A DNA stretch of 64,000 nt. Source: Patescibacteria group bacterium (GTDB taxonomy: Bacteria > Patescibacteriota > Minisyncoccia > HO2-45-28). Both the position numbers and the translations under genes were made by a program. Shown here in pieces: positions 1 to 64,000 of the stretch. The stretch spans positions 647-64,646 of the forward strand of contig JBBTTU010000004.1 of NCBI GenBank assembly GCA_038064075.1, read 5' to 3'. A model generated the notes under the pieces. The model was not told where the DNA came from, searched no databases, and saw only the letters and a list, made by a program, of their open reading frames with translations. Each line of letters begins with the position of its first letter. Positions within the stretch are counted from its first letter, which is position 1.

Positions 1-1
1 T

Positions 2-850
2 GCCTCGGCTTGTTCCGACGGCAAAGACAATGACAGCGACGGGCAAATTGATTATCCGGCGGACACTGGTTGTTCTGGCGCGGATGATAACGATGAAACC
101 GCGCCCGCGCCTGTCATAACTATTCCCGCGGCGCCAAGCGGCCTTACCCACGCGCTTTCCGGCAGCAGCGCTACTTTGAATTGGACTGATAACGCGACCA
201 ATGAGACTTCTTATGAAATTGAGAAAAAATCATCCGGAGAAACAAGTTGGTCCCCGGCGGGCAGCGCAGGCGCTTTTAGCGGAAACGGAACATATACTGT
301 TACGGCTCCTGTTTCAAGTTCATACGAATATAGGGTAAAGGCCTGCAATAGCGCCGGATGTTCAACGCCGTCAAATAGCGTAACCATTACGGTTGCCGCT
401 TGCAGTTCTCCCGGAAATTGCGCCAATTCCGCGGATTGTTCGTCAGCCGGATATTATTGGTGCGCCAACGCAAATATCTGTTATTCCAGTTCTTCTTCTT
501 GTTCTACTTCCACATCCTGTAGCACTCCGAGCAATTGTTTGGATTCGGCAATCTGTACGTCTTCCGGATGGTATTGGTACAGCGGCGGATGCTGGAGCTC
601 GCCGCAATCCGGCACCAGCAATTCGGCCACTGCTTGCACTCAAGCCGGAGGAACTTGGAATTCTTCCACAAGTTATTGTCAAATGCCAAGCACAAGCACC
701 ACCTGTCCTTCCGGCCAATATTGGAGCGGCACTGCTTGCGTGACAACTACCACTACTAGCGGTTGCGGATCCTGGATGAGCCAGAGCGACTGTACTTCGC
801 ATACCGGCTGCGCCTGGAATGGCACGAGTAATTATTGCTACTATCAGTAG
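2..850 (+). CDS. Partial (5'-truncated) secreted/cell-surface protein. It has an Asp-rich Ca-binding-like segment, a fibronectin type III domain, and a C-terminal Cys/Ser/Thr/aromatic-rich low-complexity repeat region.
   Basis: The reading frame is open from the window edge. The motif CSDGKDNDSDGQIDYPADTGCSGADDNDE resembles DxDxDG calcium-binding repeats. The segment 'ATLNWTDNATNETSYEIEKK...YEYRVKACNSAGCS' is a classic Fn3 signature. The tail has repeated Cys-x-aromatic units (YYWCANANICY, GWYWYSGGCW, SNYCYYQ). Confidence 0.6.
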   Translation, partial: ASACSDGKDNDSDGQIDYPADTGCSGADDNDETAPAPVITIPAAPSGLTHALSGSSATLNWTDNATNETSYEIEKKSSGETSWSPAGSAGAFSGNGTYTVTAPVSSSYEYRVKACNSAGCSTPSNSVTITVAACSSPGNCANSADCSSAGYYWCANANICYSSSSSCSTSTSCSTPSNCLDSAICTSSGWYWYSGGCWSSPQSGTSNSATACTQAGGTWNSSTSYCQMPSTSTTCPSGQYWSGTACVTTTTTSGCGSWMSQSDCTSHTGCAWNGTSNYCYYQ

Positions 851-860
851 ATATATTAAA

Positions 861-1088
861 TTAATCTTCCAATAATTTTATTTTTAGTTTCCGCGCCCGG
901 CGGCCTTCAAAACTTTTTAAAAAATTTTCAAGACTTGAAATTGTGTAGAGGCGATAATTGTTAATCGGATGGCGGATCGCGGCGAGTTGTCCGCGTTTAT
1001 CCCAATTGCGCAGGGTAAGAGGCGAAATTCCCAGATATTTTGCCGCTTCTTTAATTGTCAGAAATCTTTTCATTCTTATATTGTGCAT
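861..1088 (-). CDS. Small helix-turn-helix DNA-binding protein of the excisionase/MerR-type HTH_17 family.
   Basis: 75 aa. The segment 'LTIKEAAKYLGISPLTLRNWDKRGQLAAIRHP..NYRLY' matches the excisionase-family HTH core. No integrase gene lies nearby. Confidence 0.7.
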   Translation of the reverse strand: MHNIRMKRFLTIKEAAKYLGISPLTLRNWDKRGQLAAIRHPINNYRLYTISSLENFLKSFEGRRARKLKIKLLED

Positions 1089-1133
1089 AACGATTTTTTG
1101 CCAGTCAAATGATTATGATGTTATTATAAAATT

Positions 1134-3473
1134 ATGTCCGGGAAAATTATCAGATTAGCCAATAGCGGTTATTTAGGGCTGGATAATATCAGTCGCCTCG
1201 GAATCTATTTATTGGGATTTTTACTGCCGCTCTGGGTTCTGCCGGTCACTTCAAATCCTTTGGGAATCAATAAGGTAGTCTTGGCTTATTTTCTTATTTT
1301 ATTTTCCCTTGCGGTCTGGCTTATCGGCCGGATTAAAACCAGGCGACTGGCGCTGCCTAAAAATTATCTGTCTTTAGCCTTGATTATATTGGTTCTGGTT
1401 GCGGCGGTTTCAGGCGTTTTTTCAATCAGCCGGCACACCTCTTTTTTTGAATTAAGCCAGAATCCTTCGGGCGTCCCGGCGGTTTTGATGTTTGTTTTGG
1501 CCGGTTTCCTGGTTTATTTTAATTTTGGTTCAAGCCGCCATGTCTTTATTTGGCTTTTGTTTTTTTTAAGTTCGGCTTTTCTTGTTTTTTTGATTCAGTT
1601 TTTCTGGACGGTTTTGGGATTGAATTTATTGCCTTTTATTGATTTTTCCCAGCCGACCGCGAACCTGATCGGCTCCTGGAGCGAATTCGGCGTTTATTTC
1701 AGTTTGGTCGGTTTTATTTCCATTTTTCTTTTTGAAGTTTTTCCTTCAATGCCGCTCCGCCCGGCTTTTTTGATTTTGGCTTTTTTATCTCTGGTGGCGG
1801 CCGCGGCCGGCGGGAATAAAATTATTTTGTGGGTTCTTTTTATTTTTTTGCTGATGCTTCTGACTTATCTTTTTTCATTAAAAGTTCCGACCATCCGAAA
1901 CTTTTTCAGGCCGGCGCTTATTTTGTCTTTAATTATTTTAATTTTTATTTTGACGCCGACGCTCTCAGCTCTTTTCATTTCGTTTTTAAGCGCCGAGTCG
2001 GTTGAAATCCGCCCGTCCTGGCCGGCTTCTTTGACAGTGGTCAGGCAGGCTTTGAGCGAAAATATTTTTTTGGGGTCGGGTCCGGCGACTTTCGTTTATG
2101 ATTGGAACCGCTACAAGCCGCTGGCGGTGAATCAAAGTTCATTTTGGGCCGCCAGTTTTTCGAGCGGCGCCGCGTTTCTGCCTTCAGTTTTGGCCGAAAC
2201 CGGCCTTTTCGGCCTCGCTGCGATTATTTTGCTTGCGCTGGCGTTTATTTTTTACGGCTGGCGGGCTTTTTTCCGGCTCCGCCAAAATGAGACCCAACCG
2301 TTCGCGATCCTGACCATTTTTGTCATTTTAATGTTTTTGGTTTACGCCGCGGTTTATAATCTCAATTTCCTTTTATTTCTTTTTCTTTTCTTGTTTTTGG
2401 GAATGTTTATGGTTTTGCTTTCCGAGTTGGGACTTGCCAAAAAATACGAGATTGTTCTTTTTCAGAATTCGGGACCCGGTTTTATCTCAACATTTGCGGT
2501 TATTTTCATGCTTATTGCCGGATTTTCGGGTTTTTACATTTTTGGCAAAAAATATGCCGCAGCTTATTTTTTCAGTGAAGGCCTGAAATTCAGCGCGCAA
2601 GGCAATGCGCCTGAAGCGGCATCGTCTTTGAGCCGGGCTTTGGCTCTTGACAGCCGTGATCAATATTTTCGCCAGGCGGCCGAAATTGAGCTAAGCCGGA
2701 TTTCGGCGCTTCTGGGACAGTCGGGAATCAGTCCGGATGATTTACAAACCGGTTTCCAGAATTTTTTAAACCAAGCGGTCGGGGACGCCAAAGCGGCAAT
2801 TGAATTGAATCCGGTTGACGCTTCCAATTGGTTTACGCTCGGACGGATTTACGAATCAGTTCTGCCTCTCCGGATTACGGAGGCCTCGGATTTTGCCTTA
2901 GCGGCTTATATTGAGTCCGCCGCCAGAAATCCGACCAGCCCCGAACCGCTGCTCGCCCAAGCCAGGGTCCAGTTGTTTCTTGGAAAAGAATCTGAAACCA
3001 GAGGTTTGCTTGCAGCCGCGCTGCGGCTGAAAAATAATTATGCTCCGGCTCATTTGCTGCTGGCTCAACTGGAGGATCGGGCCGGCAATGTTAAAAAAGC
3101 GATTGAATACTCCGAAGCCGCGGCGGTTTTGAGTCCGGGAGACGGGACGGCGCTTTTCCAACTCGGATTTTTGTATTATCGCGCCGATCGTTTTGATGAC
3201 GCTCGCCGGGTTTTGGAACAGGCGGCCGGACTTAATCCGAATTATTCCAACGCTCTTTATTTTCTTGGTTTGATTTATGATCGCTTCGGGGATAAAAATT
3301 CGGCAATTTCTCTTTTTGAACGGATCAAGGCTTTTAATCCCGATAATCAGGAAGTTCAAAAAATTCTTGCCAATCTCAAAGCCGGCAAAGAGGCTTTGGA
3401 CGGCATTTCTTCTCCGTCCGGGCCGCAAACGCAAGAAAAAATAAAAGTTCCGGTTAAAAATAAAAAGCGTTAA
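1134..3473 (+). CDS. O-antigen ligase-like (Wzy_C) polytopic membrane protein fused to C-terminal TPR repeats.
   Basis: More than 10 hydrophobic helices in residues 1-470. The 'IFLGSGPATFVYDWNRYKP' motif is typical of O-antigen ligase family proteins. The C-terminal ~300 aa contain repeated TPR-like helices ('ALYFLGLIYDRFGDKNSAISLFERIKAFNPDN'). Confidence 0.65.
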   Translation: MSGKIIRLANSGYLGLDNISRLGIYLLGFLLPLWVLPVTSNPLGINKVVLAYFLILFSLAVWLIGRIKTRRLALPKNYLSLALIILVLVAAVSGVFSISRHTSFFELSQNPSGVPAVLMFVLAGFLVYFNFGSSRHVFIWLLFFLSSAFLVFLIQFFWTVLGLNLLPFIDFSQPTANLIGSWSEFGVYFSLVGFISIFLFEVFPSMPLRPAFLILAFLSLVAAAAGGNKIILWVLFIFLLMLLTYLFSLKVPTIRNFFRPALILSLIILIFILTPTLSALFISFLSAESVEIRPSWPASLTVVRQALSENIFLGSGPATFVYDWNRYKPLAVNQSSFWAASFSSGAAFLPSVLAETGLFGLAAIILLALAFIFYGWRAFFRLRQNETQPFAILTIFVILMFLVYAAVYNLNFLLFLFLFLFLGMFMVLLSELGLAKKYEIVLFQNSGPGFISTFAVIFMLIAGFSGFYIFGKKYAAAYFFSEGLKFSAQGNAPEAASSLSRALALDSRDQYFRQAAEIELSRISALLGQSGISPDDLQTGFQNFLNQAVGDAKAAIELNPVDASNWFTLGRIYESVLPLRITEASDFALAAYIESAARNPTSPEPLLAQARVQLFLGKESETRGLLAAALRLKNNYAPAHLLLAQLEDRAGNVKKAIEYSEAAAVLSPGDGTALFQLGFLYYRADRFDDARRVLEQAAGLNPNYSNALYFLGLIYDRFGDKNSAISLFERIKAFNPDNQEVQKILANLKAGKEALDGISSPSGPQTQEKIKVPVKNKKR

Positions 3474-3493
3474 GACCTAAACTATATTTATTC

Positions 3494-5179
3494 GTGGTCA
3501 AAAAATTGCTGGCTGTTTTCAACCGGGAAATCGCAGGCGTTCATCAAGCCGCTTTTTTGCTTGGCTTGGCCAGTATTGCCGCCAAAATTTTGGCAATTTT
3601 GCGCGATCGGCTTTTGGCCGGTTTATTCGGCGCCGGCCAGTCTCTTGACATTTATTTTGCCGCCTTTCGGATTCCGGATTTTTTATACACCGCCTCGCTG
3701 CTCTTGGTTGCCAGCGCCGCGGTAATGCCTCTTCTGATTCAAAAAGAACGAGCCGGTTCCGAGCCGGCTCGCCGTTTCATTTCGGAATTGATAAGCGTTT
3801 TTGCTTTAATAATGATTTTGTCGGCCACGATCGCTTTTTTATTTATGCCTTTTTTGGCGCGGCTGATCGCGCCCGGATTTTCCCAAGACAATTTTTCGCA
3901 AATGGTCGCGCTCTCCCGGATTCTTCTTCTTTCGCCGATTCTGCTCGGCCTCTCGGCTTTGATATCTTCGGTTATTCAGGCTCACCGCCGTTTTTTCATT
4001 TATGCCGTCAGTCCGGTTCTTTACAACGCCGGCATTATTTTCGGCATCTTGTTTTTTTATCCGATTATCGGTTTTTCCGGTTTGGTCTGGGGCGTGGTTT
4101 TGGGGGCATTGGCTCATATTTTAATTCAGCTGCCCAGCCTCCATTCGCTGGGGTACTGGCCGAAGCCCGCGCTTCGCGTAAATTTTCGGGATATTCTGAA
4201 TGTTTTTTATCTTTCTTTGCCGCGTTCAATCGGTCTGGAGATCAATCAGATTATTCTGATTGTAATTACTGCCATGGCTTCGGCTTTGAGCGCCGGTTCA
4301 ATCGCTGTTTTTCAATTGTCTTACAATCTTTACAGCATTCCTTTGGGAGTGATCGGCCTTTCTTACAGTCTGGCCGCTTTTCCGGCGCTGGCCCGTTCTT
4401 TTGCCGATGGTAAAACCGGGGAGTTTGAGGTCAATGTTAATTCTTCAATTCGCCATATTATTTTCTGGTCAACGCCCGCGGCGATTTTATTTATTGTTTT
4501 GCGGGCCCATATCGTCAGAGTGGTTTTGGGCGCCGGCGCTTTCGGATGGGCCGATACCCGCCTGACTGCCGCGGCTCTTGGAATTTTCAGCGTAGCCATT
4601 GTGGCTCAAAGCGTTTCTATTTTGCTGGTTCGGGCTTTTTACGCCGCCGGCCGGGTGGCTTTTCCGCTTTTGGTTGATGTTTTTACCGCGGGCGTTATTA
4701 TCGGATTTTCTTACGGATTTCTTAAACTTTTTGAGATCAGCCGTTCTTTTCAATTGTTTTTCAACGCCTTTTTACGGGTTGAAGATTTGTCCCAAACATC
4801 TGTTTTGATTTTAGTTTTCGCTTTTTCGCTGGGATCGGTGCTTGATGTTTTTTTGCTTTGGCTGGGATTTGTCAGGATTTTTCGTTTTTCAGACGGCAAA
4901 CTTCGGAAATCCGCGTTTAAAAACGCTTTGGCCGGAGCGGCGCTCGGAGCGTCAACTTACGGTTTGCTTCGTTTGACCGGCGTCTGGTTTGATCTTAAGA
5001 CTTTTGGGAGCGTTTTTTTTCACGGTTTTTTGGCCGGGACCGGCGGAATCGCGGCCGCCGCGGCAGTTCATTGGTTTTTGCGCAACGAGGAGCTTTTTGA
5101 AATTTTAGATGCGCTTCGCCGCAAATTCTGGTCCAGGCCGGTTATCGCTTCCGAACCGCAAAGCGCCAGCCAGGGATAA
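3494..5179 (+). CDS. murJ: Lipid II flippase MurJ (MviN family).
   Basis: GTG start. N-terminal 'LGLASIAAKILAILRDRLLAGLFGAGQSLDIYFAAFRIPDFLY' and 'LSYNLYSIPLGVIGLSYSLAAFP' are conserved MurJ motifs. The 561-aa protein is polytopic. Confidence 0.8.
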   Translation: MVKKLLAVFNREIAGVHQAAFLLGLASIAAKILAILRDRLLAGLFGAGQSLDIYFAAFRIPDFLYTASLLLVASAAVMPLLIQKERAGSEPARRFISELISVFALIMILSATIAFLFMPFLARLIAPGFSQDNFSQMVALSRILLLSPILLGLSALISSVIQAHRRFFIYAVSPVLYNAGIIFGILFFYPIIGFSGLVWGVVLGALAHILIQLPSLHSLGYWPKPALRVNFRDILNVFYLSLPRSIGLEINQIILIVITAMASALSAGSIAVFQLSYNLYSIPLGVIGLSYSLAAFPALARSFADGKTGEFEVNVNSSIRHIIFWSTPAAILFIVLRAHIVRVVLGAGAFGWADTRLTAAALGIFSVAIVAQSVSILLVRAFYAAGRVAFPLLVDVFTAGVIIGFSYGFLKLFEISRSFQLFFNAFLRVEDLSQTSVLILVFAFSLGSVLDVFLLWLGFVRIFRFSDGKLRKSAFKNALAGAALGASTYGLLRLTGVWFDLKTFGSVFFHGFLAGTGGIAAAAAVHWFLRNEELFEILDALRRKFWSRPVIASEPQSASQG

Positions 5180-5188
5180 GATTGATCA

Positions 5189-5809
5189 ATGGAGCAAATA
5201 ACTGTTAAAAATCAATTAGCAAATAAGATAACAATGAAACGGATTTGCGAGATTTTGCGTTCGGGAGGGGTTGTCGCGGCTCCGACCGATACCGTTTACG
5301 GATTTTTGGCTGACGCCGGAAATGAAAAAGCAATTAATAAAGTTTTTGAAATTAAGGGCCGTCCGAGAGAAAAAGCGCTTCCGGTTTTTATTTCTTCTTT
5401 TGATATGCTTTTTAAGATTGCCAACGCCGCAGACTCGCGAGTCTTGAAATTTTTAAAAGAAAATTGGCCGGGTAAAATCACTGCCGTTCTGCCGCTTCGC
5501 GCCGGCGCCGGCGGCTACATTTGTTCTTTGAAAGAAACGATCGCTGTCCGGATGCCGGACAGCGCTTTGATTTTGAAGATTATCAGGAGTTTCGGCGGTC
5601 CGGTTACCGGCACTTCGGCAAATATTTCCGGCCGGCCGGAACAAACTAAAATTAAAAATCTGATAAAAGAATTTGAAAGAGCGCCAACCCGGCCGGATTT
5701 GGTTTTGAACGCCGGCGATTTGCCGAGAAGCAGGCCGTCAACCGTAATTGATTTGACTGGCTGGCCGCCTAAAATCTTGCGCCAAGGCGCGGTTAATATC
5801 TCATATTAA
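5189..5809 (+). CDS. tsaC: L-threonylcarbamoyladenylate synthase (TsaC/Sua5/YrdC family).
   Basis: 'VVAAPTDTVYGFLADAGNEKAINKVFEIKGRPREKALPVFISSFDML' and 'GPVTGTSANISGRP' are signature YrdC/Sua5 motifs. Confidence 0.85.
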   Translation: MEQITVKNQLANKITMKRICEILRSGGVVAAPTDTVYGFLADAGNEKAINKVFEIKGRPREKALPVFISSFDMLFKIANAADSRVLKFLKENWPGKITAVLPLRAGAGGYICSLKETIAVRMPDSALILKIIRSFGGPVTGTSANISGRPEQTKIKNLIKEFERAPTRPDLVLNAGDLPRSRPSTVIDLTGWPPKILRQGAVNISY

Positions 5810-5840
5810 AAATCTGGTTTTGTATAGAGTCGTTTGAACA

Positions 5841-5882
5841 TTGACTTGACATTTGACATATATTAAGTTAGATTTCTATTAA
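5841..5882 (+). promoter_or_regulatory. Putative sigma-70-like promoter with direct TTGACT/TTGACA repeats upstream of the 5888 gene.
   Basis: TTGACT is at 5841-5846, TTGACA at 5853-5858, and TATTAA at 5877-5882 with an 18-nt spacer. The -10 lies only ~5 nt before the ATG, so any transcript would be leaderless or the promoter assignment is wrong. Confidence 0.25.
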
Positions 5883-5887
5883 GTGAT

Positions 5888-6916
5888 ATGGGCAATAATT
5901 TTAATAATTTTGAAGAAGTTTCCAAAAGTTTATTAAAAGAATTTTCAGGGCGCGCTAAAGACGTTATTGAACGTCGTTTTGGCATTGGTTCAAAGTCAAA
6001 AAGACAAACCTTGGAAGCAATCGGCCAGTTTTACAAAATTACCCGCGAGCGAGTCCGCCAGATTGAAGACGCGGCTTTAAACAAGCTCCGTTTGAGCCAA
6101 TCTTTTGATTCATTAACTTCTCCTTTGTTTGAAATTTTCCAGAAAGAGCTTGAAAAAAGAGGCGGAGTTTGCCGCGAAGACCATTTTATTGCCGGGTTTG
6201 CGCATGGCGAACGGGATAAAAATTATGCCCTCTTTTTCCTTTTTTTAGGCAGTCCGTTTTCGCGATTAAGCGCCGACGGGTCATTTTACAGCCGATGGAC
6301 GATTAATAAAGAGAATGCTTCCAAAGTTGAAAGAGCCGTCGCCAGTTTTGCTGAAAGTTTGGGACAAGAGCCGTTAACTGAAAACGAAATACTTGACCGT
6401 TTCAACCGGCATGTTGCCGCGAGTCTCAACCATACATTAGAAAAATCAGCTCTGCTTTCGTGGCTCGGCATTTCCAAAGAGATTACCGTTAATCCTCTGG
6501 GTGAATGGGGACTCAATTCTTCGCTTCTGGTCCGTCCGCGCGGCATGCGGGATTTTGCCTATCTTGTTTTGAAAAAGCACGGATCGCCCCTCCATTTTCG
6601 CGAGGTTGCCAAAAAAATTGAAGATCTGGCCGGCCGGCGTTCCCATGTCCAGACGGTCCATAACGAACTTATCAAAGACGATCGCTTTATTCTGGTCGGC
6701 CGCGGACTTTACGCTCTTTCAGGCTGGGGCTATCAGCCCGGAACCATAAAAGACATAATCACCAATATTTTGAAAAATCACGGTCCGCTTTCAAAAGTCG
6801 AGCTGGTTCAAAAAGCTCTTCAGGAAAGGCATGTTAAAGAAAACACGGTGCTGATCAATCTTCAAAATAAAACTCATTTTAAGCGTCTTGACGACGGCCT
6901 CTATCATTTGGCCTGA
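5888..6916 (+). CDS. DNA-binding regulatory protein with a sigma-70 region-4 HTH N-terminal domain and a HARE-HTH-like C-terminal domain.
   Basis: 'AKDVIERRFGIGSKSKRQTLEAIGQFYKITRERVRQIEDAALNKLR' matches RpoD region 4.2. C-terminal 'VLKKHGSPLHFREVAKKIEDL' and 'ILKNHGPLSKVELVQKAL' resemble the HARE-HTH of the RNAP delta subunit. Confidence 0.55.
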   Translation: MGNNFNNFEEVSKSLLKEFSGRAKDVIERRFGIGSKSKRQTLEAIGQFYKITRERVRQIEDAALNKLRLSQSFDSLTSPLFEIFQKELEKRGGVCREDHFIAGFAHGERDKNYALFFLFLGSPFSRLSADGSFYSRWTINKENASKVERAVASFAESLGQEPLTENEILDRFNRHVAASLNHTLEKSALLSWLGISKEITVNPLGEWGLNSSLLVRPRGMRDFAYLVLKKHGSPLHFREVAKKIEDLAGRRSHVQTVHNELIKDDRFILVGRGLYALSGWGYQPGTIKDIITNILKNHGPLSKVELVQKALQERHVKENTVLINLQNKTHFKRLDDGLYHLA

Positions 6917-7002
6917 GGGAGTTGCCTGAAATTTTCAAGTTTCAGCCATAATTTTATTTATTGCTATTCCAAAATTTTGTGTAATTTGGCATAATATAAG
7001 CA

Positions 7003-8340
7003 ATGCCGCAATTTAAGGGTTTTTCTTTAACCGTTTTATGGAATTTTATTGCGCCGGCGCTTAATTTTATCGCCGATCTTTGGTGGTTGTGGCTTTTCAT
7101 CATTTCGGCGATACTGGCAAAAAATCTTTGGCAACATTTGCGGATTTCGCGTTTTAAAAACGACAACCGCTGGGTTCTTTTGGAAATTTTAATCCCGCGC
7201 GAAATCCGGAAATCGCCAAAGGCGATGGAGCAGATTTTAAATCAAATTTACAGCTTGAGAAATTCTCCCGAAAACTTCGTTGAAAAATATTTTGAGGGCG
7301 AAGTGACTCTTTGGTGGAGTCTGGAAGTCGCCAGTTTCGGCGGCGAGGTTCATTTTTTTATCCGGACGCCGGAAAAGTATAAAAATATCATAGAATCCAA
7401 CATTTATGCCAATTACAAAGACGCCGAAGTAGTTGAAGTTCAGGATTATGTCCTGCGTCTGCCGGAACGAACAACCGATTTATACAAAATGGGAATGGAT
7501 CTTTTCGGTTTGGAGCTGACTCTGGGGCGCGAGAGCGCCTATCCCATCAGAACCTATCCCCAGTTTGAAGCCATGGAAGAAGAAAAGGCTCTTGATCCGA
7601 TATCGGGCCTTATTGAAGTTTTAAGCAAACTGAAAAAAGAAGAACAGGTTTGGCTTCAGATTTTGATCAAGCCGGCCGATCCTTTGTGGAAAGAAAAGGG
7701 TTATAAATTAGTCAAAAAATTGCAGGAAAAAACCTTTTCCAAAGTTAGTATTTCAGAAGGAAAGTCGCTGGCTATCGGCCGGACGACTCCCGGTGAGGAA
7801 GACATCATAAAAAATATTGAATATAAACTGGCAAAGGCGGCTTTTGAAACTGTTATCCGTTATGTTTATTTCGCTCCGCGGTCTATTTTTAACAAACAAT
7901 TGCCTTACAGAGGAGTTCGGGGCTGTTTTGCCCAGTATTCGGCTCAGAACATGAATTATTTTGTTCCGAACATTGCGGTCCGAACCATGGTTTGGTGGGT
8001 TAAATTTCCGTTTTTCTTTTCCAAAAAAAGAGAAGAAGGGAGGAAGCAGCGCGTCTATCAGAATTATCGCTTGCGGCGAATGCCGGAAGAAATCGCGATC
8101 GGCAAAGTTTTAAACTCCCAGTTTTTTTATTTTGACAACAAGTCAAAGCCGGCAATATTTTCAAGCGAAGAGATCGCGACATTTTATCATTTGCCTTCTT
8201 TCCTGATTTTAACCGCGCCTTTCATCAAGCGGGTTGAAGCCAAACGGATGGGTCCGCCGGCCGGATTGCCTATTTTCGGCGAAGAGGAAGAAATTCCCGG
8301 GATTAAAATGCCGGAGGAACGCAAATCAGCCAAAAAATGA
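7003..8340 (+). CDS. Hypothetical membrane-anchored protein with two N-terminal TM helices and a ~370-aa soluble domain. It is the first gene of the T4CP-like ATPase module.
   Basis: N-terminal hydrophobic helices ('FSLTVLWNFIAPALNFIADLWWLWLFIISAILA'). I recognise no family. A possible extended -10 (TGGCATAAT, 6987-6995) lies upstream. The stop overlaps a downstream ATG in an ATGA arrangement. Confidence 0.5.
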   Translation: MPQFKGFSLTVLWNFIAPALNFIADLWWLWLFIISAILAKNLWQHLRISRFKNDNRWVLLEILIPREIRKSPKAMEQILNQIYSLRNSPENFVEKYFEGEVTLWWSLEVASFGGEVHFFIRTPEKYKNIIESNIYANYKDAEVVEVQDYVLRLPERTTDLYKMGMDLFGLELTLGRESAYPIRTYPQFEAMEEEKALDPISGLIEVLSKLKKEEQVWLQILIKPADPLWKEKGYKLVKKLQEKTFSKVSISEGKSLAIGRTTPGEEDIIKNIEYKLAKAAFETVIRYVYFAPRSIFNKQLPYRGVRGCFAQYSAQNMNYFVPNIAVRTMVWWVKFPFFFSKKREEGRKQRVYQNYRLRRMPEEIAIGKVLNSQFFYFDNKSKPAIFSSEEIATFYHLPSFLILTAPFIKRVEAKRMGPPAGLPIFGEEEEIPGIKMPEERKSAKK

Positions 8341-8359
8341 ATCAAGCCGCAAGTTCCAA

Positions 8360-8485
8360 GTGCCAAAATTGCCGGCAAAACTTCACGAAAACAATTCCTG
8401 CCCCAATGAATTTGAAACAACCTATTCACCGGACCGCAAAGAAATTGTTTATTGCGAACAGTGTTATCAGAGCGAGATTTTGTGA
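8360..8485 (+). CDS. Possible small zinc-ribbon ORF, or a frameshifted C-terminal extension of the upstream membrane protein.
   Basis: The +1 frame relative to the 7003 gene encodes 'CPNEFETTYSPDRKEIVYCEQC', homologous to 'CWICKKTASVPFKPDGQRPVYCSEC' at the C-terminus of the 10621 ATPase (shared PD..(R/K)x(I/P)VYCx(E/Q)C). The start codon is uncertain (GTG at 8360). The alternative frame also encodes a 58-aa CxxC ORF starting at 8337. Confidence 0.25.
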   Translation: MPKLPAKLHENNSCPNEFETTYSPDRKEIVYCEQCYQSEIL

Positions 8486-8531
8486 GAAACTGTGTTGGTT
8501 TAATTTATTTTAAATTGTTATTCTTAAAATA

Positions 8532-9098
8532 ATGCCCATAAATTTTAACGCGATTGGAAGCATGCTCGGGCCTTTTGGTTTTTTGGCAGATATTGGCTTC
8601 TGGCAAAATTTTTATGTAGTTTTGCGCCAGATTTTGATTGCGGGCGCCGGGGCGCTTTTTATTCTTTCAGTTTGGCTTTTGATTAAAATCTGGTCGCTCA
8701 AACTCCGTTTTTATATTTATGAAGGTTACAGGGCTTATCGCACTCCCGGCAGAGAAACCACTTTTGAAGAAGAACAAAGGCTTGCCAGCCGCAGGAAATG
8801 GGACGCTATCATCAAAAAAGTTGAATCGCGGGGAGCGGCCGGTTTCGGCATGGCTGTTATTGAAGCTGATATTTTAACCGAAGAAATAATGGGCCGGATG
8901 GGTTTTATCGGCAAAAATCTGGCGGAACGCCTGCGTTCGCTTGCGCCGGGCGAACTGGAAAGTGCCAATGACCTTTGGTCCGCCCACAAATTAAGAAATA
9001 AAATAGCCCACGAGCAGGAATTTCAGCCGTCCAAGGAAGAAACGGTTGAGGCCTTGGCGGCTTACAAAAAAGCCTTGCAAGATTTGGGCGCGATATAA
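8532..9098 (+). CDS. Small membrane protein with a C-terminal alpha-helical domain carrying a HEPN-like Rx4H motif.
   Basis: Two N-terminal hydrophobic helices. The C-terminal 'SAHKLRNKIAHEQEF' matches the HEPN/HepT(DUF86) Rx4HxY motif, with Q in place of Y. Confidence 0.45.
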   Translation: MPINFNAIGSMLGPFGFLADIGFWQNFYVVLRQILIAGAGALFILSVWLLIKIWSLKLRFYIYEGYRAYRTPGRETTFEEEQRLASRRKWDAIIKKVESRGAAGFGMAVIEADILTEEIMGRMGFIGKNLAERLRSLAPGELESANDLWSAHKLRNKIAHEQEFQPSKEETVEALAAYKKALQDLGAI

Positions 9099-9117
9099 AG
9101 ACATTAGAAAACTTAAC

Positions 9118-10587
9118 ATGCTAAGAGAAGGAAAAATTCAAATAATCAAATATGCTCCGCCTCCGCCGGAATTGCCGGTCTATAAATATGTTGATCCGCG
9201 CGAAACCGTCTTTTTCGGCCGGACCAATTATGTCGCCGGACTTGAAGAGAAAAGATTTATTTTCGGCATTAAAAGAAAAGACCGCCGGCGCCATATGTAT
9301 GTCGTCGGCAAAAGCGGCGTCGGAAAAAGCAAACTATTGGAAATGATGATCCGTCAGGATATCCGCTACGGCCACGGGCTTTGCTTGATTGATCCTCACG
9401 GCGACGTGATTGAGGAGATTTTGAAGTTCATTCCCGAAGAGCGCGCTCGCGATACGGTTATCATTGATCCTTCGGATATTGACTGGCCGGTTTCTTTTAA
9501 TCCTTTGCAAAATATCAATCCCGAACTGAAGCACCAAGTCGCCCAAGGTTTGATTGAAGTGATGGAAAAGCAGTTCGGCGCGAACTGGACGCCTCGTTTG
9601 GAACATGTTTTTCGTTTTACGGTGCTGGCGCTTCTGGATTTTCCGATGGCCACCATGCGCGGAATGATTTCAATGCTGACTGACCGGAGATACCGTCAGA
9701 AAGTCGTGGAGTTCATCGGCGATGAGATGGTCAAACGTTTCTGGGCGATAGAATTTGCCGACTGGTCGGAAAAATTTGACACCGAGGCCATTATTCCTTT
9801 GGTCAACAAGCTCGGCCAGTTTTTATCCAATCCTTATTTGCGCCATATTTTCGGCCAACGCGAAAATAAAATTGATTTGGAACATATAATGAACAGCCGT
9901 AAAATACTCCTGATCAACCTTTCCAAAGGGAAACTGGGCGAAGAAAATTCAAGCTTTTTCGGTTCAATATTCATCACCAAGATCAAGCAGGCCGGAATGG
10001 CCCGGGCGGCCGTGGCCGAGAGCGAACGCAAAGATTTTTATCTTTATGTTGATGAATTTCATAATTTGGTCACAACCACTTTTGAAAATTTATTTTCCGA
10101 AGCCAGAAAGTACGGCCTTAATATGATTGTGGCCCACCAGTATATGGGCCAGCTTTTGCCGCGGGTGCATGATACGGTTTTGGGCAATGTCGGCACCATT
10201 GTCGTTTTCAGGGTCGGAGGAGACGACGCCGCCAAACTGGAGAGCGAAATGACGCCGGTTTTTAAAGCCAAAGACATGATTAATCTCGGCATGCAGGAAT
10301 TCTACGTAAAAATGACCATTGACGGCGACACTTCCGATCCTTTCTCGGCTGAAACGCTCAAAGTCTTGCCAACGGCGCACCAATCGTTTAAAGAAGAAAT
10401 TATTGATTTTTGCCGCAAAAATTACGCCGCTCAAGCCCAAGAAGTGAAACGAAAAATTACTGAAGAGGAAACCGAACTTTTGGGCCTTGCTCCCGAAGAA
10501 GAAAAAAAAGAAGAAGCGTCTTCGGCGGTTTCTCAAGCGCCCGGCGAAAAATCGGAAAATTCTCAAAACTCCGAACCTCTTGTCTGA
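9118..10587 (+). CDS. Soluble VirD4/TraG/TrwB-type (type IV coupling-protein-like, FtsK/HerA superfamily) P-loop ATPase. NCBI-style name: type IV secretion system DNA-binding domain protein.
   Basis: Walker A 'HMYVVGKSGVGKSKLL', 'GLCLIDPHGDV', Walker B 'DFYLYVDEFHNL' and Q-motif 'IVAHQYMGQL' occur in canonical T4CP order. There is no TM anchor. The C-terminus is acidic. The start is chosen at the internal ATG at 9118 (MLREGK) to avoid overlapping the upstream gene. Confidence 0.7.
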   Translation: MLREGKIQIIKYAPPPPELPVYKYVDPRETVFFGRTNYVAGLEEKRFIFGIKRKDRRRHMYVVGKSGVGKSKLLEMMIRQDIRYGHGLCLIDPHGDVIEEILKFIPEERARDTVIIDPSDIDWPVSFNPLQNINPELKHQVAQGLIEVMEKQFGANWTPRLEHVFRFTVLALLDFPMATMRGMISMLTDRRYRQKVVEFIGDEMVKRFWAIEFADWSEKFDTEAIIPLVNKLGQFLSNPYLRHIFGQRENKIDLEHIMNSRKILLINLSKGKLGEENSSFFGSIFITKIKQAGMARAAVAESERKDFYLYVDEFHNLVTTTFENLFSEARKYGLNMIVAHQYMGQLLPRVHDTVLGNVGTIVVFRVGGDDAAKLESEMTPVFKAKDMINLGMQEFYVKMTIDGDTSDPFSAETLKVLPTAHQSFKEEIIDFCRKNYAAQAQEVKRKITEEETELLGLAPEEEKKEEASSAVSQAPGEKSENSQNSEPLV

Positions 10588-10620
10588 AATAAAATTTGCA
10601 GACATAATTTAAATAATCCC

Positions 10621-12564
10621 ATGGCCATTCAAAAAGAAAGAGTTTATTTTGCCAGAACAAATTTTAGAGGTCAGAATAAAATTTTCGGCATTAAATTGCC
10701 GGATCGCCGGCAGCATATGTATGTTGTCGGGAAAACCGGCACCGGCAAAACCAACCTGATCAAAAATATAGCCATTCAGGATATAAACTCCGGCCGGGGC
10801 CTCTGCGTTGTTGATCCTCACGGCGAGCTAGTTGAAGAACTTTTGGAAAAAATTCCGAAAGAACGCTCCAAAGACGTGATTTATTTCAATCCGGCCGACT
10901 CGGAACATCCTCTGGGTTTCAACGTCTTGGAAGTTCCCGATAAAAAATACAAGCATTTGATTGCGCAGGGCCTGATCGGAATTTTTACCAAAATCTGGGC
11001 CAATGTCTGGTCGGCCCGGATGGAGTATATTTTAAATAACTGCATTTTGGCCTTGATTGAAACGCCGGGCACCACGCTCTTGGGCATTCAGCGCATTTTG
11101 ACCGACAAAGATTACCGCCAGCGGATTTTAGCCAATGTAACCGACCCGGTCGTGCGCGCTTTTTGGATGAATGAATATGAAGTCTGGCAGGATCGCTTCC
11201 GCAACGAAGCCATTGTTCCGATTCAAAATAAAGTCGGCCAGTTCGTCGCGACATCTTTGATCCGAAACATTGTCGGCCAGGCCAAATCAAGCTTTGAAGT
11301 TTTTGAGTTGATGAACGAGGGCAAAATTCTTCTGGTCAATATTTCCAAAGGCCGGATTGGCGAGGAAAATTCAATGCTTTTGGGAGCCATGCTTATCACT
11401 AAAATTCAGCTGGCGGCCATGGAACGGGTCCGCATCCCCGAAAATGAAAGGCGCGATTTTTATCTTTATGTTGACGAGTTCCAGAATTTCGCCACCGAAT
11501 CGTTTGCTTCCATTCTTTCCGAAGCCAGAAAATACCGGCTTAATCTGATTATTTCGCATCAATACACCGGCCAGCTGATTAGCCAGACGACAACGACGAT
11601 CCGCGACGCCGTTTTCGGCAATGTCGGCACGATGATTTTTTTCAGAGTCGGAGCGACCGACGCCGAGTTTCTGGAAAAAGAAATCACGCCCGAATTCGTC
11701 ATAGACGACCTCGTCAATCTGCCCAATTACAATATTTATCTCAAATTAATGGTTGACGGCATATCAACCCGGCCTTTTTCGGCCGTTACCATACCGCCTT
11801 TGGCCACGACCGCCGATATGGCCGATCCGAAAATTATCGTTGATAATTCCCGAAAGCAATATGCCCGATCGGCAAACAAGGTTGAAGGAGATATCAAGCG
11901 CTGGAGTTCTTCTTTGCCGGGAACGACTGAAGCCGAAGAAGAATTTTTCACCGAAGGCGGATCCGCCTATGGCGGAAAAGTTAAAACCGGCGACAAATTT
12001 GAAAGTCCGTGCTGGATTTGCAAAAAAACCGCGTCAGTTCCTTTCAAGCCCGACGGCCAAAGGCCGGTCTATTGCTCGGAGTGTTTGAAAAAGATTGAAG
12101 CCGGCCAACTGCGGCCTTTGCGTCCGCTGCCGACGGCCGGAAAAGAGCGCGAAGAATTCGGCGGAGAACTCGGTGAATTGGGCATTGAGTTTAATTTGCC
12201 TCAAAATAAGGTAAAGACATTCTCAAAGCCGGGCTTCAAAGCTCCGCATCCGGAATTTTCGCCGAAAGCCCGGCCCGCGCCCGGAAAAATTATGCCGAAT
12301 ATCAGAGAGGGCGAATTGGTGGTCAAGGATGTTAAGCCAAAACGCGCGCTTTCTTTGCAAGATTTGAAGCCGCGGGCAGAAAAATCAAAACCAAAAGAAT
12401 CTAATTTGGATGAATTGCGCCGGGTTCTGAAAGAATCGCTTGCCAAAGAAGAAAAACCGATGGCCGAAACTCAAAAAAATCAGAATGCGGCGCCGTCTTC
12501 ACAAAAGGAGCCGTCTTCCAAATCAGGCGTGCTTAAACCCGGCGAGTCAATAAAATTTGAATAA
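10621..12564 (+). CDS. Paralogous soluble VirD4/TraG-type P-loop ATPase with a C-terminal CxxC...CxxC zinc ribbon and a long K/P/E-rich disordered tail.
   Basis: 'HMYVVGKTGTGKTNLI', 'GLCVVDPHGELV', 'DFYLYVDEFQNF', 'IISHQYTGQLI'. The core is collinear with the 9118 protein. Zinc ribbon 'CWICKKTASVPFKPDGQRPVYCSEC'. The tail is rich in K, P and E. Confidence 0.7.
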   Translation: MAIQKERVYFARTNFRGQNKIFGIKLPDRRQHMYVVGKTGTGKTNLIKNIAIQDINSGRGLCVVDPHGELVEELLEKIPKERSKDVIYFNPADSEHPLGFNVLEVPDKKYKHLIAQGLIGIFTKIWANVWSARMEYILNNCILALIETPGTTLLGIQRILTDKDYRQRILANVTDPVVRAFWMNEYEVWQDRFRNEAIVPIQNKVGQFVATSLIRNIVGQAKSSFEVFELMNEGKILLVNISKGRIGEENSMLLGAMLITKIQLAAMERVRIPENERRDFYLYVDEFQNFATESFASILSEARKYRLNLIISHQYTGQLISQTTTTIRDAVFGNVGTMIFFRVGATDAEFLEKEITPEFVIDDLVNLPNYNIYLKLMVDGISTRPFSAVTIPPLATTADMADPKIIVDNSRKQYARSANKVEGDIKRWSSSLPGTTEAEEEFFTEGGSAYGGKVKTGDKFESPCWICKKTASVPFKPDGQRPVYCSECLKKIEAGQLRPLRPLPTAGKEREEFGGELGELGIEFNLPQNKVKTFSKPGFKAPHPEFSPKARPAPGKIMPNIREGELVVKDVKPKRALSLQDLKPRAEKSKPKESNLDELRRVLKESLAKEEKPMAETQKNQNAAPSSQKEPSSKSGVLKPGESIKFE

Positions 12565-13706
12565 AGCTCAAATGTTTTTTGGAGTTGTTTTTCTTTTGAA
12601 AATTCTTTAAGCACTTTTTGGCGCAAGTTTTGAGCAAGTATCCGGCCTAACTCCGGATCTTTTTTTAATCTTAAAACTGCTTCAGTCAGTTTTTGGGGAT
12701 CGGCCGGCGGTATTAAAAGTCCGGTTTTTCCGTCTTCTATGATTTCAGGGATTCCGCCGACAGAGCTGGCAATAACCGGGATTCCGGCCAGACCCGCTTC
12801 AAGCACCGCGTAGGGCAGTCCTTCTTTCAGCGACGGAAACACGAATACGTCAAAAGCTTTGAGATAAGCCGCCGCCGGAAAAAGATCTCTTACTAAAATC
12901 ACGTGTCGGCCGGTTTTTTCATTTTCAATTTGTCGGCGAGTTTTTTGCCAGCCGCTGCCCCAAGCCGCGATTACGGTTTTTATTTTTTCGTCTTTTTTAG
13001 CCAAGACGCCGGCGGCCGGTACCAGATATTCGTAGCCTTTATTTTTGACAAATTCGCCGACGGTGCCGACAATAAAATCATCGGTTTCAAACCGCGCATT
13101 CGGCATTTTTTTCCGGATTTCGTTTTTAGCAAGAAACAAGATTTCGTTTTCGGAGATTCCGTTATGGATGGTCAATAATTTTTCAGGCCGGGCCAGTCCG
13201 GTTTGGACGGCAATTTGGCGGTCAAAGTTTGAAACGCAGATGACTTGATCGTAAAACCATAAAGTTATTTTGGAAAGAATCCGGATGAAGAAAATTTGCC
13301 AGCGCGGCCTATCTTCCAGAAAACTCCAGCCGTGGACCGTAAATATTGTCCGCAGTTTTTTTCGGGAAAGCATTTTATAAATAAACGCGGCCGGGCCGGC
13401 AATGCCGGCGGCTTGGGGGCTTGAAGAATGAAGAATATCGGGACGGAAAGAAAAAAGAATTTTAAGCGTTTTTAAAAAAACCGCAAATGCCCCCAAAGGC
13501 CCCATTTCGCGCTTAAGTCCGCCAAGCGAAATAAAAGGTATTGACGCTTCTTGCAGGCGGCCGGCCAGAGGTCCGCGGCCGCCACCGGCCACCGCGGCGT
13601 CGTATCCCTTCTTTTGGGCGCAAGCGGCGAGGTCATAGACATGTTTTCCGGCTCCTCCCCAGACCGACTTGGTGATAAGGTATAAAATTTTAGCGCGATT
13701 GACCAT
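12480..13706 (-). CDS. Glycosyltransferase family 4 (GT-B, Glycos_transf_1).
   Basis: 'FVFPSLKEGLPYAVLEAGLAGIPVIASSVGGIPEIIEDGKTGLL' is the GT4 EX7E region. Its 3' end overlaps the convergent 10621 gene by 85 nt. Confidence 0.75.
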   Translation of the reverse strand: MVNRAKILYLITKSVWGGAGKHVYDLAACAQKKGYDAAVAGGGRGPLAGRLQEASIPFISLGGLKREMGPLGAFAVFLKTLKILFSFRPDILHSSSPQAAGIAGPAAFIYKMLSRKKLRTIFTVHGWSFLEDRPRWQIFFIRILSKITLWFYDQVICVSNFDRQIAVQTGLARPEKLLTIHNGISENEILFLAKNEIRKKMPNARFETDDFIVGTVGEFVKNKGYEYLVPAAGVLAKKDEKIKTVIAAWGSGWQKTRRQIENEKTGRHVILVRDLFPAAAYLKAFDVFVFPSLKEGLPYAVLEAGLAGIPVIASSVGGIPEIIEDGKTGLLIPPADPQKLTEAVLRLKKDPELGRILAQNLRQKVLKEFSKEKQLQKTFELYSNFIDSPGLSTPDLEDGSFCEDGAAF

Positions 13707-13753
13707 AAGTAAATTTTATTACATAATAGTGAGAAATTGCTTAAATTTCAACA

Positions 13754-14927
13754 AATGAATGAACTTGCCCCAAAGCCAAAGATTTTTATTTTTTCAACGG
13801 CCTATTTGCCGATGATCGGCGGCGCGGAGCTGGCAATTAAAGAAATAACTGATCGCCTCGCCGATGATTTTGATTTTGTTTTGCTTACGACGAGACTAAA
13901 GCGTTCGCTCCCCAAATGCGAGCGAATTGGCAGAGTCCAGATCAGGCGTTTTGGCTCGGGGCTGCTGCCGTATTTGGACAAAGCGCTTTCTCCGTTTTTG
14001 GCCGCTTATTTTGTTTATAAATTTATGAAAAAACATCCGGTGCATCTTTTTTGGAGCATGATGGTGACCTTTACCAGCGGCGCGCCGTTTATCTTGAAGT
14101 TTTTGGGGCTGGATAAAAATGTGCCGATACTCCTTAGCTTGCAGGAAGGCGATACTGAAGATCATCTGCGATCAGCTAATTTGGGTTTGACTGGCCTGGC
14201 TTGGAAATTGGCCGCGCCGCGCGCGACTAAAGTCCAGACAATCAGTTTTTATCTGAAAAAACTTGCGGTTAAATTCGGCGTGAATCTCGCGGAAACCGAA
14301 GTTGTTCCCAACGGGGTTGATCTTGAAAATTTTTCGCGCCGTTTGCAGCCGGATCGCGTCAAAGAACTTCGCATCCGTCTTGGCCTTCCGACCGGAAAGC
14401 CGATTATAATTACTGCTTCGCGCCTTGTCCGCAAAAACGGGATTGATATTTTGATTAAGTCCCTGGCCGATATTCCGGAAGCCCGTCTTTTAATCGCCGG
14501 CGCCGGCCCTCAAGAAAAAGAACTGCGGAATCTTGCCCGAAAATTAAAAAAAGAAAAAATGATCCATTGGTTGGGAAGCGTCAATCACAAGAAGCTGGCC
14601 GAATTTTTGGCAATTTCCCATGTTTTTGCCAGACCCTCGCGCTCCGAAGGGCTGGGTTCGGCTTTTTTGGAAGCAATGGCTTCGGGTTTGGCGGTGGTGG
14701 CAACCAATGTCGGCGGCATTCCGGATTTTTTAATCCATCAAAAAACCGGCCTTTTTTGCAAGACGGAAGATCCGGAGGATCTTGCTTTTCAGATCAGGCT
14801 TTTACTCTATAATCGCGAGCTTCGCGAAAACATCGCTTCGGCCGGTCAAAAATTGGTTTTTCAAAATTATTCCTGGGATAAAGTCGCGGGATCAATGCGC
14901 CAGATTTTTCTCCGCCTTTTAAAATGA
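13754..14927 (+). CDS. Glycosyltransferase family 4.
   Basis: 'ARPSRSEGLGSAFLEAMASGLAVVATNVGGIPDFLIHQKTGLF'. The ATG at 13754 is preferred over the TTG at 13737. Confidence 0.75.
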
Positions 14928-15017
14928 ACCCCGTTAGAAGTTCAACCGAGGTTAGTATTATCACTTTTTTAGAAAGCGAATTCGTTCTCGCAATGTTATT
15001 ACCGACAATTATTTTAT

Positions 15018-16163
15018 ATGAAAACTTCTAACGGGATGAAAATTTTAATTGCCACCCCTCTTTTTCCGCCGGATATAGGAGGACCGGCTACTTACAGCAA
15101 GGCGCTTTCGGAAGAATTGTCCAAGCGCGGGATAAGCGTTGATGTTCTGTCTTTCGGGGTTGTTCGCGGATTGCCCAAAATTATTCGCCATTTGGCCTAT
15201 TTCTGGAAAGTTTTTTGGAAGAGCCGGAAAGCCGATTTAATTTTCTCCCAGGATCCGGCATCAGTCGGTTTTCCTGCTTGCCTTGCCGCGCTGCTTTTAA
15301 GGAAGCGTTTCGCGCTGAAAATTGTGGGAGATTACGCTTGGGAGCAGGGAATGAATCGTTTTGGAGTCAAGGATTTGCTTGATAATTTTTTGGAAAAAAA
15401 ATACGGCCGGCCGGTTGAATTTTTGCGCCGGATTGAAAAATTTGTCGCAATCAGGGCCGATATTATTATTGTTCCCAGCCGCTATTTAAAAAGCGTTGTT
15501 GAAAAATGGGGCGTTGATTCTAAAAAAATAAATGTAATTTATAACGCGGTTCATATTCCGGAAATTTTTCAGAGTAAAGAGGAAATAAGAAAAAATCTCG
15601 GACTTTCCGGAAAAATTTTGGTGAGTATCGGCCGGCTTGTTCCGTGGAAAGGATTTGGAATGTTGATTGAACTTATGCCTGAAATCTCAAAAAAATATCC
15701 GGCCGCTAAACTGCTGATCATCGGTTCGGGGCCCGAAGAGGATGAGCTAAAAGCTATAAGCTATAAGCCTTCGTCCCGAACTCAGGCCGAGGGGTTAAAA
15801 GCTGGCGTAAAATTTTTAGGCGGTTTATCTCATGAACTGGTTTTGAAATATTTGAAAGCCGCCGACATTTTTTTGCTTAATACCGGCTATGAGGGTTTTT
15901 CGCACCAAATTTTGGAAGCCATGGCTTCGGGCGCGCCGGTTATAAGCACGCCGGCAGGAGGCAACAGAGAAATTCTGGAAGACCGCAAAAATACGTTGGT
16001 CGCCGCATATAATGACAGGAACGTTTGGCTCCGAGCCATTTTAGAACTTTTGAGCGATCAGAATCTGGCCCAAAATTTATCCAAAAACGCCCGCCAAGGT
16101 GTTTTAAAATTCGCCGGTCAAAATATGATTGAAGAAACAATTAAAATTTTGCAGTCGTTATGA
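15018..16163 (+). CDS. Glycosyltransferase family 4.
   Basis: 'NTGYEGFSHQILEAMASGAPVISTPAGGNREIL' GT4 motif. N-terminal 'ILIATPLFPPDIGGPATY'. Confidence 0.75.
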   Translation: MKTSNGMKILIATPLFPPDIGGPATYSKALSEELSKRGISVDVLSFGVVRGLPKIIRHLAYFWKVFWKSRKADLIFSQDPASVGFPACLAALLLRKRFALKIVGDYAWEQGMNRFGVKDLLDNFLEKKYGRPVEFLRRIEKFVAIRADIIIVPSRYLKSVVEKWGVDSKKINVIYNAVHIPEIFQSKEEIRKNLGLSGKILVSIGRLVPWKGFGMLIELMPEISKKYPAAKLLIIGSGPEEDELKAISYKPSSRTQAEGLKAGVKFLGGLSHELVLKYLKAADIFLLNTGYEGFSHQILEAMASGAPVISTPAGGNREILEDRKNTLVAAYNDRNVWLRAILELLSDQNLAQNLSKNARQGVLKFAGQNMIEETIKILQSL

Positions 16164-17269
16164 AAATCCTAATGTTTTCGGCCGATCCGATGATTTTAGA
16201 TGCCCGGTCAGCAGCGGCCAAAAGAATGATTGAGTATGGAAAAAGAATTGAAAAACTTGATATTTTGGTTTTAACTTCTCATTTGGACGCCGGACTTAAA
16301 AATGAGATTGAATTGGCAGAAAATGCCAGAATATATGCTTTAACCGGCAAATTTTCGCGTTTTTTTAAGGCATTTTTTAAGGCTCGGAGCTTGCTGAAGC
16401 GGATCAAATACGATTTACTCGTGGCGCAGGATGTTGAGCATGCTTTTCTTTGCTGGCTTTTGTCACTTCGTTTCAAAACGGCGTGGCAGATGCAGATTCA
16501 CGCCGATATTTTCAGTCTGTATTTCGCGAGGCACTCATTTTTTAACAAAATGCGAATATGGTTTGCTAAATTTTTAATCCCGCGGGCTTCTTGCATACGT
16601 GTTGTATCGCAACGTATAAAAAAATCAATTCTAAAAGCTCAGAGTTTACAGCTAAAAGCTAATATCGAAGTTTTGCCTATTTTAGCTTCGCCAATAAACA
16701 CAGATGCTCAGCCAAAGCGTTTTCCTGAATTTGATAAAAATATTTTAATGGTTTCGCGTCTGACCAGTGAAAAAAATATCGGGCTTGCGATTGACGCTAT
16801 GGCCGAAGTTGTAAAAAAGCATCCTAAAACCGGTTTGGTTATTGTCGGCGACGGACCGGAGTTTAAAAATATCAAAAATCAAATATCAAATCTCAAAATT
16901 GATGAAAATGTGCGGTTGGAAGGTTGGCGGGAAAATATTGCTTCATACTACAAAGGCTCGGATATTTTTATTTTGACGAGTTGGTACGAGGGTTGGGGCA
17001 TGAGCGCGGTTGAGGCGATGCGTTATGGCGCGGCTGTCGTTATGACCGATGTCGGTTTGGCTGGAGAGTTGATTGAAGATGGAAAAAGCGGTTTGATCGT
17101 GCCGGTGGGCGATAAAAACGCGCTTGCCGCCGCAATATTAAGGCTTTTGGAAAATGATAGTTTCCGCCGAGATTTGATTGAAGAAGCGGCAAAAAAAACC
17201 GGAGAATTGTTTTCGGTTGAAGAATATTACCAAAAAATTATTGATAGTTGGAGCAGGTGCGTCGGCTAA
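16160..17269 (+). CDS. Glycosyltransferase family 4.
   Basis: 'LTSWYEGWGMSAVEAMRYGAAVVMTDVGLAGELIEDGKSGLIVP'. The start overlaps the upstream stop by 4 nt. Confidence 0.75.
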   Translation: MKILMFSADPMILDARSAAAKRMIEYGKRIEKLDILVLTSHLDAGLKNEIELAENARIYALTGKFSRFFKAFFKARSLLKRIKYDLLVAQDVEHAFLCWLLSLRFKTAWQMQIHADIFSLYFARHSFFNKMRIWFAKFLIPRASCIRVVSQRIKKSILKAQSLQLKANIEVLPILASPINTDAQPKRFPEFDKNILMVSRLTSEKNIGLAIDAMAEVVKKHPKTGLVIVGDGPEFKNIKNQISNLKIDENVRLEGWRENIASYYKGSDIFILTSWYEGWGMSAVEAMRYGAAVVMTDVGLAGELIEDGKSGLIVPVGDKNALAAAILRLLENDSFRRDLIEEAAKKTGELFSVEEYYQKIIDSWSRCVG

Positions 17270-17317
17270 AACCCTTAATTTAAGCTATTTTTGTCAGCAG
17301 AGTTTACAATTATATTC

Positions 17318-18343
17318 ATGAATTTATTAATTATTACCCAAAAAGTTGATAGAAATGACCCGATTCTGGGGTTTTTTCACCGCTGGCTTGAAGAGTTTGC
17401 CAAAAACGCCGAAAAATTGACTGTAATTTGCCTTGAAAAAGGCGAATATAACTTACCTGAAAATGTTAATATTTTATCGCTTGGCAAAGAAAACGGAAAA
17501 TCGCGCATAAAATATTTGCGGCGATTTTATAAATATATTTGGAGAGAAAGAAACAATTACAACGCTGTTTTTGCGCACATGAATCCGGAATACATTATTT
17601 TAGGCGGATTGGTTTGGAAAATCATGGGCAAAAAAATCGCGTTTTGGTATGTGCATAAAGCCGTGAATCTGAAATTGAAAATTGCCGAAAAACTGGCTGA
17701 CAAAATTTTCACGGCATCGCGCGAAAGCTTCAGATTGCCCTCAAAAAAAGTTCAAATAACAGGACACGGAATAGATATAGATAAATTTTCAATTTTCAAT
17801 TTTCAATTTTCAAAAAAAATTCGTATTGTTACGGCCGGCAGGATCGCGCCGGTTAAAAATCTGGATATTTTGATTGAAGCCGCTGAAATTTTAAAGAATA
17901 AAGGAGTTGATTTTCAAATTAAAATCGCGGGAAGCCCGATTATTGAGGCCGATAAAATTTATTTCGAAAAATTAAAATCAGAGATTCGACAAAAAAATCT
18001 GGAAAACTTTGTTTTTTTTGCCGGCCCGATTCCATATTCCCAAATTCAGGATTTTTACCGTTCCGGCGACATTTTCGTCAATTTGAGCGAAACCGGAAGC
18101 GTTGACAAAGCGGTGCTTGAAGCCATGGCCTGCGGCCTTTCAATCGCGACTTCCAATCAGGCTTTTAAAAATATTCTGCCTCATAAATATTTTTTGGAAG
18201 AAAAAAACCCCGAAGCGCTTGCGCAAAAACTGAGTGAGTTGTCAGCCGAAAAACGTCCTGATTTTAAGCTGCGTGAAATTGCGCTGAAAGAACACAGCTT
18301 GCAAAGTTTGATTCCAAAGATAATCAAAGAACTTGAAAGCTGA
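17318..18343 (+). CDS. Glycosyltransferase family 4. It contains an internal heptanucleotide simple-sequence repeat.
   Basis: 'LSETGSVDKAVLEAMACGLSIATSN' GT4 C-terminal domain. The ATG at 17318 is preferred over the TTG at 17291. Confidence 0.65.
   Translation: MNLLIITQKVDRNDPILGFFHRWLEEFAKNAEKLTVICLEKGEYNLPENVNILSLGKENGKSRIKYLRRFYKYIWRERNNYNAVFAHMNPEYIILGGLVWKIMGKKIAFWYVHKAVNLKLKIAEKLADKIFTASRESFRLPSKKVQITGHGIDIDKFSIFNFQFSKKIRIVTAGRIAPVKNLDILIEAAEILKNKGVDFQIKIAGSPIIEADKIYFEKLKSEIRQKNLENFVFFAGPIPYSQIQDFYRSGDIFVNLSETGSVDKAVLEAMACGLSIATSNQAFKNILPHKYFLEEKNPEALAQKLSELSAEKRPDFKLREIALKEHSLQSLIPKIIKELES
17784..17819 (+). repeat. Simple-sequence repeat: (AATTTTC)x4 immediately followed by an A8 homopolymer, inside the GT4 coding sequence.
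   Basis: Direct reading: aattttc at 17784-17790, 17791-17797, 17798-17804 and 17805-17811, then aaaaaaaa at 17812-17819. It encodes 'FSIFNFQFSKK'. The 7-bp unit is not a multiple of 3. Confidence 0.9.
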
Positions 18344-18355
18344 TATAATAAATAT

Positions 18356-19690
18356 ATGTTTTCAGGTTTTATCAAAAGAGAACGAGCGATTTTAACTGTT
18401 ATTTTTTTGGTTTTTATCGCAAGCGCGGCATACGCTTTTTATTATCGCATCAGGCCGTCGGTTGACGCCGGAGTTTATGACCAAACAGCGGTTAATATTG
18501 CTCAAGGCTACGGCTTCAGGTTTGATCGGTCCTTGCCGATAGCCGAAGACTCAATAATTACTTTTCAGGGCCCGATTTATCAATACTTTCTGGCCGGCAT
18601 TTATCTGATTTTTGGACATCATTATGAGGCGGTCTGGCTGATTCAAGCGTTATTGAGGGCTTTTACGGCTTTAATTTTATATTTGACAGCCGTTAATATT
18701 TTTGGCCCGGAGGGCAGGCGGATCGGCTGGATTTCAGCCGCTATTTTCGGTTTTCATCCCGATCTGATTGAAATCGGAGCGATGCTTATGACCGAAACAT
18801 TTTTTATATTTTTGTCGGTGCTCGCGGTTTATGTATTCGTTATTTTATATAAAAATCGGTCTTATCTAAATTCTTTTTTTTTAGGACTTTTTTTTGGTCT
18901 GGCCGTTCTCGGCCGTTCAAGCGTCGGAATTTTTCTTTTGCCTTTCGGATTTTATTTTATTTCCCGCAAAGAGTACGCGAAATTTGTTCTATTTTTAGTG
19001 ACGCTTATTTTAGTAATGACTCCGTGGACTATAAGAAACTACAAAGTTTACGGCGAGTTTATTCCGACTATGGCCAACTTCGGCTATAATTTTTGGGTCG
19101 GCAATCACGAGGGCGGGGACGGCGAAGGCGGAAATACGCCGGAACTGGCCGCGGCCCAGAAAGAATACGGCTATATCGGAGCCAATTATTATGCCGCCAG
19201 TCAATTTAAAAAATTCGTCGCGGATCATCCTCTTCAATATATAAAATTTACAATTTCACGAACTGTAAAATATTTCAGTTTCATGCGCCCGATGGGATTT
19301 TGGTTTTATCAGCGGGGGTTGGGACAATTTATTTTTGTCGCCGGTTCCGTATTAGGTTCATTGATTTTGTTTTGGACCGGTTTTGCCGGAATTTTTATCT
19401 GGTTTAAAAAAGAAAAAGAAAACAGACTCCTCGGTTATTTTTTCAGCTTCGTTTTTTTCAGCGTTTTATCGCTGGTTCTGATTTTGTATGAAACCCGTTA
19501 TCGTTTGCCGGTTTATCCGTTTTCGGCTTTATTTTCCGGTTTGGCTTTAAGCCGCCTATATTTTGCGCCAAAAGAATATTTCCGATATTTCGTTGCCGCC
19601 GGAATTGCTATTTTATTCCTTGCCGCCGCCAGTGTTGCCATGGATTATGAAAAAATATTTCAGAAATTCAAACAAATTTTTGAAACTTAA
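18356..19690 (+). CDS. Polytopic GT-C glycosyltransferase, PMT_2/GT39/ArnT-like (polyprenyl-phosphate-sugar dependent).
   Basis: At least 10 TM helices. The loop-1 motif 'DAGVYDQTAVNIAQGYGF' (D..xY...A.N...G.G) is shared with the 22192, 24230 and 46168 proteins. Confidence 0.6.
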   Translation: MFSGFIKRERAILTVIFLVFIASAAYAFYYRIRPSVDAGVYDQTAVNIAQGYGFRFDRSLPIAEDSIITFQGPIYQYFLAGIYLIFGHHYEAVWLIQALLRAFTALILYLTAVNIFGPEGRRIGWISAAIFGFHPDLIEIGAMLMTETFFIFLSVLAVYVFVILYKNRSYLNSFFLGLFFGLAVLGRSSVGIFLLPFGFYFISRKEYAKFVLFLVTLILVMTPWTIRNYKVYGEFIPTMANFGYNFWVGNHEGGDGEGGNTPELAAAQKEYGYIGANYYAASQFKKFVADHPLQYIKFTISRTVKYFSFMRPMGFWFYQRGLGQFIFVAGSVLGSLILFWTGFAGIFIWFKKEKENRLLGYFFSFVFFSVLSLVLILYETRYRLPVYPFSALFSGLALSRLYFAPKEYFRYFVAAGIAILFLAAASVAMDYEKIFQKFKQIFET

Positions 19691-20883
19691 TGATGCCCAA
19701 AAAAATTTTAATCATCACTCCCCGTTTTCCTCTGCCGGACACCGGCGCTTGCGAGAAAGACCGTTTTGAAGGCATAAAACAGTTCAAAAGATTGGGGTTT
19801 GACGTCAGGGTTGTCTCAAAAGTTTTTTCTTTTCAGGACAAGAAAGACATAGAAAAATTTTCGGCCGACTTCGGAATTCCGGTAAAACTTTTGGAATATG
19901 AAAATAAATTCAGCCTCAGAAAATTTTTTAATCCTTTTTATTGGGATGGCGCGGCCCATGAATATTCCGGTAAATCAACTCAAGAAGCCGTTGAAGCCAT
20001 TTTAGACGAGTGGCATCCGGATCTGGTTTGGTTTGACTACACTTATCTTTGGCCGCTTTACGGTCTGGCCGGACGAAGAAAAATACCGATTATCACCCGC
20101 TCGATCAATTTTGAACCGGATCATTTTTTACAGGAAGACGGATATTCATTGTTGAACTTAATTAAATTTTTACCTAAATTGGCAAGCGAAATAATAACCA
20201 TTTATAAAAGCGATTTTTTATTTGCGATCACGCCTAACGAAGAAAAAATTTACAGGCGTCTTGGCGCAAAAAATATTAAAACACTGCCGCTTCGCGGCTT
20301 ATCATTATGTTTTAATTCCATTCACGGCGTAAATAATAAAGATATTCTTAACGTGTTTTTTATGGGTTCAACTTATAATGTCCACCATAACCGGGCGGCG
20401 CTTGAATTTATTTTAAAAAAAATAGCGCCGGAAGCGCGCAAAAAATATCCGTTAAAATTTAAGTTTTATATTTTAGGCAGCAAGGTGCCTGAAGATTTGA
20501 CAAAATTTTTCGGCGAGGACATTATTTATGTCGGCCACAAAAATCATGAAGCTCTTGATGAATTTTTGGCTGGGATGGATATAGCGATCGTGCCGTCTCT
20601 TTTCGGCGCCGGCATGCAGCAGAAAATTTTTGAGCCGCTTTGCCGCGGAATTCCGGCCGTCGCGTCTTTGAGGGGTCTCGCCGGCTATCCGTTTGAACAT
20701 CGCAAGCATCTGCTCGCGGCCGAAACTCTTGGTGAATTTCCGGATTTATTATCGGAGCTTCGCGACGCGGGCCTGCGGCGGAGTCTTTCTGAAAATTCGG
20801 TCGCTCTGTCAAAGAAATTATTTTCCAGCCAGGCTTCGGATTCCGGTATATTAAAAGCCCTAAATCAAGTTTGGCGGCATTGA
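19690..20883 (+). CDS. Glycosyltransferase, GT-B fold (GT4/GT1-like).
   Basis: N-terminal 'KILIITPRFPLPDTGACEKDRF'. C-terminal 'DIAIVPSLFGAGMQQKIFEPLCRGIPAVAS' resembles the GT-B nucleotide-sugar binding region. Confidence 0.45.
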   Translation: MMPKKILIITPRFPLPDTGACEKDRFEGIKQFKRLGFDVRVVSKVFSFQDKKDIEKFSADFGIPVKLLEYENKFSLRKFFNPFYWDGAAHEYSGKSTQEAVEAILDEWHPDLVWFDYTYLWPLYGLAGRRKIPIITRSINFEPDHFLQEDGYSLLNLIKFLPKLASEIITIYKSDFLFAITPNEEKIYRRLGAKNIKTLPLRGLSLCFNSIHGVNNKDILNVFFMGSTYNVHHNRAALEFILKKIAPEARKKYPLKFKFYILGSKVPEDLTKFFGEDIIYVGHKNHEALDEFLAGMDIAIVPSLFGAGMQQKIFEPLCRGIPAVASLRGLAGYPFEHRKHLLAAETLGEFPDLLSELRDAGLRRSLSENSVALSKKLFSSQASDSGILKALNQVWRH

Positions 20884-20923
20884 TTAATAAAAAAAAATAT
20901 TTTAAGATGAGCAGATAATTCAA

Positions 20924-22135
20924 ATGGCCTGCTTTATTTGCAATCAGGATAATTTATTTAATTTTTTGGATCTCGGCCTTCAACCGCCGAGCAACGCTTT
21001 TATTCGCAAGGAAGATTTGTCAAAATCCGAAGAAATTTATTCTTTAAAGCCTTGTTTTTGCGAGTTTTGCGGTCTGGTGCAGTTAAATTATATCGTTGAT
21101 CCCAGAAAAATATTCATAGATTACGTCTACAACACTTCCACCAACAACAGCCTTAAAGAGAATTTTCAAAATTTGGTCGGATTGATTGTCGGGCGTTTCA
21201 ATTTAAAAAAAGGGGATTTTGCCGTTGATATCGGTTCAAACGACGGAACGCTTTTGTCTTATTATTTGCCGCGCGGCATTAAGATTTTGGGGGTTGATCC
21301 GTCTAACGTCACCAAACTGGCTCTGGAAAAAAACATACCGACGATTGTTGATTTTTTTTCCGAGCGAGTCGCCGCAGACATCATTAAAAAATACGGCCAA
21401 GCCAAAGCGGTGACGGCCACCAATGTTTTTGCCCATGTGGACAAGCTGTATGATTTTATGGCCGGCATTACCAAGCTGTTGGCCAAAGACGGCGTTTTTA
21501 TTTCCGAATCGCAGTATCTTTTGGATACGATCGCCAAACTGCACTACGATTTGATTTATCACGAGCATCTTCGTTATTACTCTTTAAAACCGCTTGCGAT
21601 TTTATTTAATAAGTTCGGCATGGAGATTTTTGACGCCGAGCGCATTTCTTCCCACGGCGGCTCAATCAGGGTTTACGCCGCCAAATCCGGAGAGTATCCG
21701 GTTTCCGAATCCGTTGCCGCTTTGATGAAAAATGAAGAATCAAGCGGTCTTTATCGCAAGGAAACTTTTACGGATTTTGCGGATAAAGTCAGCCGAAATA
21801 AATTTGAATTTCTGGAAATTATCAAAGATATAAAAGGGCGCGGCCAGCGTATAGTCGGCATCGGGGCGCCGGCCAAAGGCAATACTTTGCTGAATTATTA
21901 CGGCATGAATCCGGACATTATTGATTATCTTGTTGAAAAAAGCGAGCTTAAAATAGGAACGTTTGCGCCTGGCACCCGTATACCGGTTGTAGCAGAGTCA
22001 AAATTGTTCAAAGATCAGCCGGAATACGCTTTGCTGCTGTCTTGGAATTTGGCAGACGAGCTTATTCCCAAAATAAGAAACAAGGGGTACAAAGGCAAAT
22101 TTATCGTGCCTATGCCCAAGCCGACGGTTTTGTAA
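20924..22135 (+). CDS. SAM-dependent sugar C-methyltransferase with an N-terminal zinc ribbon (Methyltransf_13 + Methyltransf_14 architecture, TylCIII/NovU-like).
   Basis: N-terminal 'CFICNQDNL...CEFCGLVQLNY' Cys4 ribbon. 'VDIGSNDGTLL' SAM motif I. C-terminal 'IVGIGAPAKGNTLLNY' C-methyltransferase domain. Paralog of the gene at 52920-54164. Confidence 0.65.
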   Translation: MACFICNQDNLFNFLDLGLQPPSNAFIRKEDLSKSEEIYSLKPCFCEFCGLVQLNYIVDPRKIFIDYVYNTSTNNSLKENFQNLVGLIVGRFNLKKGDFAVDIGSNDGTLLSYYLPRGIKILGVDPSNVTKLALEKNIPTIVDFFSERVAADIIKKYGQAKAVTATNVFAHVDKLYDFMAGITKLLAKDGVFISESQYLLDTIAKLHYDLIYHEHLRYYSLKPLAILFNKFGMEIFDAERISSHGGSIRVYAAKSGEYPVSESVAALMKNEESSGLYRKETFTDFADKVSRNKFEFLEIIKDIKGRGQRIVGIGAPAKGNTLLNYYGMNPDIIDYLVEKSELKIGTFAPGTRIPVVAESKLFKDQPEYALLLSWNLADELIPKIRNKGYKGKFIVPMPKPTVL

Positions 22136-22191
22136 TTTTTACAGCGCGCTAAATTTTGAAATTCTGACAATTTCTTGCTACTATTTCAGCA

Positions 22192-23496
22192 ATGAACAGC
22201 TTCCGGCCGCGCATTGGGGAATGCCGGCATTATTTTCTTTTTTTAATCATCGGCCTTGTCGTCGTTGCCAGGATCGGCGCGGCGGCGGTTTTGTACGCGA
22301 AAAATGTTTTTCCTTCGCCGATTCAGGATCCGCTTGAATACCGCAATTTGGCGATGAATATCTTGGCCGGAAACGGATTCAGCATTGCTCAAAATCCTCC
22401 CTATCCGCCGGACCTTTTTCGCACGCCGCTTTATCCTTTATTTCTTGCCGCGACATACGGCATTGATTCGGCCGGCTACCTCGCGATATTATTGCAGCAG
22501 TTGATGATTATTGCGTCGGCATGGCTGCTTTTTAAAATTTTGCGTCGCTGGAACGATTCTTCCGGGAAAATTGCGCTGATATTTTCTTTGTTTCTGCTTG
22601 TCGATCCCCGAATTTGGTTTTGGTCGCTTGAAACCATGACTGAAGCTCTTTTTATTTTTTTGACGGCGGCGATGCTGTTTTTATTGCTTTATCCGGAAAA
22701 TTTTAACACGGCGCATGTTGCCGGCGCGGCAGTGTTTTTTGGTCTGGCCGTTTTAACCCGTCCTTCCGGATTATTGTGGGCTCCGGGACTCGTTCTTTTT
22801 TTTCTGTTTTGCAAAAAACCGGTTAAATCCAGATTATTTATGTTTTTCATTTTTATGGCGGTTGCCGGTATCGTTGTTTCGCCGTGGTTATGGCGGAATT
22901 ATAAACTGGTCGGCAGGCCGATTTTGTCTTCAATGCAGACGGTTAATTATATTCAGGCGTTTGGAATCGGCCGGGATGATCCGTCGTGGCGATGCTCGGA
23001 TTCAATTGTTGATTCAAAAGGCCGCGAAGGGTGCGTATTTTACGGCTGGACGGCCGCCGGATTTTCCGATGCCGAAAAAACAGCCCGGAATTTGCGCGCG
23101 AACACGCCTGTTTTTTCTTTAATCAAAAAAAACATGACAGGCGCTTATCATTTTTGGAAATCCAACGATTATCCCGACGCTTTGAGCATTTTGCGCAGCG
23201 CCGCGCTTGGCGCCGGAAAACCCATATCCCGGACATGGCAGATATTGGCCGAAGCGTCCCATAAAACCTACGCCGCTTTTTTGAATTTTATGCTGATTTT
23301 AGGGGTTGCCGGACTTGTTTTTTTATATAAAAAGAGGGAATTGGCGGCGGCAGGTTTGTTGGGAGGCATTATTTTTTCCAGCGTTTTTATAAATTTCGGA
23401 TTGGCTTCCGGACGCCTTCATTTGATTCTTTTGCCGCCGCTTTTCTATCTTGCCGGACTGGGGACTGTTTTTATCAAACAAATTTATCAACAATGA
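22192..23496 (+). CDS. Polytopic GT-C glycosyltransferase, PMT_2/GT39-like.
   Basis: 'DPLEYRNLAMNILAGNGF' and 'FRTPLYPLFLAATYG' motifs shared with the paralogs. Multiple TM helices. Confidence 0.6.
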   Translation: MNSFRPRIGECRHYFLFLIIGLVVVARIGAAAVLYAKNVFPSPIQDPLEYRNLAMNILAGNGFSIAQNPPYPPDLFRTPLYPLFLAATYGIDSAGYLAILLQQLMIIASAWLLFKILRRWNDSSGKIALIFSLFLLVDPRIWFWSLETMTEALFIFLTAAMLFLLLYPENFNTAHVAGAAVFFGLAVLTRPSGLLWAPGLVLFFLFCKKPVKSRLFMFFIFMAVAGIVVSPWLWRNYKLVGRPILSSMQTVNYIQAFGIGRDDPSWRCSDSIVDSKGREGCVFYGWTAAGFSDAEKTARNLRANTPVFSLIKKNMTGAYHFWKSNDYPDALSILRSAALGAGKPISRTWQILAEASHKTYAAFLNFMLILGVAGLVFLYKKRELAAAGLLGGIIFSSVFINFGLASGRLHLILLPPLFYLAGLGTVFIKQIYQQ

Positions 23497-23511
23497 ATCC
23501 CGCATAAATAT

Positions 23512-24237
23512 ATGAAATTATCAGTTGTTATTCCGGCTTATAACGATCAGGAGAATATTGAAGAGACGATAAAAAATCTTTATCGGAAGCTGAACGCTGA
23601 AAAAATAGAGCACGAACTGCTGGTGATCCACGACGAATGTCCAAACGATAAAAGCGGCGAAATTGCAATTTCTCTTTTGCCGAAAATTCCAACTCTCCAT
23701 TATATAAAAAAATCTCCTCCGCGGGGTTTTGGTTTGGCTTTGCGCAAGGGCTTGGAGTTTTTTTCCGGAGACGCCGTGGCATTTTATATGGCCGACGGTT
23801 CTGATTCGCCCGGCGACCTTGTTTCGTATTTCAGAACAATGGAAAAAGAAAATGTTGATTGCGTATTCGGTTCCAGATTTATACCCGGCGGCAAAATGAT
23901 CAATTATCCGCGGGTAAAGTATATTTTCAACAGGCTCGGCAACCATTTTATCAAGATTTTATTCGGTTTGCAGTATAACGATTTTACCAATGCCTTTAAA
24001 CTTTATCACCGCAGAGTTATTGAGAAAACTCAGCCGTTTGCAGGCCAACATTTTAATTTTACGGTGGAATTAGTGCTTAAATCCCTGACGGGCGGGCACA
24101 CTTTTCGGGTGGTGCCGAACAGCTGGAAAGGGCGGTCAGCGAGCGAATCTAATTTTAATATTAAAAAGATGGTGTTTCTGAATCTTTTGACGATTTTTAA
24201 CTGTTTGATTAAAAAACATTTTTTTAAAAATGATTGA
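23512..24237 (+). CDS. Glycosyltransferase family 2, polyprenyl-phosphate mannose/glucose synthase-like (Dpm1/Ppm1-like).
   Basis: 'LSVVIPAYNDQENIEETI' GT2 N-terminus, the acidic 'YMADGSD' motif, 241 aa soluble. Adjacent to a GT39-like gene. Confidence 0.65.
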   Translation: MKLSVVIPAYNDQENIEETIKNLYRKLNAEKIEHELLVIHDECPNDKSGEIAISLLPKIPTLHYIKKSPPRGFGLALRKGLEFFSGDAVAFYMADGSDSPGDLVSYFRTMEKENVDCVFGSRFIPGGKMINYPRVKYIFNRLGNHFIKILFGLQYNDFTNAFKLYHRRVIEKTQPFAGQHFNFTVELVLKSLTGGHTFRVVPNSWKGRSASESNFNIKKMVFLNLLTIFNCLIKKHFFKND

Positions 24238-25603
24238 TCTTTTCAATAAATACAAGCACTTCGCCGTTATTTTCTTTTTATGGCTCATTCTTTGGAGCGC
24301 TCTTTTTTTGACCGAATATCGCCGCGGAAATCTGAATGCCGATATTTTAACTTCGGATCCCCTTGAATATTATGCCGCGTCGGTAAATTTGTATCAGCGC
24401 GGCGTTTTTTCGCGGATGAGCGAGGCGCCTTTTACGCCGGATCGTTTCCGCACGCCGCTCTATCCGCTGGTCGCCGGAGCAATGCTCAAGATTTTTAACG
24501 GCATTGCCGCGGTTTACGTATTCCAGTTTATCTTATTTTATTTAAGCGCGATCGGCGTCTACCGCATTGCCGAATTTCTATGGAATTCAAAACAAATCGC
24601 GTTTATCGCCGCGTTGGCGTTTATTTTCAACCCGGTGTCATTTTTACTGGTGAACAGTTTTATGTCCGAAATTTTATTTTTGTTTTTGCTGATATTCGGA
24701 GTCTATTATTTCTTGCGGCATATAAAATCGGGATCAGCTGTTTTATTTGCGCTGTCGGCGGCTCTTTTTTCTTTAAACGCTCTCGTCAGACCGGTCGGCC
24801 TTTATTTTGCCTTATTTGTTTTTTTATATTCCGTTTTGGCGAATTTTAATCTCAGAAAATTATTTATAAATACTTTTGTTTTTGCCGTTGTCTTTGCTGC
24901 GATTTTATTTCCGTGGTTTTTGCGCAACAGGATTATTTTCGGAGACTGGTATTTTACTTCAGCCGACCTGGTCAATATTTATTATATGCATCTTGGGCAT
25001 CTTTACGGCTGGCAGAATAATCTTGAACTTCACGAATCTTTTGCCGCGTTGGGAAAATCGTGCGTTCGGTCCGGAATTTCAGAGGATTATCACGGCTTGT
25101 GCGTGAATTCCCGATTAAGAGAGCTTTATCTGCCGGTTTTTTTGCAAATCCGTCCGTCGGTCATATTTAAATATATGACTTTGGGCGGCGTCAGATTTTT
25201 ATTCAATGACGGATTTAATGAATTGGGTAATTGGTTCTGCCAGCATAAATGTTCTAAAGCGCCCGTTAATATCATTGACGATTTGGTTCGCGGCGGGAAG
25301 AATATTTTTTCAATTATCGCCAGTAAACCGCCGTCGCTCCTTTACACTTGGATTATCGGCAAGATTGTCTGGGCTGGCATATTTCTTTTCGCCGCATTTT
25401 TATTGTTGAATTGGCAAAAATTTGGAATTGATAAAAAATACTTTATTTTTATTTTAATGATTCTGGTTTATTTTTTCTTGATTTCCATTCCGGCTTGGAC
25501 CACCCGCTACCGGGCGCCGTTTGATCCCTTTATATTTTTGATTGCGGCTCCCGGGTTTTGGTATTTAAAAAATCGCCTGTATGTGCGCCATAAACGGATT
25601 TAA
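24230..25603 (+). CDS. Polytopic GT-C glycosyltransferase, PMT_2/GT39-like.
   Basis: 'DPLEYYAASVNLYQRGVF' and 'FRTPLYPLVAGAML' motifs. Multiple TM helices. Overlaps the upstream GT2 by 8 nt. Confidence 0.6.
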   Translation: MIDLFNKYKHFAVIFFLWLILWSALFLTEYRRGNLNADILTSDPLEYYAASVNLYQRGVFSRMSEAPFTPDRFRTPLYPLVAGAMLKIFNGIAAVYVFQFILFYLSAIGVYRIAEFLWNSKQIAFIAALAFIFNPVSFLLVNSFMSEILFLFLLIFGVYYFLRHIKSGSAVLFALSAALFSLNALVRPVGLYFALFVFLYSVLANFNLRKLFINTFVFAVVFAAILFPWFLRNRIIFGDWYFTSADLVNIYYMHLGHLYGWQNNLELHESFAALGKSCVRSGISEDYHGLCVNSRLRELYLPVFLQIRPSVIFKYMTLGGVRFLFNDGFNELGNWFCQHKCSKAPVNIIDDLVRGGKNIFSIIASKPPSLLYTWIIGKIVWAGIFLFAAFLLLNWQKFGIDKKYFIFILMILVYFFLISIPAWTTRYRAPFDPFIFLIAAPGFWYLKNRLYVRHKRI

Positions 25604-27446
25604 TTTTTCAAACCGCGATCTCGTTCAAAAAATGAATCTGGCCAATCGCCATCGCGGGCCTGACGCTTCGGCTGTTTTTAGCGAAGACGGAATTTCTTTG
25701 GGCCATAATCGTTTAAGCATCATTGATTTGTCGGAAAAAGCCGCCCAGCCGATGAAAAGTTTTGACGAGCGCGAAATTATAGTTTTTAACGGCGAAATTT
25801 ACAATTTTAAAGAGCTTAAAGACGAATTAAGCGAATTTTACCCTTTCAGGAGCGACAGCGATACCGAAGTAATTTTGGCGGCTTTCCGCAAGTGGGGCGC
25901 CGATTGCGTCAGGAAATTTAACGGCATTTTTGCTTTCGCCATTTGGGACAGGACCAAGCGCGAAATTTTTTTAGCCCGCGACCATATCGGCGTTAAGCCT
26001 TTATATTATTATTTTGACCCTTCAATAAGTTCAGGGCAAGCGGCAAAATTCATATTTTCTTCCGAAATTAAGTCTATTTTAGAACACCCGATTCCGCGCC
26101 GGCTTAATCTGGAAGCTTTTAGTCATTATTTGCGGGTTTTATACGTTCCCGAGCCTTTGACGATGTTTGAAGGAATTTATAAATTTCCCCAAGCCAGCCG
26201 CGGTTTTTATAAGGACGGCAAGCTGAAAATAGAAAAATATTGGGATATCCAACCCGGCAGTTATTTGCCTATTTCAAAAACGGATATGGAAGAAGAATTA
26301 AGAAACAAAATAGAGCAAGCCGTTGGAGCGCAATTGGTATCTGACCGGCCGCTTGGTCTTTATTTGTCAGGAGGCATTGATTCATCGGTAATTCTCTCGC
26401 ATATGTCAAAAATGCGGGACGGCATTGACACTTTTTCAGTCGGTTTTGAACTTAAAGAAAAAGAGCAGAAAGAAAAATTTAACGCCGATTTTGAGCTGGC
26501 TAAAAAAACTGCTTTGTTTTTTGGTTCCAATCATAACGAGGTTTTAATTTATCCCGCTGAAGTTTTTGAGTTTTTGGAAAAAGCGGTTTGGCATATGGAT
26601 GAGCCGATATCCAATCCGACGGCTGTTGCGATGCTCAAACTGTCGGAATTCAGTAAAAAAAAAGTTGATGTAGTGCTGGCCGGCGACGGCGGAGATGAGC
26701 TTTTCGGCGGCTATGAGCGCTATCGTTTGAGCCGTTTGATGAATATTTTTCAGAAATTGCCAAGATTTTTTCGTTCAGCAACGGTTTTGAATTCAAAAAT
26801 GCGGAAATTAAATACTCCGTTGGGAATTGAACGTTTTATTTTGTTTATGTTTCAGAAAGACGCGATTTTAAACCGAGTTGTTTCCGGCCAATTTTTTAAC
26901 CCTGATATATCCAAGTTATTTTTTGAAAAAAGATATTTTGATGTTTCCGCCGGAGGCGGACCAGCTTGCGGCCGGGAAGAACAATTGATGAATATTGACA
27001 GGCAGACTTGGCTGGTTGATTTCGCTTTAATGCTTGGCGATAAAATGTCTATGGCTAATGGTGTTGAGGCCCGCGTTCCTTTTTTGGATAAAAATTTAGC
27101 GGAATTTGCCGCGCGCATTCCTTTAAAATTTAAAGTTGGTTTTTTCAACACCAAGAAAATTTTAAAAAGCGCTTATCGCGGCCGAATTCCGGATTTTCTT
27201 TTAAATCAGCCCAAGCGCGGCTGGTTTTCACCCGGAGCCAAATGGCTGCGGATGGATGAAATTCGCGATAAAGCCAAAGAGGCGCTGTCGGCGAACTATT
27301 ATTCCGAAACGCGCCATCTTTTTAATTGGTCCGAACTGCGACAAGTTTTTGACAAACACCTTTCCGGCCGGGAATATAATTTGACCATACTTTGGGCAAT
27401 TGTCACGTTCCAAATATGGGCTAAAAAGTATAATATAAGCCTATGA
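25581..27446 (+). CDS. Asparagine synthase (glutamine-hydrolysing) family amidotransferase, AsnB/WbpS-like.
   Basis: N-terminal 'MCAINGF' (catalytic Cys2 of class-II GATase), 'DGISLGHNRLSIIDL', and the synthetase domain 'LGLYLSGGIDSSVI' PP-loop. Confidence 0.8.
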   Translation: MCAINGFNFSNRDLVQKMNLANRHRGPDASAVFSEDGISLGHNRLSIIDLSEKAAQPMKSFDEREIIVFNGEIYNFKELKDELSEFYPFRSDSDTEVILAAFRKWGADCVRKFNGIFAFAIWDRTKREIFLARDHIGVKPLYYYFDPSISSGQAAKFIFSSEIKSILEHPIPRRLNLEAFSHYLRVLYVPEPLTMFEGIYKFPQASRGFYKDGKLKIEKYWDIQPGSYLPISKTDMEEELRNKIEQAVGAQLVSDRPLGLYLSGGIDSSVILSHMSKMRDGIDTFSVGFELKEKEQKEKFNADFELAKKTALFFGSNHNEVLIYPAEVFEFLEKAVWHMDEPISNPTAVAMLKLSEFSKKKVDVVLAGDGGDELFGGYERYRLSRLMNIFQKLPRFFRSATVLNSKMRKLNTPLGIERFILFMFQKDAILNRVVSGQFFNPDISKLFFEKRYFDVSAGGGPACGREEQLMNIDRQTWLVDFALMLGDKMSMANGVEARVPFLDKNLAEFAARIPLKFKVGFFNTKKILKSAYRGRIPDFLLNQPKRGWFSPGAKWLRMDEIRDKAKEALSANYYSETRHLFNWSELRQVFDKHLSGREYNLTILWAIVTFQIWAKKYNISL

Positions 27447-28459
27447 AAATTAACAAGGTTTTAATCACCGGAGGCGCCGGTTTTTTGGGTTTTAATTTGG
27501 CTCACAGTCTTTTGAGCAAAGGCGTGGATACGGTGGTTTGCGATAATTTGTCGCGCCGCGGAGCAGAACTTAATTTAGCCGAATTGAAGCATCATCATCA
27601 AGCCGCCCTGAAATTTTATCAGGTTGAAATAAGCGATGTTCCGGCGGTAATTGTTAAAGAAAAACCGGATTTGATTTATCATTTTGCGGCTCAAGTCGCG
27701 GTAACGACAAGCGTTGCCAGTCCGGTGAGCGATTTTCGGATAAACGCCGAAGGTTCTTTTTTGGTGGCCAAAACCGCGCACGATCACGGCATTCCGGTGA
27801 TTTATTCCTCAACCAACAAAGTTTACGGCATAAATGTAAATAAGGTTCCGCTTGAAGAATTTGATACCCGATATGATTTTGCCGGTGGCCTGCGGAAAAA
27901 AGGAATAGGCGAAAATTTTTCAATTGACGCCCATCATCACACTCCTTACGGCTGTTCAAAACTGGTCGGCGAAATATATGTGCGCGAATACGGCGGCGTT
28001 GCCAACAGATTTTCCTGCATGTACGGCCCCAACCAGTACGGCATAGTGGATCAGGGCTGGCTTTCGTATTTTATCGCCAGGAAATTGGCCGGCAAGCCTT
28101 TGACAGTTTTTGGCGACGGTAAACAGGTTCGCGACGCCCTGCATATAAAAGATGTCGTGAAGCTTCTTGAACTGCAAGGCGAGAGACTGTTTGACGATTC
28201 AAAGCCGAGCATAAAAGGCGAAGTTTTTACGATCGGCGGAGGATATCTAAACACCATTTCGCTTCTTGAACTTTGCAAAAAATTGGACATAAAACCCGAA
28301 TTCGGCGATTGGCGGCCGGCGGACCAGAAAGTTTTTTATTGCGATATTTCCAAAGCCAAGGAAGTTCTGGGCTGGCAGCCGCAGGTAAGCATTGAAGACG
28401 GTTTGAAAGAATTGCTGGATTGGACCAAGAAGAGACTGGCGCATTTCCCGCATTCATAA
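27443..28459 (+). CDS. NAD-dependent epimerase/dehydratase (SDR), CDP-paratose/tyvelose 2-epimerase-like.
   Basis: 'VLITGGAGFLGFNLA', 'VCDNLSRRGAELNL', 'YSSTNKVYG', 'HTPYGCSK', 'DQGWLSYF', 'FGDGKQVRDALHIKD'. The resemblance to RfbE-type epimerases is recalled from memory, not searched. Confidence 0.6.
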   Translation: MKINKVLITGGAGFLGFNLAHSLLSKGVDTVVCDNLSRRGAELNLAELKHHHQAALKFYQVEISDVPAVIVKEKPDLIYHFAAQVAVTTSVASPVSDFRINAEGSFLVAKTAHDHGIPVIYSSTNKVYGINVNKVPLEEFDTRYDFAGGLRKKGIGENFSIDAHHHTPYGCSKLVGEIYVREYGGVANRFSCMYGPNQYGIVDQGWLSYFIARKLAGKPLTVFGDGKQVRDALHIKDVVKLLELQGERLFDDSKPSIKGEVFTIGGGYLNTISLLELCKKLDIKPEFGDWRPADQKVFYCDISKAKEVLGWQPQVSIEDGLKELLDWTKKRLAHFPHS

Positions 28460-28466
28460 ATAATTA

Positions 28467-29081
28467 ATGACCCCTTGGGATAAATTTTTTCATGAAAAAA
28501 TCCTGAAAATTCTTCAGGATAAAAAAAGCGTTATTGACATCGGCGGGGGACTGCGGGTTTTTAAAAAAAAGGGCAACCGTTATGACCCGAATCAAAAGTG
28601 GCTGTGTCCGTATCTTGAAAAAATTGACTACAAAATTCTTGATCCCATGCCGGATTATAAACCGGACATAGTGGGCGATATTCATAATCTGCCTTTTGAC
28701 GATAATTCACAGGAAGCGATTTTGTGCTCTGCGGTTTTGGAGCATGTTGAAAATCCGTTCAAGGCGGTTGAAGAATTGCATCGGGTTTTAAAACCCGGCG
28801 GTTATCTTTTTGTTTACGTTCCGTTCCTTTATTATTATCACGCCGAACGCGGATATTACCGCGATTACTGGCGATTCACCGAAGACGCGTTAGACTTGCT
28901 TTTCAAGTCTTTTTCTTCAATGGAGAAAGCAAAAGTCCGCGGAGCTCTGGCGACATGGCTCCATATCAGCCCTTTGGGCCGCATAAAGCTTCTGGCGGCC
29001 GTTTTTAGGGCTTTGGATCGCGTTTTAAACAAAGAATCCAGCCGCCAAACCAGCGGCCATTACATATTTTTGGTTAAATAG
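28467..29081 (+). CDS. Class I SAM-dependent methyltransferase (Methyltransf_11-like).
   Basis: 'VIDIGGGLRVF' and 'ILCSAVLEHVENPFKAVEELHRVLKPGGYLFV' motifs. Confidence 0.6.
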   Translation: MTPWDKFFHEKILKILQDKKSVIDIGGGLRVFKKKGNRYDPNQKWLCPYLEKIDYKILDPMPDYKPDIVGDIHNLPFDDNSQEAILCSAVLEHVENPFKAVEELHRVLKPGGYLFVYVPFLYYYHAERGYYRDYWRFTEDALDLLFKSFSSMEKAKVRGALATWLHISPLGRIKLLAAVFRALDRVLNKESSRQTSGHYIFLVK

Positions 29082-29103
29082 TTTTGTCATACATTATAAA
29101 ATC

Positions 29104-30930
29104 ATGAAATTGCTTTATATCGCCAATGCCAGAATTCCGACTGAAAAAGCGCATGGACTCCAAATCATGAAAATGTGCGAGAGTTTCAGTTCGTTGGAAG
29201 CTGAAAATGAGAAATTGGAAGTTGAATTGATTTTGCCGAGAAGGATTAATCCGATTAAAATTGACCCGTTTATTTATTACGGAGTCAATAAAAGTTTCAA
29301 AATTAAATATCTGCCGGTTTTGGACTTAGTTTGTTTCGGCCGGCTCGGTTTCTGGATTGAATCGCTCTTTTTTTCGTATGCGGCGCTTTTTTACGTTCTA
29401 TTTCAAAAAGCTGAAATTATTTACGGCCGGGACGAATTGCCTCTCTATTTTTTAAGTTTTTTCTCCGCCAAAGGCGGAAAAAATATCTTTTTTGAAGCGC
29501 ATCAAGGCAGGATCAATGTTGCGGCAAGAAGACTTTTTAAAAAAGCCGGCGGGATTATAACCATCAGCCGCGGTCTTAAAGATTTTTATGTGAAGCGCGG
29601 CGCTAAGAGCGAAAAAATAATTGTTGCGCCCGATGCCGTTGATTTCGCCGTTTTTAATGTTTCTTTTTCAAAAGAAGAATGCCGCCGGAAATTAAATCTT
29701 CCGCTTGATAAAAAAATAGTTTTATATACGGGACATCTTTATAAATGGAAAGGTGCCGATACTTTGCTGAAAGCGGCGAAATTGTTCCAGATTCCAGGTT
29801 CCGGGTTTCAAGAAGCTTTATTTGTTTTTGTTGGCGGGACAGACAAAGACATATCAGTATTTAAAGAAAAAAGTTTAGAGTCCAAAAATATTTTAATCGC
29901 GGGGCACAGGCCTTATTTAGAGATTCCTTTGTGGCTTAAAGCAGTTGATATACTGGTTTTGCCGAATTCGGGAAAAGAAGAAATTTCACGCCGTTTCACT
30001 TCGCCTTTAAAACTTTTTGAATACATGGCTTCCGGCACGCCGATTGTTGCATCTGATTTACCGTCAATTCGCGAGATTTTGAACGATAATCTATGCACTT
30101 TTTTTAAGCCTGATGACCCGGCGGATCTTGCAGATAAAATAAAATTCGCAGTCGAAAATTATGAGAGTTTAAAGATAAAAGCAGATAGCGCGAGCGAGTT
30201 GGTAAAAAATTATACTTGGGATAAGCGAGCGGCAAGCATTGCTGGTTTGATTTCCGGCATTGTAAATAATTGGGTAAAAGCAGATGTCCAGACCTTTAAA
30301 TCCGATTTTTGGCCGGCATTGTTTGCGGGTTTGGGCATAGCCATTTTAAGTTTGCCGATTTTTAAAAATATTTCTGTTTTTGACGCTGTTTTTTCGGCGA
30401 GCCGCGGTTTTGCTTATGGCTTATTTGCGTTTTGGTTGGCGATTATACCGGCCGGCGCCGTCTCCGGCACTCTCTTGGCCCGGAGAATCGGCCGCAAAAA
30501 ACCGGTTATCTTTGAGCTGGCCAAGTACGGTCTGGTCGGCTGGCTTAATGTTTTTATGAATGCCGGCATTTTTAATTTTATGGCGTGGCTTACCGGAATT
30601 ACCAAAGGATTGCTTGCCGATTTTTTCCTGGTAATTTCTTTCGCGATCACGACAACCAACGCCTTTTTTTGGAATAAATTCTGGACTTTCGGCGCGTACG
30701 CGAGCAAGGATGGTAAAAGAGAATACGCCGCGTTTTTTACGGTATCCGGCCTGACTGCTCTTTTAAATACCGCCATTTTTCATTTGATAGTCAACGTTAT
30801 CGGAGCGCCGGCCGGCTTTAATGAAAAAATTTGGGCCAATATCGCCATTTTCGTTTTGATTCCGGTATCTTTATTCGGAAATTTTTTCGGTTACAAAATT
30901 TTTGTTTTTAAAAGAAAAAACAGTCTCTGA
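29104..30930 (+). CDS. Fusion protein: N-terminal GT4 glycosyltransferase plus C-terminal GtrA-like 4-TM domain.
   Basis: GT4 region ('ILIAGHRPYLEIPLWLKAVDILVLPN...FEYMASGTPIVASDLPSIREIL'). The C-terminal ~130 aa carry 'KYGLVGWLNVFMNAGIFNFM' and 'FFWNKFWTF' GtrA-family motifs with four hydrophobic helices. Confidence 0.6.
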   Translation: MKLLYIANARIPTEKAHGLQIMKMCESFSSLEAENEKLEVELILPRRINPIKIDPFIYYGVNKSFKIKYLPVLDLVCFGRLGFWIESLFFSYAALFYVLFQKAEIIYGRDELPLYFLSFFSAKGGKNIFFEAHQGRINVAARRLFKKAGGIITISRGLKDFYVKRGAKSEKIIVAPDAVDFAVFNVSFSKEECRRKLNLPLDKKIVLYTGHLYKWKGADTLLKAAKLFQIPGSGFQEALFVFVGGTDKDISVFKEKSLESKNILIAGHRPYLEIPLWLKAVDILVLPNSGKEEISRRFTSPLKLFEYMASGTPIVASDLPSIREILNDNLCTFFKPDDPADLADKIKFAVENYESLKIKADSASELVKNYTWDKRAASIAGLISGIVNNWVKADVQTFKSDFWPALFAGLGIAILSLPIFKNISVFDAVFSASRGFAYGLFAFWLAIIPAGAVSGTLLARRIGRKKPVIFELAKYGLVGWLNVFMNAGIFNFMAWLTGITKGLLADFFLVISFAITTTNAFFWNKFWTFGAYASKDGKREYAAFFTVSGLTALLNTAIFHLIVNVIGAPAGFNEKIWANIAIFVLIPVSLFGNFFGYKIFVFKRKNSL

Positions 30931-32373
30931 CACAATAAGTTTAAGAGTGGCGTAAGGACCGAGGCGCAAAAATTTGCCGGCAAGCATTGTAATTATTAAG
31001 TAGAGCGCGCTAAGAAAAATAATCAGGATAATGAACGTCGCGTCGGCAACGGGCTCCAGATATTTTAAGGCCGTTCGCCCGGCCGCTAAAACGATCAAAG
31101 AAGCAATTACGGGAATAAGCGGCGATTTTATGGCGTCAGTTAATTTAAAGGCGATAGTTTTGATAAGCATTATTACGGCAACAAGAGAGACAATGATGTC
31201 GGTGATTAATATGGTTATTGCGGCTCCGAGAATGCCGTAGACGGGAATTAACGCGAAAAGAAATATTGATAACGCGCTTAAGTTGATCAGCATTATCCAA
31301 AATCTGATTTTGGGTTTGCCGACCGCGTTAAAAATAGGCAGAGCGCCGGAAGAAAAAGCGCTGACGGCAAAAGACGCGCTTATAATTTTTAAAAGAGTAT
31401 TCATGCCAATCCATTTTTCTCCCAAGAAAATGAGAATTAAACGGTGGCTGGCTTCAATAAACAGAAAAGCGACTGGAACTGATAAAAAAAATAAAACATC
31501 CAAGCTTTTTACGAATCCATCCCTGATTTTTTCGTAAGAATTTTGAATTCTGGCATAAGACGGAAAAGCGACTCTGTCTATAATATTGTAAAAAGGAGCT
31601 ATTGGCACACTGGAAACGCTTTTGGCTTTTGTGAACAAACCTGTTTTTTCAGCGCCGGTCATTTTGGCAATCAAAGAGTTTTCAATTGTCGGCGCAATGC
31701 GATCCACCAGATTTTGTCCGTATATCCATTTGCTGTAATTTATCAATGAAAGAAATTTTTGGAATTGAAAGCTGAAACGCGGCCTGAATTTATGAAGAAA
31801 GTAAGTTGAGGCGGTTGATGATGCCGATTGGGCGACGACGCCCCAAAAAAGAGGCCAGAAAGATTTATAAAATACGGCCAGCGTCAGCGCGATCGCGCCA
31901 TAAGCGAGCGAACCGGCAATGTCGCGGATGAAAATCTTTTTAAAATCAATATTTTTGAAAAAAAACAGCTGAGCGGAATTGGATAATCCGCCGATTAAAA
32001 CAGCCAGGCCGCTTAAACGAACGGCCGTCATTGCTTGGCGAATATTGAAAAAGTCGGCGATTAGCGGCGCGAAAAAAAATATAATTAAAAATATCGCCAG
32101 CGCTTTTAAAACGCCGAGGGTCCACAAAGGATTTAAATACGGGATCGGGTCTTCTTTTTTCTGAATAAGCGCCGTTTCAAGTCCGGTTGTCGCGACCAAT
32201 GTCATGAAATTCGGTACAATAAAAATAATGGTAAAAAGACCGAAGTCGGCCGGAGCAAGAAACCTGGCCAAAATTAAAAAAGAAGCAAAATTTATCAGAT
32301 TTTTAAAAACGGTGTTGATAAAAGTCCACTTGCCTCCTTCTATTGATTTTTGAAGAGTGCTTATTTGTTCCAT
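30871..32373 (-). CDS. Wzx-type oligosaccharide flippase (polysaccharide biosynthesis protein, MOP superfamily).
   Basis: 500 aa with ~12-14 TM helices. 'FINTVFKNLINFASFLILARFLAPADFGLF' is a typical PST-family N-terminus. Confidence 0.65.
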   Translation of the reverse strand: MEQISTLQKSIEGGKWTFINTVFKNLINFASFLILARFLAPADFGLFTIIFIVPNFMTLVATTGLETALIQKKEDPIPYLNPLWTLGVLKALAIFLIIFFFAPLIADFFNIRQAMTAVRLSGLAVLIGGLSNSAQLFFFKNIDFKKIFIRDIAGSLAYGAIALTLAVFYKSFWPLFWGVVAQSASSTASTYFLHKFRPRFSFQFQKFLSLINYSKWIYGQNLVDRIAPTIENSLIAKMTGAEKTGLFTKAKSVSSVPIAPFYNIIDRVAFPSYARIQNSYEKIRDGFVKSLDVLFFLSVPVAFLFIEASHRLILIFLGEKWIGMNTLLKIISASFAVSAFSSGALPIFNAVGKPKIRFWIMLINLSALSIFLFALIPVYGILGAAITILITDIIVSLVAVIMLIKTIAFKLTDAIKSPLIPVIASLIVLAAGRTALKYLEPVADATFIILIIFLSALYLIITMLAGKFLRLGPYATLKLIVSETVFSFKNKNFVTEKISE

Positions 32374-32441
32374 TGCGATTGAAGAATACGCTTATTGCAA
32401 ATATATATTCAAGGTATAAAATATAATTTATTTATAATAAC

Positions 32442-33725
32442 ATGAATTCCGTTAGAAAGTCAGCAAAACGCGGCAATATGTCTAATTATAAAAAAGGGAA
32501 TCCTGCAAAGAATTTTTCTAACGGGGTGAAATCGCCGACTCGCGAAATATGCATTATTGGAGGCGCCGGACACGTCGGCCTGCCTTTGGGGGTCGCTTTT
32601 GCTTTAAATAAAGTAAAAACGGTTCTGTTTGATATTAACAAAGAAAGCCTGAAAAAGATCAAGTCGGGAGTTTTCCCATTTAAAGAAAAAGACGGCCCTA
32701 AATATTTAAAGCAGGTTCTTAAAAAAAAGACGCTTTTTGTTTCTTGGACTCCTAAGGCAATAATGCAAAGCCGTTTCGTTTTTTTGGTTGTTGGAACGCC
32801 GATTGACGAATATCTTAATCCGCACATTAAGGGAATTTTTAAAGTTTTGGACGATTATTTTGATTATTTCCGCGACGGCCAGATTATAATTTTGCGCAGC
32901 ACTATCTATCCGAACACGTCCGAGAGAATCCAGCGGTATTTTGAGGAAAGAAAAAAGAAAATACAAGTCGCGTTTTGTCCGGAAAGAATTGTGGAAGGAA
33001 ACGCTTTGCATGAACTTCAGAATCTGCCGCAGATTATTTCCGCTTTTGATCCGGGAACGCTTGAGGCCGTAAAAAATCTTTTCGGAAAATTGACAAAAAG
33101 AAAGTTAATTCCCGTTAAGCCGATAGAGGCCGAACTGGCAAAATTATTCTGCAATGCCTGGCGATACATTCATTTCGCCATTGCCAACCAGTTTTTTATG
33201 ATTGCTTCCGACCACGGGCTGGATTATTCCAAAATTCACAGCGCGATGATTGAGGATTATGATAGGAATAAAGACATTCCCCGGCCCGGATTCGCGGCTG
33301 GGCCGTGCCTGCTGAAAGACACCATGCAGCTGGCCGCGTTCAACAATAATAATTTTTTCTTGGGGCACACCGCCATGCTTATCAACGAAGGTTTGCCCAG
33401 CCACATTATGCATAAATTGTCCCAGGAATTTCCCGACATCAAAACCAAAACTGTGGGCATACTCGGCATGGCTTTCAAAGCCGACAGCGACGATCATCGC
33501 GACAGCCTGTCGTTCAAGCTCAGAAAAATCGCCGAAACGAAATGCAAAAAAGTTTTATGCCACGACTTTCATATTAAAAGTCCGTCTTTTCATCCGCTTT
33601 CCAAAGTATTAAAACAATCCGATATTATAGTGTTGGCCGCTCCCCACAAACAATACAAAGATCTTGATATGGGCAAATACAAGGACAAAAAAATCGTGGA
33701 TATTTGGAATTTCTGGGGTTTGTAA
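32442..33725 (+). CDS. Nucleotide-sugar dehydrogenase (UDP-glucose/GDP-mannose dehydrogenase family).
   Basis: 'ICIIGGAGHVGLPLGVAFA' Rossmann fold, central 'GFAAGPCLLKDT' catalytic Cys region, 'GMAFKADSDDHRDS' C-terminal domain. The true start may be the ATG at 32478. Confidence 0.7.
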   Translation: MNSVRKSAKRGNMSNYKKGNPAKNFSNGVKSPTREICIIGGAGHVGLPLGVAFALNKVKTVLFDINKESLKKIKSGVFPFKEKDGPKYLKQVLKKKTLFVSWTPKAIMQSRFVFLVVGTPIDEYLNPHIKGIFKVLDDYFDYFRDGQIIILRSTIYPNTSERIQRYFEERKKKIQVAFCPERIVEGNALHELQNLPQIISAFDPGTLEAVKNLFGKLTKRKLIPVKPIEAELAKLFCNAWRYIHFAIANQFFMIASDHGLDYSKIHSAMIEDYDRNKDIPRPGFAAGPCLLKDTMQLAAFNNNNFFLGHTAMLINEGLPSHIMHKLSQEFPDIKTKTVGILGMAFKADSDDHRDSLSFKLRKIAETKCKKVLCHDFHIKSPSFHPLSKVLKQSDIIVLAAPHKQYKDLDMGKYKDKKIVDIWNFWGL

Positions 33726-33752
33726 AACGGCCGACACTGGTGTCGGCCGTTT
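33725..33752. terminator. Bidirectional rho-independent terminator hairpin between convergent genes.
   Basis: Perfect 12-bp inverted repeat AAACGGCCGACA / TGTCGGCCGTTT with a 4-nt loop (CTGG), T-rich on both flanks. Confidence 0.7.
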
Positions 33753-33761
33753 GGCTCCGAA

Positions 33762-34478
33762 TTATTTTGGAGGAGTAAAGGGCAAAAGGCCGGCTTCTTC
33801 CCAGACTTCTTTCACCCTTTCAATGTAGTCCAGCATAAATTTCGCGTGTTTTGCGGCAAGGGCTTGCGCCTTGGGCAGGCGAATGCCGAATTTTGGATCA
33901 TTGAAATTGCCCCACTCGGCGCAATGAGACAGGTCTTTAATCACCGATCTTGGCTCTTTGAAAGTCGCGGCGGGGTCAGACAGCCAGTAAATGGGGTCAA
34001 CCGCCGGAACTTTGTGAAATTGACCCGAACGTATAATCTCGTCCGGCTCCAAATTTATCAAACGATCCGCGTCTCTTAAAGCCACCAGTACTTGACTATC
34101 ATCGGGATCATTTGGCAGACTGTGTTTAAGCACAGCGCCGATAATTATTGATCTTTCTTCTGCATGCAAATCAATTTCATCAAGCCATTTGTTGACCAAA
34201 TCCGCAATTATTTCTTCCGGAACCTCTTTTTTGCCGATTTTTAGTTCGTGTTGAAGTATTCGGTCGGCGTTATGGCAGAGTCCGGCAATTGCAGCAAGCC
34301 TGGCTGTGGCTTGGTCCTCCGCAATGTTGAAAGCATGTTGTCCGGCTCTGGCGGCATGAAAGGGGTCGTGTCCGCCGGTTGACATATTCGCCTTAACATG
34401 GCGATCATAAATTGCTTTCCAAAGCCCGGGAAAAATTTTAATGACTTTTTCGCCTCGGGCTTTCCTGTCAGAACTCAT
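33762..34478 (-). CDS. HD-domain-like hydrolase (putative).
   Basis: 'GGHDPFHAARAG', 'LCHNADR' and 'DADRL' fit an H..HD..H..D metal-binding pattern. Weak. Confidence 0.35.
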   Translation of the reverse strand: MSSDRKARGEKVIKIFPGLWKAIYDRHVKANMSTGGHDPFHAARAGQHAFNIAEDQATARLAAIAGLCHNADRILQHELKIGKKEVPEEIIADLVNKWLDEIDLHAEERSIIIGAVLKHSLPNDPDDSQVLVALRDADRLINLEPDEIIRSGQFHKVPAVDPIYWLSDPAATFKEPRSVIKDLSHCAEWGNFNDPKFGIRLPKAQALAAKHAKFMLDYIERVKEVWEEAGLLPFTPPK

Positions 34479-34568
34479 TTTGAACCCTCCTTAGTTTAAA
34501 ATTAAAAGTTCAAAGGTCAATATCCACCGATATTATATATTTAAAAATATTTTTGTCAATTTAAGGAC

Positions 34569-35579
34569 ATGATTTTGCAAAAAAGAAAAATTTTAATCAC
34601 CGGAGGCGCCGGCTTTATCGGCTATCATCTGGCGCGGCATCTTTTGAAAGAATACGGCTCCAACGCCGGGATAATTTTAGTTGATAATTTCAGGCGCGGA
34701 AAAGCCGATAATGATCTGAAAAAACTTTTAGATGATCCGCGGGTGCGTTTTTTGGAATTGGATTTGACAAACCCTGCTTCTTACGAAAAATTAGGCGCGG
34801 GATATGATCATGTCTACCACTTGGCCGCGATCAACGGCACCAAGAATTTTTATGAAATGCCGCATGAGACTTTAAGGATTAACACTCTTTCGCTGGCGCA
34901 CATGCTGGAATGGTTCAAAGAAAAAAACCGCGCCGGCAAATTTTGTTTTACCTCGTCCAACGAGGCCTACGCCGGCGCGCTCAATGCCTTCGGCAAATTA
35001 CCGATTCCGACTCCGGAAAAAGTGCCGCTAATCGTGGAAGATACTTATAACCCAAGGTGGTCGTACGCGGCAACTAAATTAGTCGGCGAGCTTTTCGTGA
35101 TCCACTATGCCGCAAAATATAATTTTCGGGCCTTAATCGTAAGGCCGCACAATTTTTACGGGCCAAGAGCGGGCTTCGACCACGTCATCCCCGAATTTTC
35201 TATGCGTATTGCCAAGCGCATAGACCCGTTTCCGATTTATGGCGCAGACGATACCAGGACATTTTGCTATATTGACGATGCCGTCCGCGCGATGCAAATG
35301 CTTATGGATTTTTCCAAAACCGACAATCAGCCGATTGAGACGGTCCATATCGGAGATGTTCACGAAATTACAATGGAGGAACTGGCGGAGCGGATGTTTA
35401 AGGTTGCGCTCTGGAGACCTCAAAAAATAGAAATCAAATCTTCGCCGGCCGGCAGCGTTAAAAGGCGTCTGGCTGATATTTCCAAGCTTCAAAACCTGAC
35501 AGGCTGGAGGCCGCAAGTCGCCTTAGATGAAGGACTTAAAAAAACCTATGACTGGTATTTATTAAATCCCAAAGAATAA
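34569..35579 (+). CDS. NAD-dependent epimerase/dehydratase (SDR family, sugar-nucleotide modifying).
   Basis: 'ILITGGAGFIGYHLARHLL' and 'YAATKLVGE' (YxxxK). Confidence 0.65.
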   Translation: MILQKRKILITGGAGFIGYHLARHLLKEYGSNAGIILVDNFRRGKADNDLKKLLDDPRVRFLELDLTNPASYEKLGAGYDHVYHLAAINGTKNFYEMPHETLRINTLSLAHMLEWFKEKNRAGKFCFTSSNEAYAGALNAFGKLPIPTPEKVPLIVEDTYNPRWSYAATKLVGELFVIHYAAKYNFRALIVRPHNFYGPRAGFDHVIPEFSMRIAKRIDPFPIYGADDTRTFCYIDDAVRAMQMLMDFSKTDNQPIETVHIGDVHEITMEELAERMFKVALWRPQKIEIKSSPAGSVKRRLADISKLQNLTGWRPQVALDEGLKKTYDWYLLNPKE

Positions 35580-36656
35580 TTAATATTTTATTTTTATCTT
35601 TTTGCCTTGGCGCGCGGATTTTATAAAGGCGTCTGCAAGAACAATATTGAGCAGGCCGTCTTCAAGAGCGGCATTCGGCGTTTTTTTGCCGGAAAGTATT
35701 GAATCGCCGAAATCTTCTATTTCTTTTTGCCACAAATTTTCTTTTTTAAACGAATAAGAACGGTTTGCCGGCTTTTCCGGTTGCATTTTATAGTGCCATA
35801 CGGTTTTAAGGCGGCCGGCGCTTCTTTTTGAGCTGATTTTTTTTGTTTTTAAAATCAGGCGGCTGCTTGAATTCGGGGCCATGAAATCATAAAGTTCAAT
35901 ATTTCCTTTATCCCCGTAAATTCCAATAAAGTTTCCAAGATGCGCAATTACTTTGCTTGTCGCGATTGTCGCGAAGAAATCGCCGTAATTTATTATGCCG
36001 AGCGCAGTTAGGTCGGCTTTTTTGTTTTTATTCATCATGGCCGAAACGACTAAAGGTTTCTTATTTGTGAGAGCGTTAATTAAATCCAATAAATGCGTTC
36101 CGCGGGCCATAAACGCGCCGCCGCCCTCCTTTAAATTTTCGCGCCATTTCATGTGAGCGGGAAGGGGGAAAAATTTTGTATAGCCTATGCACCAGTGGGT
36201 TTTAATTAGCAAAATTTTTCCTATTTTTCCGGAGGCTATTATTTTTTTGGCTTTTTGTACAGCCGGATGGTGGCGCAGATGAAATCCGACCGCGAAACGG
36301 ACGTGATGTTTTTTGACGGCGCTTGCCATTGCCTGCCCGTCTTTTAGCGAGAGCGCGAGCGGCTTTTCGCAAAGAATGTGTTTTCTCGCAGAGGCCGCCA
36401 TTAAAACATGACGGACATGCTCATTATTTTTTGATGATATAAGAATCGCGTCCACTTCAGGATTTTTTAGCATGTCTTGGATTGCGCCGTAATGCGGGAA
36501 TCCGTATTTTTTTGCGAAATTCTCCGCCCGGTTTTTGTTTTTGCTTGACGCAAAATAAAGAATCCCGTTTTTGGAGCCGGCGATTGACCGCGCCATATTT
36601 TCTCCCTGCACTCCCAACCCAATAATGCCCCACCTGATTTTTTTCGCCCGGTTCAT
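35580..36656 (-). CDS. Gfo/Idh/MocA family NAD(P)-dependent oxidoreductase (sugar dehydrogenase).
   Basis: 'IRWGIIGLGVQGENMARSI', 'EVDAILISSKNNEHVRHV', 'ILCEKPLALSLKDGQAM'. Confidence 0.7.
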   Translation of the reverse strand: MNRAKKIRWGIIGLGVQGENMARSIAGSKNGILYFASSKNKNRAENFAKKYGFPHYGAIQDMLKNPEVDAILISSKNNEHVRHVLMAASARKHILCEKPLALSLKDGQAMASAVKKHHVRFAVGFHLRHHPAVQKAKKIIASGKIGKILLIKTHWCIGYTKFFPLPAHMKWRENLKEGGGAFMARGTHLLDLINALTNKKPLVVSAMMNKNKKADLTALGIINYGDFFATIATSKVIAHLGNFIGIYGDKGNIELYDFMAPNSSSRLILKTKKISSKRSAGRLKTVWHYKMQPEKPANRSYSFKKENLWQKEIEDFGDSILSGKKTPNAALEDGLLNIVLADAFIKSARQGKKIKIKY

Positions 36657-36724
36657 TATTTTAAGGATAGGAATTATTGGGATATTGTCAAACAGCCGTA
36701 AATAGGGTATTTTTGGTTTAAATT

Positions 36725-37663
36725 ATGAAATCGCGGTTAATCTCGGTCATTGTTCCGTTTTTTAACGAGGAAAAGAATGTCGCCGAGCTCCATCAGCGCT
36801 TGATCGGGGTTTTTAAGAATTTGGATTATGATTTTGAAATTGTTTTTGTTGATGACGGTTCAACCGACGCGACATTTGAGGCGATGAGGAGTTTGAAACC
36901 GCTTACCGCTTTGCGCTTGCGAAAAAATTTCGGTCAAAGTCATGCTTTAGCCGCCGGCATCAGGCGTTCCCGTGGCGATACGGTGGTGACAATGGACGGC
37001 GATTTGGAAAATCATCCGGAAGACATTCCGCGGCTGATCGCCAAGATAAACGAGGGTTATGATGTTGTTTCCGGATGGCGGAAAAATCGCTGGAGCAATC
37101 AGTTGATTTTGCGCCGCATTCCGTCTCTGGCGGCCAACAAACTGATTGCTTATGTTTCCGGAGCGGCTTTGAACGATTTTGGCTGCGCCTTGAGGGCATA
37201 TCGCCGTTCGGTTATCAATCAAATACAGCTGAAAGGCGAAGAACATCGTTTGATTGCCGCCAACGCTTCTGTTTTAGGCGCTCATCTCGCCGAGATTGAA
37301 GTTCAATATTCGGCGCGAAAATCAGGCAAATCAAAATACGGTTTGATGAGAATCTTTAAGGTATTGCTTGACGTTCTGGCGCTTACTTTTTTCAACCGAT
37401 ATTCATCCCGCCCGATTCATTTTTTCGGCGGTTTTGGTTTTGCCGGCCTGTTTTTAAGTTTGGCCGCGTTTATAATTATGCTTTACTTGAGAATTTTTAT
37501 GGGCATTAGTTTTATTTTAACTCCATTGCCGACACTGGCCGCCATTTTTGCCATTATCGGCGTGCAGTTTATTTTAATGGGATTGCTGGCGGAAATTTAT
37601 ATTCGGCGCGATAAAAATACCAGCGAAAATGATTTTTTAATTAAAGAGGAAATTATTAATTGA
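36725..37663 (+). CDS. Glycosyltransferase family 2, polyprenyl-phosphate sugar synthase with C-terminal TM helices (GtrB/ArnC-like).
   Basis: 'ISVIVPFFNEEKNV', 'VFVDDGSTD', 'MDGDLENHP', plus two C-terminal hydrophobic helices. Confidence 0.7.
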   Translation: MKSRLISVIVPFFNEEKNVAELHQRLIGVFKNLDYDFEIVFVDDGSTDATFEAMRSLKPLTALRLRKNFGQSHALAAGIRRSRGDTVVTMDGDLENHPEDIPRLIAKINEGYDVVSGWRKNRWSNQLILRRIPSLAANKLIAYVSGAALNDFGCALRAYRRSVINQIQLKGEEHRLIAANASVLGAHLAEIEVQYSARKSGKSKYGLMRIFKVLLDVLALTFFNRYSSRPIHFFGGFGFAGLFLSLAAFIIMLYLRIFMGISFILTPLPTLAAIFAIIGVQFILMGLLAEIYIRRDKNTSENDFLIKEEIIN

Positions 37664-37668
37664 CAATT

Positions 37669-39525
37669 ATGTGCGGCATTGCCGGTATTATCGGCGGCGA
37701 CCAAGAGTTAATCAGGAAAATGACCGCGGCTATCAGGCATCGCGGTCCTGATGACGAAGGTTTTTTTCAAGACGGCGATGTTTTTTTGGGTCACAGACGT
37801 CTTTCAATCATTGATTTGGCAGGCGGGCGCCAGCCGTTCTTGTCCGCTGACGGCAAATCAGCCGTTGTTTTCAACGGCGAAATTTATAATTTTAAAGAAC
37901 TGAAAAAAGAGTTGAGTCGTAAGCATTCGTTTCGCAGCCAGAGCGACACCGAAGTTGTTTTGGAGGGCTGGCTTGAGTGGGGTCAAAATATATTTGAGCG
38001 CCTTGAGGGAATGTTTGCGATAGGCATTTGGGACGGGCGGAATAAAACCTTGGTTTTGGCGCGCGACCGGATGGGCGAGAAACCTTTGTATTATTGCGCC
38101 AGCGGCGATTTTTTTGCTTTTGCTTCGGAGCTGAAAAGTTTTATTGCAAGCCGCGCCGCGCCGAAAGAAATAGATCCGGAATCGGTCATTCGTTATTTGT
38201 CTTTCGGCTATATCCCGTCGCCTTACACGATTTTTAAGAATATTTATAAACTTGAAGCCGGTCAATATTTGGTTTGGCAAAACGGGCGCGCTGACATTAA
38301 AAGATATTGGCAGCCGTCTTTTTCGCCGGCCCGGATCCCGGACTCCTTTGAATCAGCTAAAAAAAAATTGGAACTGGCGCTGGAAAATACGGTGAAAAAA
38401 ACAATGATTGCCGATGTGCCGGTCGGAGTTTTTTTATCCGGAGGCCTTGATTCCAGTTTGATCGCTTATTTCGCCAAAAAAATAAATCCGCAGCTTGAAA
38501 CATTCTCAATAGGTTTTGAAGAAAAGTCTTTTGATGAATCATTTTATGCGGGACTGGCGGCGCGGATTCTTAAAACCCGCCATTACCAAAAAATTGTCGG
38601 TCCGAAAGAAGTTTTGAATCTTTTGCCGCGCATCGCCGAAATAATTGACGAGCCGTTTGCCGATCCCTCAATAATTCCGACCTATATTCTTTCGGCGTTT
38701 GCCCGCCAAAGAGTGAAAACCGTTTTGGGCGGAGACGGCGGCGACGAGTTATTTTTGGGCTATCAGACTTTCATTGCCGAGAAATTGTGGCGGATGTCGT
38801 CGCCTTTTTTGCCGGCCGCTTCCGTTTTGGCGAAAGCGGCGTTGCGATTGATTCCGACATCCGGAAAATACATGTCGCTTGATTTCAAGCTGCGCCGCTT
38901 TTTTTCAAACAGCCGCGGCGGGCCTGTTTTGCGCCATCAGCAGTGGCTTGCCAATTTTAATTCCGAAGACTTGGATCGTATTTTATCAAATGATATGAAA
39001 AATTCTTTTTTGCCATTTAAAATAGCGGAAGGCGCGATCAATGATCCCATCGGTAATTTAAACGGATCATCTTGGAATCAAATCATCCGTTTTTATCAGA
39101 AGTTTTATTTGGGAGATCAGGTTTTAACCAAAGTTGACCGCGCCAGCATGGCTAATTCGCTTGAAGTCCGCGCTCCTTTTTTAAACCACAATCTGGCTGA
39201 ATTTGTTCTTTCTTTGCCGGTTAATTTTCGCCTGCGCGGCTTTAAGACCAAATATATTTTGAGAAAAATAGCAGCCGGATATTTTCCAAAAAATATCGCT
39301 TGGCGCTCCAAACAGGGTTTTGCCGTTCCTCTCGGTAAGTGGTTTAGAAATGAACTGAAAGAATTTGCCGAAGAAAAATTGTCGCATTTTAAATCCAATC
39401 CGTGGTTTAATCCGCCGGCGGTTGACGGAATCTGGACCGAACATCAAACCGGCAGAGCGGACCGGCGGATGGAAATTTGGAACATGATTGTTTTTCAGTC
39501 CTGGCTTGAAAAATGGGGCTTGTAG
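37669..39525 (+). CDS. Asparagine synthase (glutamine-hydrolysing) family amidotransferase, second copy.
   Basis: 'MCGIAGIIGG', 'HRRLSIIDL', 'VGVFLSGGLDSSLIA'. The ATG at 37669 gives the required N-terminal Cys; the tool's TTG at 37660 is rejected. Confidence 0.8.
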   Translation: MCGIAGIIGGDQELIRKMTAAIRHRGPDDEGFFQDGDVFLGHRRLSIIDLAGGRQPFLSADGKSAVVFNGEIYNFKELKKELSRKHSFRSQSDTEVVLEGWLEWGQNIFERLEGMFAIGIWDGRNKTLVLARDRMGEKPLYYCASGDFFAFASELKSFIASRAAPKEIDPESVIRYLSFGYIPSPYTIFKNIYKLEAGQYLVWQNGRADIKRYWQPSFSPARIPDSFESAKKKLELALENTVKKTMIADVPVGVFLSGGLDSSLIAYFAKKINPQLETFSIGFEEKSFDESFYAGLAARILKTRHYQKIVGPKEVLNLLPRIAEIIDEPFADPSIIPTYILSAFARQRVKTVLGGDGGDELFLGYQTFIAEKLWRMSSPFLPAASVLAKAALRLIPTSGKYMSLDFKLRRFFSNSRGGPVLRHQQWLANFNSEDLDRILSNDMKNSFLPFKIAEGAINDPIGNLNGSSWNQIIRFYQKFYLGDQVLTKVDRASMANSLEVRAPFLNHNLAEFVLSLPVNFRLRGFKTKYILRKIAAGYFPKNIAWRSKQGFAVPLGKWFRNELKEFAEEKLSHFKSNPWFNPPAVDGIWTEHQTGRADRRMEIWNMIVFQSWLEKWGL

Positions 39526-39540
39526 ATTTATTTTTTATAT

Positions 39541-40305
39541 ATGGCTTCCCAGGAAAGATTCGGTTACGAATGGTCCAGATATAAAAAAATCCTTCCGGAG
39601 CACGAGGGCCAGTTTTTAAAATGGGTTTTTCCGCTTGTTCCGGAGGACTTTAAGGGCAAACGCGTTTTGGATGCCGGTTGCGGGATGGGGCGCAATTCTT
39701 TTTGGCCCTTAAAATACGGCGTTTCAGAAGCGGTGGCTTTTGATTTTGACCAAAGAAGCGTCCAGGCCGCCCGGCGCAATTTGTCGGCTTTTCCGCACGC
39801 CCGGGTTTTATACCAATCGGTTTATGACGCGGATTTTGAAAACGAATTTGACATTGTTTTTTCAATCGGCGTCATTCATCATCTTGAAAATCCGCGGGAA
39901 GCCGTCCGGCGGATGGTCCGGGCCGCAAAATCCGGCGGCGCCGTTTTGATCTGGGTTTACGGTTATGAAGGTAACGAATGGATAGTTAAATTCGTATCTC
40001 CCGCCAGGCGGCTTATAACCAGCCGTTTGCCGCCGGCGTTTTTGAATTTTTTGACCTATTTTTTAAGCGCGCCGTTTTTCGCGCTGGTGAAAATTCTTCC
40101 GTTTAAAAATCCGTATTTAAGACAGCTTAAAAATTTCGGATTTAACCATATCCATTCCATAATTTTTGACCAGCTTCTGCCGAGAGTCGCCAATTATTAC
40201 AAAAAAGAAGAAGCTTTTGGCTTGATGGACGGATTTGGACTGAAAGATATTGAAATTTACCGGAAAAATAAAAATAGCTGGACTGTTTTGGGCCGAAAAA
40301 CTTAA
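39541..40305 (+). CDS. Class I SAM-dependent methyltransferase.
   Basis: 'VLDAGCGMGRNS' motif I and 'IGVIHHLENPREAVRRMVRAAKSGGAVLIWVY'. Confidence 0.6.
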   Translation: MASQERFGYEWSRYKKILPEHEGQFLKWVFPLVPEDFKGKRVLDAGCGMGRNSFWPLKYGVSEAVAFDFDQRSVQAARRNLSAFPHARVLYQSVYDADFENEFDIVFSIGVIHHLENPREAVRRMVRAAKSGGAVLIWVYGYEGNEWIVKFVSPARRLITSRLPPAFLNFLTYFLSAPFFALVKILPFKNPYLRQLKNFGFNHIHSIIFDQLLPRVANYYKKEEAFGLMDGFGLKDIEIYRKNKNSWTVLGRKT

Positions 40306-41024
40306 GGAATTTTCTTATAAACCCCTAAAAGCGAAACGCCGAACGGAAATTTTATTTTCGGCAGAAGAAAATATTCCAGCGTAAAAATTGACTTGAAAAC
40401 CGCGTTCAAAAACGGGTTATTCAATTTAAATTCCGTTCCGGTTTTAATATTAAAGAGCCGCATTGTTTTTCTTGCGGCAAGAATCAGCGGAGCCAGAAAA
40501 AAATTAAAGTAAGACTGATAGACCGTTTTAAATCCGGCGTTTTCAAATTTATTTTTCAGTTCCTGGTATGCGTATCGCCGGAAATGATGACTGATTTCGT
40601 CTTGTTCGCCCCAAAATATTTTTAAGGCCGGGACAAAAACGATGATAACGCCGTCCGGCTTCAAAAAATCTCTTAATTTTTTAATCGCGAGTTCGTCATT
40701 TTCGCAATGTTCAAGAATATCAAGCGCCAGCGCGCAGTCAAATTTGCCGTTGTTTTCAAAATTTTCAATACTAGACTCTATGACATCAACTCCGCGCAAC
40801 TTTGCGAATTTAACCGCTTCAGGCGAAGCGTCAATTCCGGTAACTTCGCCGTATTTTTCAAGCTCTTTTGTTAAAAGTCCGGCTCCGCAGCCGATGTCAA
40901 GCATATTGAGCGGTGTTTTGGGGCAGTAGGCCGCTATAATTTTATGAACAAGCAGCCGACGCACGACATACCACCAATGCGTTTTTTCGTTTTCATAAAT
41001 CTGGCGGTAAAGCTCAATTTCCAT
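40302..41024 (-). CDS. Class I SAM-dependent methyltransferase.
   Basis: 'MLDIGCGAGLLTKEL' and 'DCALALDILEHCENDELAIKKLRDFLKPDGVIIV'. Confidence 0.6.
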   Translation of the reverse strand: MEIELYRQIYENEKTHWWYVVRRLLVHKIIAAYCPKTPLNMLDIGCGAGLLTKELEKYGEVTGIDASPEAVKFAKLRGVDVIESSIENFENNGKFDCALALDILEHCENDELAIKKLRDFLKPDGVIIVFVPALKIFWGEQDEISHHFRRYAYQELKNKFENAGFKTVYQSYFNFFLAPLILAARKTMRLFNIKTGTEFKLNNPFLNAVFKSIFTLEYFLLPKIKFPFGVSLLGVYKKIP

Positions 41025-41037
41025 TACAATAAATCCT

Positions 41038-41880
41038 ATGTTATCACAAATTCAGCCGCTGCTGAAATGCCCTGATTGTTCGGCTGATTTTGACGCGGTT
41101 CAAAACGGCCTTCGCTGCAGGGCATGCCGCCGTTTTTATCATAAGAAAAACGATTCTTTAATGTTTGTTTCGCCGGCGCCGGAGGCTGGCGAGAACGCGT
41201 CTTTCATGCCGAATCTTAAAAAATTTCTTAAAAAACATCCTAAACTTTTTTTTGCTCTTTATTACACTCTCGGAGTTTTTGTCGGCAAAAGCGCGAAAAC
41301 GGCCGTCAAAATTATGCCGAAAGGCTCCGTGATTTTAAATATCGCTTCGGGGCCGAAAATCATAAGGGACGATGTCATTAATGTCGATATTGAGCCTTAT
41401 GCCGGCGTTGCGGTTTGCGCCGATATTATGAATTTGCCGTTTAAAGACGAAGCGGCCGACGCGGTCATTTGCGAATCTTCTTTTGAACATTTCAAAAATC
41501 CCGAAAAGGCTCTTTTGGAAATGAAGCGGGTGCTTAAAAACGGCGGATTGATTTATGCTTCGCTGCCTTTTATTTGCGGATTTCACGCCTCGCCCGATGA
41601 TTATTTCCGCTGGACCGAGGCCGGAATTGCGGAATTTTTTAAAGAATTTGAAACCAAAGAATTAGCCGTCGGCTGGGGACCGACTTACGCTTTAACCGCG
41701 ATACTTCGCGAGTGGCTGGCGCTGGTCTTGTCGTTTAACTCGGTTTTTCTGCACGAGTTTCTGGCGATTGTCTTTACCGTAATTTTCGCGCCGTTTAATT
41801 TTTTGGATCACATTTTGGCGCGATATCATTCGGCCAAAAATATATCATTCGGTTTTTATTATATCGGGATTAAAAAATGA
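41038..41880 (+). CDS. Class I SAM-dependent methyltransferase with an N-terminal CxxC...CxxC zinc ribbon (Trm112-like).
   Basis: 'CPDCSADFDAVQNGLRCRACRRFY', 'VINVDIEPYAGVAVCADIMNLPF', 'VICESSFEHFKNPEKALLEMKRVLKNGG'. Confidence 0.55.
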   Translation: MLSQIQPLLKCPDCSADFDAVQNGLRCRACRRFYHKKNDSLMFVSPAPEAGENASFMPNLKKFLKKHPKLFFALYYTLGVFVGKSAKTAVKIMPKGSVILNIASGPKIIRDDVINVDIEPYAGVAVCADIMNLPFKDEAADAVICESSFEHFKNPEKALLEMKRVLKNGGLIYASLPFICGFHASPDDYFRWTEAGIAEFFKEFETKELAVGWGPTYALTAILREWLALVLSFNSVFLHEFLAIVFTVIFAPFNFLDHILARYHSAKNISFGFYYIGIKK

Positions 41881-43553
41881 TTTTATATTTGAGAGAGAAT
41901 ATTGCGCGAAAGTCGTGGTTTAAATGGGGGATACTGGCGCTGGCGATGCTGCCTTCACTGACATATATGGCGATTCGGATCAGCCGCGATGAAAGTTGGG
42001 ACAATTGGGCTTTCGGTTCGGCGCAGACCATGCTTACCGTCCGGTATTGGGCGCGGGACGGATTCGTTAAACATAAATTTCTTTTTTTGCCGTCCGGATA
42101 TCATCCGGACATCCAAGTTCTGGATCGGCCCGAATTACGGTTTTTGGCGGACGGAATTTCCGGCTATGGTTTGATCGGCAGGCGGCTCTATTATACTCAT
42201 TATCCTCCTTTTTACCTTATGCCTTACGGTTTTCTTGCCAAATTCGGCGCAGAAAGCCGATTCTGGTTCAGAGCGCTGGCGTTTTTTTTCTCGTTTAGTT
42301 CAGCGGTTTTTATGGCCGGTTTTATTTATTTGATTACGAAACGGAATAAATGGGCGACTTTATCGGCGATTTTATATTATACGACTTCAACAACCTTTTT
42401 GGGCTATGCCGATTCTCTGGCCAATATGCCGGTGGATGATTTTTTTAAATGGCTTATATTGTTTTTAAGCGTTTACGGAATTTCCAAAATTGAGGTCGGG
42501 GAGCTCAAAAAATGGCTTGATAAAACAATATGGATTTTGTTTTTCGTTCTGGCCATAAGTTCTTATGACTCCGTTTTTTTCGTTTTTTTCTGGCTTTGCG
42601 CCTTAAATTACATCACGACCCAAAAAATCAACTTCAAAAAATACTTATTCTGGGCTTTGGCTCCGTTATCCGCTTTTATTCTGCAAATGGGACAGAATAT
42701 CTGGTATTTGGGTTTAAAAGACGCCGCGCTTGATGTTTACGGGACTTTTCTTTTCAGATTCGGCGAGACGCCGCAAGTCGGCGCTGGATTAAATAATCTT
42801 CCGCCCGTAATAAAAAATATTTTTCTGTCTCTTTCCGCTATCGGCTATTTTTCCGATCTTAAAACGAGATTTGCTCTTCCGCTCATTATTTTATTGGCTT
42901 ATTTATTTTTTAAGAATAAATTTGCTCACAAGGACATTTTGCGTTTTATTACAACGTTGTTTGTTGCCGGATTGATTTATCTTTTTATTCTTCCGTCCAC
43001 GGCGGCTTTCGGATATCAAGGCAGGCAAGCTGCGCCGGCGCTTCTTTTGTTGTTCTCTTTAGCTTTATGGCAGACAATTATTTCTTTTAAAGAAAAGAAT
43101 TTTGGAAAAGATAAACTGTTGGTCGCGTGCTGTCTTGGCATTTTTTTGGCGGCGCATTTTTACAACCTTTTTGCCTACCTTAAAGAATGGCCGCATGATG
43201 TAATTGCAAAAGAAAAAATAGAATATTTGCGCCAGCTTGCGGGCATAACAGACCAGCGAACAATAATTATCGGCACTGCGAATGCCGTTGCGGCCGGTTC
43301 GGAACGTTTTTTGGAAGAATATTATTCCGATCGCCTTATACTTGCTTTTAAAGATACGGACACATTGCTGGAATATATGGATAAATTGCGTTCAGTTATG
43401 TCCGGAGGAGTTAATTTTTTGATCGCGGCAACCGACGCGGAATACCAAGCAGTTTTAATGAAATTGAAATCCATGGAAAAATATACTATGATACCGCGGA
43501 CTGTTGATATGCCGCCGCAAGGTCTGGCGTTAATAAGCGTAACGCATAAATAA
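41877..43553 (+). CDS. Polytopic membrane protein, candidate novel GT-C-type glycosyltransferase. Paralog of the gene at 44522-46171.
   Basis: About 12 TM helices followed by a ~130-aa soluble C-terminus. The conserved acidic motif after TM1, 'RDESWDNWAFGSAQTMLTVRYWARDGF', is nearly identical in the paralog. I recognise no family. Confidence 0.45.
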   Translation: MILYLRENIARKSWFKWGILALAMLPSLTYMAIRISRDESWDNWAFGSAQTMLTVRYWARDGFVKHKFLFLPSGYHPDIQVLDRPELRFLADGISGYGLIGRRLYYTHYPPFYLMPYGFLAKFGAESRFWFRALAFFFSFSSAVFMAGFIYLITKRNKWATLSAILYYTTSTTFLGYADSLANMPVDDFFKWLILFLSVYGISKIEVGELKKWLDKTIWILFFVLAISSYDSVFFVFFWLCALNYITTQKINFKKYLFWALAPLSAFILQMGQNIWYLGLKDAALDVYGTFLFRFGETPQVGAGLNNLPPVIKNIFLSLSAIGYFSDLKTRFALPLIILLAYLFFKNKFAHKDILRFITTLFVAGLIYLFILPSTAAFGYQGRQAAPALLLLFSLALWQTIISFKEKNFGKDKLLVACCLGIFLAAHFYNLFAYLKEWPHDVIAKEKIEYLRQLAGITDQRTIIIGTANAVAAGSERFLEEYYSDRLILAFKDTDTLLEYMDKLRSVMSGGVNFLIAATDAEYQAVLMKLKSMEKYTMIPRTVDMPPQGLALISVTHK

Positions 43554-43561
43554 AGGGGAAT

Positions 43562-44512
43562 GTGATTAATATTAATTATTCTAAATTAGAAAAAGAGGCG
43601 AGAGATTATTGGGAATGGAGCGCCTTAAATCCTTTTTTTCCGGTTTCAGAATCCGTGGCGAAAGAAGGAGCCGGATCCGAATTGCGCAATCCGTTGATGC
43701 ATTACGGCGCGGTAATGCCGGTCTATTTGGCGGCCGCGCGTTATTTGCAGGCATTGCGTCTTTCAAAAAACGCAAAATTAGTAGAACTTGGCTGCGGCAC
43801 GGGAAGAGCGCTGGTTTATCTCAAAACGATATTCCCTCATATTGAAATTTTGGGAGCGGATTATTCAAAGGAAATTATTGATTACGCGAAATCGGCATAC
43901 GGCAGATTTGGAGTTCAATTTATGTATATTGAGTCTGCCAAAAACACTCAATTTCCGGCGTCATCTTTTGATGTTGTTTTGTCTTCTCATGTCATTGAAC
44001 ATATTGAAAAGCGGGAAGGTTTGCGTTTTTTGGAAGAAGCGCGGCGCATATTGAAACCAAAAGGATATGCTTTTATTGGCACTCCGGAAAGAAGAAATTG
44101 TCAGAATCTTTATATGGAAAATCCAAACGATGAAATAAAATACCGGCTTATTCTTCCGCATAAACACGAATATACTCTTCCGGAATTAAGAGCGGCGGCC
44201 GAGCAAGTATTTTCAATTGGCGAGGTGCGGATAGACGCATTATATAATCATTTATTGCGCGGCATTTTTAGTTTAAGCGCGCAAAGATTCAAACCGGACG
44301 GCAGTTTTGTTAAAAATATCGCCAGTGCGATGTATCAGGGCGCGAGAAACATGCTTCCCAGGACGGTTTTTGACGCGCTGGTCCGTTTTGGAATTTCAGC
44401 GCAAATGAGATTTTTGGACGCGAGTTTTTTTGATGTTTTGTCGGCTAATCGGATCGGAAAAGAAGATGAGAGAAAAACCCCGGATAATTTGTTTCTGGTA
44501 TGCCAAAAATAA
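43562..44512 (+). CDS. Class I SAM-dependent methyltransferase.
   Basis: 'LVELGCGTGRALVYL' and 'VLSSHVIEHIEKREGLRFLEEARRILKPKGYAFI'. The GTG start is uncertain; the ATG at 43560 is followed immediately by a TGA stop. Confidence 0.55.
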   Translation: MININYSKLEKEARDYWEWSALNPFFPVSESVAKEGAGSELRNPLMHYGAVMPVYLAAARYLQALRLSKNAKLVELGCGTGRALVYLKTIFPHIEILGADYSKEIIDYAKSAYGRFGVQFMYIESAKNTQFPASSFDVVLSSHVIEHIEKREGLRFLEEARRILKPKGYAFIGTPERRNCQNLYMENPNDEIKYRLILPHKHEYTLPELRAAAEQVFSIGEVRIDALYNHLLRGIFSLSAQRFKPDGSFVKNIASAMYQGARNMLPRTVFDALVRFGISAQMRFLDASFFDVLSANRIGKEDERKTPDNLFLVCQK

Positions 44513-44521
44513 TTTATTAAA

Positions 44522-46171
44522 ATGGAAATTTTACGAAATAAAAAGAATCTGCGGTTTGGATTTTTGGCATTTTTAATTATTTTGCCTTCTTTGATTTTTT
44601 TAGTTTCGCGATCCGCTCAGATTGAAAGTTGGGACAACTGGAATTGGGGTTCGGCCCAGACAATGCTTACTGTCCGCTACTGGGCAAGAGACGGCTTTTT
44701 AAAGCACAGGATGTTTTTTTTGCTTAACGGTTATCATCCTGAAATAGAAATTTTAGATAAACCGGAATTCCGTTTTCTGACAGGCAACACGCTGACGGGC
44801 GGCCTTGTCGGCAACAGGCTTTATTACAATCATTATCCGTCCAATTACGTCATTCCTTACGGTTTGCTTGGAAAATTGGGCGTTGAGAATAGATTTTGGT
44901 TCAGAATGTTATCAGTTGTTTTTTCTTTCGGCTCGGTTTTATTTTTAGCCGGTTTTATCTATATTCTGACTAATTACAATCGCTGGATTGCCTTGATTGC
45001 CGTTTTTTATTACATCACTTCATCCAGTTTCATCAGTTATGCCGATTCGCTGAATAACACTCCTTTGGATGATTTTTTTAAGCTCTTGATTTTATTTTTG
45101 AGCGCGTATTATTGGAAAATAGCCGACAGCGCGGCGTCAAAACGGCGGTTGAAATCGGCAATCTGGATTTTGTATTTTATTTTGGCCTCCGTTTCTCTTG
45201 ACTCAACTTTTTTCGTATTTTTCTGGCTCGGCGCTTTCAATTTCATGGAAACCAAAAAATTCAATTTTAAAGAATATTTTTACTGGGCAGCGGCCCCGCT
45301 GTCTGCTTTTATTATCCAATTTACGCAGAATACTTTTTATTTGGGTTTTAAAAACGCAATGCTTGATTTATGGGGCGATTTTTTATACCGTTTCAGCGAG
45401 GCGCCGGCGGCTTTAGATAATCTGCCTCCGATAATAAAAAGTATTTCCGCGGCGTTTTCAACAGCCGGATATTTTTCAGATATGCGCACCAGATTCGCAA
45501 TCCCGTTGATTTTATTGTTGGTTTATTTCCTTTTTAAGGAAAAAGACTCTAAACATCTTTTGCGCTACGGCGCGATTTTGGCGGTCAGCGGTTCAATCCA
45601 TCCTTTTATTTTTCCGGTGGCCGGCACGTTTGGATATCAAGGAAGACAAATGGCTCCGGCATTGCTTTTAATTTTCGGGCTTGCCGCCTGGAAATTATTG
45701 AAAAAAATAAAAGAAAAACAATTTAGTTTACATTTTTTCGCTTTATTGTTTTGTGCGATCGCGTTTTGGGCGGCGCATTTTTCGGCCAGTTTCAGTTACA
45801 CCAGGGAGTGGCCGAACAATGTTTTTCCCAAAGAGGATATTGTTTTTCTCCAAAATTTGAATAAAATATCCGATTCTTCAACCATGATTTTAAGAATTAA
45901 ACCCGATATTGCCAAAGTAGACCGCTCTCTTGAGGATTTTTACGCCGATCGTCTCATAATTTCTTTTAAAAATATTGATGTTTTGCTGGAATATATGGAT
46001 AGAATTTATTCCACCATACCCGGAAAAGTCAATTTTCTGTTGGTTTTGCCCGGTCAGGAATATCAGCCGGCTTTGGAGAAGTTGAAAAATATGGATGATT
46101 TCAGCGCTGCAGACGCGCCAGTCGTTCCTTTGATTGATGATTTTAAAATCATTAAAGTAATTCATAAATGA
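44522..46171 (+). CDS. Polytopic membrane protein, candidate novel GT-C-type glycosyltransferase. Paralog of the gene at 41877-43553.
   Basis: 'QIESWDNWNWGSAQTMLTVRYWARDGFLKHRMFFL...RLYYNHYPSNYVIPYGLLGKLGVENRFWFR' is collinear with the 41877 protein. Confidence 0.45.
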   Translation: MEILRNKKNLRFGFLAFLIILPSLIFLVSRSAQIESWDNWNWGSAQTMLTVRYWARDGFLKHRMFFLLNGYHPEIEILDKPEFRFLTGNTLTGGLVGNRLYYNHYPSNYVIPYGLLGKLGVENRFWFRMLSVVFSFGSVLFLAGFIYILTNYNRWIALIAVFYYITSSSFISYADSLNNTPLDDFFKLLILFLSAYYWKIADSAASKRRLKSAIWILYFILASVSLDSTFFVFFWLGAFNFMETKKFNFKEYFYWAAAPLSAFIIQFTQNTFYLGFKNAMLDLWGDFLYRFSEAPAALDNLPPIIKSISAAFSTAGYFSDMRTRFAIPLILLLVYFLFKEKDSKHLLRYGAILAVSGSIHPFIFPVAGTFGYQGRQMAPALLLIFGLAAWKLLKKIKEKQFSLHFFALLFCAIAFWAAHFSASFSYTREWPNNVFPKEDIVFLQNLNKISDSSTMILRIKPDIAKVDRSLEDFYADRLIISFKNIDVLLEYMDRIYSTIPGKVNFLLVLPGQEYQPALEKLKNMDDFSAADAPVVPLIDDFKIIKVIHK

Positions 46172-47544
46172 AATTGGAAACGAAACATAAAATAGCCATT
46201 ATTTTTATTGCGGCTGTCGCCGTGAGGATATTATTTGGTTTTGGTCTTTTTTTCAATCACAATTCGCTTGTTTCTTATACCGGAGACGCCGCCGATTATC
46301 TTAACACCGCCGGCAATTTTCTTTATAAAGGCATTTGGTCGGCTTCGCCCGTTGATCCCGAACCGGACAATTTCAGAACGCCGATCTATCCGCTTTTTCT
46401 TCTGTTTTTTTACAGATTTAACATTTCTTTTAACTACGCCGGATTTGTTCAGGATTTGATAATGGCGATTACGGCTGTTTTGATTTATGTTTTGGGCCGG
46501 AAGATATTTTCTGAAAAAGCGGTTTTTCCCGCCGCGGTCTTTTTTGCCTTAAATCCCTATCTTGCCTCCTCTTTTATTTCCAAGGCGATAATGACGGAGG
46601 CTTTTGTCATTTTTTTTCTGGTTATTTCGCTTTTTAATTTGGGAATTTACATTGCTTATAAAAAAAGCGGCAATCTTTATTATGGTTCGGTTTTTCTGGC
46701 GCTTGCCGCTTTAACCAAACCGCAGTTCTTTTTTTTCGGCGTTTTTTTGTTTTTAGCGGTGTTTTTTGCCGGGGAACAGAAGATTATAAAAAGGTTTATT
46801 TATGCCGGACTGATCTTTTTAACGATGCTTTCGCCCTGGCTTTATTATAATTTTTTTGTTTTGAAAGTTTTTCAATTTTCATCTAATCCGCTGGCGGCTC
46901 TTTATCAGGATACCGGATTTTTTCAGGAGTTTTTAAAAGGCGGACACGGCCCGGCTTATAATGATTATACTTGGGATCGCGCCAAAGAGCGGTTGGGAGT
47001 TGATCATGACGCCCAGCTTTTTGAACCGCACCGCGCTCGAAAATTGGCAAAATCAGGAATTGAATTTATAAGAAAAAATCTTTTTTGGTTTGTTGTTTAT
47101 GATATTGTCAGCATACCGAGACTTTTTTGGCACGATACTACCGTAGACGCGATAATTCATGATTTTGGCATTGACAGCGCCGTTCTCGGGCCCGGCGGAA
47201 TGGACATTAATGCAGTGAAAAACATTTTCAGAGGAGAATTTTACGCGGCTGCCGGCGAGTTGCGAACGCATCCCATCTGGTATTTTTCTCTTTTTTTGAA
47301 ATTAACGACTTTATTGGCGAGCGGATTGGCTCTTCTTAATTTTTTCCTGCAATGGAAATTTAACGAGACTTTTCCAAAAAATTCACTTTTTCTGCTGTTA
47401 TTTATTCTTTTATACGCGGCGATTGTTTCGCCTTTGGGCCAGCAAAGGTATCGGGCGCCGATTTCTCCTTTTATGGCGATTCTTGCTTTTGACAGCATCA
47501 GATTGATTTATTTAAGAAGATTAAGCCATAAAATATCCATATGA
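46168..47544 (+). CDS. Polytopic GT-C glycosyltransferase, PMT_2/GT39-like.
   Basis: 'DAADYLNTAGNFLYKGIW' and 'FRTPIYPLFLLFFY' motifs shared with the 18356, 22192 and 24230 proteins. Confidence 0.6.
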   Translation: MKLETKHKIAIIFIAAVAVRILFGFGLFFNHNSLVSYTGDAADYLNTAGNFLYKGIWSASPVDPEPDNFRTPIYPLFLLFFYRFNISFNYAGFVQDLIMAITAVLIYVLGRKIFSEKAVFPAAVFFALNPYLASSFISKAIMTEAFVIFFLVISLFNLGIYIAYKKSGNLYYGSVFLALAALTKPQFFFFGVFLFLAVFFAGEQKIIKRFIYAGLIFLTMLSPWLYYNFFVLKVFQFSSNPLAALYQDTGFFQEFLKGGHGPAYNDYTWDRAKERLGVDHDAQLFEPHRARKLAKSGIEFIRKNLFWFVVYDIVSIPRLFWHDTTVDAIIHDFGIDSAVLGPGGMDINAVKNIFRGEFYAAAGELRTHPIWYFSLFLKLTTLLASGLALLNFFLQWKFNETFPKNSLFLLLFILLYAAIVSPLGQQRYRAPISPFMAILAFDSIRLIYLRRLSHKISI

Positions 47545-48245
47545 TTCTTTCCATTATTATCCCGTGTTTCAATGAAGAAAAAACCGTTTCAGACATGCTG
47601 AAGATGGTTGAGGCTTCCCCGTTAGATTATTTGGGCGTAAAAAAAGAGCTTATATTTGTTGATGACGGTTCAAATGACCGCACCTGGGATATTCTCACGG
47701 GCCTTCAAAATAAATATCAAATGAAATTGATCCGATCCGGAAAAAATATGGGAAAAGGTTTTGCAATCCGTTCAGGTTTGGCCGTCGCCACCGGCGACAT
47801 TGTCATTATTCAAGACGCGGATTTGGAATATTCGCCTTCCGATTACCCGCTTATTCTCAAGCCTTTTCTTGAAAATAAGGCAGACGTTGTTTATGGTTCC
47901 CGTTTTCTCAAAAGCAAATATCCGGCTCAAATGAAATTGGCATACTATTTAGCCAACCGATTGCTCTCCTTTTTAGCCAACGTTTTATACGGCATACACA
48001 TTACCGATGAAGCCACCTGTTACAAAGCTTTTAAAAGGGAAATTTTGGAAAAAATGAATCTTGAATGCCGGGGATTTGAATTTTGTCCCGAAGTGACCGC
48101 AAAACTTTCTTTGAAAAAAATCAAAATTGTTGAAGTGCCCATTGAATATCGCGCCAGAAGAGTTGAAGAAGGAAAAAAAATATCCTTAAAAGACGGATTT
48201 AAAGCAATCCAAACGCTTTTTAAATATCGGTTTAAGAGGCATTAA
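47541..48245 (+). CDS. Glycosyltransferase family 2, polyprenyl-phosphate sugar synthase-like (Dpm1-like).
   Basis: 'LSIIIPCFNEEKTV', 'IFVDDGSND', 'IIQDADLEYSP', 'VVYGSRF'. Paralog of the gene at 23512. Confidence 0.7.
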   Translation: MILSIIIPCFNEEKTVSDMLKMVEASPLDYLGVKKELIFVDDGSNDRTWDILTGLQNKYQMKLIRSGKNMGKGFAIRSGLAVATGDIVIIQDADLEYSPSDYPLILKPFLENKADVVYGSRFLKSKYPAQMKLAYYLANRLLSFLANVLYGIHITDEATCYKAFKREILEKMNLECRGFEFCPEVTAKLSLKKIKIVEVPIEYRARRVEEGKKISLKDGFKAIQTLFKYRFKRH

Positions 48246-48271
48246 AATATATTTTGTTTATATTTGCGCAT

Positions 48272-48679
48272 ATGATCACTCCGGAAAAAGAAGCGGAAAT
48301 AATAGCTCGGTATTTGATCGGCGCAAAGTTAAGCCGCGCCAATCAAAATCTTTTTGATCAAGCGATTAAAACTCATAATATAAAAATGAATCAGAAGGAT
48401 CAGCGAATCTGGAATTTGGTTTTAAATCATCCGGCATTATTGCCGTATATTGACGCCGGATTTGCTCTTATCCAGCCGACAAACTCAATTAGGAAAAAAA
48501 TTTATATTATGTTCGCTGTTCTTGAAACTGAACCGTCTTATTCGGAATTTTTCTTATATAATAAAAAGAGAATTCCATGGGTTATAAATGCCGGCTGGCT
48601 GGGTTTAAGGGCTTTATTTCGGGCGATTGTCGGATTTTTTATCTTAAAATCATTGATTTTATATGAAAAGATATCATGA
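48272..48679 (+). CDS. Hypothetical small protein.
   Basis: ORF only. I recognise no motifs. The ATG at 48272 is preferred. Confidence 0.3.
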   Translation: MITPEKEAEIIARYLIGAKLSRANQNLFDQAIKTHNIKMNQKDQRIWNLVLNHPALLPYIDAGFALIQPTNSIRKKIYIMFAVLETEPSYSEFFLYNKKRIPWVINAGWLGLRALFRAIVGFFILKSLILYEKIS

Positions 48680-50294
48680 TTTTATAGTTGTCGGCTCCGG
48701 CCCGAGCGGAGCAATGGCGGCTCAAAGTTTGGTAGAAGCCGGCGCGGATGTCGGCATGGTGGATGTCGGATTTTACGACGATTATTATCAAGACAAGATA
48801 CCAAAAAATAATTTTGCGTCTATCCGCAAATCGGACGCCGATCAGCATGTTTATTTTTTGGGAAAGAATTTTGAAGGAATATCTTTTGGCAAAACAAAAG
48901 CCGGCGCTCAGCTTACTCCGCCGCGGCAATTTACAACCGAAGGAACCGGTAAATGGCTTCCGGTCGCATCGGATAATTTTCAGCCGGTGGAATCGCTGGC
49001 TTACGGAGGGCTTGGCGGCGCCTGGGGATTGGCTTGTTTTGTTTATTCCGAACCTGAAATACAGGCTGTCGGCCTTCAAAAAGAGGCTCTTTTGGATTCT
49101 TATCGCGTTATTGCCGGCAGGATCGGCATATCCGGCATTCACGACGATGGGTCGCCGTATTGTCTTGGGAAGCTGCAAAATATTCAGCCGCCGACGCGTT
49201 TGGAATCAGGTTTGAACGGAATTTATTCTTCTTACCAAAAAAACAGTTCATTGCTGAAGAGTAAAGGATTTTTTTTGGGAAGAACGCCGCTGGCCATGTT
49301 AACCTCCGATTTGGGCAGGCGCAAAAGCACGGAGTACCGAGACATGGATTTTTGGGACAATTACGGAGATTCCGCCTACCGCCCGGCAATAACTTTAAAC
49401 GATTTAAAAAAAAGACCCAATTTTTTCTATTACGGAAACTGTTTGGTGACGCGGTTTTCGGAACAAAGCGCCGAAATTGAAATTACGGCGCGCAAAACAA
49501 ATGGTTCAAAATATGAAGATGAAAAATTTTATTGCAAGAAGCTGATCCTGGCCGCCGGAACATTGGGCACGGCCCGCATTGTTATGCGGTCTTTCAACTA
49601 TAATCAAAACCGGCTGCCGATTCTTTGCGGAATCTATTGTTATCTTCCTTGTTTTCAGCCGAGAATGATCGGGAAAGAGGCTGACGCCAGAAAAATAAGT
49701 TATAGCCAGTTGTCGCTTTTTTACGACAAACATAAAAATGGATTTGATATTTCCACTCTCATGTTTTACACCTATTCTTCGCTGATGCTGTTTCGTCTGG
49801 CCAATGAACTGCCTTTTAATTTTGCCGACGCGCTCCGTCTTTTAAGGCTGGGCTATCCGTGTTTGGCAATAGCCGGTCTCCATCATCCCGACAAAGGCTC
49901 GCCGGATAAATACATTAAACTGGTAAAAGATGAATCCAGCCCGACCGGGGACAAGCTGGTCATCAATTATAAATTATCGGACAGAGAGATAAGAGAAAAT
50001 ATAAGCCGCGAAAAAATGATTAAAAAAGCTCTTCGCCGGCTGGGATGTTATCCGATAAAACGGCTGGATCCGGGATACGGCTCAAGCATTCACTACGGCG
50101 GAACGCTGCCGTTCAATGATTCCGGAAAGCCGTTTACCCTTTCAGTCAGCGGCAGGCTTAACGGCACGGAAAATGTTTATGTCGCGGATGGTTCGGGTTT
50201 GCGATATATGCCGGCAAAGGGTCCGACTTTCACTTTAATGGCCAACGCTCATATTACGGCCTGCAATGCCTTGAAATCTTTCCGGCATGGATAA
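48663..50294 (+). CDS. GMC-family FAD-dependent oxidoreductase.
   Basis: N-terminal 'YHDFIVVGSGPSGAMAAQSLVEAG' FAD-binding GxGxxG. C-terminal 'YVADGSGLRYMPAKGPTFTLMANAHITA' is GMC_oxred_C-like. Confidence 0.65.
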   Translation: MKRYHDFIVVGSGPSGAMAAQSLVEAGADVGMVDVGFYDDYYQDKIPKNNFASIRKSDADQHVYFLGKNFEGISFGKTKAGAQLTPPRQFTTEGTGKWLPVASDNFQPVESLAYGGLGGAWGLACFVYSEPEIQAVGLQKEALLDSYRVIAGRIGISGIHDDGSPYCLGKLQNIQPPTRLESGLNGIYSSYQKNSSLLKSKGFFLGRTPLAMLTSDLGRRKSTEYRDMDFWDNYGDSAYRPAITLNDLKKRPNFFYYGNCLVTRFSEQSAEIEITARKTNGSKYEDEKFYCKKLILAAGTLGTARIVMRSFNYNQNRLPILCGIYCYLPCFQPRMIGKEADARKISYSQLSLFYDKHKNGFDISTLMFYTYSSLMLFRLANELPFNFADALRLLRLGYPCLAIAGLHHPDKGSPDKYIKLVKDESSPTGDKLVINYKLSDREIRENISREKMIKKALRRLGCYPIKRLDPGYGSSIHYGGTLPFNDSGKPFTLSVSGRLNGTENVYVADGSGLRYMPAKGPTFTLMANAHITACNALKSFRHG

Positions 50295-51129
50295 AAATCA
50301 AACCATTATAATAACCGGCAGTTCCGGTTTTATCGGTTCCCGCTTGGTCGGCCATTTTTTAAAATTAGGCTTTAACGTCCGCACTTTTCAAAGAGCAAAG
50401 TGCGATTACAACAATCCGATGGCGTCTTGTTTCCATTTTGAGTTGAGCGAAGTAAAAGATATGGGGTTTCAGGGAGCCGATTACTTGGTGCACTCCGCTT
50501 ATCAGCCGGTTATCGGAAGAAACCGCGCCGCCGATGTTAATCTGGAAGGCGCCAAAAAAATTATATCTTTATGCCGGAAATACGGCGTGAAAATGGTTTT
50601 TCTTTCAACCTTGTCCGCTCATTCGGAAGCGGAATCCAATTACGGGCGGCAAAAGTTATTAATGGAAAGTTTATTTGATCCGCGTCAAGATTTAATATTG
50701 AAACCGGGGCTGGTATTGGGCGAAGGAGGGGGGCTTTTCGGAAGAATAGCTTCCGTATTAAAAACTAAAAAAATTATTCCCCTTGTCGGGGGAGGTAAAC
50801 AGCGCGTTCAGACCATAGAGCTTGATGATTTATGCCGGATAATAGAATTGGGAATTAAAAAAAATATTTGCGGCAGTTTTATGGTTGCGACTCCGGACGC
50901 GATTACCCTGAAAGAACTTTATCTTAATATAGCGAAAAAAGCAGGATCAAAACCATTGTTTATTCCGGTTCCGACCATCCTTGCTTATTTTATTTTGAGA
51001 TTTGCCGAGATATCGGGAATACGGCTTCCAATAACATCCGAAAACGTTCTTGGCCTCAAACATTTAAAAGTTTTCAATACCGCGCCTGATTTGAGGCGAT
51101 TCGGGGCGGTTTTAAAAAATTACAAATGA
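50287..51129 (+). CDS. NAD-dependent epimerase/dehydratase family (SDR) protein.
   Basis: 'IIITGSSGFIGSRLVGHFLKLGFNVRTF' Rossmann motif. 280 aa. Confidence 0.55.
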   Translation: MDKNQTIIITGSSGFIGSRLVGHFLKLGFNVRTFQRAKCDYNNPMASCFHFELSEVKDMGFQGADYLVHSAYQPVIGRNRAADVNLEGAKKIISLCRKYGVKMVFLSTLSAHSEAESNYGRQKLLMESLFDPRQDLILKPGLVLGEGGGLFGRIASVLKTKKIIPLVGGGKQRVQTIELDDLCRIIELGIKKNICGSFMVATPDAITLKELYLNIAKKAGSKPLFIPVPTILAYFILRFAEISGIRLPITSENVLGLKHLKVFNTAPDLRRFGAVLKNYK

Positions 51130-52907
51130 TTTTAGAGTTTATCAGAGAGCATAAATTGGCATTTTGCGCGGCTTTTGCGGTCGGCCTGATTTATATTTTG
51201 CCTCACGTCTTTTTTATCGCCGCCGATCGTTATCAGGGAATTCCCATGATGCAAACCGCCAATGAAGATGAATATCTTTTAAGAATACGGGAAATTATGG
51301 ACGGCCATTGGACTTTAGGTTCGCCGGTATTTTATGAATATAAGGATCAGTTGCCGTTATCTCCCCCGGTCGGCGAGTTTTTTTACGCAATGCCGGCAAT
51401 GCTTTTCCGGATCTCGCCGGTCAATGTTTTAATTGCCAGCCGTTTTTATTTTCCGTTCATGCTGTTTTTCTTGGTTTATTTTTTGATTTGGAAATTGACC
51501 GGCCAATCTCCGGCCGCGGCCGGAAAAATAAACGCCGCGGCCGGGGCGCTGTTTGTAACGCTCGGGTATGATTTGGTTGATTTTAGAAGCATTTTTGGAT
51601 TTATTGCCGGAAAAAGCGTTTTGGGCCGGGACTTTTTGATATGGTCGCGTCCGGTTAATCCGATTTTGGGCGCTATTTTTTTGTTTTCTTTTTTGATTTT
51701 GATTTGGGCGATTGTTAAAAATACAAATTGGCCGAAACTGTCAATCATTTTTGCCGGTCTTTTTTTGGCTTTGATGATGGGCAGCTATTTTTTCAGCTGG
51801 GGGACGGCTTTATCCGTCGCCGGAGTTTTAGTTTTAATTTATTTGTTTAAAAAAGAATACCGGATTGCAAAAAATTTGATTTTTATTGTTTTTCTCGGTT
51901 TTTTATTCGCCTTGCCTTATTGGTACGGCGCATTGAAAGCAGCCGCGAGTCCCTGGCATCAAGAATCGGTTTTACGAAGCGGTTTGTTTTTAACTCATTA
52001 TCCTTTGTTTAATAAATTGCTTCTTGCCGTTCTTGGATTTTATGCCGCGCTGTTTTTCCGGTTTAAGGATGAATTTCGGGAAAAAATGAGTTTGCGGTTC
52101 GCTGATTGGCACTGGTTTTCTCTGGCATTTATTTTCGGCGGCCTTTTGGTTTACAGCCAGCAGATTGTAACCGGCCGCGCCGTCTGGCCATATCATTTCG
52201 TTCAATACACCATACCCTTGGCAATGGCGGTATTTATGGTTTTGACTTATAGAATTTTTTACGAAAAAAACAGATATGTTTGGTTGGCCGCAATATTGGC
52301 TGTTGCAATTTCTTCTTTAACTTTTGGTCTATACGTCCAGTTTACCGCTTACGCCGAAAATTATGGCCGTTACGCCGAATTGCAAAATTACGCTTCGCCT
52401 TTTGACTGGCTGAACCGGCAGGAAAAAGATTGCGTCGCGCTCGCGCTTGATGAAAATGACGATTTCGCCAATTTTGACCACGCCGTACCGGCATTTACGC
52501 GCTGCAATCTTTACAATTCAACATGGGTATTTTCGCTTATGCCCGAAGAACGAATTTTCCATAATTATTTCACGCGTTTGTTTTTAAATGGCGTCAACGC
52601 CGAAAATATTGAAAATTATCTTGCCGGACATCGGCAAGAAGCGCGCGGACGCCTGTTTACCAACTGGAAAGGGCTTTTCGGGGTTAAAGATTTTCCGGAT
52701 TTCAGCGATCAAGAACTGGAAACAAGGTTTGAAGAGCTGGCGCGCGATTACCGCGATTTTCTTAAAAGAGATTTTGTTTGGCAGCTGCAAAAATACAAAC
52801 TTGATTATATTTTTGTTCACGGCGGCATTTCGGATCAGGCGGCCGGCTTAATCAAAGATTTGAAGCCGGTTTATAACGACGGAGAGTTTGAAATTTATAA
52901 ATTTTGA
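51126..52907 (+). CDS. Polytopic membrane protein (about 11 TM helices plus a ~190-aa soluble C-terminus), possibly another GT-C-type enzyme.
   Basis: Hydrophobicity pattern only. An acidic 'ANEDEYLLRIREIMDGHW' follows TM1. No family recognised. Confidence 0.35.
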   Translation: MILEFIREHKLAFCAAFAVGLIYILPHVFFIAADRYQGIPMMQTANEDEYLLRIREIMDGHWTLGSPVFYEYKDQLPLSPPVGEFFYAMPAMLFRISPVNVLIASRFYFPFMLFFLVYFLIWKLTGQSPAAAGKINAAAGALFVTLGYDLVDFRSIFGFIAGKSVLGRDFLIWSRPVNPILGAIFLFSFLILIWAIVKNTNWPKLSIIFAGLFLALMMGSYFFSWGTALSVAGVLVLIYLFKKEYRIAKNLIFIVFLGFLFALPYWYGALKAAASPWHQESVLRSGLFLTHYPLFNKLLLAVLGFYAALFFRFKDEFREKMSLRFADWHWFSLAFIFGGLLVYSQQIVTGRAVWPYHFVQYTIPLAMAVFMVLTYRIFYEKNRYVWLAAILAVAISSLTFGLYVQFTAYAENYGRYAELQNYASPFDWLNRQEKDCVALALDENDDFANFDHAVPAFTRCNLYNSTWVFSLMPEERIFHNYFTRLFLNGVNAENIENYLAGHRQEARGRLFTNWKGLFGVKDFPDFSDQELETRFEELARDYRDFLKRDFVWQLQKYKLDYIFVHGGISDQAAGLIKDLKPVYNDGEFEIYKF

Positions 52908-52919
52908 GCTTCCGGAATT

Positions 52920-54164
52920 TTAAACAATCCGCGGTTTTGGCAGCGGCATAATAAATTTGCCTTTATAGCCGTTCCGGCGAATTATTTTTACAAGTTCGGG
53001 GCCTATGTGCCACGAAAGGATAAGGGCGTAGTCGGGCTGTTTTTGGAATAATTCTTTTTCGTCTACGACCGGAATGTGGGTTCCGGGAGTAAATAGTCCT
53101 ATTTTAGGCGAGCCGCTTTTTTCGCAAGTGTAATCCAAAAGATGGGTGTTTATTTTAGAAAATCCAAGAAGCGTATTGGATCTGGCCGGGCTTCCGATGC
53201 CGGCAATGACTGCGCCGTCTTTTTTAAGTTTTAAAAGGAGCAAGACAAGGTCGTTTTTCGCGCTTACTGCTTTTTTGGCGAATTTGTTTAAGGATTCGGA
53301 GTCATAAATTCCGGCTTTTTTTTCGGCCAAGATCAGTTTTTTTGTCCGCAAGCTTGCCGGATGCCGTCCCGGACGGGCGTATGCCCGGATGGAACCGCCG
53401 GCGGCAGATATCCTTTCGGCATCTATTAAGCTCATTCCGGACAAAGAAAATAGTTTTGCCAGCGGTTTTAATGAATAAAAACGCAGATGTTCGTGGTAAA
53501 TCGTGTCAAATTCCAGTTTTTCAATAATATCCGTCAGATACTGCGATTCGGAAACAAATATGCCGTCCGGCCTTAGAATTTTTTTTATATTTTTGGCCAG
53601 TTCCAGCGGGTTTGGTATGTGGGCGAAAACATTGGTCGCGGTTGCGATTTTTGCCCGGCCGCGCTTATTTAATATTTTCTTCGCGGTTTTTCCGGTGAAA
53701 AATTCCTGCAGTGTTTCAATTCCGTTTTTATTTGCGGTTCGCGCCGCGCTGGTCGGCTCCACCCCCAAAACCCTCATCCCTTTTTCTTTAAAAACATTAA
53801 GGAGAGTGCCGTCGTTTGATCCTATGTCAACTATTAAATCGCCTTTTTTAAGGCGATATTTTTTTTCTATAGCCGAAGCAAGCTCCCGGAAGTTCCGAAT
53901 CAGCATGTTGGTAAGACCGGTGCGATAAGGGTAATTTTTAGGAAAGACAATTTCGGGGCTGACAATGTAATCAATTTGCAAAAGGCCGCATTGCGGACAG
54001 CGGCAGAGGTTGAGCGGATAAGTAATTTCCGGTTCGCAGAACTGTTTCGCGGTAAGATAGGCCTGCGTTATGGGCTGATGGCCGAGCGGCAGGACGCTTT
54101 GCAGCGTTTTGTGCCCGCACAGCTGGCATTTTTTGACCGCTCCGGTTTGTTTCTGCAATTTCAT
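52920..54164 (-). CDS. SAM-dependent sugar C-methyltransferase with an N-terminal zinc ribbon. Paralog of the gene at 20924-22135.
   Basis: 'CQLCGHKTL...CRCPQCGLLQIDY', 'VDIGSNDGTLL', 'IAGIGSPARSNTLL'. Collinear with the 20924 protein. Confidence 0.65.
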   Translation of the reverse strand: MKLQKQTGAVKKCQLCGHKTLQSVLPLGHQPITQAYLTAKQFCEPEITYPLNLCRCPQCGLLQIDYIVSPEIVFPKNYPYRTGLTNMLIRNFRELASAIEKKYRLKKGDLIVDIGSNDGTLLNVFKEKGMRVLGVEPTSAARTANKNGIETLQEFFTGKTAKKILNKRGRAKIATATNVFAHIPNPLELAKNIKKILRPDGIFVSESQYLTDIIEKLEFDTIYHEHLRFYSLKPLAKLFSLSGMSLIDAERISAAGGSIRAYARPGRHPASLRTKKLILAEKKAGIYDSESLNKFAKKAVSAKNDLVLLLLKLKKDGAVIAGIGSPARSNTLLGFSKINTHLLDYTCEKSGSPKIGLFTPGTHIPVVDEKELFQKQPDYALILSWHIGPELVKIIRRNGYKGKFIMPLPKPRIV

Positions 54165-54188
54165 ATAGTGTTAATTTTCTAACGGGAT

Positions 54189-55304
54189 TTATTTTTTGAA
54201 ATAGCGGGCAACGGTATCGGTAACGTGCTTCAATTCATTGTTTGTAAGATGGACAAATGAAGGCAGCCATAATCCGCGCCGGCCGCAACGCTCCGCAATC
54301 GGGAAGTTTTTGCCTGCATACTGCTCCCGATAAATTTTTTGAGTGTTTATGGCCGGATAAAAATTACGCGTTCCGATGCCCTTGTCTTTAAGAAATCCGG
54401 CAAGCCCGTCGCGATCCTGGACAAAAATATCAATAAACCACGGCGTGGTTATATTTAGGTCAGTCGGGATAAATTCAATTTCAGGGAGAGAAGAAAGCCG
54501 GTCATAATAGTAAGCGTAGATTTCTTTTTTGCGGCGGATTCTCTCGGACAATTTTTTGAATTGTTCCAGACCGATGACCGCTAAAATGTTTGAAAATTTA
54601 AAATTCCAGCCCGGATAATCGTGAATATCGCTGGATGTCTGGCCAAAATTTTTTAAAAGGTTGGTTTTTTTATACAATTCTTCGCTGTCTGTCACTAAAG
54701 CGCCTCCCTGGCCGGTGGTGATAATTTTAAATAAACTGAAAGAAAAACTGCCGATGTCTCCAAAAGTTCCCAAATGTTTTTTATTCAAGCGGTTTCCTTT
54801 CCAATAAGACCCAAGCGCCTGAGCCGCATCTTCAATCAGAAACAGGTTATATTTTTTTGTGAATTCCACAATTTGATCCATATTGCCCGAGCGGCCGTTG
54901 AGCGGCACGTACATCACGGCTTTCGTTTTCGGCGTAACGGCCTGGGCGGCTTTTTTAAGATCCATGCAGAGCGTGTTTGCTTCTATATCAACGAGCACCG
55001 GCTCTACGCCGATCAAAGCGCAGGCGTTTGCCGTCGCAATCATGGTGGTTGCCGGCACCAAAACCTCCTCTCCCGGTTTGATATCCAGCGCGAGAAGAGC
55101 GAGCGTAAGAGTTATTGTGCCGTTTACGGAGAAGATGCCGTAACGCGCGCCGGTGAAATTCGCCAGTTCTTCTTCCAGTTTATTGGTTGAAGAAATATCC
55201 CAGCGATTATGCTTCATAAAGTCAAAAAGCGCGCGGCCTTCCGCCTCGTCAAAGTGAGGCTCCATTTGGGGAATTTCTTTCTTAAAAAATCTTTTAAGAT
55301 TCAT
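54189..55304 (-). CDS. DegT/DnrJ/EryC1/StrS-family PLP-dependent sugar aminotransferase (FdtB/Per/ColD-like).
   Basis: 'GTFGDIGSFSFSLFKIITTGQGGALVT' (PLP lysine context) and 'FIEDAAQALGS'. Confidence 0.75.
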   Translation of the reverse strand: MNLKRFFKKEIPQMEPHFDEAEGRALFDFMKHNRWDISSTNKLEEELANFTGARYGIFSVNGTITLTLALLALDIKPGEEVLVPATTMIATANACALIGVEPVLVDIEANTLCMDLKKAAQAVTPKTKAVMYVPLNGRSGNMDQIVEFTKKYNLFLIEDAAQALGSYWKGNRLNKKHLGTFGDIGSFSFSLFKIITTGQGGALVTDSEELYKKTNLLKNFGQTSSDIHDYPGWNFKFSNILAVIGLEQFKKLSERIRRKKEIYAYYYDRLSSLPEIEFIPTDLNITTPWFIDIFVQDRDGLAGFLKDKGIGTRNFYPAINTQKIYREQYAGKNFPIAERCGRRGLWLPSFVHLTNNELKHVTDTVARYFKK

Positions 55305-55698
55305 ATAACCGCTTTATCACCGCTTTATCATCGTGAAACGGACCGCTTTTTGCTTCAAAAAGCTCGGAGTCTTTAATCATGGTGATGCCGTACCCGCCGT
55401 TTAAAATAATAAACGCGTCCCCCGGGTTTAAATAAATATATTTGATGAATTCAAAAGCCGGCCTCGGACCGTGAATATCCAAACGCACCTTTCCTTTTCT
55501 TAAAAAAAGGCATTCCTGAACATATTTTATTGTAAGATTGCTGGAATTATGATAATGTGGATCTAAGCGGGTGCCTTTTGGGTGTTTGATTGTCAAAAGC
55601 TGCAAATGCTCTTTTGCGTGAGTTAATGGTTTTGTTTTTTCGCCCATTTTTGTTATTTTTATGCCGATGAGTTTGCCTTTATAAAAAATCTTGTTCAT
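55294..55698 (-). CDS. WxcM/FdtA-like cupin, a putative sugar-nucleotide 3,4-ketoisomerase.
   Basis: 134 aa. 'HPKGTRLDPHYHNSSNLTIKYVQECLFLRKGKVRLDI' carries the cupin His pair. It overlaps and precedes the DegT aminotransferase, as in fdtA-fdtB pairs. Confidence 0.5.
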   Translation of the reverse strand: MNKIFYKGKLIGIKITKMGEKTKPLTHAKEHLQLLTIKHPKGTRLDPHYHNSSNLTIKYVQECLFLRKGKVRLDIHGPRPAFEFIKYIYLNPGDAFIILNGGYGITMIKDSELFEAKSGPFHDDKAVIKRLYES

Positions 55699-55712
55699 AA
55701 CGGCATAATATC

Positions 55713-56987
55713 ATGAAAATTTATTTTGTCACATCAAAAATGAAGAATATCAACACGGCCGCCGGTTCTGTTATTATGCTTAGATTTATTATGCAAGAAC
55801 TGATCAAGCTCGGAAATGATGTAGCTTGCGTCACGGTTTTTTCCCATTTCAACGACCTCACGGAGACAACTCCGTTTAAATTAATTGAAGAACGCATTTC
55901 ATCCCTTCGTCTGTTTCCCATTCATTGGAATGTTTTTAAGATTTTGAAAAAGTACGAAAATGACTGCGACATTTTTTATATAGACGGTCAGTTTATGTAC
56001 GGCGGAGGGCTATACCGTTTGCTTGGCGGCAAAAGGCCGGTTTTTGCCAATCTCATCCGCCCTCCTCTGGTTATGGACGAATATGTTTCTCCTCTTTTTC
56101 AAAGACAGACGGGATCCGGGAAATTTTCTCTTATGAAATTTTTAACAGGCATTAAGAAAAAAATACGCTGGTTCATTGACAGATTTATGCTTGTGCGCCT
56201 TGCTTCCCGCGTGGATTTTGTCTCCGCTATTAACCCTATTCTTAATCGGGTGCATTATAAATTTGGGCTGAAACCGGCGGCGCAAGCTCTGTTGATCGGC
56301 GATGCTTATCCTATGGTTGAAACCATGGAAAAAGAAGGGATAGATGAATGGTCATACCGAAATCGGGTTGGAAAAAACGAAAAAGTCATTCTTTATTTTT
56401 CCGGACGCATGGCTGCGGGAAAAGGATATGATTTGCTGCTGGCCGCGTTTACAAAGGTTAAAAATAAAGAAAAATTTAAACTTGTTTTAGGGGGATCCGG
56501 GCCCGAAGAAGACGAAGTGCGCCGGATGATAAAAGATTTCAGTTTAGAAAAATATGTGGAGCTTCCGGGCTGGCTTTCCAAAAAACAATTTTTTGAATAT
56601 TTGAAACAGGCGGATATCTATGTTTTTTCCAGGTGGGGAGCCTATTTTACTTCCGCTATCGCCTTAAACGAAGCCATGGTATTCGGGCTTCCGTCAATTG
56701 TGCCTTCTGGAACCGGTCTTTCATGGACCGCGGGCAAGAGCGCCGTCACATTTGAGCCTGAAAATGCCGACGACCTTGCGCGTAAAATTGAGCTTTTGGG
56801 AGAGGATGCCGAACTGCGAAAAGAACTTTCGCGCCGCTGCTATGAAAGATTAAAAGAGCCCGATATTGATCCGCGCCAGGTTGTTATCGCTATGAATGTT
56901 TTGATGAAAAGCTTGGTTGTAAGCCCGAAAAACAAATATCCTTTGGAGCGATTTCTTAACGGTTATTTTGGAGAAAGGGTTGACTGA
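55713..56987 (+). CDS. Glycosyltransferase family 4.
   Basis: 'ILYFSGRMAAGKGYDLLLAAF' and 'IVPSGTGLSWTAGKSAVTFEPEN'. Weaker than the other GT4 genes. Confidence 0.5.
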   Translation: MKIYFVTSKMKNINTAAGSVIMLRFIMQELIKLGNDVACVTVFSHFNDLTETTPFKLIEERISSLRLFPIHWNVFKILKKYENDCDIFYIDGQFMYGGGLYRLLGGKRPVFANLIRPPLVMDEYVSPLFQRQTGSGKFSLMKFLTGIKKKIRWFIDRFMLVRLASRVDFVSAINPILNRVHYKFGLKPAAQALLIGDAYPMVETMEKEGIDEWSYRNRVGKNEKVILYFSGRMAAGKGYDLLLAAFTKVKNKEKFKLVLGGSGPEEDEVRRMIKDFSLEKYVELPGWLSKKQFFEYLKQADIYVFSRWGAYFTSAIALNEAMVFGLPSIVPSGTGLSWTAGKSAVTFEPENADDLARKIELLGEDAELRKELSRRCYERLKEPDIDPRQVVIAMNVLMKSLVVSPKNKYPLERFLNGYFGERVD

Positions 56988-57017
56988 TGGCACTCTTCTT
57001 GTTTATTTTTTAATAAT

Positions 57018-58007
57018 ATGGGCAAAACAGCTTTCATTACCGGAATAACCGGACAAGACGGTTCATACTTAGCCGAATTTTTAATTAACAAAGGTTATGT
57101 TGTTCATGGTTTGATCAGGAGGACTTCGTTTTTTAACTTTTCCAGAATTGAACATTTTCTCAAGCGGCATAACACAAGCGTTTTTCTCCATTATGGAGAT
57201 ATGACCGATCCAGTTTCTCTAGCCCTTATCCTCGCGAAAATCCGTCCCGAAGAGATATATAACCTTGCGGCTCAATCGGATGTCCGCGTGTCTTTTGAAA
57301 CTCCTCTTTATACCGCGCAGGCTTCGGGAGTCGGGGTCTTGAATCTTTTAGAGGCAGTGAAGGCGTTAGGGCTTAAATCAAAAATATACCAGGCTTCCAC
57401 TTCCGAACTCTTCTCGGGCGACCCGTCAGAATCTCCTCAAAACGAACTGACGCCGTTTAAACCCAAAAGTCCTTACGGAGTCGCCAAGCTTTACGGATAT
57501 GAAATCGCGCGAATTTACAGGGAGTCGTACGGAATGTTTGTTTCAAACGGAATACTTTTCAACCACGAATCGGAACGCAGAGGCGAGGAGTTCGTAACAA
57601 AAAAAATAACGCTTGGCGTCAAAAACATACTTTCCGGAAAAGAAAAGCACATAACTCTGGGAAATCTGAATTCGCAAAGAGATTGGGGATATGCTCCGGA
57701 ATATGTGGAGAGCATGTGGCTTATGCTTCAGCATGAAAAGCCGGATGATTTTATAATTGCCACCGGGGAGACGCACTCGGTCAAAGAATTTTTAGATGAG
57801 GCCTGCGGCCTTGTCGGGCTGGATCCGGAGAAAGTGGTAAAAATTGACCAAAAAATCATAAGACCCAACGAAGTCAATTATCTTTGCGGCGACTGCTCTA
57901 AAGCCAAAAAAATTCTTGGCTGGGAGCCAAAAACAAAGTTTAAAGACATTGTAAAAATAATGCTGAGAGCGGAGCTGCGGGGCTCCGGGATAAAAGTTGA
58001 TTTTTAG
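57018..58007 (+). CDS. gmd: GDP-mannose 4,6-dehydratase.
   Basis: 'AFITGITGQDGSYLAEFLINKGYVVHGLIRRTSFFNFSRIEH', 'YQASTSELFG', 'SPYGVAKLYGYEIARIYRESYGMF'. Highly diagnostic for Gmd. Confidence 0.85.
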   Translation: MGKTAFITGITGQDGSYLAEFLINKGYVVHGLIRRTSFFNFSRIEHFLKRHNTSVFLHYGDMTDPVSLALILAKIRPEEIYNLAAQSDVRVSFETPLYTAQASGVGVLNLLEAVKALGLKSKIYQASTSELFSGDPSESPQNELTPFKPKSPYGVAKLYGYEIARIYRESYGMFVSNGILFNHESERRGEEFVTKKITLGVKNILSGKEKHITLGNLNSQRDWGYAPEYVESMWLMLQHEKPDDFIIATGETHSVKEFLDEACGLVGLDPEKVVKIDQKIIRPNEVNYLCGDCSKAKKILGWEPKTKFKDIVKIMLRAELRGSGIKVDF

Positions 58008-58780
58008 ACCGGTCTTTTTGTTTGGCGAAAAAGGGCTTTAACGGGGTTTTTGATCGGCTGGGGCAGGGAGGCAAGCGCCATATAAATTTTGTGGTTTAAA
58101 TATAAAAGAGCGCTTTGAATTCGGGTCAGGCGGTTTTTTATTTTGTCCAGAATTGTTATTTTTTCTGATTTTTGTATCGCGGCCGTGGTCCCCCGGATTT
58201 TTATAATTTTGAAATTGCCGGAGCCGAAAATAAAATCTTTCATAAATTTTCTCACCGGCTTCCATCCGTGCAGCGGAATACCTTCAAGAATTCCCGAAAC
58301 TGACGGCACGGCGTTGTGCAGGGCATAAATGCCGCCGCTGGCAAGACAGCGCGACCACTCAAAAAAATCCCTTCTGGTTAATTCATAGTCGTAGTAATTG
58401 GAATCAACAAAAATCAACCCTATCGGCTTGGTCCAGTTTTTGACCGCTTCAAACGAAGTCATAACCACCGGCTCAATAATATTTTCAAGTCCGGCGTTCT
58501 TGATGTTCCGCTTGAATTCTTCAAATGTGTTTAAGGCCCCGTAAGTCTTTTGGTCCGGGCTTCCGGTGTGCGGGTCAACGGCGTAAACTTTAGCGCCCCA
58601 TCCGTTTTTTGAACCAAGACCGAGGCAGATTGTTGATTTGCCTTTCCAGGAACCTAATTCCACTATCACTCCATTTTTGCAATTCTTCGCCGCCTCATAA
58701 AGAAATATCGCCTCTTTTGTTGAAACGCATCCCGGTATGCCTGATATTTTTTGCAGCAGGTCTAAATGTTCTTGTTTCAT
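58004..58780 (-). CDS. Class I SAM-dependent methyltransferase (Methyltransf_24 / TylF-MycF-like O-methyltransferase fold).
   Basis: 'GVIVELGSWKGKSTICLG' and 'GLIFVDSNYYDYELTRRDFFEWSRCLASGGIYALHN'. Confidence 0.55.
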   Translation of the reverse strand: MKQEHLDLLQKISGIPGCVSTKEAIFLYEAAKNCKNGVIVELGSWKGKSTICLGLGSKNGWGAKVYAVDPHTGSPDQKTYGALNTFEEFKRNIKNAGLENIIEPVVMTSFEAVKNWTKPIGLIFVDSNYYDYELTRRDFFEWSRCLASGGIYALHNAVPSVSGILEGIPLHGWKPVRKFMKDFIFGSGNFKIIKIRGTTAAIQKSEKITILDKIKNRLTRIQSALLYLNHKIYMALASLPQPIKNPVKALFRQTKRPV

Positions 58781-60306
58781 GCCGATTCCTGAATTGATAA
58801 AGCGGCTAGATTCAGCTTTTTAGCCAAGTAATCAACAAAAGGCTCAACGACCTTTTGTTTTTTCTCCATATTTGATCCGCCTTCAATATCCCAGATTTGA
58901 ACCAAATCCAAATCGGCGCTTTCTTTGTAAATGGCCGCGATTAAATTAATAAGCGCCGGCTCGCTGTAATTAAAATTTTCAAGCTGCTCTTTGACGATGT
59001 GCGGCAGATCTTCTATTGCCGCGCATTTTTTTGCCATGGGCAAGGCGTTATAAAACACATTGCCGAAAGTTACCGCCGGTTTTTTAAGCAAAACAGCTTC
59101 CCAGCCGGCCGTGCTGTTTATGGTTATTATAAGCTTCGCGTTTTTTGTTATCGGGAAGCTTTCCAGTGAAGGATCCACAAGTCTGACATTCGGTATTTTT
59201 TTTAATTCTTTGTAAAAACGCCGGGTGCGGTATCCAAACATGGCCGGATGCTCTTTAACATATAATTTGCAGGCAATCGGCAGAGAGCGGGCGATTTGTT
59301 TTATCAGCCACAGCTGGTCGGTATAAAACGGCGCGAAAAGAGAAATGGACATTTCCGGCTCAAGATGCATAGGGAAGAAAGCAAAATCCTCCTCCAAATC
59401 AGGCGCGTCGTATAAATCGTTAAAACCGATCAAGACCCTTAATTTTCTTTTGATCTTGTCAATGAAATAGTGCCACGGCTTTATTACCTCAAAATCGTCT
59501 TTATGCGGGTTGATCAGGTAGTCATAAATTATTTTAAAGTTCCAAACAAGCGAGCGGGCGATATTTTCCGGCCGCAGGAACTTAAATTGGTTTTTTCTGC
59601 CAATCGGCCTTTTTTTGGGCGAATCGGTCGTAGAATGAGGGCGCGGGTTCGCCCTGAACTCTTCTAAAAACGCTTGAGCCATTTTTATTTCTTTGATTTC
59701 GGGCATCGGATTTTTTTGTAAATCAGAAAACATATCGCTGATATAACTTAGATTTCCGTGGTTTGTCGTAAGCGAATATCTCGCTCCCACGCGCGTAGTT
59801 TGGATAAATAAAGTTTTTATGCCCATTTTTTTAGCCGCATGATACATAAGAAGCGTCGCGATATCAACAATGACTGACAAAAGGACAAAATCAGGTTTTT
59901 GTCTTTCCAAGAATTTGATCATGGCGCGCGCTTTAACCTGAAGGATTCTCATCATTTCTTCGTGGGAATATTTCGGCCGATCATAAGGATATTCCCTGAC
60001 CAGCTGGCCGCGCCGGACTACGCGGTCAATTTCAATATAAGGCCACAGGTTGGGAATTCCGTATTCTTTTTCAAGCCAGCGCAAATAATTGAGATCGAGC
60101 GGCTCGTCTTTGTATTGTTTATGGATATCCTCGTCCAGCAGAAGTTCGGCATAGTTTATTTCTTTTTGGGTTTTTAGAAAATTCAGGCTGTCTCTTTGAT
60201 AGACATAGCCGCAAAAATCTTGGACGCCGTATTTTTTCCGCAAAACCGCGGCCATGGCGTGGCCGACATAAGCAAACCTTCGTTGCAATAATAAGCAGGC
60301 TTTCAT
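58777..60306 (-). CDS. Putative polysaccharide biosynthesis GT-B-like protein (KpsS/Capsule_synth-like or TagF-like). Family uncertain.
   Basis: 'FFPMHLEPEMSI', 'LYVKEHPAMFG', 'LIITINSTAGWEAVLLKKPAVTFGNVFY' resemble the HP-containing core of capsule-synthesis transferases. Assigned from memory only. Confidence 0.3.
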   Translation of the reverse strand: MKACLLLQRRFAYVGHAMAAVLRKKYGVQDFCGYVYQRDSLNFLKTQKEINYAELLLDEDIHKQYKDEPLDLNYLRWLEKEYGIPNLWPYIEIDRVVRRGQLVREYPYDRPKYSHEEMMRILQVKARAMIKFLERQKPDFVLLSVIVDIATLLMYHAAKKMGIKTLFIQTTRVGARYSLTTNHGNLSYISDMFSDLQKNPMPEIKEIKMAQAFLEEFRANPRPHSTTDSPKKRPIGRKNQFKFLRPENIARSLVWNFKIIYDYLINPHKDDFEVIKPWHYFIDKIKRKLRVLIGFNDLYDAPDLEEDFAFFPMHLEPEMSISLFAPFYTDQLWLIKQIARSLPIACKLYVKEHPAMFGYRTRRFYKELKKIPNVRLVDPSLESFPITKNAKLIITINSTAGWEAVLLKKPAVTFGNVFYNALPMAKKCAAIEDLPHIVKEQLENFNYSEPALINLIAAIYKESADLDLVQIWDIEGGSNMEKKQKVVEPFVDYLAKKLNLAALSIQESA

Positions 60307-62846
60307 TGATTTATTTTCAGAAGCGTCTCAATTCTTTTATTCAGCGCGATCGCTCCTTGTTCCATAAGTTTTGGATAGCGGAATTCAACGATATTTTCTC
60401 CGGGAGGAACAAGAATTGCTTGATAAAGATAGTTGGCGGTATAGATCGGGGCACTTTTGGCGTTGACGGTCGCCTGCCAGAAATCAGGGAACCGGCTTTC
60501 GCTAAAAATCAAAAAACGGTGATTTTCAGTTTTGGTTTTGAGCCGCAAGTTTCCGGCGGTGTAAAGTTGGAGCTCTATTTTGTCGCTCGGGCTTGATTTT
60601 GTTGAAAGCGCTTCGTCGTTTAAGGTTAATGGTTCCAGAACAGTTGTTTTTTTAAAGTCCTGAACTTGGTCAAGAGTTTTCAGTATTTCAGCGTCATTTC
60701 CTTCAGCCCACAAAACTTTTTCAGAAAAATACCAGCGGGGCATAAAATGTTTATTTTCATAAATATAGACCGGAATATTCGTATTGGCGGCTAGAGTCGC
60801 AAATATCGGCCGCGATTCATTTTTCAGCATGAGCGGAGTCAGGATATATCGGATATTAAGCGCGCCTAAAAGGCGCATGTTTTTTTCATCAGAAAAAGCT
60901 TTTAGGTAATCATCAAGGGAAACAGTGTCTTTGTATGATGTCGCTATGGATACATCCTGCCGCATCGCCGTAAAATATAAAGCCATTAATCGTTTAAGCG
61001 CCAATGTCTGGGTGTTTCGGAAAGCGTCAAAATCAAACATTGCGTGGATATTGTATTCCATCATTTCCCGGCTGAACCACCGCCGTTTTTCGCTGTCATA
61101 GATAGTGTCAATTCCGTATTCTTTTGATAATCTCGCCAGAAATTGATAAGGCGTATAAAGAAAAATTCTGTAAGGAACAAAACTCGCGGAGTTTTCGGAA
61201 TCAAGCGGCAATTTGCGGCTGGTGTAGGGATTGATTGAATGCAGGAATTTGGCGGTTTCCGGTTCTGTTTTTAAATACGAGGCCGGCGGTCCGTTGAATA
61301 TATCGGTCCAAAATAAAGCGCTGCCGAGGAGCGTGATAATCACGGCTGATTTTCTCCATTTTTGATACGGCACGAGCTCATATTTGCCGAGAGTCAAATA
61401 TAAGAGAGCAATCAGCCATAAAAAAGAAGAAAGCAAAATCCATTTGTTTTTTAAAGAAAAATTATCCACCAAGCTGTTTGCCATTTCAGTTATAACTTGA
61501 CGGTAATACGCCGCGGGCCGGCTGAATATTCTGTCCGGGACGTTTTGATAGCGCGCGACGCCGTATGAAGCGAGCGACAATTTAATCCGGCTGTCAAAGA
61601 GAGCGATGAACCCGGCCGCAAACACAGCCAGAATAAAAAGAGACCATAATGCGATTATCGCGCGTTTTGAAAGTCGGTGCTGGAAAAAATCGCGCAAGTT
61701 GTCAAAGCCGTATCCGGCAAGAATTGCAAGAGAAAAAACAATTACAAAAGACCATTTCCAGTATCCGCCGAACCATTTGAGCACCGGAAGCCGGTGAAAC
61801 AGCCAGAATAGCGGCGAATGGCTTACGGTCATCAAAATGGAGCCGGCCGCAAGGCCGATAAAAAACGGCAGGTATCGGTTTCCTTTGATATTTTTTATGA
61901 AAAGAACCGAAAGCGCCAGCAGAAGAGGCAGCGTTCCGAAAAAAAGCAGATAAGGTTCGTTTCCGAGGGGAAAGAACGGCAGCAGGTCGCCGTAAAGAAC
62001 GGAAATGCGGGGATTGAACATATAGAGGAAATGGGCAAGGGTGGTCGGCATGTAGGCCGCGCCGTCGCCCGTGCCGCCGGCTCTTTCCGAATATGAAATA
62101 AAATGCAGCACTGACAAGAACCACGGCGAAAGAATAAGTGCGCTTAAAGGAATCGCGCCGAAAAATATAAGAGGATATCGCCAGCTGAAATTTTCAGAAT
62201 TTCTTTTTTGGAAAATCAAATATATCGCGAAAAATCCAAGCGCGGTCAAAGCGTAGACAATCATTTCCGACCAGCCGCCGATCCAGGCGTAAAACATAAG
62301 GGCGAACCATATCCAGAACCAGCGCAGGCGTCCCTCAAAAATTTTCAAAAGACACAAAAAAGAAAGAGGCAAAAATGGCATTAAAGCCGCGATAGTGGTT
62401 ATGCCGACGTATCTTACGACTACGCCGCTGAAGGAATAAGACACGGCCGCGATCAAACTCGCTGTCCGGCTCAAATTCAGCGTTCTTGCCAAGGCGTATA
62501 AACCTAATCCGTTTGCGACGAAAAACGCGGCAATCATGATGTTATTGGCAAAAAACGGCGAGAGATATTTGAGAATAAAAATAAAAACAGGATTTAAAAA
62601 AGCGTCCAGCGTCAGGTTAATCGGATATCCGGAATTATAGGCCGGCCACCAGTTTGGCAGCATTTTCAAGTCATATACGAAGCGCGCCATCTCCTTGAAA
62701 TACATATAATGAAATAAACTGCCTCCTCCCATTGACGGCAATTTTCCAAGCAGGAACGGCCAAAATAAAAATAATGATCCCGCCGACAGAACAAAAACCG
62801 CGAAAGCCCCGCCGTAAAAACGTTTAAACTTAAAAAGTTTATTCAT
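60303..62846 (-). CDS. YfhO-like large polytopic membrane protein (putative glycosyltransferase for envelope polymer glycosylation).
   Basis: 847 aa. N-terminal and mid-protein TM clusters ('FAVFVLSAGSLFLFWPFLLG', 'YFKEMARFVYDLKMLPNWWPAYNSGYPINL') separated by and followed by soluble domains. Size and topology are typical of the YfhO family. Confidence 0.45.
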   Translation of the reverse strand: MNKLFKFKRFYGGAFAVFVLSAGSLFLFWPFLLGKLPSMGGGSLFHYMYFKEMARFVYDLKMLPNWWPAYNSGYPINLTLDAFLNPVFIFILKYLSPFFANNIMIAAFFVANGLGLYALARTLNLSRTASLIAAVSYSFSGVVVRYVGITTIAALMPFLPLSFLCLLKIFEGRLRWFWIWFALMFYAWIGGWSEMIVYALTALGFFAIYLIFQKRNSENFSWRYPLIFFGAIPLSALILSPWFLSVLHFISYSERAGGTGDGAAYMPTTLAHFLYMFNPRISVLYGDLLPFFPLGNEPYLLFFGTLPLLLALSVLFIKNIKGNRYLPFFIGLAAGSILMTVSHSPLFWLFHRLPVLKWFGGYWKWSFVIVFSLAILAGYGFDNLRDFFQHRLSKRAIIALWSLFILAVFAAGFIALFDSRIKLSLASYGVARYQNVPDRIFSRPAAYYRQVITEMANSLVDNFSLKNKWILLSSFLWLIALLYLTLGKYELVPYQKWRKSAVIITLLGSALFWTDIFNGPPASYLKTEPETAKFLHSINPYTSRKLPLDSENSASFVPYRIFLYTPYQFLARLSKEYGIDTIYDSEKRRWFSREMMEYNIHAMFDFDAFRNTQTLALKRLMALYFTAMRQDVSIATSYKDTVSLDDYLKAFSDEKNMRLLGALNIRYILTPLMLKNESRPIFATLAANTNIPVYIYENKHFMPRWYFSEKVLWAEGNDAEILKTLDQVQDFKKTTVLEPLTLNDEALSTKSSPSDKIELQLYTAGNLRLKTKTENHRFLIFSESRFPDFWQATVNAKSAPIYTANYLYQAILVPPGENIVEFRYPKLMEQGAIALNKRIETLLKINQ

Positions 62847-62908
62847 AATGCTTTTTGCAACTTTTATGGATTTTGAGGACTAAATTAATGATTTTAAAAT
62901 AATAACAC

Positions 62909-62950
62909 ATTGACTTAAATCCATCAATAATCTATTTTAAAATATAAAGT
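62909..62950 (+). promoter_or_regulatory. Putative promoter for pyruvate kinase.
   Basis: TTGACT at 62909-62914, followed by an AT-rich -10-like region (TATTTT/TAAAAT) after a ~17-nt spacer. Position relative to the ATG at 62963 is plausible. Confidence 0.3.
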
Positions 62951-62962
62951 TTAAAATTGTTT

Positions 62963-64000
62963 ATGAAGACTAAAATTATCGTTACTCTCGGCCCCGCGAC
63001 CGGAAATTTGGGAGACCTGCTTAAAATGCGCGCCCGCGGCGTTGATTTTGTGCGCATCAACATGTCCCATTCAACGCTGGAGGACTTGAAATATTTTATT
63101 GATTTATCAAAAAAAGCCGGCATCCCGTTTATTATTGACACCGAAGGCTCCCAGATAAGGAGCGGCGGTTTGGAGGGAGGAAGAGTTTATTTTAATGAAA
63201 ACGATGAATTGCGCCTTTTTGGCGACGACGGCGGCGGGCCGCGCGGAGATAAAAGCAGGATTTTTCTAAAACCGAAAGAAATAATATCGCAGCTTGAGGA
63301 AGGAGACATTCTTTATATGGATTTTGACGCTCTGGTTTTGCGCGTCTCGGATGTTTCTCCGCAAACAGACGGTTCCATTGCGGCAAAAGTGATTTCCGGA
63401 GGATATCTGGGCGGCAACAAGGGCGTTGTTATAGATTCGGCAATGAACAAAAATTATGATTTGCCGGTTCTCTCACCGAAGGATTATCAGTCCATAGAAT
63501 TGGGTTTGCAAGAAAATGTCGGTTATATAGCGGCTTCTTTTATGCGTTCCGGAAGTTTTGTGGACAAGGTTAGAAAGGCCGCAAAAGGCAAAATGAAAAT
63601 AATTTCAAAGATAGAATGTCGGGACGGTTTAAATAATCTTGATGAAATTATCGCTAAGTCGGATTTCATATTAATAGACCGGGGCGATTTGAGCAAAGAA
63701 GTGCCGATTGAAGAAATCCCGATTTTGCAGAAAGAAATCATCGCGAGGTCTAAAAAGTCGGGCAAAGGCGTTTTTGTGGCAACCAATCTTTTGGAAACAA
63801 TGATTAAAGAAAAGAAGCCGACCCGCGCCGAGGTTTGCGATGTCGTAAATACCGTCTGGGACGGCGCTTACGGTTTGACGCTGGCCGCGGAAACCGCGAT
63901 CGGAAAACATCCGATAGAGAGCATTAATGTTTTAAACGCTTTAATTTCGCAGGCCGAATCGGGATCAGGAGAAAAGTATCTGATCCCTCCGCATGGCGGC
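62963..64000 (+). CDS. pyk: Pyruvate kinase (3'-truncated at the window edge).
   Basis: 'IIVTLGPATGNL', 'VDFVRINMSHS', 'IISKIECRDGLNNLDEIIAKSDFILIDRGDLSKEVP', 'VFVATNLLETMI'. The frame is open to the end of the window. Confidence 0.85.
   Translation, partial: MKTKIIVTLGPATGNLGDLLKMRARGVDFVRINMSHSTLEDLKYFIDLSKKAGIPFIIDTEGSQIRSGGLEGGRVYFNENDELRLFGDDGGGPRGDKSRIFLKPKEIISQLEEGDILYMDFDALVLRVSDVSPQTDGSIAAKVISGGYLGGNKGVVIDSAMNKNYDLPVLSPKDYQSIELGLQENVGYIAASFMRSGSFVDKVRKAAKGKMKIISKIECRDGLNNLDEIIAKSDFILIDRGDLSKEVPIEEIPILQKEIIARSKKSGKGVFVATNLLETMIKEKKPTRAEVCDVVNTVWDGAYGLTLAAETAIGKHPIESINVLNALISQAESGSGEKYLIPPHGG

What the first reader, a model, noticed from the sequence alone, without database searches (positions are those of the whole stretch)
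17784..17819. Heptanucleotide (AATTTTC)x4 + A8 simple-sequence repeat inside a glycosyltransferase gene: a candidate phase-variation switch
There are four perfect tandem copies of a 7-bp unit followed by an 8-A homopolymer within the GT4 coding sequence 17318-18343, encoding FSIFNFQFSKK. The unit length is not a multiple of three. Gain or loss of one unit by slipped-strand mispairing would therefore frameshift and truncate the enzyme. The A8 tract is an additional slippage hot spot. Established knowledge: SSR-driven ON/OFF switching of surface-glycan glycosyltransferases is well known in host-associated bacteria such as Haemophilus, Neisseria and Campylobacter. It has not, to my knowledge, been characterised in CPR-like organisms. 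Elsewhere in the window only very short A/T runs occur, so this repeat stands out.
Basis: partly seen in the sequence, partly recalled or inferred. Interest (0 to 1): 0.55.

Follow-up and report, generated by a model that had tools for sequence, protein, structure and literature searches.

The report
Heptamer repeat switch candidate in glycosyltransferase
A real, slippage-prone 7-base repeat sits in the hinge of a sugar-adding enzyme of an ultra-small groundwater bacterium; similar repeats occur almost only in this enzyme family across related bacteria, so they may act as on/off switches for the cell's sugar coat, but switching has not been seen directly.

Summary
The repeat is real: (AATTTTC)x4 at 17784-17811 plus A8 at 17812-17819, inside a GT4 glycosyltransferase gene of a Hainich groundwater Patescibacteria MAG. 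It is the longest perfect tandem repeat in the window. The A8 is ordinary, one of about 30 A/T runs of 8 or more, and is not conserved in orthologues.

The tract encodes the coil linker between the two Rossmann domains. A change of one unit truncates the enzyme before its C-terminal domain.

The main new result is comparative. In 160 orthologous loci, heptamers are the only over-represented repeat class. 53 of 55 arrays lie in GT4 genes (P~1e-14), at three loop positions, nearly always with about 4 copies and in frame. The same perfect (AATTTTC)4 recurs at this site in proteins only 50-55% identical. Close relatives show concerted evolution of arrays.

Evidence for switching is indirect: three k=31 assemblies break in the tract, one orthologue (L177, ~3x coverage) is frameshifted across it, and a sister array shows a length-variation signature. 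Against it, every assembled copy of this strain is n=4/A8, no slipped-allele product exists in public data, and 4 units is below accepted phase-variation cut-offs.

Verdict: a real, maintained slippage tract and a plausible low-rate contingency switch, still unproven.

The parts
17784..17811 (+). (AATTTTC)x4 perfect heptanucleotide array. With the next two A's it is 4.3 copies. Read in all three frames as F-S-I-F-N-F-Q-F-S.
   Evidence: The same perfect array is present at the same site in L109, L112 and L177, and in degenerate form in L011 and L037.
17812..17819 (+). A8 homopolymer following the array (codons for K166-K167 plus the first base of I168). An ordinary tract for this genome and not conserved in orthologues. 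It could compensate a one-unit slip: n=3 with A9, or n=5 with A7, are both in frame.
   Evidence: Orthologues have AAATAAA, AAATAAAAA or AAACAAAAA. Logan contigs cross other A8, T8 and T9 runs without a break.
17318..18343 (+). GT4-family (GT-B fold, retaining-type) glycosyltransferase gene, 341 aa. An alternative TTG start at 17291 gives 350 aa.
   Evidence: Pfam PF00534 and PF13692. AF2 model pLDDT 93.1, pTM 0.89. Foldseek best matches are MshA, BshA and other GT4 structures, TM 0.77-0.80. All NCBIfam hits are below curated cut-offs, so the enzyme is a generic GT4.
17762..17788 (+). Codons for the conserved G149-H-G-I-D-x-x-K-F157 motif at the end of the N domain. The invariant F157 codon (17786-17788) is the anchor or 'seed' from which linker arrays start.
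   Evidence: Invariant columns in alignment A1. 20 of 21 linker arrays in orthologues start within -8 to +10 nt of the F157 codon.
17819..17836 (+). Codons for the first beta-strand of the C-terminal Rossmann domain (I168-A173, IRIVTA). Everything from here on is lost after a frameshift in the tract.
   Evidence: DSSP on the model gives E168-173 and coil for 148-167; the lowest pLDDT blocks (82-88) are at residues 151-170. Truncation products computed.
16867..16897 (+). Imperfect heptamer array (AAATATC x4.4, 87% match) in the adjacent GT4 gene 16160-17269. It lies in the C-domain loop that carries arrays in many orthologues.
   Evidence: The homologous loop in L013 carries (AATCTCA)x4.4 and x4.6.
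15745..15768 (+). Short heptamer array (AGCTATA x3.4, 94% match) in the GT4 gene 15018-16163, in the same C-domain loop.
12480..23496 (.). Surface-glycan-type gene cluster: six GT4 genes, two PMT_2/GT-C membrane glycosyltransferases and a methyltransferase. This is the context in which the heptamer arrays occur.
   Evidence: Pfam and gene calls.

Best explanation
The tract is a genuine slipped-strand-mispairing site, and it belongs to a previously undescribed, lineage-wide class. In Parcubacteria-type Patescibacteria, tandem heptanucleotide arrays of about four units occur almost only in GT4 glycosyltransferase genes, in three surface loops, one of which is the inter-domain linker. Proposed mechanism: during replication the nascent strand re-pairs one unit out of register. 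Gaining or losing 7 nt shifts the frame, translation stops 9-27 codons later, and the product (179-184 aa) lacks the whole C-terminal domain, so one sugar-transfer step in the surface-glycan pathway is lost. A second slip, or a compensating 1-nt change in the adjoining A8, restores the frame. With only 4 units the rate is probably low, so the population is overwhelmingly ON with a small OFF minority. This would be a low-rate contingency (bet-hedging) switch rather than a fast Neisseria-type one. The choice of 7-nt units probably reflects the heptamer-biased slippage already noted in bacteria. The fixed n=4 reflects the frame (in-frame states are 1, 4, 7) together with linker length (n=4 gives the family-typical 28 residues). 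Shown: the existence and non-randomness of the tract, its position in the fold, the consequences of slips, GT4 specificity, nucleotide-level maintenance, concerted evolution, and one out-of-frame allele. Inferred: that slips occur at ecologically relevant rates in this strain, that the OFF state changes the glycan, and that this is adaptive.
For: (1) The tract is real and non-random.
(2) Slips truncate the protein: n=3 gives 182 aa, n=5 181 aa, A7 184 aa, A9 179 aa. n=3+A9 and n=5+A7 are in frame.
(3) Residues 157-167 are coil between strands 145-147 and 168-173, the lowest-confidence part of a pLDDT-93 GT-B model.
(4) Heptamers are the only enriched repeat class in 160 orthologous loci. Perfect period-7 arrays number 9 at 3x and 14 at 4x, against 0 in Markov controls, while periods 4, 5, 8, 9 and 10 are at control level.
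(5) 53 of 55 arrays are in GT4 ORFs, which make up 48.6% of the DNA; none is in 392 kb of other coding sequence; P~1e-14. In the first 80 loci, arrays were 17-fold denser in the linker than in flanking DNA, Poisson P=1.7e-6.
(6) The identical perfect (AATTTTC)4 occurs at this site in L109 and L112, whose proteins are 50-55% identical to the window's and to each other, with every synonymous position unchanged while the flanks diverge. Against L011 the tract is 90-92% identical versus 71% gene-wide. (AGATTCA)4 is likewise conserved between L133 and L139, which are 70% identical.
(7) Concerted evolution: L101 and L102 (92% identical N domains) differ by the same two substitutions in each unit.
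(8) L177 carries a perfect (AATTTTC)4 and is out of frame exactly across it; n=3 or n=6 restores a 353 or 360 aa ORF.
(9) All three Logan k=31 assemblies break inside the tract (ends at 17808, 17808, 17811; restarts at 17790, 17790). The same contigs cross A8/T8/T9 runs and the imperfect arrays.
(10) A sister (GTGGAAA)5 array is crossed in two runs but shows the exact repeat-exit fork signature in a third run of the same strain.
(11) Precedent: the heptanucleotide tract in Neisseria pglE (PMC5953494, PMC7157529).
Against: No length variant of this tract has been seen directly. Four assembled contigs all carry n=4/A8. None of 8 predicted slipped-allele products is in the protein collection, and the 90% cluster holds no in-frame n=1 or n=7 variant. 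Four units and A8 are below the PhasomeIt cut-offs (at least 5 units; at least 10 for A/T), and even tracts at those cut-offs may mutate at less than 1e-5 (PMC6321876). Characterised heptanucleotide switches have 5-38 units (PMC2651432, PMC5953494). About 50 sister arrays in coding DNA are all ON, and all 160 orthologues are in frame across the linker, although selecting the best tblastn matches biases against OFF alleles of the target gene. The copy number is the same (4) in six lineages. The Logan contig ends fit no simple 3/4, 4/5 or A8/A9 fork model and could reflect low coverage or error. L177 has ~3x coverage, and a 1-nt deletion next to the tract would also restore its frame.
Confidence: 0.5

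Rival explanations
1. A tolerated by-product of heptamer-biased replication slippage, not a switch. Heptamer arrays arise anywhere, are purged from constrained sequence, and survive only where about 10 extra or replaced residues do no harm (GT4 loops, intergenic DNA). At n=4 the tract is effectively stable, and the gene is simply always ON.
For: Heptameric SSRs are over-represented in many bacterial genomes, with a proposed polymerase-footprint cause (PMC4692102, citing Mrazek 2007). Every observed allele of this strain is n=4. About 50 of 51 coding arrays are ON. Many arrays are degenerate: 39 of 53 are imperfect, as expected for birth and decay. Array density in non-coding DNA (2 in ~28 kb) is comparable to that in GT4 genes. 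The tract is below the field's cut-offs (PMC6321876). The linker varies in length and sequence.
Against: It does not explain zero arrays in 392 kb of other coding DNA, which also has permissive loops. It does not explain the absence of in-frame 3-, 6- or 9-nt arrays, which should be even better tolerated. It does not explain perfect nucleotide identity, including all synonymous sites, of the array across 50%-identical orthologues, or the concerted change of all units between close relatives. Reaching n=4 from n=1 requires passing through two frameshifted states, which itself implies tolerated or selected OFF phases.
Confidence: 0.35
2. The arrays are short identical joints for homologous recombination. 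Thirty identical bases at the inter-domain linker would let N (acceptor) and C (donor) domains be swapped between GT4 paralogues or strains, diversifying specificity.
For: The same unit occurs in different GT4 paralogues that are 23-34% identical, and in phylogenetically patchy sets of orthologues. Some orthologue pairs show discordant identity between the N and C halves, for example L092 against L101 and L105.
Against: The four AATTTTC-bearing genes show no N/C discordance (for example window-L109 0.55 and 0.55). Arrays also occur within domains, in the N-domain and C-domain loops. The hypothesis does not explain why units are always 7 nt or why copy number is always about 4.
Confidence: 0.05
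3. The A8 run is the active element, through replication or transcriptional slippage or -1 ribosomal frameshifting on A_AAA_AAA, and the heptamer array is incidental.
For: In the gene's frame the run reads TCA AAA AAA, a slippery pattern. The first k-mer of the right-hand Logan contigs, C(AATTTTC)3A8T, is the fork signature expected for A8 versus A9 or longer.
Against: The A8 is one of about 30 A/T runs of 8 or more in the window. It is not conserved: orthologues with the same heptamer array have AAATAAA or AAACAAAAA. It is below the cut-off of 10 (PMC6321876). The same Logan contigs cross other A8, T8 and T9 runs without a break.
Confidence: 0.04
4. The peptide FSIFNFQFS itself is selected, for example as an amphipathic strand in the hinge, and the DNA periodicity is a side effect.
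For: The peptide alternates hydrophobic and polar residues and recurs in six lineages.
Against: Protein-level selection cannot hold all synonymous third positions fixed across 50%-identical orthologues. Other orthologues use quite different peptides, or no array, at the same site. The region has the lowest model confidence and is coil.
Confidence: 0.04

Closest known systems
Neisseria pglE: pilin/protein O-glycosylation glycosyltransferase, phase-varied by an in-gene heptanucleotide tract (CAAACAC, 5-34 units; PMC5953494 table; PMC7157529)
   Same: A heptanucleotide tandem repeat inside the coding sequence of a glycosyltransferase of a surface-glycan pathway. Unit changes shift the frame. The gene is one of several repeat-bearing glycosyltransferase genes acting in one pathway.
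   Different: pglE tracts are long and vary widely between isolates, and switching has been shown experimentally. Here n is 4 in every copy seen, below accepted cut-offs, and no switching has been observed. The organism is an uncultivated groundwater CPR bacterium rather than a host-adapted pathogen. Here several paralogues carry heptamers, whereas the other pgl genes use poly-G. Homology to PglE was not tested.
Haemophilus influenzae heptanucleotide SSRs: TGAAAGA x13-38 upstream of hmw1A/hmw2A; in-ORF (AATTTTG)14 in hmw1a of strain PittAA with a frameshift; AACAACC x1-13 (PMC2651432, PMC8262952)
   Same: 7-nt units as mediators of phase variation. One example is an in-ORF, AT-rich unit (AATTTTG) almost identical to the unit here, associated with a frameshift.
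   Different: Mostly promoter-located, with graded expression. Copy numbers are much higher and vary between strains. The genes encode adhesins or receptors, not GT4 enzymes.
Classical contingency loci in LOS/CPS glycosyltransferases (poly-G in Campylobacter; tetranucleotides in Haemophilus lic2A, lgtC and others; PMC6321876, PMC8437040, PMC2651432)
   Same: Several glycosyltransferase genes of one surface-glycan cluster each carry a frame-shifting SSR, which would give combinatorial glycan variants.
   Different: Different unit sizes. The tracts exceed experimentally supported lengths. Many alleles are OFF in any given genome, whereas here about 50 of 51 are ON.
[quoted passage not shown]
   Same: A specific excess of 7-nt tandem units over all other unit lengths, with slippage tied to the polymerase proposed as the cause.
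   Different: Those arrays are intergenic, share one consensus per genome and are often long. Here the arrays are inside ORFs, restricted to one enzyme family, use at least 35 different units, and are capped at about 4 copies.

Membership tests
SSR-mediated phase-variable (contingency) locus | Perfect tandem repeat whose unit is not a multiple of 3, located inside the ORF (or in the promoter) | tested here: met
   (AATTTTC)x4 at 17784-17811 inside ORF 17318-18343.
SSR-mediated phase-variable (contingency) locus | Repeat number at or above lengths shown to switch (PhasomeIt: at least 5 units for repeats of 4 nt or longer; poly-A/T at least 10) | tested here: not met
   4 units and A8, against the cut-offs in PMC6321876. 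Known heptanucleotide switches have 5-38 units (PMC5953494, PMC2651432).
SSR-mediated phase-variable (contingency) locus | Tract-length polymorphism within or between populations of one strain | tested here: inconclusive
   All 4 assembled contigs are n=4/A8, and predicted variant proteins are absent. But 3 of 3 Logan k=31 assemblies break inside the tract, and a sister array shows a length-variation fork signature.
SSR-mediated phase-variable (contingency) locus | Both ON and OFF alleles attributable to the tract among homologues | tested here: inconclusive
   One OFF allele, L177, is restored by n=3 or n=6, but it has ~3x coverage and a 1-nt indel is an alternative. About 50 other coding arrays are ON.
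SSR-mediated phase-variable (contingency) locus | Reversible switching at high frequency (roughly above 1e-5 per generation) | not testable with these tools
   Needs cultures, a reporter, or deep read data.
SSR-mediated phase-variable (contingency) locus | Association with surface or host-interaction genes, and maintenance of repeat purity | tested here: met
   53 of 55 arrays lie in GT4 genes. Perfect arrays are conserved across 50-70% identical orthologues.
GT4 / GT-B fold glycosyltransferase | Glycos_transf_1 domain above Pfam's gathering score | tested here: met
   PF00534 at 80.8 bits against a cut-off of 26.4.
GT4 / GT-B fold glycosyltransferase | Two Rossmann-like domains joined by a linker; structural match to solved GT4 enzymes | tested here: met
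   AF2 pLDDT 93.1. Foldseek matches MshA, BshA and BA1558 with TM 0.77-0.80 and E as low as 7e-16.
GT4 / GT-B fold glycosyltransferase | Assignment to a specific characterised GT4 subfamily or substrate | tested here: not met
   All NCBIfam hits are far below curated cut-offs; the best is EpsE at 80.8 bits against 400.
Neisseria PglE-type heptanucleotide-switched glycosyltransferase | In-ORF heptanucleotide tract whose copy number varies between isolates | tested here: not met
   The tract is present, but n=4 in all six lineages that carry it.
Neisseria PglE-type heptanucleotide-switched glycosyltransferase | Sequence homology to PglE | not tested
   No PglE sequence was compared.
Homopolymer slippage / programmed frameshift site | A long (9-10 or more) or evolutionarily conserved homopolymer or slippery heptamer at the site | tested here: not met
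   The A8 is not conserved in orthologues, is common in the window, and has no stimulatory RNA structure (z = -0.9).
Intergenic heptameric repeat families (STRR, GGGAATC, TAACTGA) | Intergenic location with one genome-wide consensus unit | tested here: not met
   53 of 55 arrays are inside ORFs, with at least 35 distinct units.

The most novel reading that the evidence does not exclude
Parcubacteria-type Patescibacteria have a lineage-wide set of phase-variable genes built only from four-unit heptanucleotide tracts placed in three permissive loops of GT4 glycosyltransferases. Each cell line can reversibly knock out individual steps of surface-glycan synthesis, giving combinatorial glycan variation against phages or for host attachment. 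This would be the first contingency-locus system in the CPR, in free groundwater communities rather than animal hosts. It would work with tracts shorter than those currently accepted as phase-variable.
Probability: 0.4. Interest if true: 0.8.

Novelty: new variant of a known kind. Interest (0 to 1): 0.62.

Why it matters
Patescibacteria make up a large share of bacterial diversity. They live attached to or dependent on other cells, have tiny genomes with few regulators, and almost nothing is known about how they vary their surfaces. If these GT4-specific heptamer tracts do switch, they would be a cheap, regulator-free way for ultra-small cells to diversify surface glycans against phage and host pressure. 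Contingency loci would then extend beyond host-adapted pathogens, and the usual rule of at least 5 units for calling phase-variable genes would need revisiting. Even if they do not switch, the pattern needs explaining: only heptamers, only in GT4 genes, always about 4 copies, and conserved at synonymous sites. It can be tested directly with read data that already exist. It also has a practical consequence, because short-k assemblies of these genomes break at these tracts.

Tried and rejected
1. My first genome contigs pattern scan used a gap of N{5,35}, but the true spacer is 37 nt. Its null result means nothing.
2. The apparent 44-nt insertion in L003 near 20457-20471 is an N10 scaffolding gap, not biology.
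3. L067/L127 looked like a GT4 gene frameshifted at an array, but the array is intergenic, just upstream of a tRNA gene.
4. Domain swapping at the array: there is no discordance between N and C halves among the AATTTTC-bearing genes. Kept only as a minor rival.
5. RNA- or DNA-level roles: the tract is predicted unpaired (z = -0.94), promoter- and terminator-like hits are at shuffle level, and there is no Rfam match at E<=1 in 15000-21000.
6. I tried to derive the Logan contig ends from simple two-allele de Bruijn models (n=3/4, n=4/5, A8/A9). The right-hand start fits an A8 versus A9-or-longer fork, but the left ends (17808, 17811) fit none. I therefore treat the breaks only as a coverage or heterogeneity anomaly.
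7. The truncated N-domain-only proteins P0124 and P0132 on long contigs come from an assembly in which nearly all genes are fragmented, which points to indel-rich long-read contigs. Discarded.
8. P0122 and P0133 diverge at the linker, but they sit on contigs of about 1 kb or less without an evident array. Not used.
9. The exact look-up of the 341-aa product found no encoding contig, because other gene callers used the TTG start. The 350-aa form was found.
10. The recurring 'TCAA' core of many units is not a motif. It follows from having to avoid TAA, TAG and TGA in all three frames in AT-rich units (my inference).
Full report
1. THE OBSERVATION

Window 17784-17811 is four perfect copies of AATTTTC, followed by A8 at 17812-17819. 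TRF reports 17784-17813, period 7, 4.3 copies, 100% match. It is the longest perfect tandem repeat in the 64 kb window.

The tract lies in the ORF 17318-18343 (alternative TTG start at 17291). This ORF carries a Glycos_transf_1 domain at residues 163-314, E=1.1e-22. The tract encodes F157-K167, FSIFNFQFSKK.

The window has 61 A-runs and 83 T-runs of 7 or more bases, and about 30 of them are 8-9 bases long. So the A8 is ordinary for this 43% GC genome.

TRF also shows two imperfect period-7 arrays in the two GT4 genes immediately upstream, at 16867-16897 (x4.4, 87% match) and 15745-15768 (x3.4).

2. SOURCE AND INDEPENDENT COPIES

The identical protein is NCBI MEK7598902.1, 'MAG: glycosyltransferase family 4 protein [Patescibacteria group bacterium]'. 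The next-best homologues are only about 70% identical and are Niyogibacteria-like. The locus comes from Hainich groundwater well H51, for example ENA ERZ1292643.

Four assembled contigs carry the full gene, all with n=4 and A8. Eight predicted slipped-allele products (n=3, n=5, A7, A9, each from both start codons) are absent from a collection of 15 billion proteins. The 90% identity cluster contains only the two start-codon variants, so no in-frame n=1 or n=7 allele has been assembled either.

3. ASSEMBLY BEHAVIOUR AT THE TRACT

Logan (k=31) contigs from three separate runs all stop inside the tract. The left-hand contigs end at 17808, 17808 and 17811. The right-hand contigs start at 17790, 17790 and 17968. 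Five of the 12 contig ends in this ~9 kb region fall within the 36-nt tract.

The same contigs cross the A8, T8 and T9 runs at 15394, 17191, 18012, 18874, 18888 and 20415, and both imperfect heptamer arrays. Neither homopolymers nor low complexity as such cause breaks.

As a control, Logan contigs L171 and L172 run straight through a perfect 35-nt (GTGGAAA)5 array in a neighbouring GT4 gene of a related organism. L174, from another run of the same strain, starts with exactly 30 nt of that array plus the first flanking base. That is the deterministic fork signature of a repeat that is 38 nt or longer, or of mixed length.

For the focal tract, the first k-mer of the right-hand contigs, C(AATTTTC)3A8T, is the signature expected for an A8 versus A9-or-longer fork. 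The left ends fit no simple model. I therefore treat the breaks as a reproducible anomaly consistent with read heterogeneity, not as proof of it.

4. POSITION IN THE PROTEIN AND CONSEQUENCES OF SLIPPAGE

An AlphaFold2 model (pLDDT 93.1, pTM 0.89) is a GT-B fold. It matches MshA, BshA and other GT4 structures with TM 0.77-0.80.

Residues 148-167 are coil between strand 145-147 and the first C-domain strand 168-173. They have the lowest confidence in the model. In a 28-sequence alignment the tract falls between the invariant G-H-G-I-D-x-x-K-F157 motif and the ..I(I/V)TAGRI strand, in a segment that varies in both length and sequence.

Computed alleles:
- n=3 gives 182 aa, n=5 gives 181 aa, A7 gives 184 aa and A9 gives 179 aa. 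All lack the C-terminal domain.
- n=1, n=7, n=3+A9 and n=5+A7 are in frame.

With n=4 the linker is 28 residues on my measure, which is the family mode (27-31). With n=1 it would be 21, shorter than any of about 160 orthologues. This explains why n=4 is the only in-frame state seen.

5. COMPARATIVE SURVEY

I fetched 80 orthologous loci from GTDB species representatives and 80 from metagenome contigs.

All 160 are in frame across the linker. This set is biased against split genes, however, because the best tblastn matches were kept.

Period-7 arrays of 3.5 or more copies lie in the linker of 6 loci in the first set and 15 in the second. In the first set that is 17.5 times denser than in flanking DNA (Poisson P=1.7e-6).

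Twenty of the 21 linker arrays start within -8 to +10 nt of the invariant F157 codon.

Heptamers are the only enriched class of repeat. For perfect arrays, observed versus Markov control:
- Period 7: 172 vs 96 at 2x, 9 vs 0 at 3x, 14 vs 0 at 4x, and none at 5x or more.
- Periods 4, 5, 8, 9 and 10 are at control level throughout.
- Period 6 shows only a mild excess at 2x.

An iterated HMM classified every open frame as GT4 or not. 53 of 55 arrays lie in GT4 ORFs, which make up 48.6% of the DNA. None lies in 392 kb of other coding sequence, and two are intergenic (binomial P~1e-14). The classifier is slightly inclusive, which makes this test conservative.

The arrays cluster at three positions: about 120-139, 160-199 and 260-319 residues before the stop codon. 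These correspond to a C-domain loop, the linker and an N-domain loop. Copy number is 3.7-5.0 in 51 of 53 arrays, and 14 arrays are perfect. All are on the coding strand and in the ON frame. The one apparent exception is intergenic, next to a tRNA gene.

Synteny of three consecutive GT4 genes is conserved in L013. There, five arrays sit in the two upstream genes, including (AATCTCA)n at the loop homologous to the window's own imperfect arrays.

6. MAINTENANCE AND DYNAMICS

The same perfect (AATTTTC)x4.3, in the same frame, occurs in L109 and L112. Their proteins are only 50-55% identical to the window's and to each other. L011 (69% identical) has one substitution, L037 has a degenerate copy, and L091 looks like the unexpanded seed.

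The flanking codons have diverged normally, and the A8 is replaced by AAATAAA or AAACAAAAA. Against L011 the tract region is 90-92% identical while the gene as a whole is 71% identical. Third codon positions are 77-85% identical in the tract region against 53% gene-wide. Neutral descent cannot keep about nine synonymous positions unchanged in three lineages this far apart.

(AGATTCA)4 is likewise perfectly conserved between L133 and L139, which are 70% identical, while the rest of their linker has diverged.

L101 and L102 have N domains 92% identical, yet they carry AAATCTC and AAAAGTC arrays that differ by the same two substitutions in every unit. This is concerted evolution.

Closer relatives of the window gene (P0002, P0003, P0005, about 70% identical) lack the array. 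L177, whose nearest relatives also lack it, has it. So the distribution is patchy. That fits repeated re-expansion from the conserved AAA-TTT-TC seed, long-term maintenance with losses, or both.

Either way, moving between in-frame states means passing through frameshifted intermediates.

7. AN OUT-OF-FRAME ALLELE

A search with only the N-terminal half found P0130. On contig L177 (ENA ERZ26661670, ~3x coverage) it ends six codons after a perfect (AATTTTC)4. The C domain continues in another frame as a separate ORF. n=3 or n=6 restores a full-length ORF of 353 or 360 aa, and n=6 gives the typical linker length. A 1-nt deletion beside the tract would restore the frame too.

This is the pattern expected of an OFF phase, but coverage is low and there is an alternative cause.

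8. ALTERNATIVES CHECKED

- RNA structure: the tract is predicted unpaired (z = -0.94).
- Promoter- and terminator-like hits are at shuffle level.
- No Rfam family matches.
- The four AATTTTC-bearing genes show no N/C domain discordance, which argues against recent domain swapping at the tract.
- The frequent 'TCAA' core of the units follows from avoiding stop codons in all three frames. This is my inference.
- The enzyme is a generic GT4, with NCBIfam hits far below curated cut-offs. It sits in a cluster with five other GT4 genes, two PMT_2/GT-C glycosyltransferases and a methyltransferase.

9. COMPARISON WITH WHAT IS KNOWN

The closest precedent is Neisseria pglE, a glycosyltransferase switched by an in-gene heptanucleotide tract (CAAACAC, 5-34 units; PMC5953494, PMC7157529).

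Haemophilus influenzae also has heptanucleotide tracts of 6-38 units, including an in-ORF (AATTTTG)14 with a frameshift (PMC2651432).

Standard cut-offs for calling phase-variable tracts are at least 5 units for longer repeats and at least 10 for poly-A/T. The authors note that even such tracts may mutate at below 1e-5 (PMC6321876). The tract here falls below both cut-offs.

A general excess of heptameric SSRs in bacteria has been reported, with a proposed cause in the polymerase footprint, mostly for intergenic arrays (PMC4692102, PMC4679880).

Two searches found no paper describing SSR switching in Patescibacteria. The single co-mention uses phase variation only as an analogy.

10. VERDICT

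The repeat is real, made by slippage and maintained at nucleotide level. It belongs to a GT4-specific, heptamer-only class of about four-unit arrays that is widespread in Parcubacteria-type Patescibacteria.

The mechanism most consistent with all the data is a low-rate slipped-strand ON/OFF (contingency-type) switch of individual glycan-synthesis steps (confidence 0.5). The main rival is a tolerated by-product of heptamer-biased slippage with no switching role (0.35).

Direct length polymorphism in this strain has not been shown. Counting unit numbers in existing reads would settle the question.

Noticed in passing
window 16867-16897 and 15745-15768: The two GT4 genes just upstream each carry an imperfect heptamer array (AAATATC x4.4 at 87% match; AGCTATA x3.4) in the same C-domain loop. 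Three consecutive GT4 genes therefore each hold a period-7 array.
   Followed up: partly
L171/L172 900-934; L174 1-30: A perfect (GTGGAAA)x5 array in a neighbouring GT4 gene of a related organism is crossed by two Logan contigs. A third run's contig starts with exactly 30 nt of the array plus one flanking base, the de Bruijn signature of a longer or mixed-length tract. This suggests length variation between samples of one strain.
   Followed up: partly
L177 766-812: An orthologue with a perfect (AATTTTC)x4 is split into N-domain and C-domain ORFs exactly across the array. n=3 or n=6 would restore it. The contig has ~3x coverage.
   Followed up: yes
L101 958-984 vs L102 593-621: Two close relatives (N domains 92% identical) have linker arrays that differ by the same two substitutions in every unit, AAATCTC versus AAAAGTC. 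This is concerted evolution, or allele replacement by recombination; the C domains are only 82% identical.
   Followed up: partly
L013 545-2144: Five heptamer arrays lie within 1.6 kb, all in loops of two consecutive GT4 genes that are syntenic with the window's 15018-17269. The same unit (AATCTCA, peptide KNLKSQISNLKLE) sits at the homologous loop of both paralogues.
   Followed up: partly
L067 (= L127) 1376-1400; L048 333-368: These are the only two heptamer arrays outside GT4 ORFs. One is intergenic, immediately upstream of a tRNA gene. The other lies in a region without a long ORF.
   Followed up: partly
window 9046-12564: Directly upstream of the glycan cluster are two large ATPase genes with TrwB/TraG-type coupling-protein and DUF87 hits (type IV secretion or conjugation-like), preceded by a DUF8128 gene.
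   Followed up: no
window 15703, 15955, 18062, 23495: Single-base differences between independent Hainich assemblies (C/A, C/T, T/G, G/T) indicate strain microdiversity in the population. This could also contribute to contig breaks.
   Followed up: no
window 20652: Two Logan contigs from different runs (L004, L006) both end at 20652, at ...GCCGCGGAATT|CCGG, within the conserved catalytic region of the GT4 gene 19690-20883. The cause was not determined; it may be a variant or a k-mer shared with a related genome.
   Followed up: no
L092 vs L101 and L105 (GT4 orthologues): Identities are mosaic. L092's N domain is closer to L105 (0.64, against 0.38 for the C domain), while its C domain is closer to L101 (0.64, against 0.57 for the N domain). 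This hints at recombination between domains within the family.
   Followed up: partly
L057 2711-2757; L116 2681-2736: Degenerate 7-8-copy arrays of the same unit (TTTTCAA / AATTTTC) occur in the N-domain variable loop of other orthologues. The copy numbers fit the in-frame series 1, 4, 7.
   Followed up: no
L180, L181 (ENA ERZ1286166): Long contigs (82 kb and 387 kb) in which almost every gene is broken into short ORFs. These look like indel-rich long-read assemblies, so truncated genes from this sample should not be read as pseudogenes.
   Followed up: partly
L003 2448-2491: An N10 scaffolding gap with duplicated flanks in a low-coverage ENA scaffold splits the GT4 gene 19690-20883 into two called genes. 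This is an assembly artefact.
   Followed up: yes

Follow-up and report, generated by a model that had tools for sequence, protein, structure and literature searches.

Two zinc-ribbon sugar C-methyltransferase genes of separate clades in a Patescibacteria surface-glycan locus, one of them in a module with a GDP-mannose 4,6-dehydratase

When C-branched sugars are discussed, it is usually as antibiotic decorations or as rare O-antigen components. The stretch of DNA analysed here (the window, 64,000 nucleotides from a Patescibacteria group bacterium) contains two open reading frames that a preliminary description had read as paralogous zinc-ribbon C-methyltransferases of nucleotide-activated sugars, which raises the question of what these two genes encode, on which nucleotide sugar their products would act, and what to make of two such genes in a single glycan locus. 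The reading that we favor, with a probability of roughly 80%, is that both are methyltransferases of the TylC3/MtmC/TcaB9 type, that copy 2 works through a module consisting of a GDP-mannose 4,6-dehydratase (Gmd), a small cupin and a DegT-family aminotransferase, and that copy 1 leads to a second C-branched sugar. As an annotation this is a sound assignment to a known kind of enzyme and holds no surprise. What it adds is that the copies represent two old clades of the family, that a small cupin is a new partner in conserved modules linked to GDP-mannose, and that copy 1 stands as an orphan. The features of the window that are discussed below are collected in Table 1.

Table 1 Position and strand of the two C-methyltransferase genes, their domains and the surrounding genes in the window
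Feature	Position	Strand	Remarks
Copy 1 setting	18356-25603	+	co-directional glycosyltransferase array (Pfam)
GT-C (PMT_2)	18356-19690	+	Pfam
GT4-like	19690-20883	+	Pfam
C-methyltransferase copy 1	20924-22135	+	403 aa, ATG start
Copy 1 zinc-binding domain (PF08421)	residues 3-64 = nt 20930-21115	+	
Copy 1 SAM domain	residues 96-235 = nt 21209-21628	+	
Copy 1 catalytic YHEH	residues 212-215 = nt 21557-21568	+	
Copy 1 C-terminal PF08484 domain	residues 243-398 = nt 21650-22117	+	
GT-C	22192-23496	+	Pfam
GT2	23512-24237	+	Pfam
GT-C	24230-25603	+	Pfam
Candidate second keto-sugar module	32442-36656	mixed	without a C-methyltransferase of its own
NDP-sugar 6-dehydrogenase	32442-33725	+	
238-aa protein of no assigned family	33762-34478	-	
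SDR (SSNEAY...YAATK motif; SDR336 type)	34569-35579	+	
Gfo/Idh/MocA (GFO) oxidoreductase	35580-36656	-	
Polytopic membrane protein	51126-52907	+	593 aa, at least 7 hydrophobic segments (hydropathy), convergent with copy 2
C-methyltransferase copy 2	52920-54164	-	414 aa, ATG start
Copy 2 C-terminal PF08484 domain	residues 255-409 = nt 52938-53402	-	
Copy 2 zinc-binding domain (PF08421)	residues 13-74 = nt 53943-54128	-	
DegT/DnrJ/EryC1-family sugar aminotransferase	54189-55304	-	PF01041 308 bits; same operon, 24 nt upstream of copy 2
Small cupin	55294-55698	-	134 aa; 11-nt overlap of its 3' end with the DegT start
GT4 glycosyltransferase	55713-56987	+	424 aa, Pfam; divergent from the copy 2 operon
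GDP-mannose 4,6-dehydratase Gmd	57018-58007	+	329 aa; TIGR01472 equivalog 445.5 bits, cut-off 415 (NCBIfam)

Domain architecture and catalytic residues of the two copies

The positions first given for the two open reading frames proved exact, with copy 2 on the minus strand, which the preliminary description had left unmentioned, and the encoded proteins align over their full length with 46% identity across 403 aligned residues (BLASTP, E 2e-129). Three family domains make up each protein. The N-terminal PF08421 (Methyltransf_13) domain scores 65 bits in copy 1 and 70 bits in copy 2 against a Pfam cut-off of 31.3, and the class I SAM fold (PF13489) is found at 48 bits in copy 1 and 65 bits in copy 2, above its gathering cut-off. 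For the C-terminal PF08484 (Methyltransf_14) domain, where the cut-off is 23.5, copy 1 reaches 168 bits and copy 2 reaches 131 bits, with profile positions 2-160 of 160 covered. The SAM motif I VDIGSNDGTLL is common to both copies, and the DIGSNDG within it is invariant in an alignment of the clades to which the two belong.

The zinc site and the catalytic residues were read against TcaB9, whose residue positions were checked on the PDB sequence; the literature numbering equals the SEQRES numbering minus 2. The four TcaB9 cysteines, which we take to be zinc ligands, align with C3/C6/C46/C49 of copy 1 and with C13/C16/C56/C59 of copy 2. TcaB9 residues Y76, H181, Y222, E224 and H225, presumably the active-site residues probed by mutagenesis, are identical in both copies. 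When 100 family members are aligned, 98-100 of them share the cysteine quartet and these five residues. In addition, dN/dS is 0.09 for copy 1 (measured against an 81%-identical orthologue) and about 0.08 for copy 2 (measured against its relatives), and both copies are therefore under purifying selection. Open reading frames also run on the opposite strand within both genes; these are mechanical by-products.

The preliminary description had named assignment to an N- or O-methyltransferase family, or to the WbdD-type polysaccharide terminator, as the outcome that would speak against its reading. Neither copy matches any such family above cut-off. Beyond PF08421 and PF08484, Pfam returns generic class I methyltransferase models alone, and no specific NCBIfam family is found for either copy, the matches to UbiG-like models (19-25 bits against cut-offs of 103-155) and to DVU_1556 staying below threshold. 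Among PDB matches at E ≤ 1e-3, neither copy has a solved methyltransferase of any other kind, N- and O-methyltransferases included. TylM1/DesVI-type N- and O-methyltransferases are without the zinc ribbon or PF08484, whereas both copies have both domains. A WbdD-type terminator combines a methyltransferase with a kinase and a coiled-coil ruler, whereas no kinase domain is found in either copy with Pfam or NCBIfam, and the three family domains take up the whole length of both (403 and 414 residues).

Judged by sequence, neither gene is disrupted, and both belong to the known family of zinc-ribbon sugar C-methyltransferases; the Cys4 ribbon, the SAM motif, the C-terminal domain and the TylCIII/NovU-like family membership that had been proposed all stand, the last through the Pfam architecture and through end-to-end matches to solved enzymes. 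Homology predicts for both products SAM-dependent methylation of an NDP-sugar at the carbon alpha to its keto group. Modeled on the solved homologues, the enzyme would bind a nucleotide-activated keto-sugar, and a His/Glu/Tyr set (YHEH with H171 and Y67, copy 1 numbering) would take the proton next to the ketone; the enolate would then attack the methyl group of SAM to give a C-branched sugar.

Relatives, clades and abundance

Searched against all PDB sequences, both copies have as their closest solved match MtmC of Streptomyces argillaceus (4rv9; D-mycarose 3-C-methyltransferase/4-ketoreductase), which they match end to end at E 1.3e-77 and about 34% identity. KijD1 (5t64, about 1e-63) and TcaB9 (3ndi, about 1e-61) follow, within a full range of E 1e-77 to 1e-60, and identities to the three enzymes are 31-34%. 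MtmC shares with both copies the three-domain architecture and the FDxIYHEHL catalytic segment. It differs in handling a dTDP-2,6-dideoxy-4-keto sugar in an actinomycete antibiotic pathway, whereas the window copies belong to separate clades and lie in a Patescibacteria glycan locus, by Gmd or by glycosyltransferases. TcaB9 and KijD1, the D-tetronitrose/kijanose C-3'-methyltransferases, share the zinc cysteines and the five residues at 31-33% full-length identity. Their substrate is dTDP-3-amino-2,3,6-trideoxy-4-keto-D-glucose, and their pathway needs an NDP-hexose 2,3-dehydratase, whereas the window holds no Pfam match to Hexose_dehydrat. The dTDP-linked secondary-metabolite enzymes TylC3, EryBIII and AviG1 (acting at C3) and NovU, CouU and CloU (acting at C5) belong to the same Pfam family as the window copies and share the chemistry alpha to a 4-ketone, a likeness drawn at the level of the family.

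In a neighbor-joining tree of 100 sequences (a distance tree without support values), copies 1 and 2 fall into two separate clades, called here clade 1 and clade 2, both of them far from MtmC, TcaB9 and KijD1. Among the matches listed, many relatives are 55-81% identical to copy 1, and for copy 2 the range is 59-94%. As the two copies are less similar to one another (46%) than each is to its own relatives, they are old paralogs and not the result of a local or recent duplication.

The presence of two such enzymes in a CPR-like surface-glycan locus had been called notable, an expectation that the abundance of the family does not bear out. A word-indexed search returned at least 8,000 homologues per copy at E ≤ 1e-20, the named ones among the matches listed belonging mostly to Patescibacteria and Parcubacteria lineages. 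An exhaustive HMMER search at E ≤ 1e-30 placed the size of the family at 3,977 clusters at 50% identity, and a genome scan found members in Patescibacteria, DPANN archaea, Nitrospira, Planctomycetes, Proteobacteria and others. Two family members lie at most 10 kb apart in 7 of 88 related loci. Given these thousands of homologues and the paired loci, a CPR glycan locus with two such genes is not unusual, and the family is a routine component of large surface-glycan loci in Patescibacteria and DPANN archaea. The two clades of the window copies are environmental, and the family abounds in ultra-small groundwater bacteria. The same protein sequence as that of copy 1 is present in Hainich groundwater assemblies from the 0.1 and 0.2 µm fractions; its GenBank entry, from a Patescibacteria group bacterium, carries the label class I SAM-dependent methyltransferase. 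A literature search for C-methyltransferases in Patescibacteria gave nothing useful.

The copy 2 module and the nucleotide of its substrate

A minus-strand operon carries the small cupin, then the DegT-family gene and finally copy 2, and the GT4 glycosyltransferase and Gmd are divergent from this operon. The distance from copy 2 to Gmd is 2.9 kb, inside a conserved module at 51126-58007 that also includes the membrane protein. The dehydratase passes the GDP-mannose 4,6-dehydratase equivalog (Table 1), reaches only 84 bits on dTDP-glucose dehydratase models, and is 49-51% identical to Gmd orthologues that adjoin C-methyltransferases elsewhere. The Gmd-like SDRs that were tested in four other loci (L006, L009, L010 and L012) also pass TIGR01472. 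Gmd is the likely supplier of the 4-keto-6-deoxy substrate.

The remaining genes of the module are conserved as well. The DegT-family protein keeps the lysine motif SFSLFK and is therefore an aminotransferase and not a ColD-type dehydratase; among solved structures it is closest to GDP-perosamine synthase (3bn1/3dr4, E 3e-50), with QdtB (E 1e-49) close behind. QdtB is a dTDP-3-keto-sugar aminotransferase, and the near-equal match to it is a point against a GDP-linked substrate. The small cupin has no Pfam family. Its H48 and H50 are invariant, its nearest folds are NDP-sugar ketoisomerases and epimerases, and its orthologues adjoin C-methyltransferases elsewhere (E 1e-14 to 1e-36). The FdtA/QdtA 3,4-ketoisomerases (PF05523, with a catalytic His pair) are a candidate family for the small cupin, though its membership in FdtA at the sequence level was considered and judged unlikely. 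With 35-42% full-length identity to the module GT4 of loci L005, L006, L009, L010 and L012, the GT4 at 55713-56987 is by this comparison the orthologue of the one that accompanies both C-methyltransferase clades. The 593-aa membrane protein likewise has no Pfam family and is 45-49% identical over its full length to a gene product of about 610 aa encoded directly upstream of clade-1 C-methyltransferases (L009, L010 and L012). We regard it as a conserved module partner that may transfer or polymerize the branched sugar.

Neighborhoods were compared across 92 loci plus the window (clade 1, n = 14; clade 2, n = 11; other clades, n = 72). Gmd orthologues were called by BLAST identity, which left a clean gap (at least 47% versus at most 29%); the motif NHE[SGA]P.RG misses the short 329-aa type of Gmd, including that of the window. 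Within 3 kb of the C-methyltransferase, clade-1 loci carry an aldo-keto reductase (AKR) in 10 of 14 cases, Gmd in 8 and the small cupin in 7. The corresponding figure for Gmd in the other clades is 1 of 72 (Fisher p 5e-7, with related genomes treated as independent). The module GT4 is present in 8 of the 11 clade-2 loci and in 7 of the 14 clade-1 loci, and the clade-2 C-methyltransferase is followed by a DegT gene within 3 kb in 5 of 11 loci or by GFO in two. The neighborhoods of clades 1 and 2 suggest action on GDP-mannose-derived sugars and not on the dTDP-sugars of the antibiotic type.

The nucleotide is not directly readable from the window, because no sugar-1-phosphate nucleotidyltransferase (NTP_transferase, Pfam) was found among its open reading frames of at least 120 aa. 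As the dehydratase adjacent to copy 2 is Gmd, its substrate is likely GDP-linked and not dTDP-linked, and the product of the module is likely a GDP-linked amino, C-methyl 6-deoxyhexose. The C-methylation of an NDP-keto-sugar, as first proposed, is upheld by homology, and the neighboring GDP-mannose 4,6-dehydratase speaks against the dTDP link that holds for TylC3 and NovU.

That link could still be saved if both copies were classical dTDP-sugar C-methyltransferases (TylC3/EryBIII/NovU-like) that received dTDP-4-keto-6-deoxyglucose from RmlA and RmlB encoded elsewhere, the proximity of Gmd then reflecting a mixed glycan locus. Every solved homologue works on dTDP-sugars, and in locus L012 an NTP_transferase and an FdtA/DegT set adjoin the module. 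The window, moreover, does not span the whole genome: the protein identical to copy 1 is recorded on a contig of 180,053 bp. To our knowledge, every biochemically characterized member of the family uses dTDP-sugars. We nevertheless consider this account improbable in view of the strong enrichment of Gmd beside clades 1 and 2. No SDR in the window passes the dTDP-glucose 4,6-dehydratase model (TIGR01181), the top one scoring 137 bits against a cut-off of 365, and the dTDP-glucose dehydratase-like motif TDEV[YF]G occurs, by a rough motif test, in 2 of 92 loci only, both times more than 6 kb from the C-methyltransferase.

GDP-vinelose of Azotobacter vinelandii is reportedly GDP-6-deoxy-3-C-methyl-2-O-methyl-L-talose (1960s biochemical literature) and, as a GDP-linked 3-C-methyl 6-deoxyhexose, would show that such sugars exist in nature; we know of no gene assigned to it. 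In Coxiella burnetii, the TylCIII-like CBU_0691 has been proposed in silico as an NDP-hexose 3-C-methyltransferase of virenose biosynthesis on a GDP route; TylCIII, EryBIII and AviG1 are dTDP-linked enzymes, and the TylCIII-like type has been shown to be active on TDP-sugars only (PMC3539893). By the same logic as in the copy 2 module, the TylCIII-like enzyme of Coxiella is placed in silico downstream of a GDP-mannose 4,6-dehydratase, there in an LPS pathway (PMC3539893). Compared by description, it differs from the copy 2 module in that a neutral product is proposed and neither an aminotransferase nor a small cupin is described.

With Gmd as the source of the keto-sugar, we infer the nucleotide, the methylated carbon, the order of the steps and the final acceptor for copy 2 as follows. 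Gmd would convert GDP-mannose to GDP-4-keto-6-deoxy-D-mannose, and the small cupin probably epimerises or isomerises this keto-sugar. Copy 2 would then add the C-methyl group, most likely at C3, since all solved relatives are C3 enzymes, and less likely at C5. The DegT enzyme would turn the ketone into an amine, and the GT4 at 55713-56987, the 593-aa membrane protein or both would put the amino, C-methyl 6-deoxyhexose on a surface glycan. On this reading, the family in Patescibacteria and DPANN archaea is usually tied to a GDP-mannose dehydratase and not to the dTDP pathway. Biochemical confirmation would make these the first experimentally assigned GDP-sugar C-methyltransferases, would bear on the virenose of Coxiella, whose pathway has so far been predicted only, and would open a way into the surface chemistry of ultra-small episymbiont cells.

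Copy 1 in a glycosyltransferase array

Copy 1 stands in a co-directional array of glycosyltransferase genes, in which an AsnB-like gene follows the last GT-C. None of the usual partners of its clade lies within 10 kb, and no AKR was found anywhere in the window. Copy 2 is co-located with Gmd and copy 1 in the window is not, though 8 of 14 members of its clade are. Two genes near copy 1 were tried as partners and rejected, namely the upstream GT4 at 19690-20883 as the module GT4, the orthologue of which is the gene at 55713-56987, and the SDR at 27443-28459 as a source of keto-sugar, which is CDP-tyvelose 2-epimerase-like (E 1e-66).

The top solved match of both copies, MtmC, is bifunctional: the cofactor that it binds decides its activity, NADPH making it a ketoreductase and SAM a methyltransferase (PMC10269268). 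A copy 1 without partners may therefore reduce its own product. Taken further, copy 1 might be mainly an MtmC-like NADPH-dependent 4-ketoreductase, or bifunctional, which would explain the loss of an AKR partner that 10 of 14 clade members have and that both copy 1 and its closest relative among the matches listed are without. We give this account very little weight, as SAM motif I and all methyl-transfer residues are intact in copy 1, and as MtmC is equally close to copy 2 (E 1.3e-77 for both), which has partner enzymes.

For copy 1 as a C-methyltransferase, a second source of keto-sugar has to be considered alongside Gmd. Orthologues of the SDR at 34569-35579 (45-73% identity), of the GFO oxidoreductase and of the 238-aa protein in the candidate second module flank C-methyltransferases in other genomes, and in loci L011 and L019 the orthologues of this module directly flank clade-1 genes. 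The SDR obtains similar scores for dehydratases, ArnA/UXS-like decarboxylases and 4-epimerases.

This module opens the possibility that one copy, most plausibly copy 1, acts on a substrate other than a 4-keto-hexose, either an NDP-4-keto-pentose made by the 6-dehydrogenase and an ArnA/UXS-like decarboxylating SDR, or a 3-keto uronic sugar made by a WbpB-like Gfo/Idh/MocA dehydrogenase. In clade 2, Gmd with the cupin (4 loci) and the SDR336 type (7 loci) are mutually exclusive across the 11 loci, so that this SDR takes the place of Gmd and cupin in most of them; it abuts the clade-1 genes of L011 and L019, and it usually stands beside a gene of the UDP-Glc/GDP-Man dehydrogenase family. GFO lies within 3 kb of the C-methyltransferase in 29 of 72 loci of the remaining clades, and the scores of the SDR on UXS, ArnA-type and dehydratase models are even. 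The same SDR, however, also resembles the 4-epimerases WbgU and TviC, which release no keto-sugar, and in the window the module is well separated from both copies (12.4 kb for copy 1, 16 kb for copy 2). In addition, no C-methyl pentose or uronate is known to us as a product of the TylC3/MtmC/TcaB9-type family, which counts further against such a substrate, and we think it unlikely.

A wider proposal, which we likewise regard as doubtful, is that these uncharacterized clades, widespread in CPR and DPANN, have moved off dTDP chemistry altogether. GDP-4-keto-6-deoxymannose and an undescribed cupin isomerase or epimerase would then lead, in the window, to a C-methyl perosamine-like amino sugar, and the NDP-4-keto-pentose of the other module would lead to C-branched pentoses or C-methyl Ara4N-like sugars, a class of which we know no example in prokaryotic surface glycans.

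The reading that we prefer for copy 1 remains that of a C-methyltransferase that would give the cell a second C-branched sugar, although by sequence the pair fits either of the alternatives first named, two C-methylated sugars or methylation at two positions. In the clade of copy 1, sister to that of copy 2, the usual Gmd-cupin-GT4 module followed by AKR would yield a neutral 6-deoxy-C-methyl-hexose. In the lineage of the window, copy 1 would have moved into the glycosyltransferase array, and its keto-sugar would presumably be supplied by Gmd (at 57 kb) or by the candidate second module (dehydrogenase, SDR and GFO, 32.4-36.7 kb). The gene order around copy 1 is matched around its 81%-identical orthologue (L093), the closest relative among the matches listed, and the arrangement is therefore a stable feature of the sublineage.

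Genes accompanying the C-methyltransferases

The membrane protein encoded beside the second zinc-ribbon C-methyltransferase copy (593 aa) has at least seven hydrophobic segments followed by a C-terminal soluble part of about 185 residues, and it matches no Pfam family. Its sequence is 45-49% identical to the product of the gene lying immediately upstream of clade-1 C-methyltransferases (the environmental clade holding the first window copy) in three other genomes. A candidate role for this protein is that of a GT-C-like enzyme transferring the branched sugar.

Genes for small cupins of about 130 aa consistently adjoin those for GDP-mannose 4,6-dehydratase (Gmd) and the C-methyltransferase. An HxH motif is invariant among the members of this family, which has no Pfam model and whose nearest folds are those of NDP-sugar ketoisomerases and epimerases. 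The GenBank start of the window cupin lies 17 codons further in, giving a protein of 117 aa; the homologue alignments, however, begin at residue 1 of the longer form (134 aa).

The NDP-sugar 6-dehydrogenase set is found again beside C-methyltransferases in other genomes, and within clade 2, which holds the second copy, it and Gmd plus cupin are mutually exclusive. The SDR of this set carries SSNEAY where the TDE dehydratase motif would stand. The set may constitute a decarboxylating route to a 4-keto-pentose.

Two C-methyltransferase paralogs lie no more than 10 kb apart at seven loci of other genomes (L011, L016, L018, L031, L038, L077 and L083), including those of Woesearchaeota and Methanosarcinales MAGs. 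At L011, genes for a dehydrogenase, an SDR, the C-methyltransferase and an aldo-keto reductase form a compact string with overlaps.

Other enzymes of the glycan locus

Because the locus encodes at least four PMT_2-type GT-C glycosyltransferases together with small GT2 enzymes resembling polyprenyl-phosphate sugar synthases, its content suggests extracytoplasmic glycosylation from lipid-linked donors. The five further small methyltransferases are likely O-methyltransferases, and the glycan is probably heavily methylated. Uronic acids are possible substrates for amidation by the two amidotransferases, as are other carboxylates of the glycan. The SDR that strongly resembles CDP-tyvelose 2-epimerase is inserted with an AsnB-like gene on one side and a methyltransferase gene on the other; the closest relative (L093, the locus of the 81%-identical orthologue of copy 1) has no such SDR there. 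Capsule_synth genes occur again near the C-methyltransferase module at L005, L008, L009 and L012.

Features of the window and of compared loci (L handles)
Feature	Position	Strand
Sigma-70 region 4 joined to HARE-HTH domain	5888-6916	+
Two neighbouring TrwB/TraG-like type IV coupling-protein ATPases	9046-12564	+
PMT_2-type GT-C	18356-25603; 46168-47544	
Small GT2	23512-24237; 47541-48245	
Asparagine-synthase-like glutamine amidotransferases, 621 aa each	25581-27446; 37660-39525	+
SDR, CDP-tyvelose 2-epimerase-like (PDB 9rl0, E 1e-66; 1orr, E 8e-64)	27443-28459	+
Five class I SAM methyltransferases, 204-316 aa	28467-29081; 39541-44512	
NDP-sugar 6-dehydrogenase, 238-aa unknown, SDR, Gfo-Idh-MocA oxidoreductase	32442-36656	
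Membrane protein	51126-52907	+
Small cupin	55294-55698	-
Methyltransf_24 and Capsule_synth (KpsC/KpsS-like)	58004-60306	-
Cupin homologues	L006 12678-13079; L009 10109-10498; L010 10565-10948; L012 10678-11058	
C-methyltransferase paralogs	L011 7001-8212; 11021-12241	

Further window features

The second of the two coupling-protein ATPases carries a treble-clef zinc finger (PF23477). AT skew is strongly negative (about -0.23) over positions 1-6000 compared with the remaining window.

Follow-up and report, generated by a model that had tools for sequence, protein, structure and literature searches.

The window analysed here, a stretch of 64,000 nucleotides from an uncultivated Patescibacterium, encodes two integral-membrane proteins, MemA and MemB, which on the whole are very probably glycosyltransferases of the GT-C fold by predicted activity and which belong to a small unnamed family, referred to below as family F. 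The sugar donor of this family is most likely lipid-phosphate-linked and used on the outer side of the membrane, as predicted from adjacent GT2 genes and from conserved polar residues that face outwards. The methyltransferases (MTases) encoded beside MemA and MemB are unrelated pathway neighbours and not mechanistically fused partners. Family F is described as a new family of a known kind of enzyme.

Gene layout and the surface-glycan island

The genes for MT-A, MemA, MT-B and MemB have exactly the order and positions given in the first-pass annotation (Table 1). All four lie on one strand and are close-packed, with a 4-nt ATGA overlap and gaps of 8–9 nt, and the stop of MemB overlaps the start of the following PMT_2 gene by 4 nt. 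The four genes form part of an extensive gene island for a surface glycan, about 40 kb long and with about 36 genes. It encodes at least seven GT-C enzymes and seven MTases, together with three polyprenyl-phosphate GT2s, five GT4s and a Wzx-type flippase. The domain GtrA_DPMS_TM occurs solely as the C-terminus of a GT4 (29104-30930), 12 kb upstream, and no Pfam or NCBIfam model matches the 141-aa ORF at 48254. In a promoter and terminator scan the number of promoters did not differ from that in shuffled sequence (38 against 34.3 ± 5.8), and operon boundaries could not be derived from the scan.

Table 1. Positions in the window of MemA, MemB and associated genes.
Feature	Position	Strand	Length (aa)	Assignment
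ArnC-like GT2	36725-37663	+		C-terminal TM helices; second candidate polyprenyl-phosphate-sugar synthase; heads the collinear block
MTase	39541-40305	+		class I SAM methyltransferase; Pfam Methyltransf_11, E 1e-16
MTase	40302-41024	-		class I SAM methyltransferase; Pfam Methyltransf_11, E 2e-17
MT-A	41038-41880	+	280	class I SAM methyltransferase; Pfam Methyltransf_11, E 5.8e-15
MemA	41877-43553	+	558	member of unnamed GT-C family F
MT-B	43562-44512	+	316 (GTG start)	class I SAM methyltransferase; Pfam Methyltransf_11, E 1e-19
MemB	44522-46171	+	549	MemA paralog; GT-C family F
PMT_2 gene	46168-47544	+	458	PMT_2-type (ArnT/PMT-like) GT-C glycosyltransferase; Pfam PMT_2, E 3e-9
GT2	47541-48245	+	234	candidate polyprenyl-phosphate-sugar synthase (DPM1/AglJ/PpgS/ArnC-like); Pfam Glycos_transf_2, E 4.8e-33
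M593	51126-52907	+	593	third, separate GT-C-fold family; no Pfam match

Fold and topology of family F

In a set of 1.84 billion proteins, family F accounts for 635 cluster representatives, every one from uncultivated lineages; it has no Pfam or NCBIfam model. MemA and MemB fall below every Pfam threshold; for PMT_2 (PF13231) they fail the gathering score and give no match at E <= 0.1, while 13 of 43 family members match it weakly (best E 5.3e-7). Sequence searches of PDB chains with MemA gave no match, and the same was true of the neighbouring PMT_2 protein, searched in order to obtain ArnT residue numbering; the family F profile retrieved chance matches only, designed proteins that align to the C-terminal domain. 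The GT-C fold suggested in the first-pass annotation is supported by two methods. In a high-confidence predicted-structure model, the N-terminal TM bundle of the polytopic protein superposes on solved GT-C enzymes, and the best Foldseek matches are STT3/AglB/PglB (E 1e-8 to 1e-5). Profile-profile comparison of family F with 31 neighbouring PMT_2-type proteins gives a global probability of 90% (E 1.8e-7; local E 5.9e-5). Such hhalign comparisons are informative only once alignments stand on both sides, and the values obtained with the family F profile against single sequences (probability 0.1% for the PMT_2 neighbour and 2.4% for M593) are uninformative. MemA has 11 predicted TM helices and an extracytoplasmic C-terminal alpha/beta domain of about 110 aa. 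The density of K+R alternates between 0.16-0.34 inside and 0.00-0.07 outside, which gives 11 TM helices with the N-terminus in and the C-terminus out. Under this topology all invariant polar residues of the family lie on outward-facing loops.

Conserved residues and the candidate active site

The first external loop, between TM1 and TM2, spans about 90 residues (36-127). The first-pass annotation had pointed to a conserved acidic ESWDNW motif in this loop; the motif is present as quoted, but E39 is not conserved across the family and position 42 is Asp in only about one-third of members, the near-invariant core of the region being W41, W44, G47 and Q50. Conserved acidic residues do occur in the loop. 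D83 is invariant in 43/43 members, and in 178 of the 186 members aligned there in a larger set, and about 182/198 members carry Asp at position 42 or 48. The candidate active site would be formed by this long loop and nearby outward-facing residues: the WxxW-GxAQ helix with its Asp at 42 or 48, D83, YTHYP, D179, D187/D188, D231, the Q270-D286 loop and Y380/R383. The small external C-terminal domain may aid in acceptor binding.

It is highly improbable that one or both copies are a non-catalytic GT-C-like scaffold, comparable to PIG-U/GAB1 in the GPI transamidase, or that one is a degenerating duplicate partnering the PMT_2 neighbour. All 18 invariant residues of the family, six of them acidic, are kept in both MemA and MemB, and catalytic GT-Cs outscore PIG-U. 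Where D48 gives way to Ser, all CPR-type members have acquired D42 (58, versus 0 with both), an exchange that looks like a compensated relocation rather than a loss. In MemB, position 107 is Asn, where Thr is nearly invariant elsewhere in the family.

Duplication of the membrane-protein gene

MemA and MemB are paralogs, as had been proposed, with 283/553 identical residues (51%; E = 0); the alignment covers their full length, C-terminal soluble domain included, and is collinear throughout. The accompanying proposal of a tandemly duplicated unit of MTase plus membrane protein holds for the membrane-protein gene and fails for the MTases. BLASTP finds nothing specific in common between MT-A and MT-B (best E 0.064, over 35 residues), and the class I SAM-MTase fold, detected by Pfam Methyltransf_11 and related models, is the sole feature common to both. 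The two halves share direct repeats at the DNA level (70-73% over 120-248 nt, spacing 2618-2633), all of them inside the MemA and MemB genes. Since the MTases are unrelated and the repeats lie within the membrane-protein genes only, it was one gene that duplicated and not an MTase-membrane protein unit. In a neighbour-joining tree with single-copy outgroups, MemA pairs with F1 and MemB with F2 (65% identical), the two family F proteins of the relative L008, as orthologs. The duplication, of the membrane-protein gene alone, took place in the ancestor that this genome shares with L008. MemA and MemB are likely to differ in the acceptor or the linkage for which they are specific.

Gene neighbourhood and the role of the methyltransferases

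The gene order of L008 (MT-A, M593, F1, MT-B, F2, PMT_2, GT2) is collinear with this genome except for the position of M593, and is ancestral. M593 was relocated in this genome from its ancestral place directly downstream of MT-A; the adjacency of MT-A and MemA is therefore a secondary outcome of M593 having moved away. In L001, L007, L008 and L009 an ortholog of MT-A (53-64% identity) lies ahead of an M593 ortholog, and orthologs of the two MTases upstream of MT-A are also found there (53-70%). MT-A carries a zinc-ribbon-like CxxC...CxxC segment in its N-terminal part and a hydrophobic helix at its C-terminus. The helix is conserved, also in L056 and L058, and on its account MT-A is probably membrane-associated. 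MT-B is soluble, and its ortholog at the equivalent position (71% identical) is found in L008 only. The best PDB sequence matches of MT-B, phosphatidylethanolamine and phosphoethanolamine N-MTases (E 8e-11), cover only the generic SAM-binding core and give no substrate assignment.

The idea that methylation and glycosyl transfer are coupled, together with the repeated adjacency on which it drew, is not borne out by the wider sample. Among 62 family F genes (25 from CPR and 37 from outside CPR), an MTase is the immediate neighbour of eight, and of only 1/37 outside CPR. Each MTase and GT-C pair could still be read as a functional module, duplicated with changed specificity, in which the MTase methylates the lipid-linked donor or product and the adjacent GT-C transfers that methyl-sugar. 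The genes are, after all, close-packed or overlapping, the order F1-MT-B-F2 is kept in L008, and an MTase lies between or beside family F paralogs also in L003, L014 and L055; the helix of MT-A-type enzymes would place MTases at the membrane, and such enzymes are encoded directly before M593 also in L058 and within one gene of it in L056. This reading is nonetheless unlikely, as no DNA repeat spans the non-paralogous MTases, as L008 pairs MT-A with M593, and as the single-copy loci L006, L010, L011 and L012 consist of a family F gene and PMT_2 with no MTase nearby. With MTases making up seven of the island's genes, chance adjacency would not be rare.

In a further reading, quite improbable, membrane-anchored MT-A-type enzymes, perhaps joined by MT-B, would add methyl groups to polyprenyl-phosphate-sugars at the cytoplasmic face, and dedicated GT-Cs lacking Pfam models (M593, and family F in the case of MT-B) would then transfer the pre-methylated sugars outside. 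For the non-CPR branch of family F, radical-SAM enzymes would take the place of the MTases in tailoring the lipid-linked donor. If true, Patescibacteria would have a characteristic pathway that supplies methyl-sugars as lipid-linked donors.

Other genes keep closer company with family F. The PMT_2 GT-C is the commonest identified immediate neighbour in CPR genomes, where it adjoins 10 of the 25 genes, mostly with 4-nt overlaps, and orthologs of the PMT_2 gene (34-68% identity) are present in L001, L006, L007 and L008. YfhO-like GT-Cs are also encoded beside family members. In about 30 of the 49 loci scanned, a GT2 gene is found no more than 10 kb from family F, and in most loci from several phyla a polyprenyl-phosphate-type GT2 is adjacent or within about 1.2 kb.

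Comparison with known systems and proposed mechanism

In the Gtr-type systems (GtrA flippase, GtrB synthase and GtrC/Gtr* GT-C, including those for pentofuranose), a GT2 charges polyprenyl phosphate and a GT-C uses the product outside the membrane, and several paralogous GT-Cs of differing specificity are likewise present per locus. The same logic is suggested here by the GT2 at 47541, two genes downstream of MemB, and by that at 36725, upstream. The former resembles the NCBIfam models for AglJ (1.7e-33), PgfS (6.8e-23), ArnC (2.1e-18) and PpgS (9.4e-17), all under the equivalog cut-offs; the latter resembles ArnC (PRK10714; E 1.2e-56) and PgfS (3.1e-39), both under the cut-off, and has an ortholog in L008 (67%). 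Unlike Gtr-type loci, no dedicated GtrA-like gene adjoins MemA or MemB, and the host, a Patescibacterium, is not known to have LPS.

The ArnT/PMT_2-type GT-Cs (PF13231; CAZy GT83 and GT39 relatives) differ from family F in several respects. Loop 1 of family F, at the length given above, carries its own motifs (W-x-x-W, G-x-A-Q-T, L-D-x-P-E-x-R and Y-T-H-Y-P), which the PMT_2 neighbours lack, its C-terminal part forms a small alpha/beta module, and the Asp of position 48 has shifted to 42 in CPR members. The Asp-Glu motif that PMT (GT39) has in loop 1 is lacking, as D38-E39 of MemA is not a conserved feature, with mostly Y or N in column 39, and MemB has no DE; no Pfam match to the MIR domain is found in either protein. 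With the STT3/AglB/PglB oligosaccharyltransferases (GT66) family F has the GT-C core in common, but not the WWDxG motif (WWD in 0/43 aligned members), and its external C-terminal domain is far smaller. Judging by the neighbouring GT2s, the donor would be a monosaccharide linked through a monophosphate and not, as for these enzymes, a diphosphate-linked oligosaccharide. That MemA and MemB would be protein O- or N-glycosyltransferases (PMT/PglB-like), acting on secreted or S-layer/pilin proteins and not on polysaccharide or lipid, is somewhat unlikely. M593 differs from family F in its conserved motifs and is far more widespread in Patescibacteria, and it is M593, not family F, that is the conserved neighbour of MT-A-type MTases. 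GT136, whose founder ORF12 belongs with the Gtr-type systems (PMC11127046), is, like family F, without similarity to established families.

The proposed scheme follows the ‘three-component’ logic of Gtr/ArnT/PMT, that is, a polyprenyl-phosphate synthase, a flippase and a GT-C (PMC11127046). The two neighbouring GT2 synthases would make a polyprenyl-phosphate-sugar on the cytoplasmic face, this lipid-linked donor probably coming from the one at 47541, and it would then be flipped across the membrane. MemA and MemB would each, most likely, move the sugar at the outer face from the lipid donor onto a growing surface glycan or glycoconjugate. For the flanking MTases, the most likely role in the same pathway is the O-methylation of sugars in the cytoplasm.

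Significance

Neither a new mechanism nor a new kind of system is revealed, and the context is an ordinary one. A literature search on GT-C enzymes in Patescibacteria found nothing specific. With the present analysis, a family annotated everywhere as ‘hypothetical protein’ gains a fold and a probable reaction type, as does M593, and both could be of use in the annotation of CPR genomes and in picking candidates for new CAZy GT-C families. For the organism itself, the island means that a bacterium with a tiny genome spends about 40 kb and at least seven GT-C enzymes on an elaborate, probably methylated, surface glycan.

Duplication of a membrane-protein gene

The ORF listing places four genes where the first-pass annotation had put them, all on the forward strand: those of two polytopic membrane proteins, MemA and MemB, and of the SAM methyltransferases (MTases) beside them, MT-A and MT-B (see table). 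MT-A overlaps MemA, and MemB the next gene, by an ATGA, and MT-B is flanked by gaps of 8–9 nt. MemA and MemB are identical at 283 of 553 positions (51%) and collinear from N- to C-terminus, so the paralogy recognized in that annotation is real. The proposal that a whole [MTase + membrane protein] unit was duplicated fails, however: no specific relationship between MT-A and MT-B was found (best BLASTP E 0.064), and the halves share direct DNA repeats (70–73% identity, spacing about 2.63 kb) only within the membrane-protein genes. It is therefore the membrane-protein gene that was duplicated, and not the unit. The best solved-structure matches of MT-B are phosphatidylethanolamine/phosphoethanolamine N-methyltransferases (8ys9, E 8e-11; 5wp5, E 1e-8); since these span the generic SAM-binding core only, no substrate is inferred. 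Exact protein matches in the database carry the NCBI tags AAB474_00520 and AAB474_00530.

Table. Features of the four-gene locus and the surrounding glycan island.
Feature	Position	Strand	Remarks
MT-A	41038-41880	+	280 aa; class I SAM MTase, Methyltransf_11 E 5.8e-15
MemA	41877-43553	+	558 aa
MT-B	43562-44512	+	316 aa, GTG start; class I SAM MTase, Methyltransf_11 E 1e-19
MemB	44522-46171	+	549 aa
Five GT4s	island		one fused to GtrA domain (29104-30930)
Four PMT_2-type GT-Cs	18356, 22192, 24230, 46168		in addition to MemA, MemB and M593
Three polyprenyl-P-type GT2s	23512, 36725, 47541
Two AsnB-like amidotransferases	25581-27446, 37660-39525		both 621 aa
Wzx-type flippase	island
UDP-glucose dehydrogenase, several epimerases/dehydratases	island
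Two TylC3-like sugar C-methyltransferases	20924-22135, 52920-54164	+, -
Five class I MTases	island
238-aa ORF	33762-34478	-	no Pfam match

A GT-C family of uncultivated lineages

MemA and MemB have no match in Pfam, NCBIfam or PDB sequences. A database search gave 118 relatives, and when a profile was run exhaustively against 1.84 billion cluster representatives, 635 proteins scored E <= 1e-3, of which 137 reached E <= 1e-30; a one-genome-per-species scan (185,579 species) found 48 loci, every one in a MAG or SAG. The family is small and confined to lineages that are uncultivated, and its members bear no annotation beyond ‘hypothetical’. Three loci recorded as ‘Nanoarchaeota’ (L022, a 2.2-kb contig), ‘Gammaproteobacteria’ (L010) and ‘Saccharibacteria’ (L008) have family genes that the tree places among Patescibacterial copies, and these labels are possibly binning or labelling artefacts.

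The first-pass annotation had guessed a GT-C enzyme. An AlphaFold2 model built from an alignment of 43 family sequences (mean pLDDT 93.2, pTM 0.92) ranks STT3, AglB, PglB and ArnT top in Foldseek (E 1e-8 to 1e-5); Pfam PMT_2 matches 13 of the 43 members weakly; and a profile–profile comparison with 31 PMT_2-type proteins encoded adjacent to family members gives a global probability of 90% (E 1.8e-7) and a local E of 5.9e-5. The GT-C hypothesis is therefore supported by the modelled fold and, weakly, by sequence.

Topology and conserved residues

Lysine-plus-arginine density, from model helices and family-wide counts, alternates between inside loops (0.16–0.34) and outside loops (0.00–0.07), and fits 11 predicted TM helices in MemA, N-in and C-out; by the same criteria helix 310–326 is not membrane-spanning. 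Residues from about 445 to 558 fold into a small alpha/beta domain of low conservation, predicted to be external. The predicted outside holds every invariant polar residue: W41/W44/G47/Q50 and D83 in the 90-residue first loop, Y106-T-H108-Y109-P110, D179, D187 and D188 after TM3, S229/D231, the Q270...D286 loop, and Y380/R383.

The ‘ESWDNW’ stretch, earlier read as a conserved acidic motif, holds up in part. E39 is not conserved across the family, and Asp at 42 is restricted to the Patescibacterial branch (W-D-x-W...F-G-S-A-Q), while the larger, ~600-aa branch (Nitrospirota, Desulfobacterota, Planctomycetota, Omnitrophota, Elusimicrobiota) has W-S-D-W...F-G-D-A-Q. Among 198 members aligned there, 58 have Asp42 only, 124 Asp48 only, none both and about 8 neither; the swap is mutually exclusive, and the split tracks CPR versus non-CPR branches. 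In the aligned sequences this looks like a relocated active-site acid. Global profile alignment sets G47-x48 on the ‘G-D’ with which the first external helix opens in PMT_2 proteins, whereas local alignment sets invariant D83 there. With either placement the first external loop has a conserved acid, and so the lack of one that the first-pass annotation had named as refuting its GT-C reading was not observed. PMT- or OST-type protein glycosylation by MemA and MemB is possible, but neither the PMT hallmark (DE plus MIR) nor the OST hallmark (WWDxG) was found.

Gene neighbourhoods and gene-order history

ORFs were called in 55 loci (54 related loci and the window) and labelled with profiles from window proteins; 49 contain a family gene. 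Only 8 of 62 family genes stand directly beside an MTase gene (7 of the 25 CPR copies, in four genomes, and 1 of 37 elsewhere). A PMT_2-type GT-C (~457 aa) adjoins 10 of the 25 CPR copies, mostly by 4-nt overlaps, and at least 17 non-CPR loci have the arrangement GT2, radical-SAM/SPASM, family member. The non-CPR cassette is strongly conserved (L004:777-9894; also L024-L027, L029, L031, L032, L035-L037, L040-L042, L044, L046, L052): a radical-SAM/SPASM protein, a TPP-dependent E1 dehydrogenase (alpha and beta), a 260-aa GT2, another radical-SAM/SPASM protein of 369 aa (E 1e-150 to 1e-260 between loci by phmmer) and the family member, often with a YfhO-like GT-C. It suggests an unusual lipid-linked donor tailored by radical-SAM enzymes. 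Elsewhere the family forms paralog arrays independently, with four copies in L003 and further arrays in L013, L014 and L018. That of L003 (10001-20362, a Parcubacteria MAG) is a larger expansion: between its four successive paralogs stand an MTase, a 529-aa protein that fits no window-derived profile, and two PMT_2-type GT-Cs.

In three close, single-copy loci (L001, L007, L009) the order is an MTase on the minus strand, an MT-A ortholog (53–54%), an ortholog (37–39%) of the 593-aa membrane protein M593, one family gene, PMT_2 and GT2. L008 is collinear with window 33762-51129 (52–81% identity gene by gene) and has its two family copies, F1 and F2, around MT-B (71%) as in the window, but with M593 between MT-A and F1. 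In an NJ tree MemA groups with L008-F1 and MemB with L008-F2, and the single-copy genomes form the outgroup. Together these point to a three-step history: an ancestral order MT-A, M593, family gene, PMT_2, GT2; duplication of the family gene, with unrelated MT-B coming between the copies, in an ancestor that this genome shares with L008; and a shift of M593 about 9 kb downstream in this genome, which brought MT-A beside MemA. Within the 17-kb block collinear with L008, MemA has diverged most (52% identity with its ortholog, compared with 65% for MemB and 60–81% for all other genes), which suggests that constraint on one duplicate has relaxed or shifted.

Coupled glycosyl transfer and methylation performed twice, as earlier suggested, is thus not borne out, given the scarcity of MTase neighbours and the origin of the MT-A/MemA adjacency in the move of M593; with seven MTases among about 36 island genes, chance adjacency is not rare. 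M593 orthologs directly follow MT-A-type MTases, which share a conserved hydrophobic C-terminal helix, in L001, L007, L008, L009 and L058; in L056 the two are one gene apart. A recurrent MTase/GT-C pairing therefore exists, but it joins MT-A with M593 and not with MemA; with it, there is still a low probability that lipid-linked sugar donors are substrates of some of these MTases.

Proposed function within the glycan island

Window 15018-54164 is one large surface-glycan island. At 47541-51129 the genes after the polyprenyl-P-type GT2 are a 141-aa ORF, for which no family match was found, a GMC-type FAD oxidoreductase (543 aa; weak matches only) and an SDR (280 aa), an order kept in L008. This run is formally analogous to the DprE1/DprE2 oxidation–reduction epimerization of a lipid-linked sugar.

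MemA and MemB would each take a monosaccharide off a polyprenyl-phosphate donor and, at the outer face, add it to a surface glycan or glycoconjugate, probably with different acceptor or linkage specificities; the acceptor may be a polysaccharide, a lipid or a protein. The MTases may methylate sugars of that same glycan on the cytoplasmic side. The island arrangement fits the logic of three-component systems, formed by a polyprenyl-phosphate-sugar synthase, a flippase and a GT-C (PMC11127046). GT-C families without similarity to existing ones, such as GT136, are still being founded (PMC11127046). The MemA/MemB family is new and unnamed, belongs to an enzyme superfamily that is well known and, in this proposed role, acts in a familiar manner within an ordinary glycan island.
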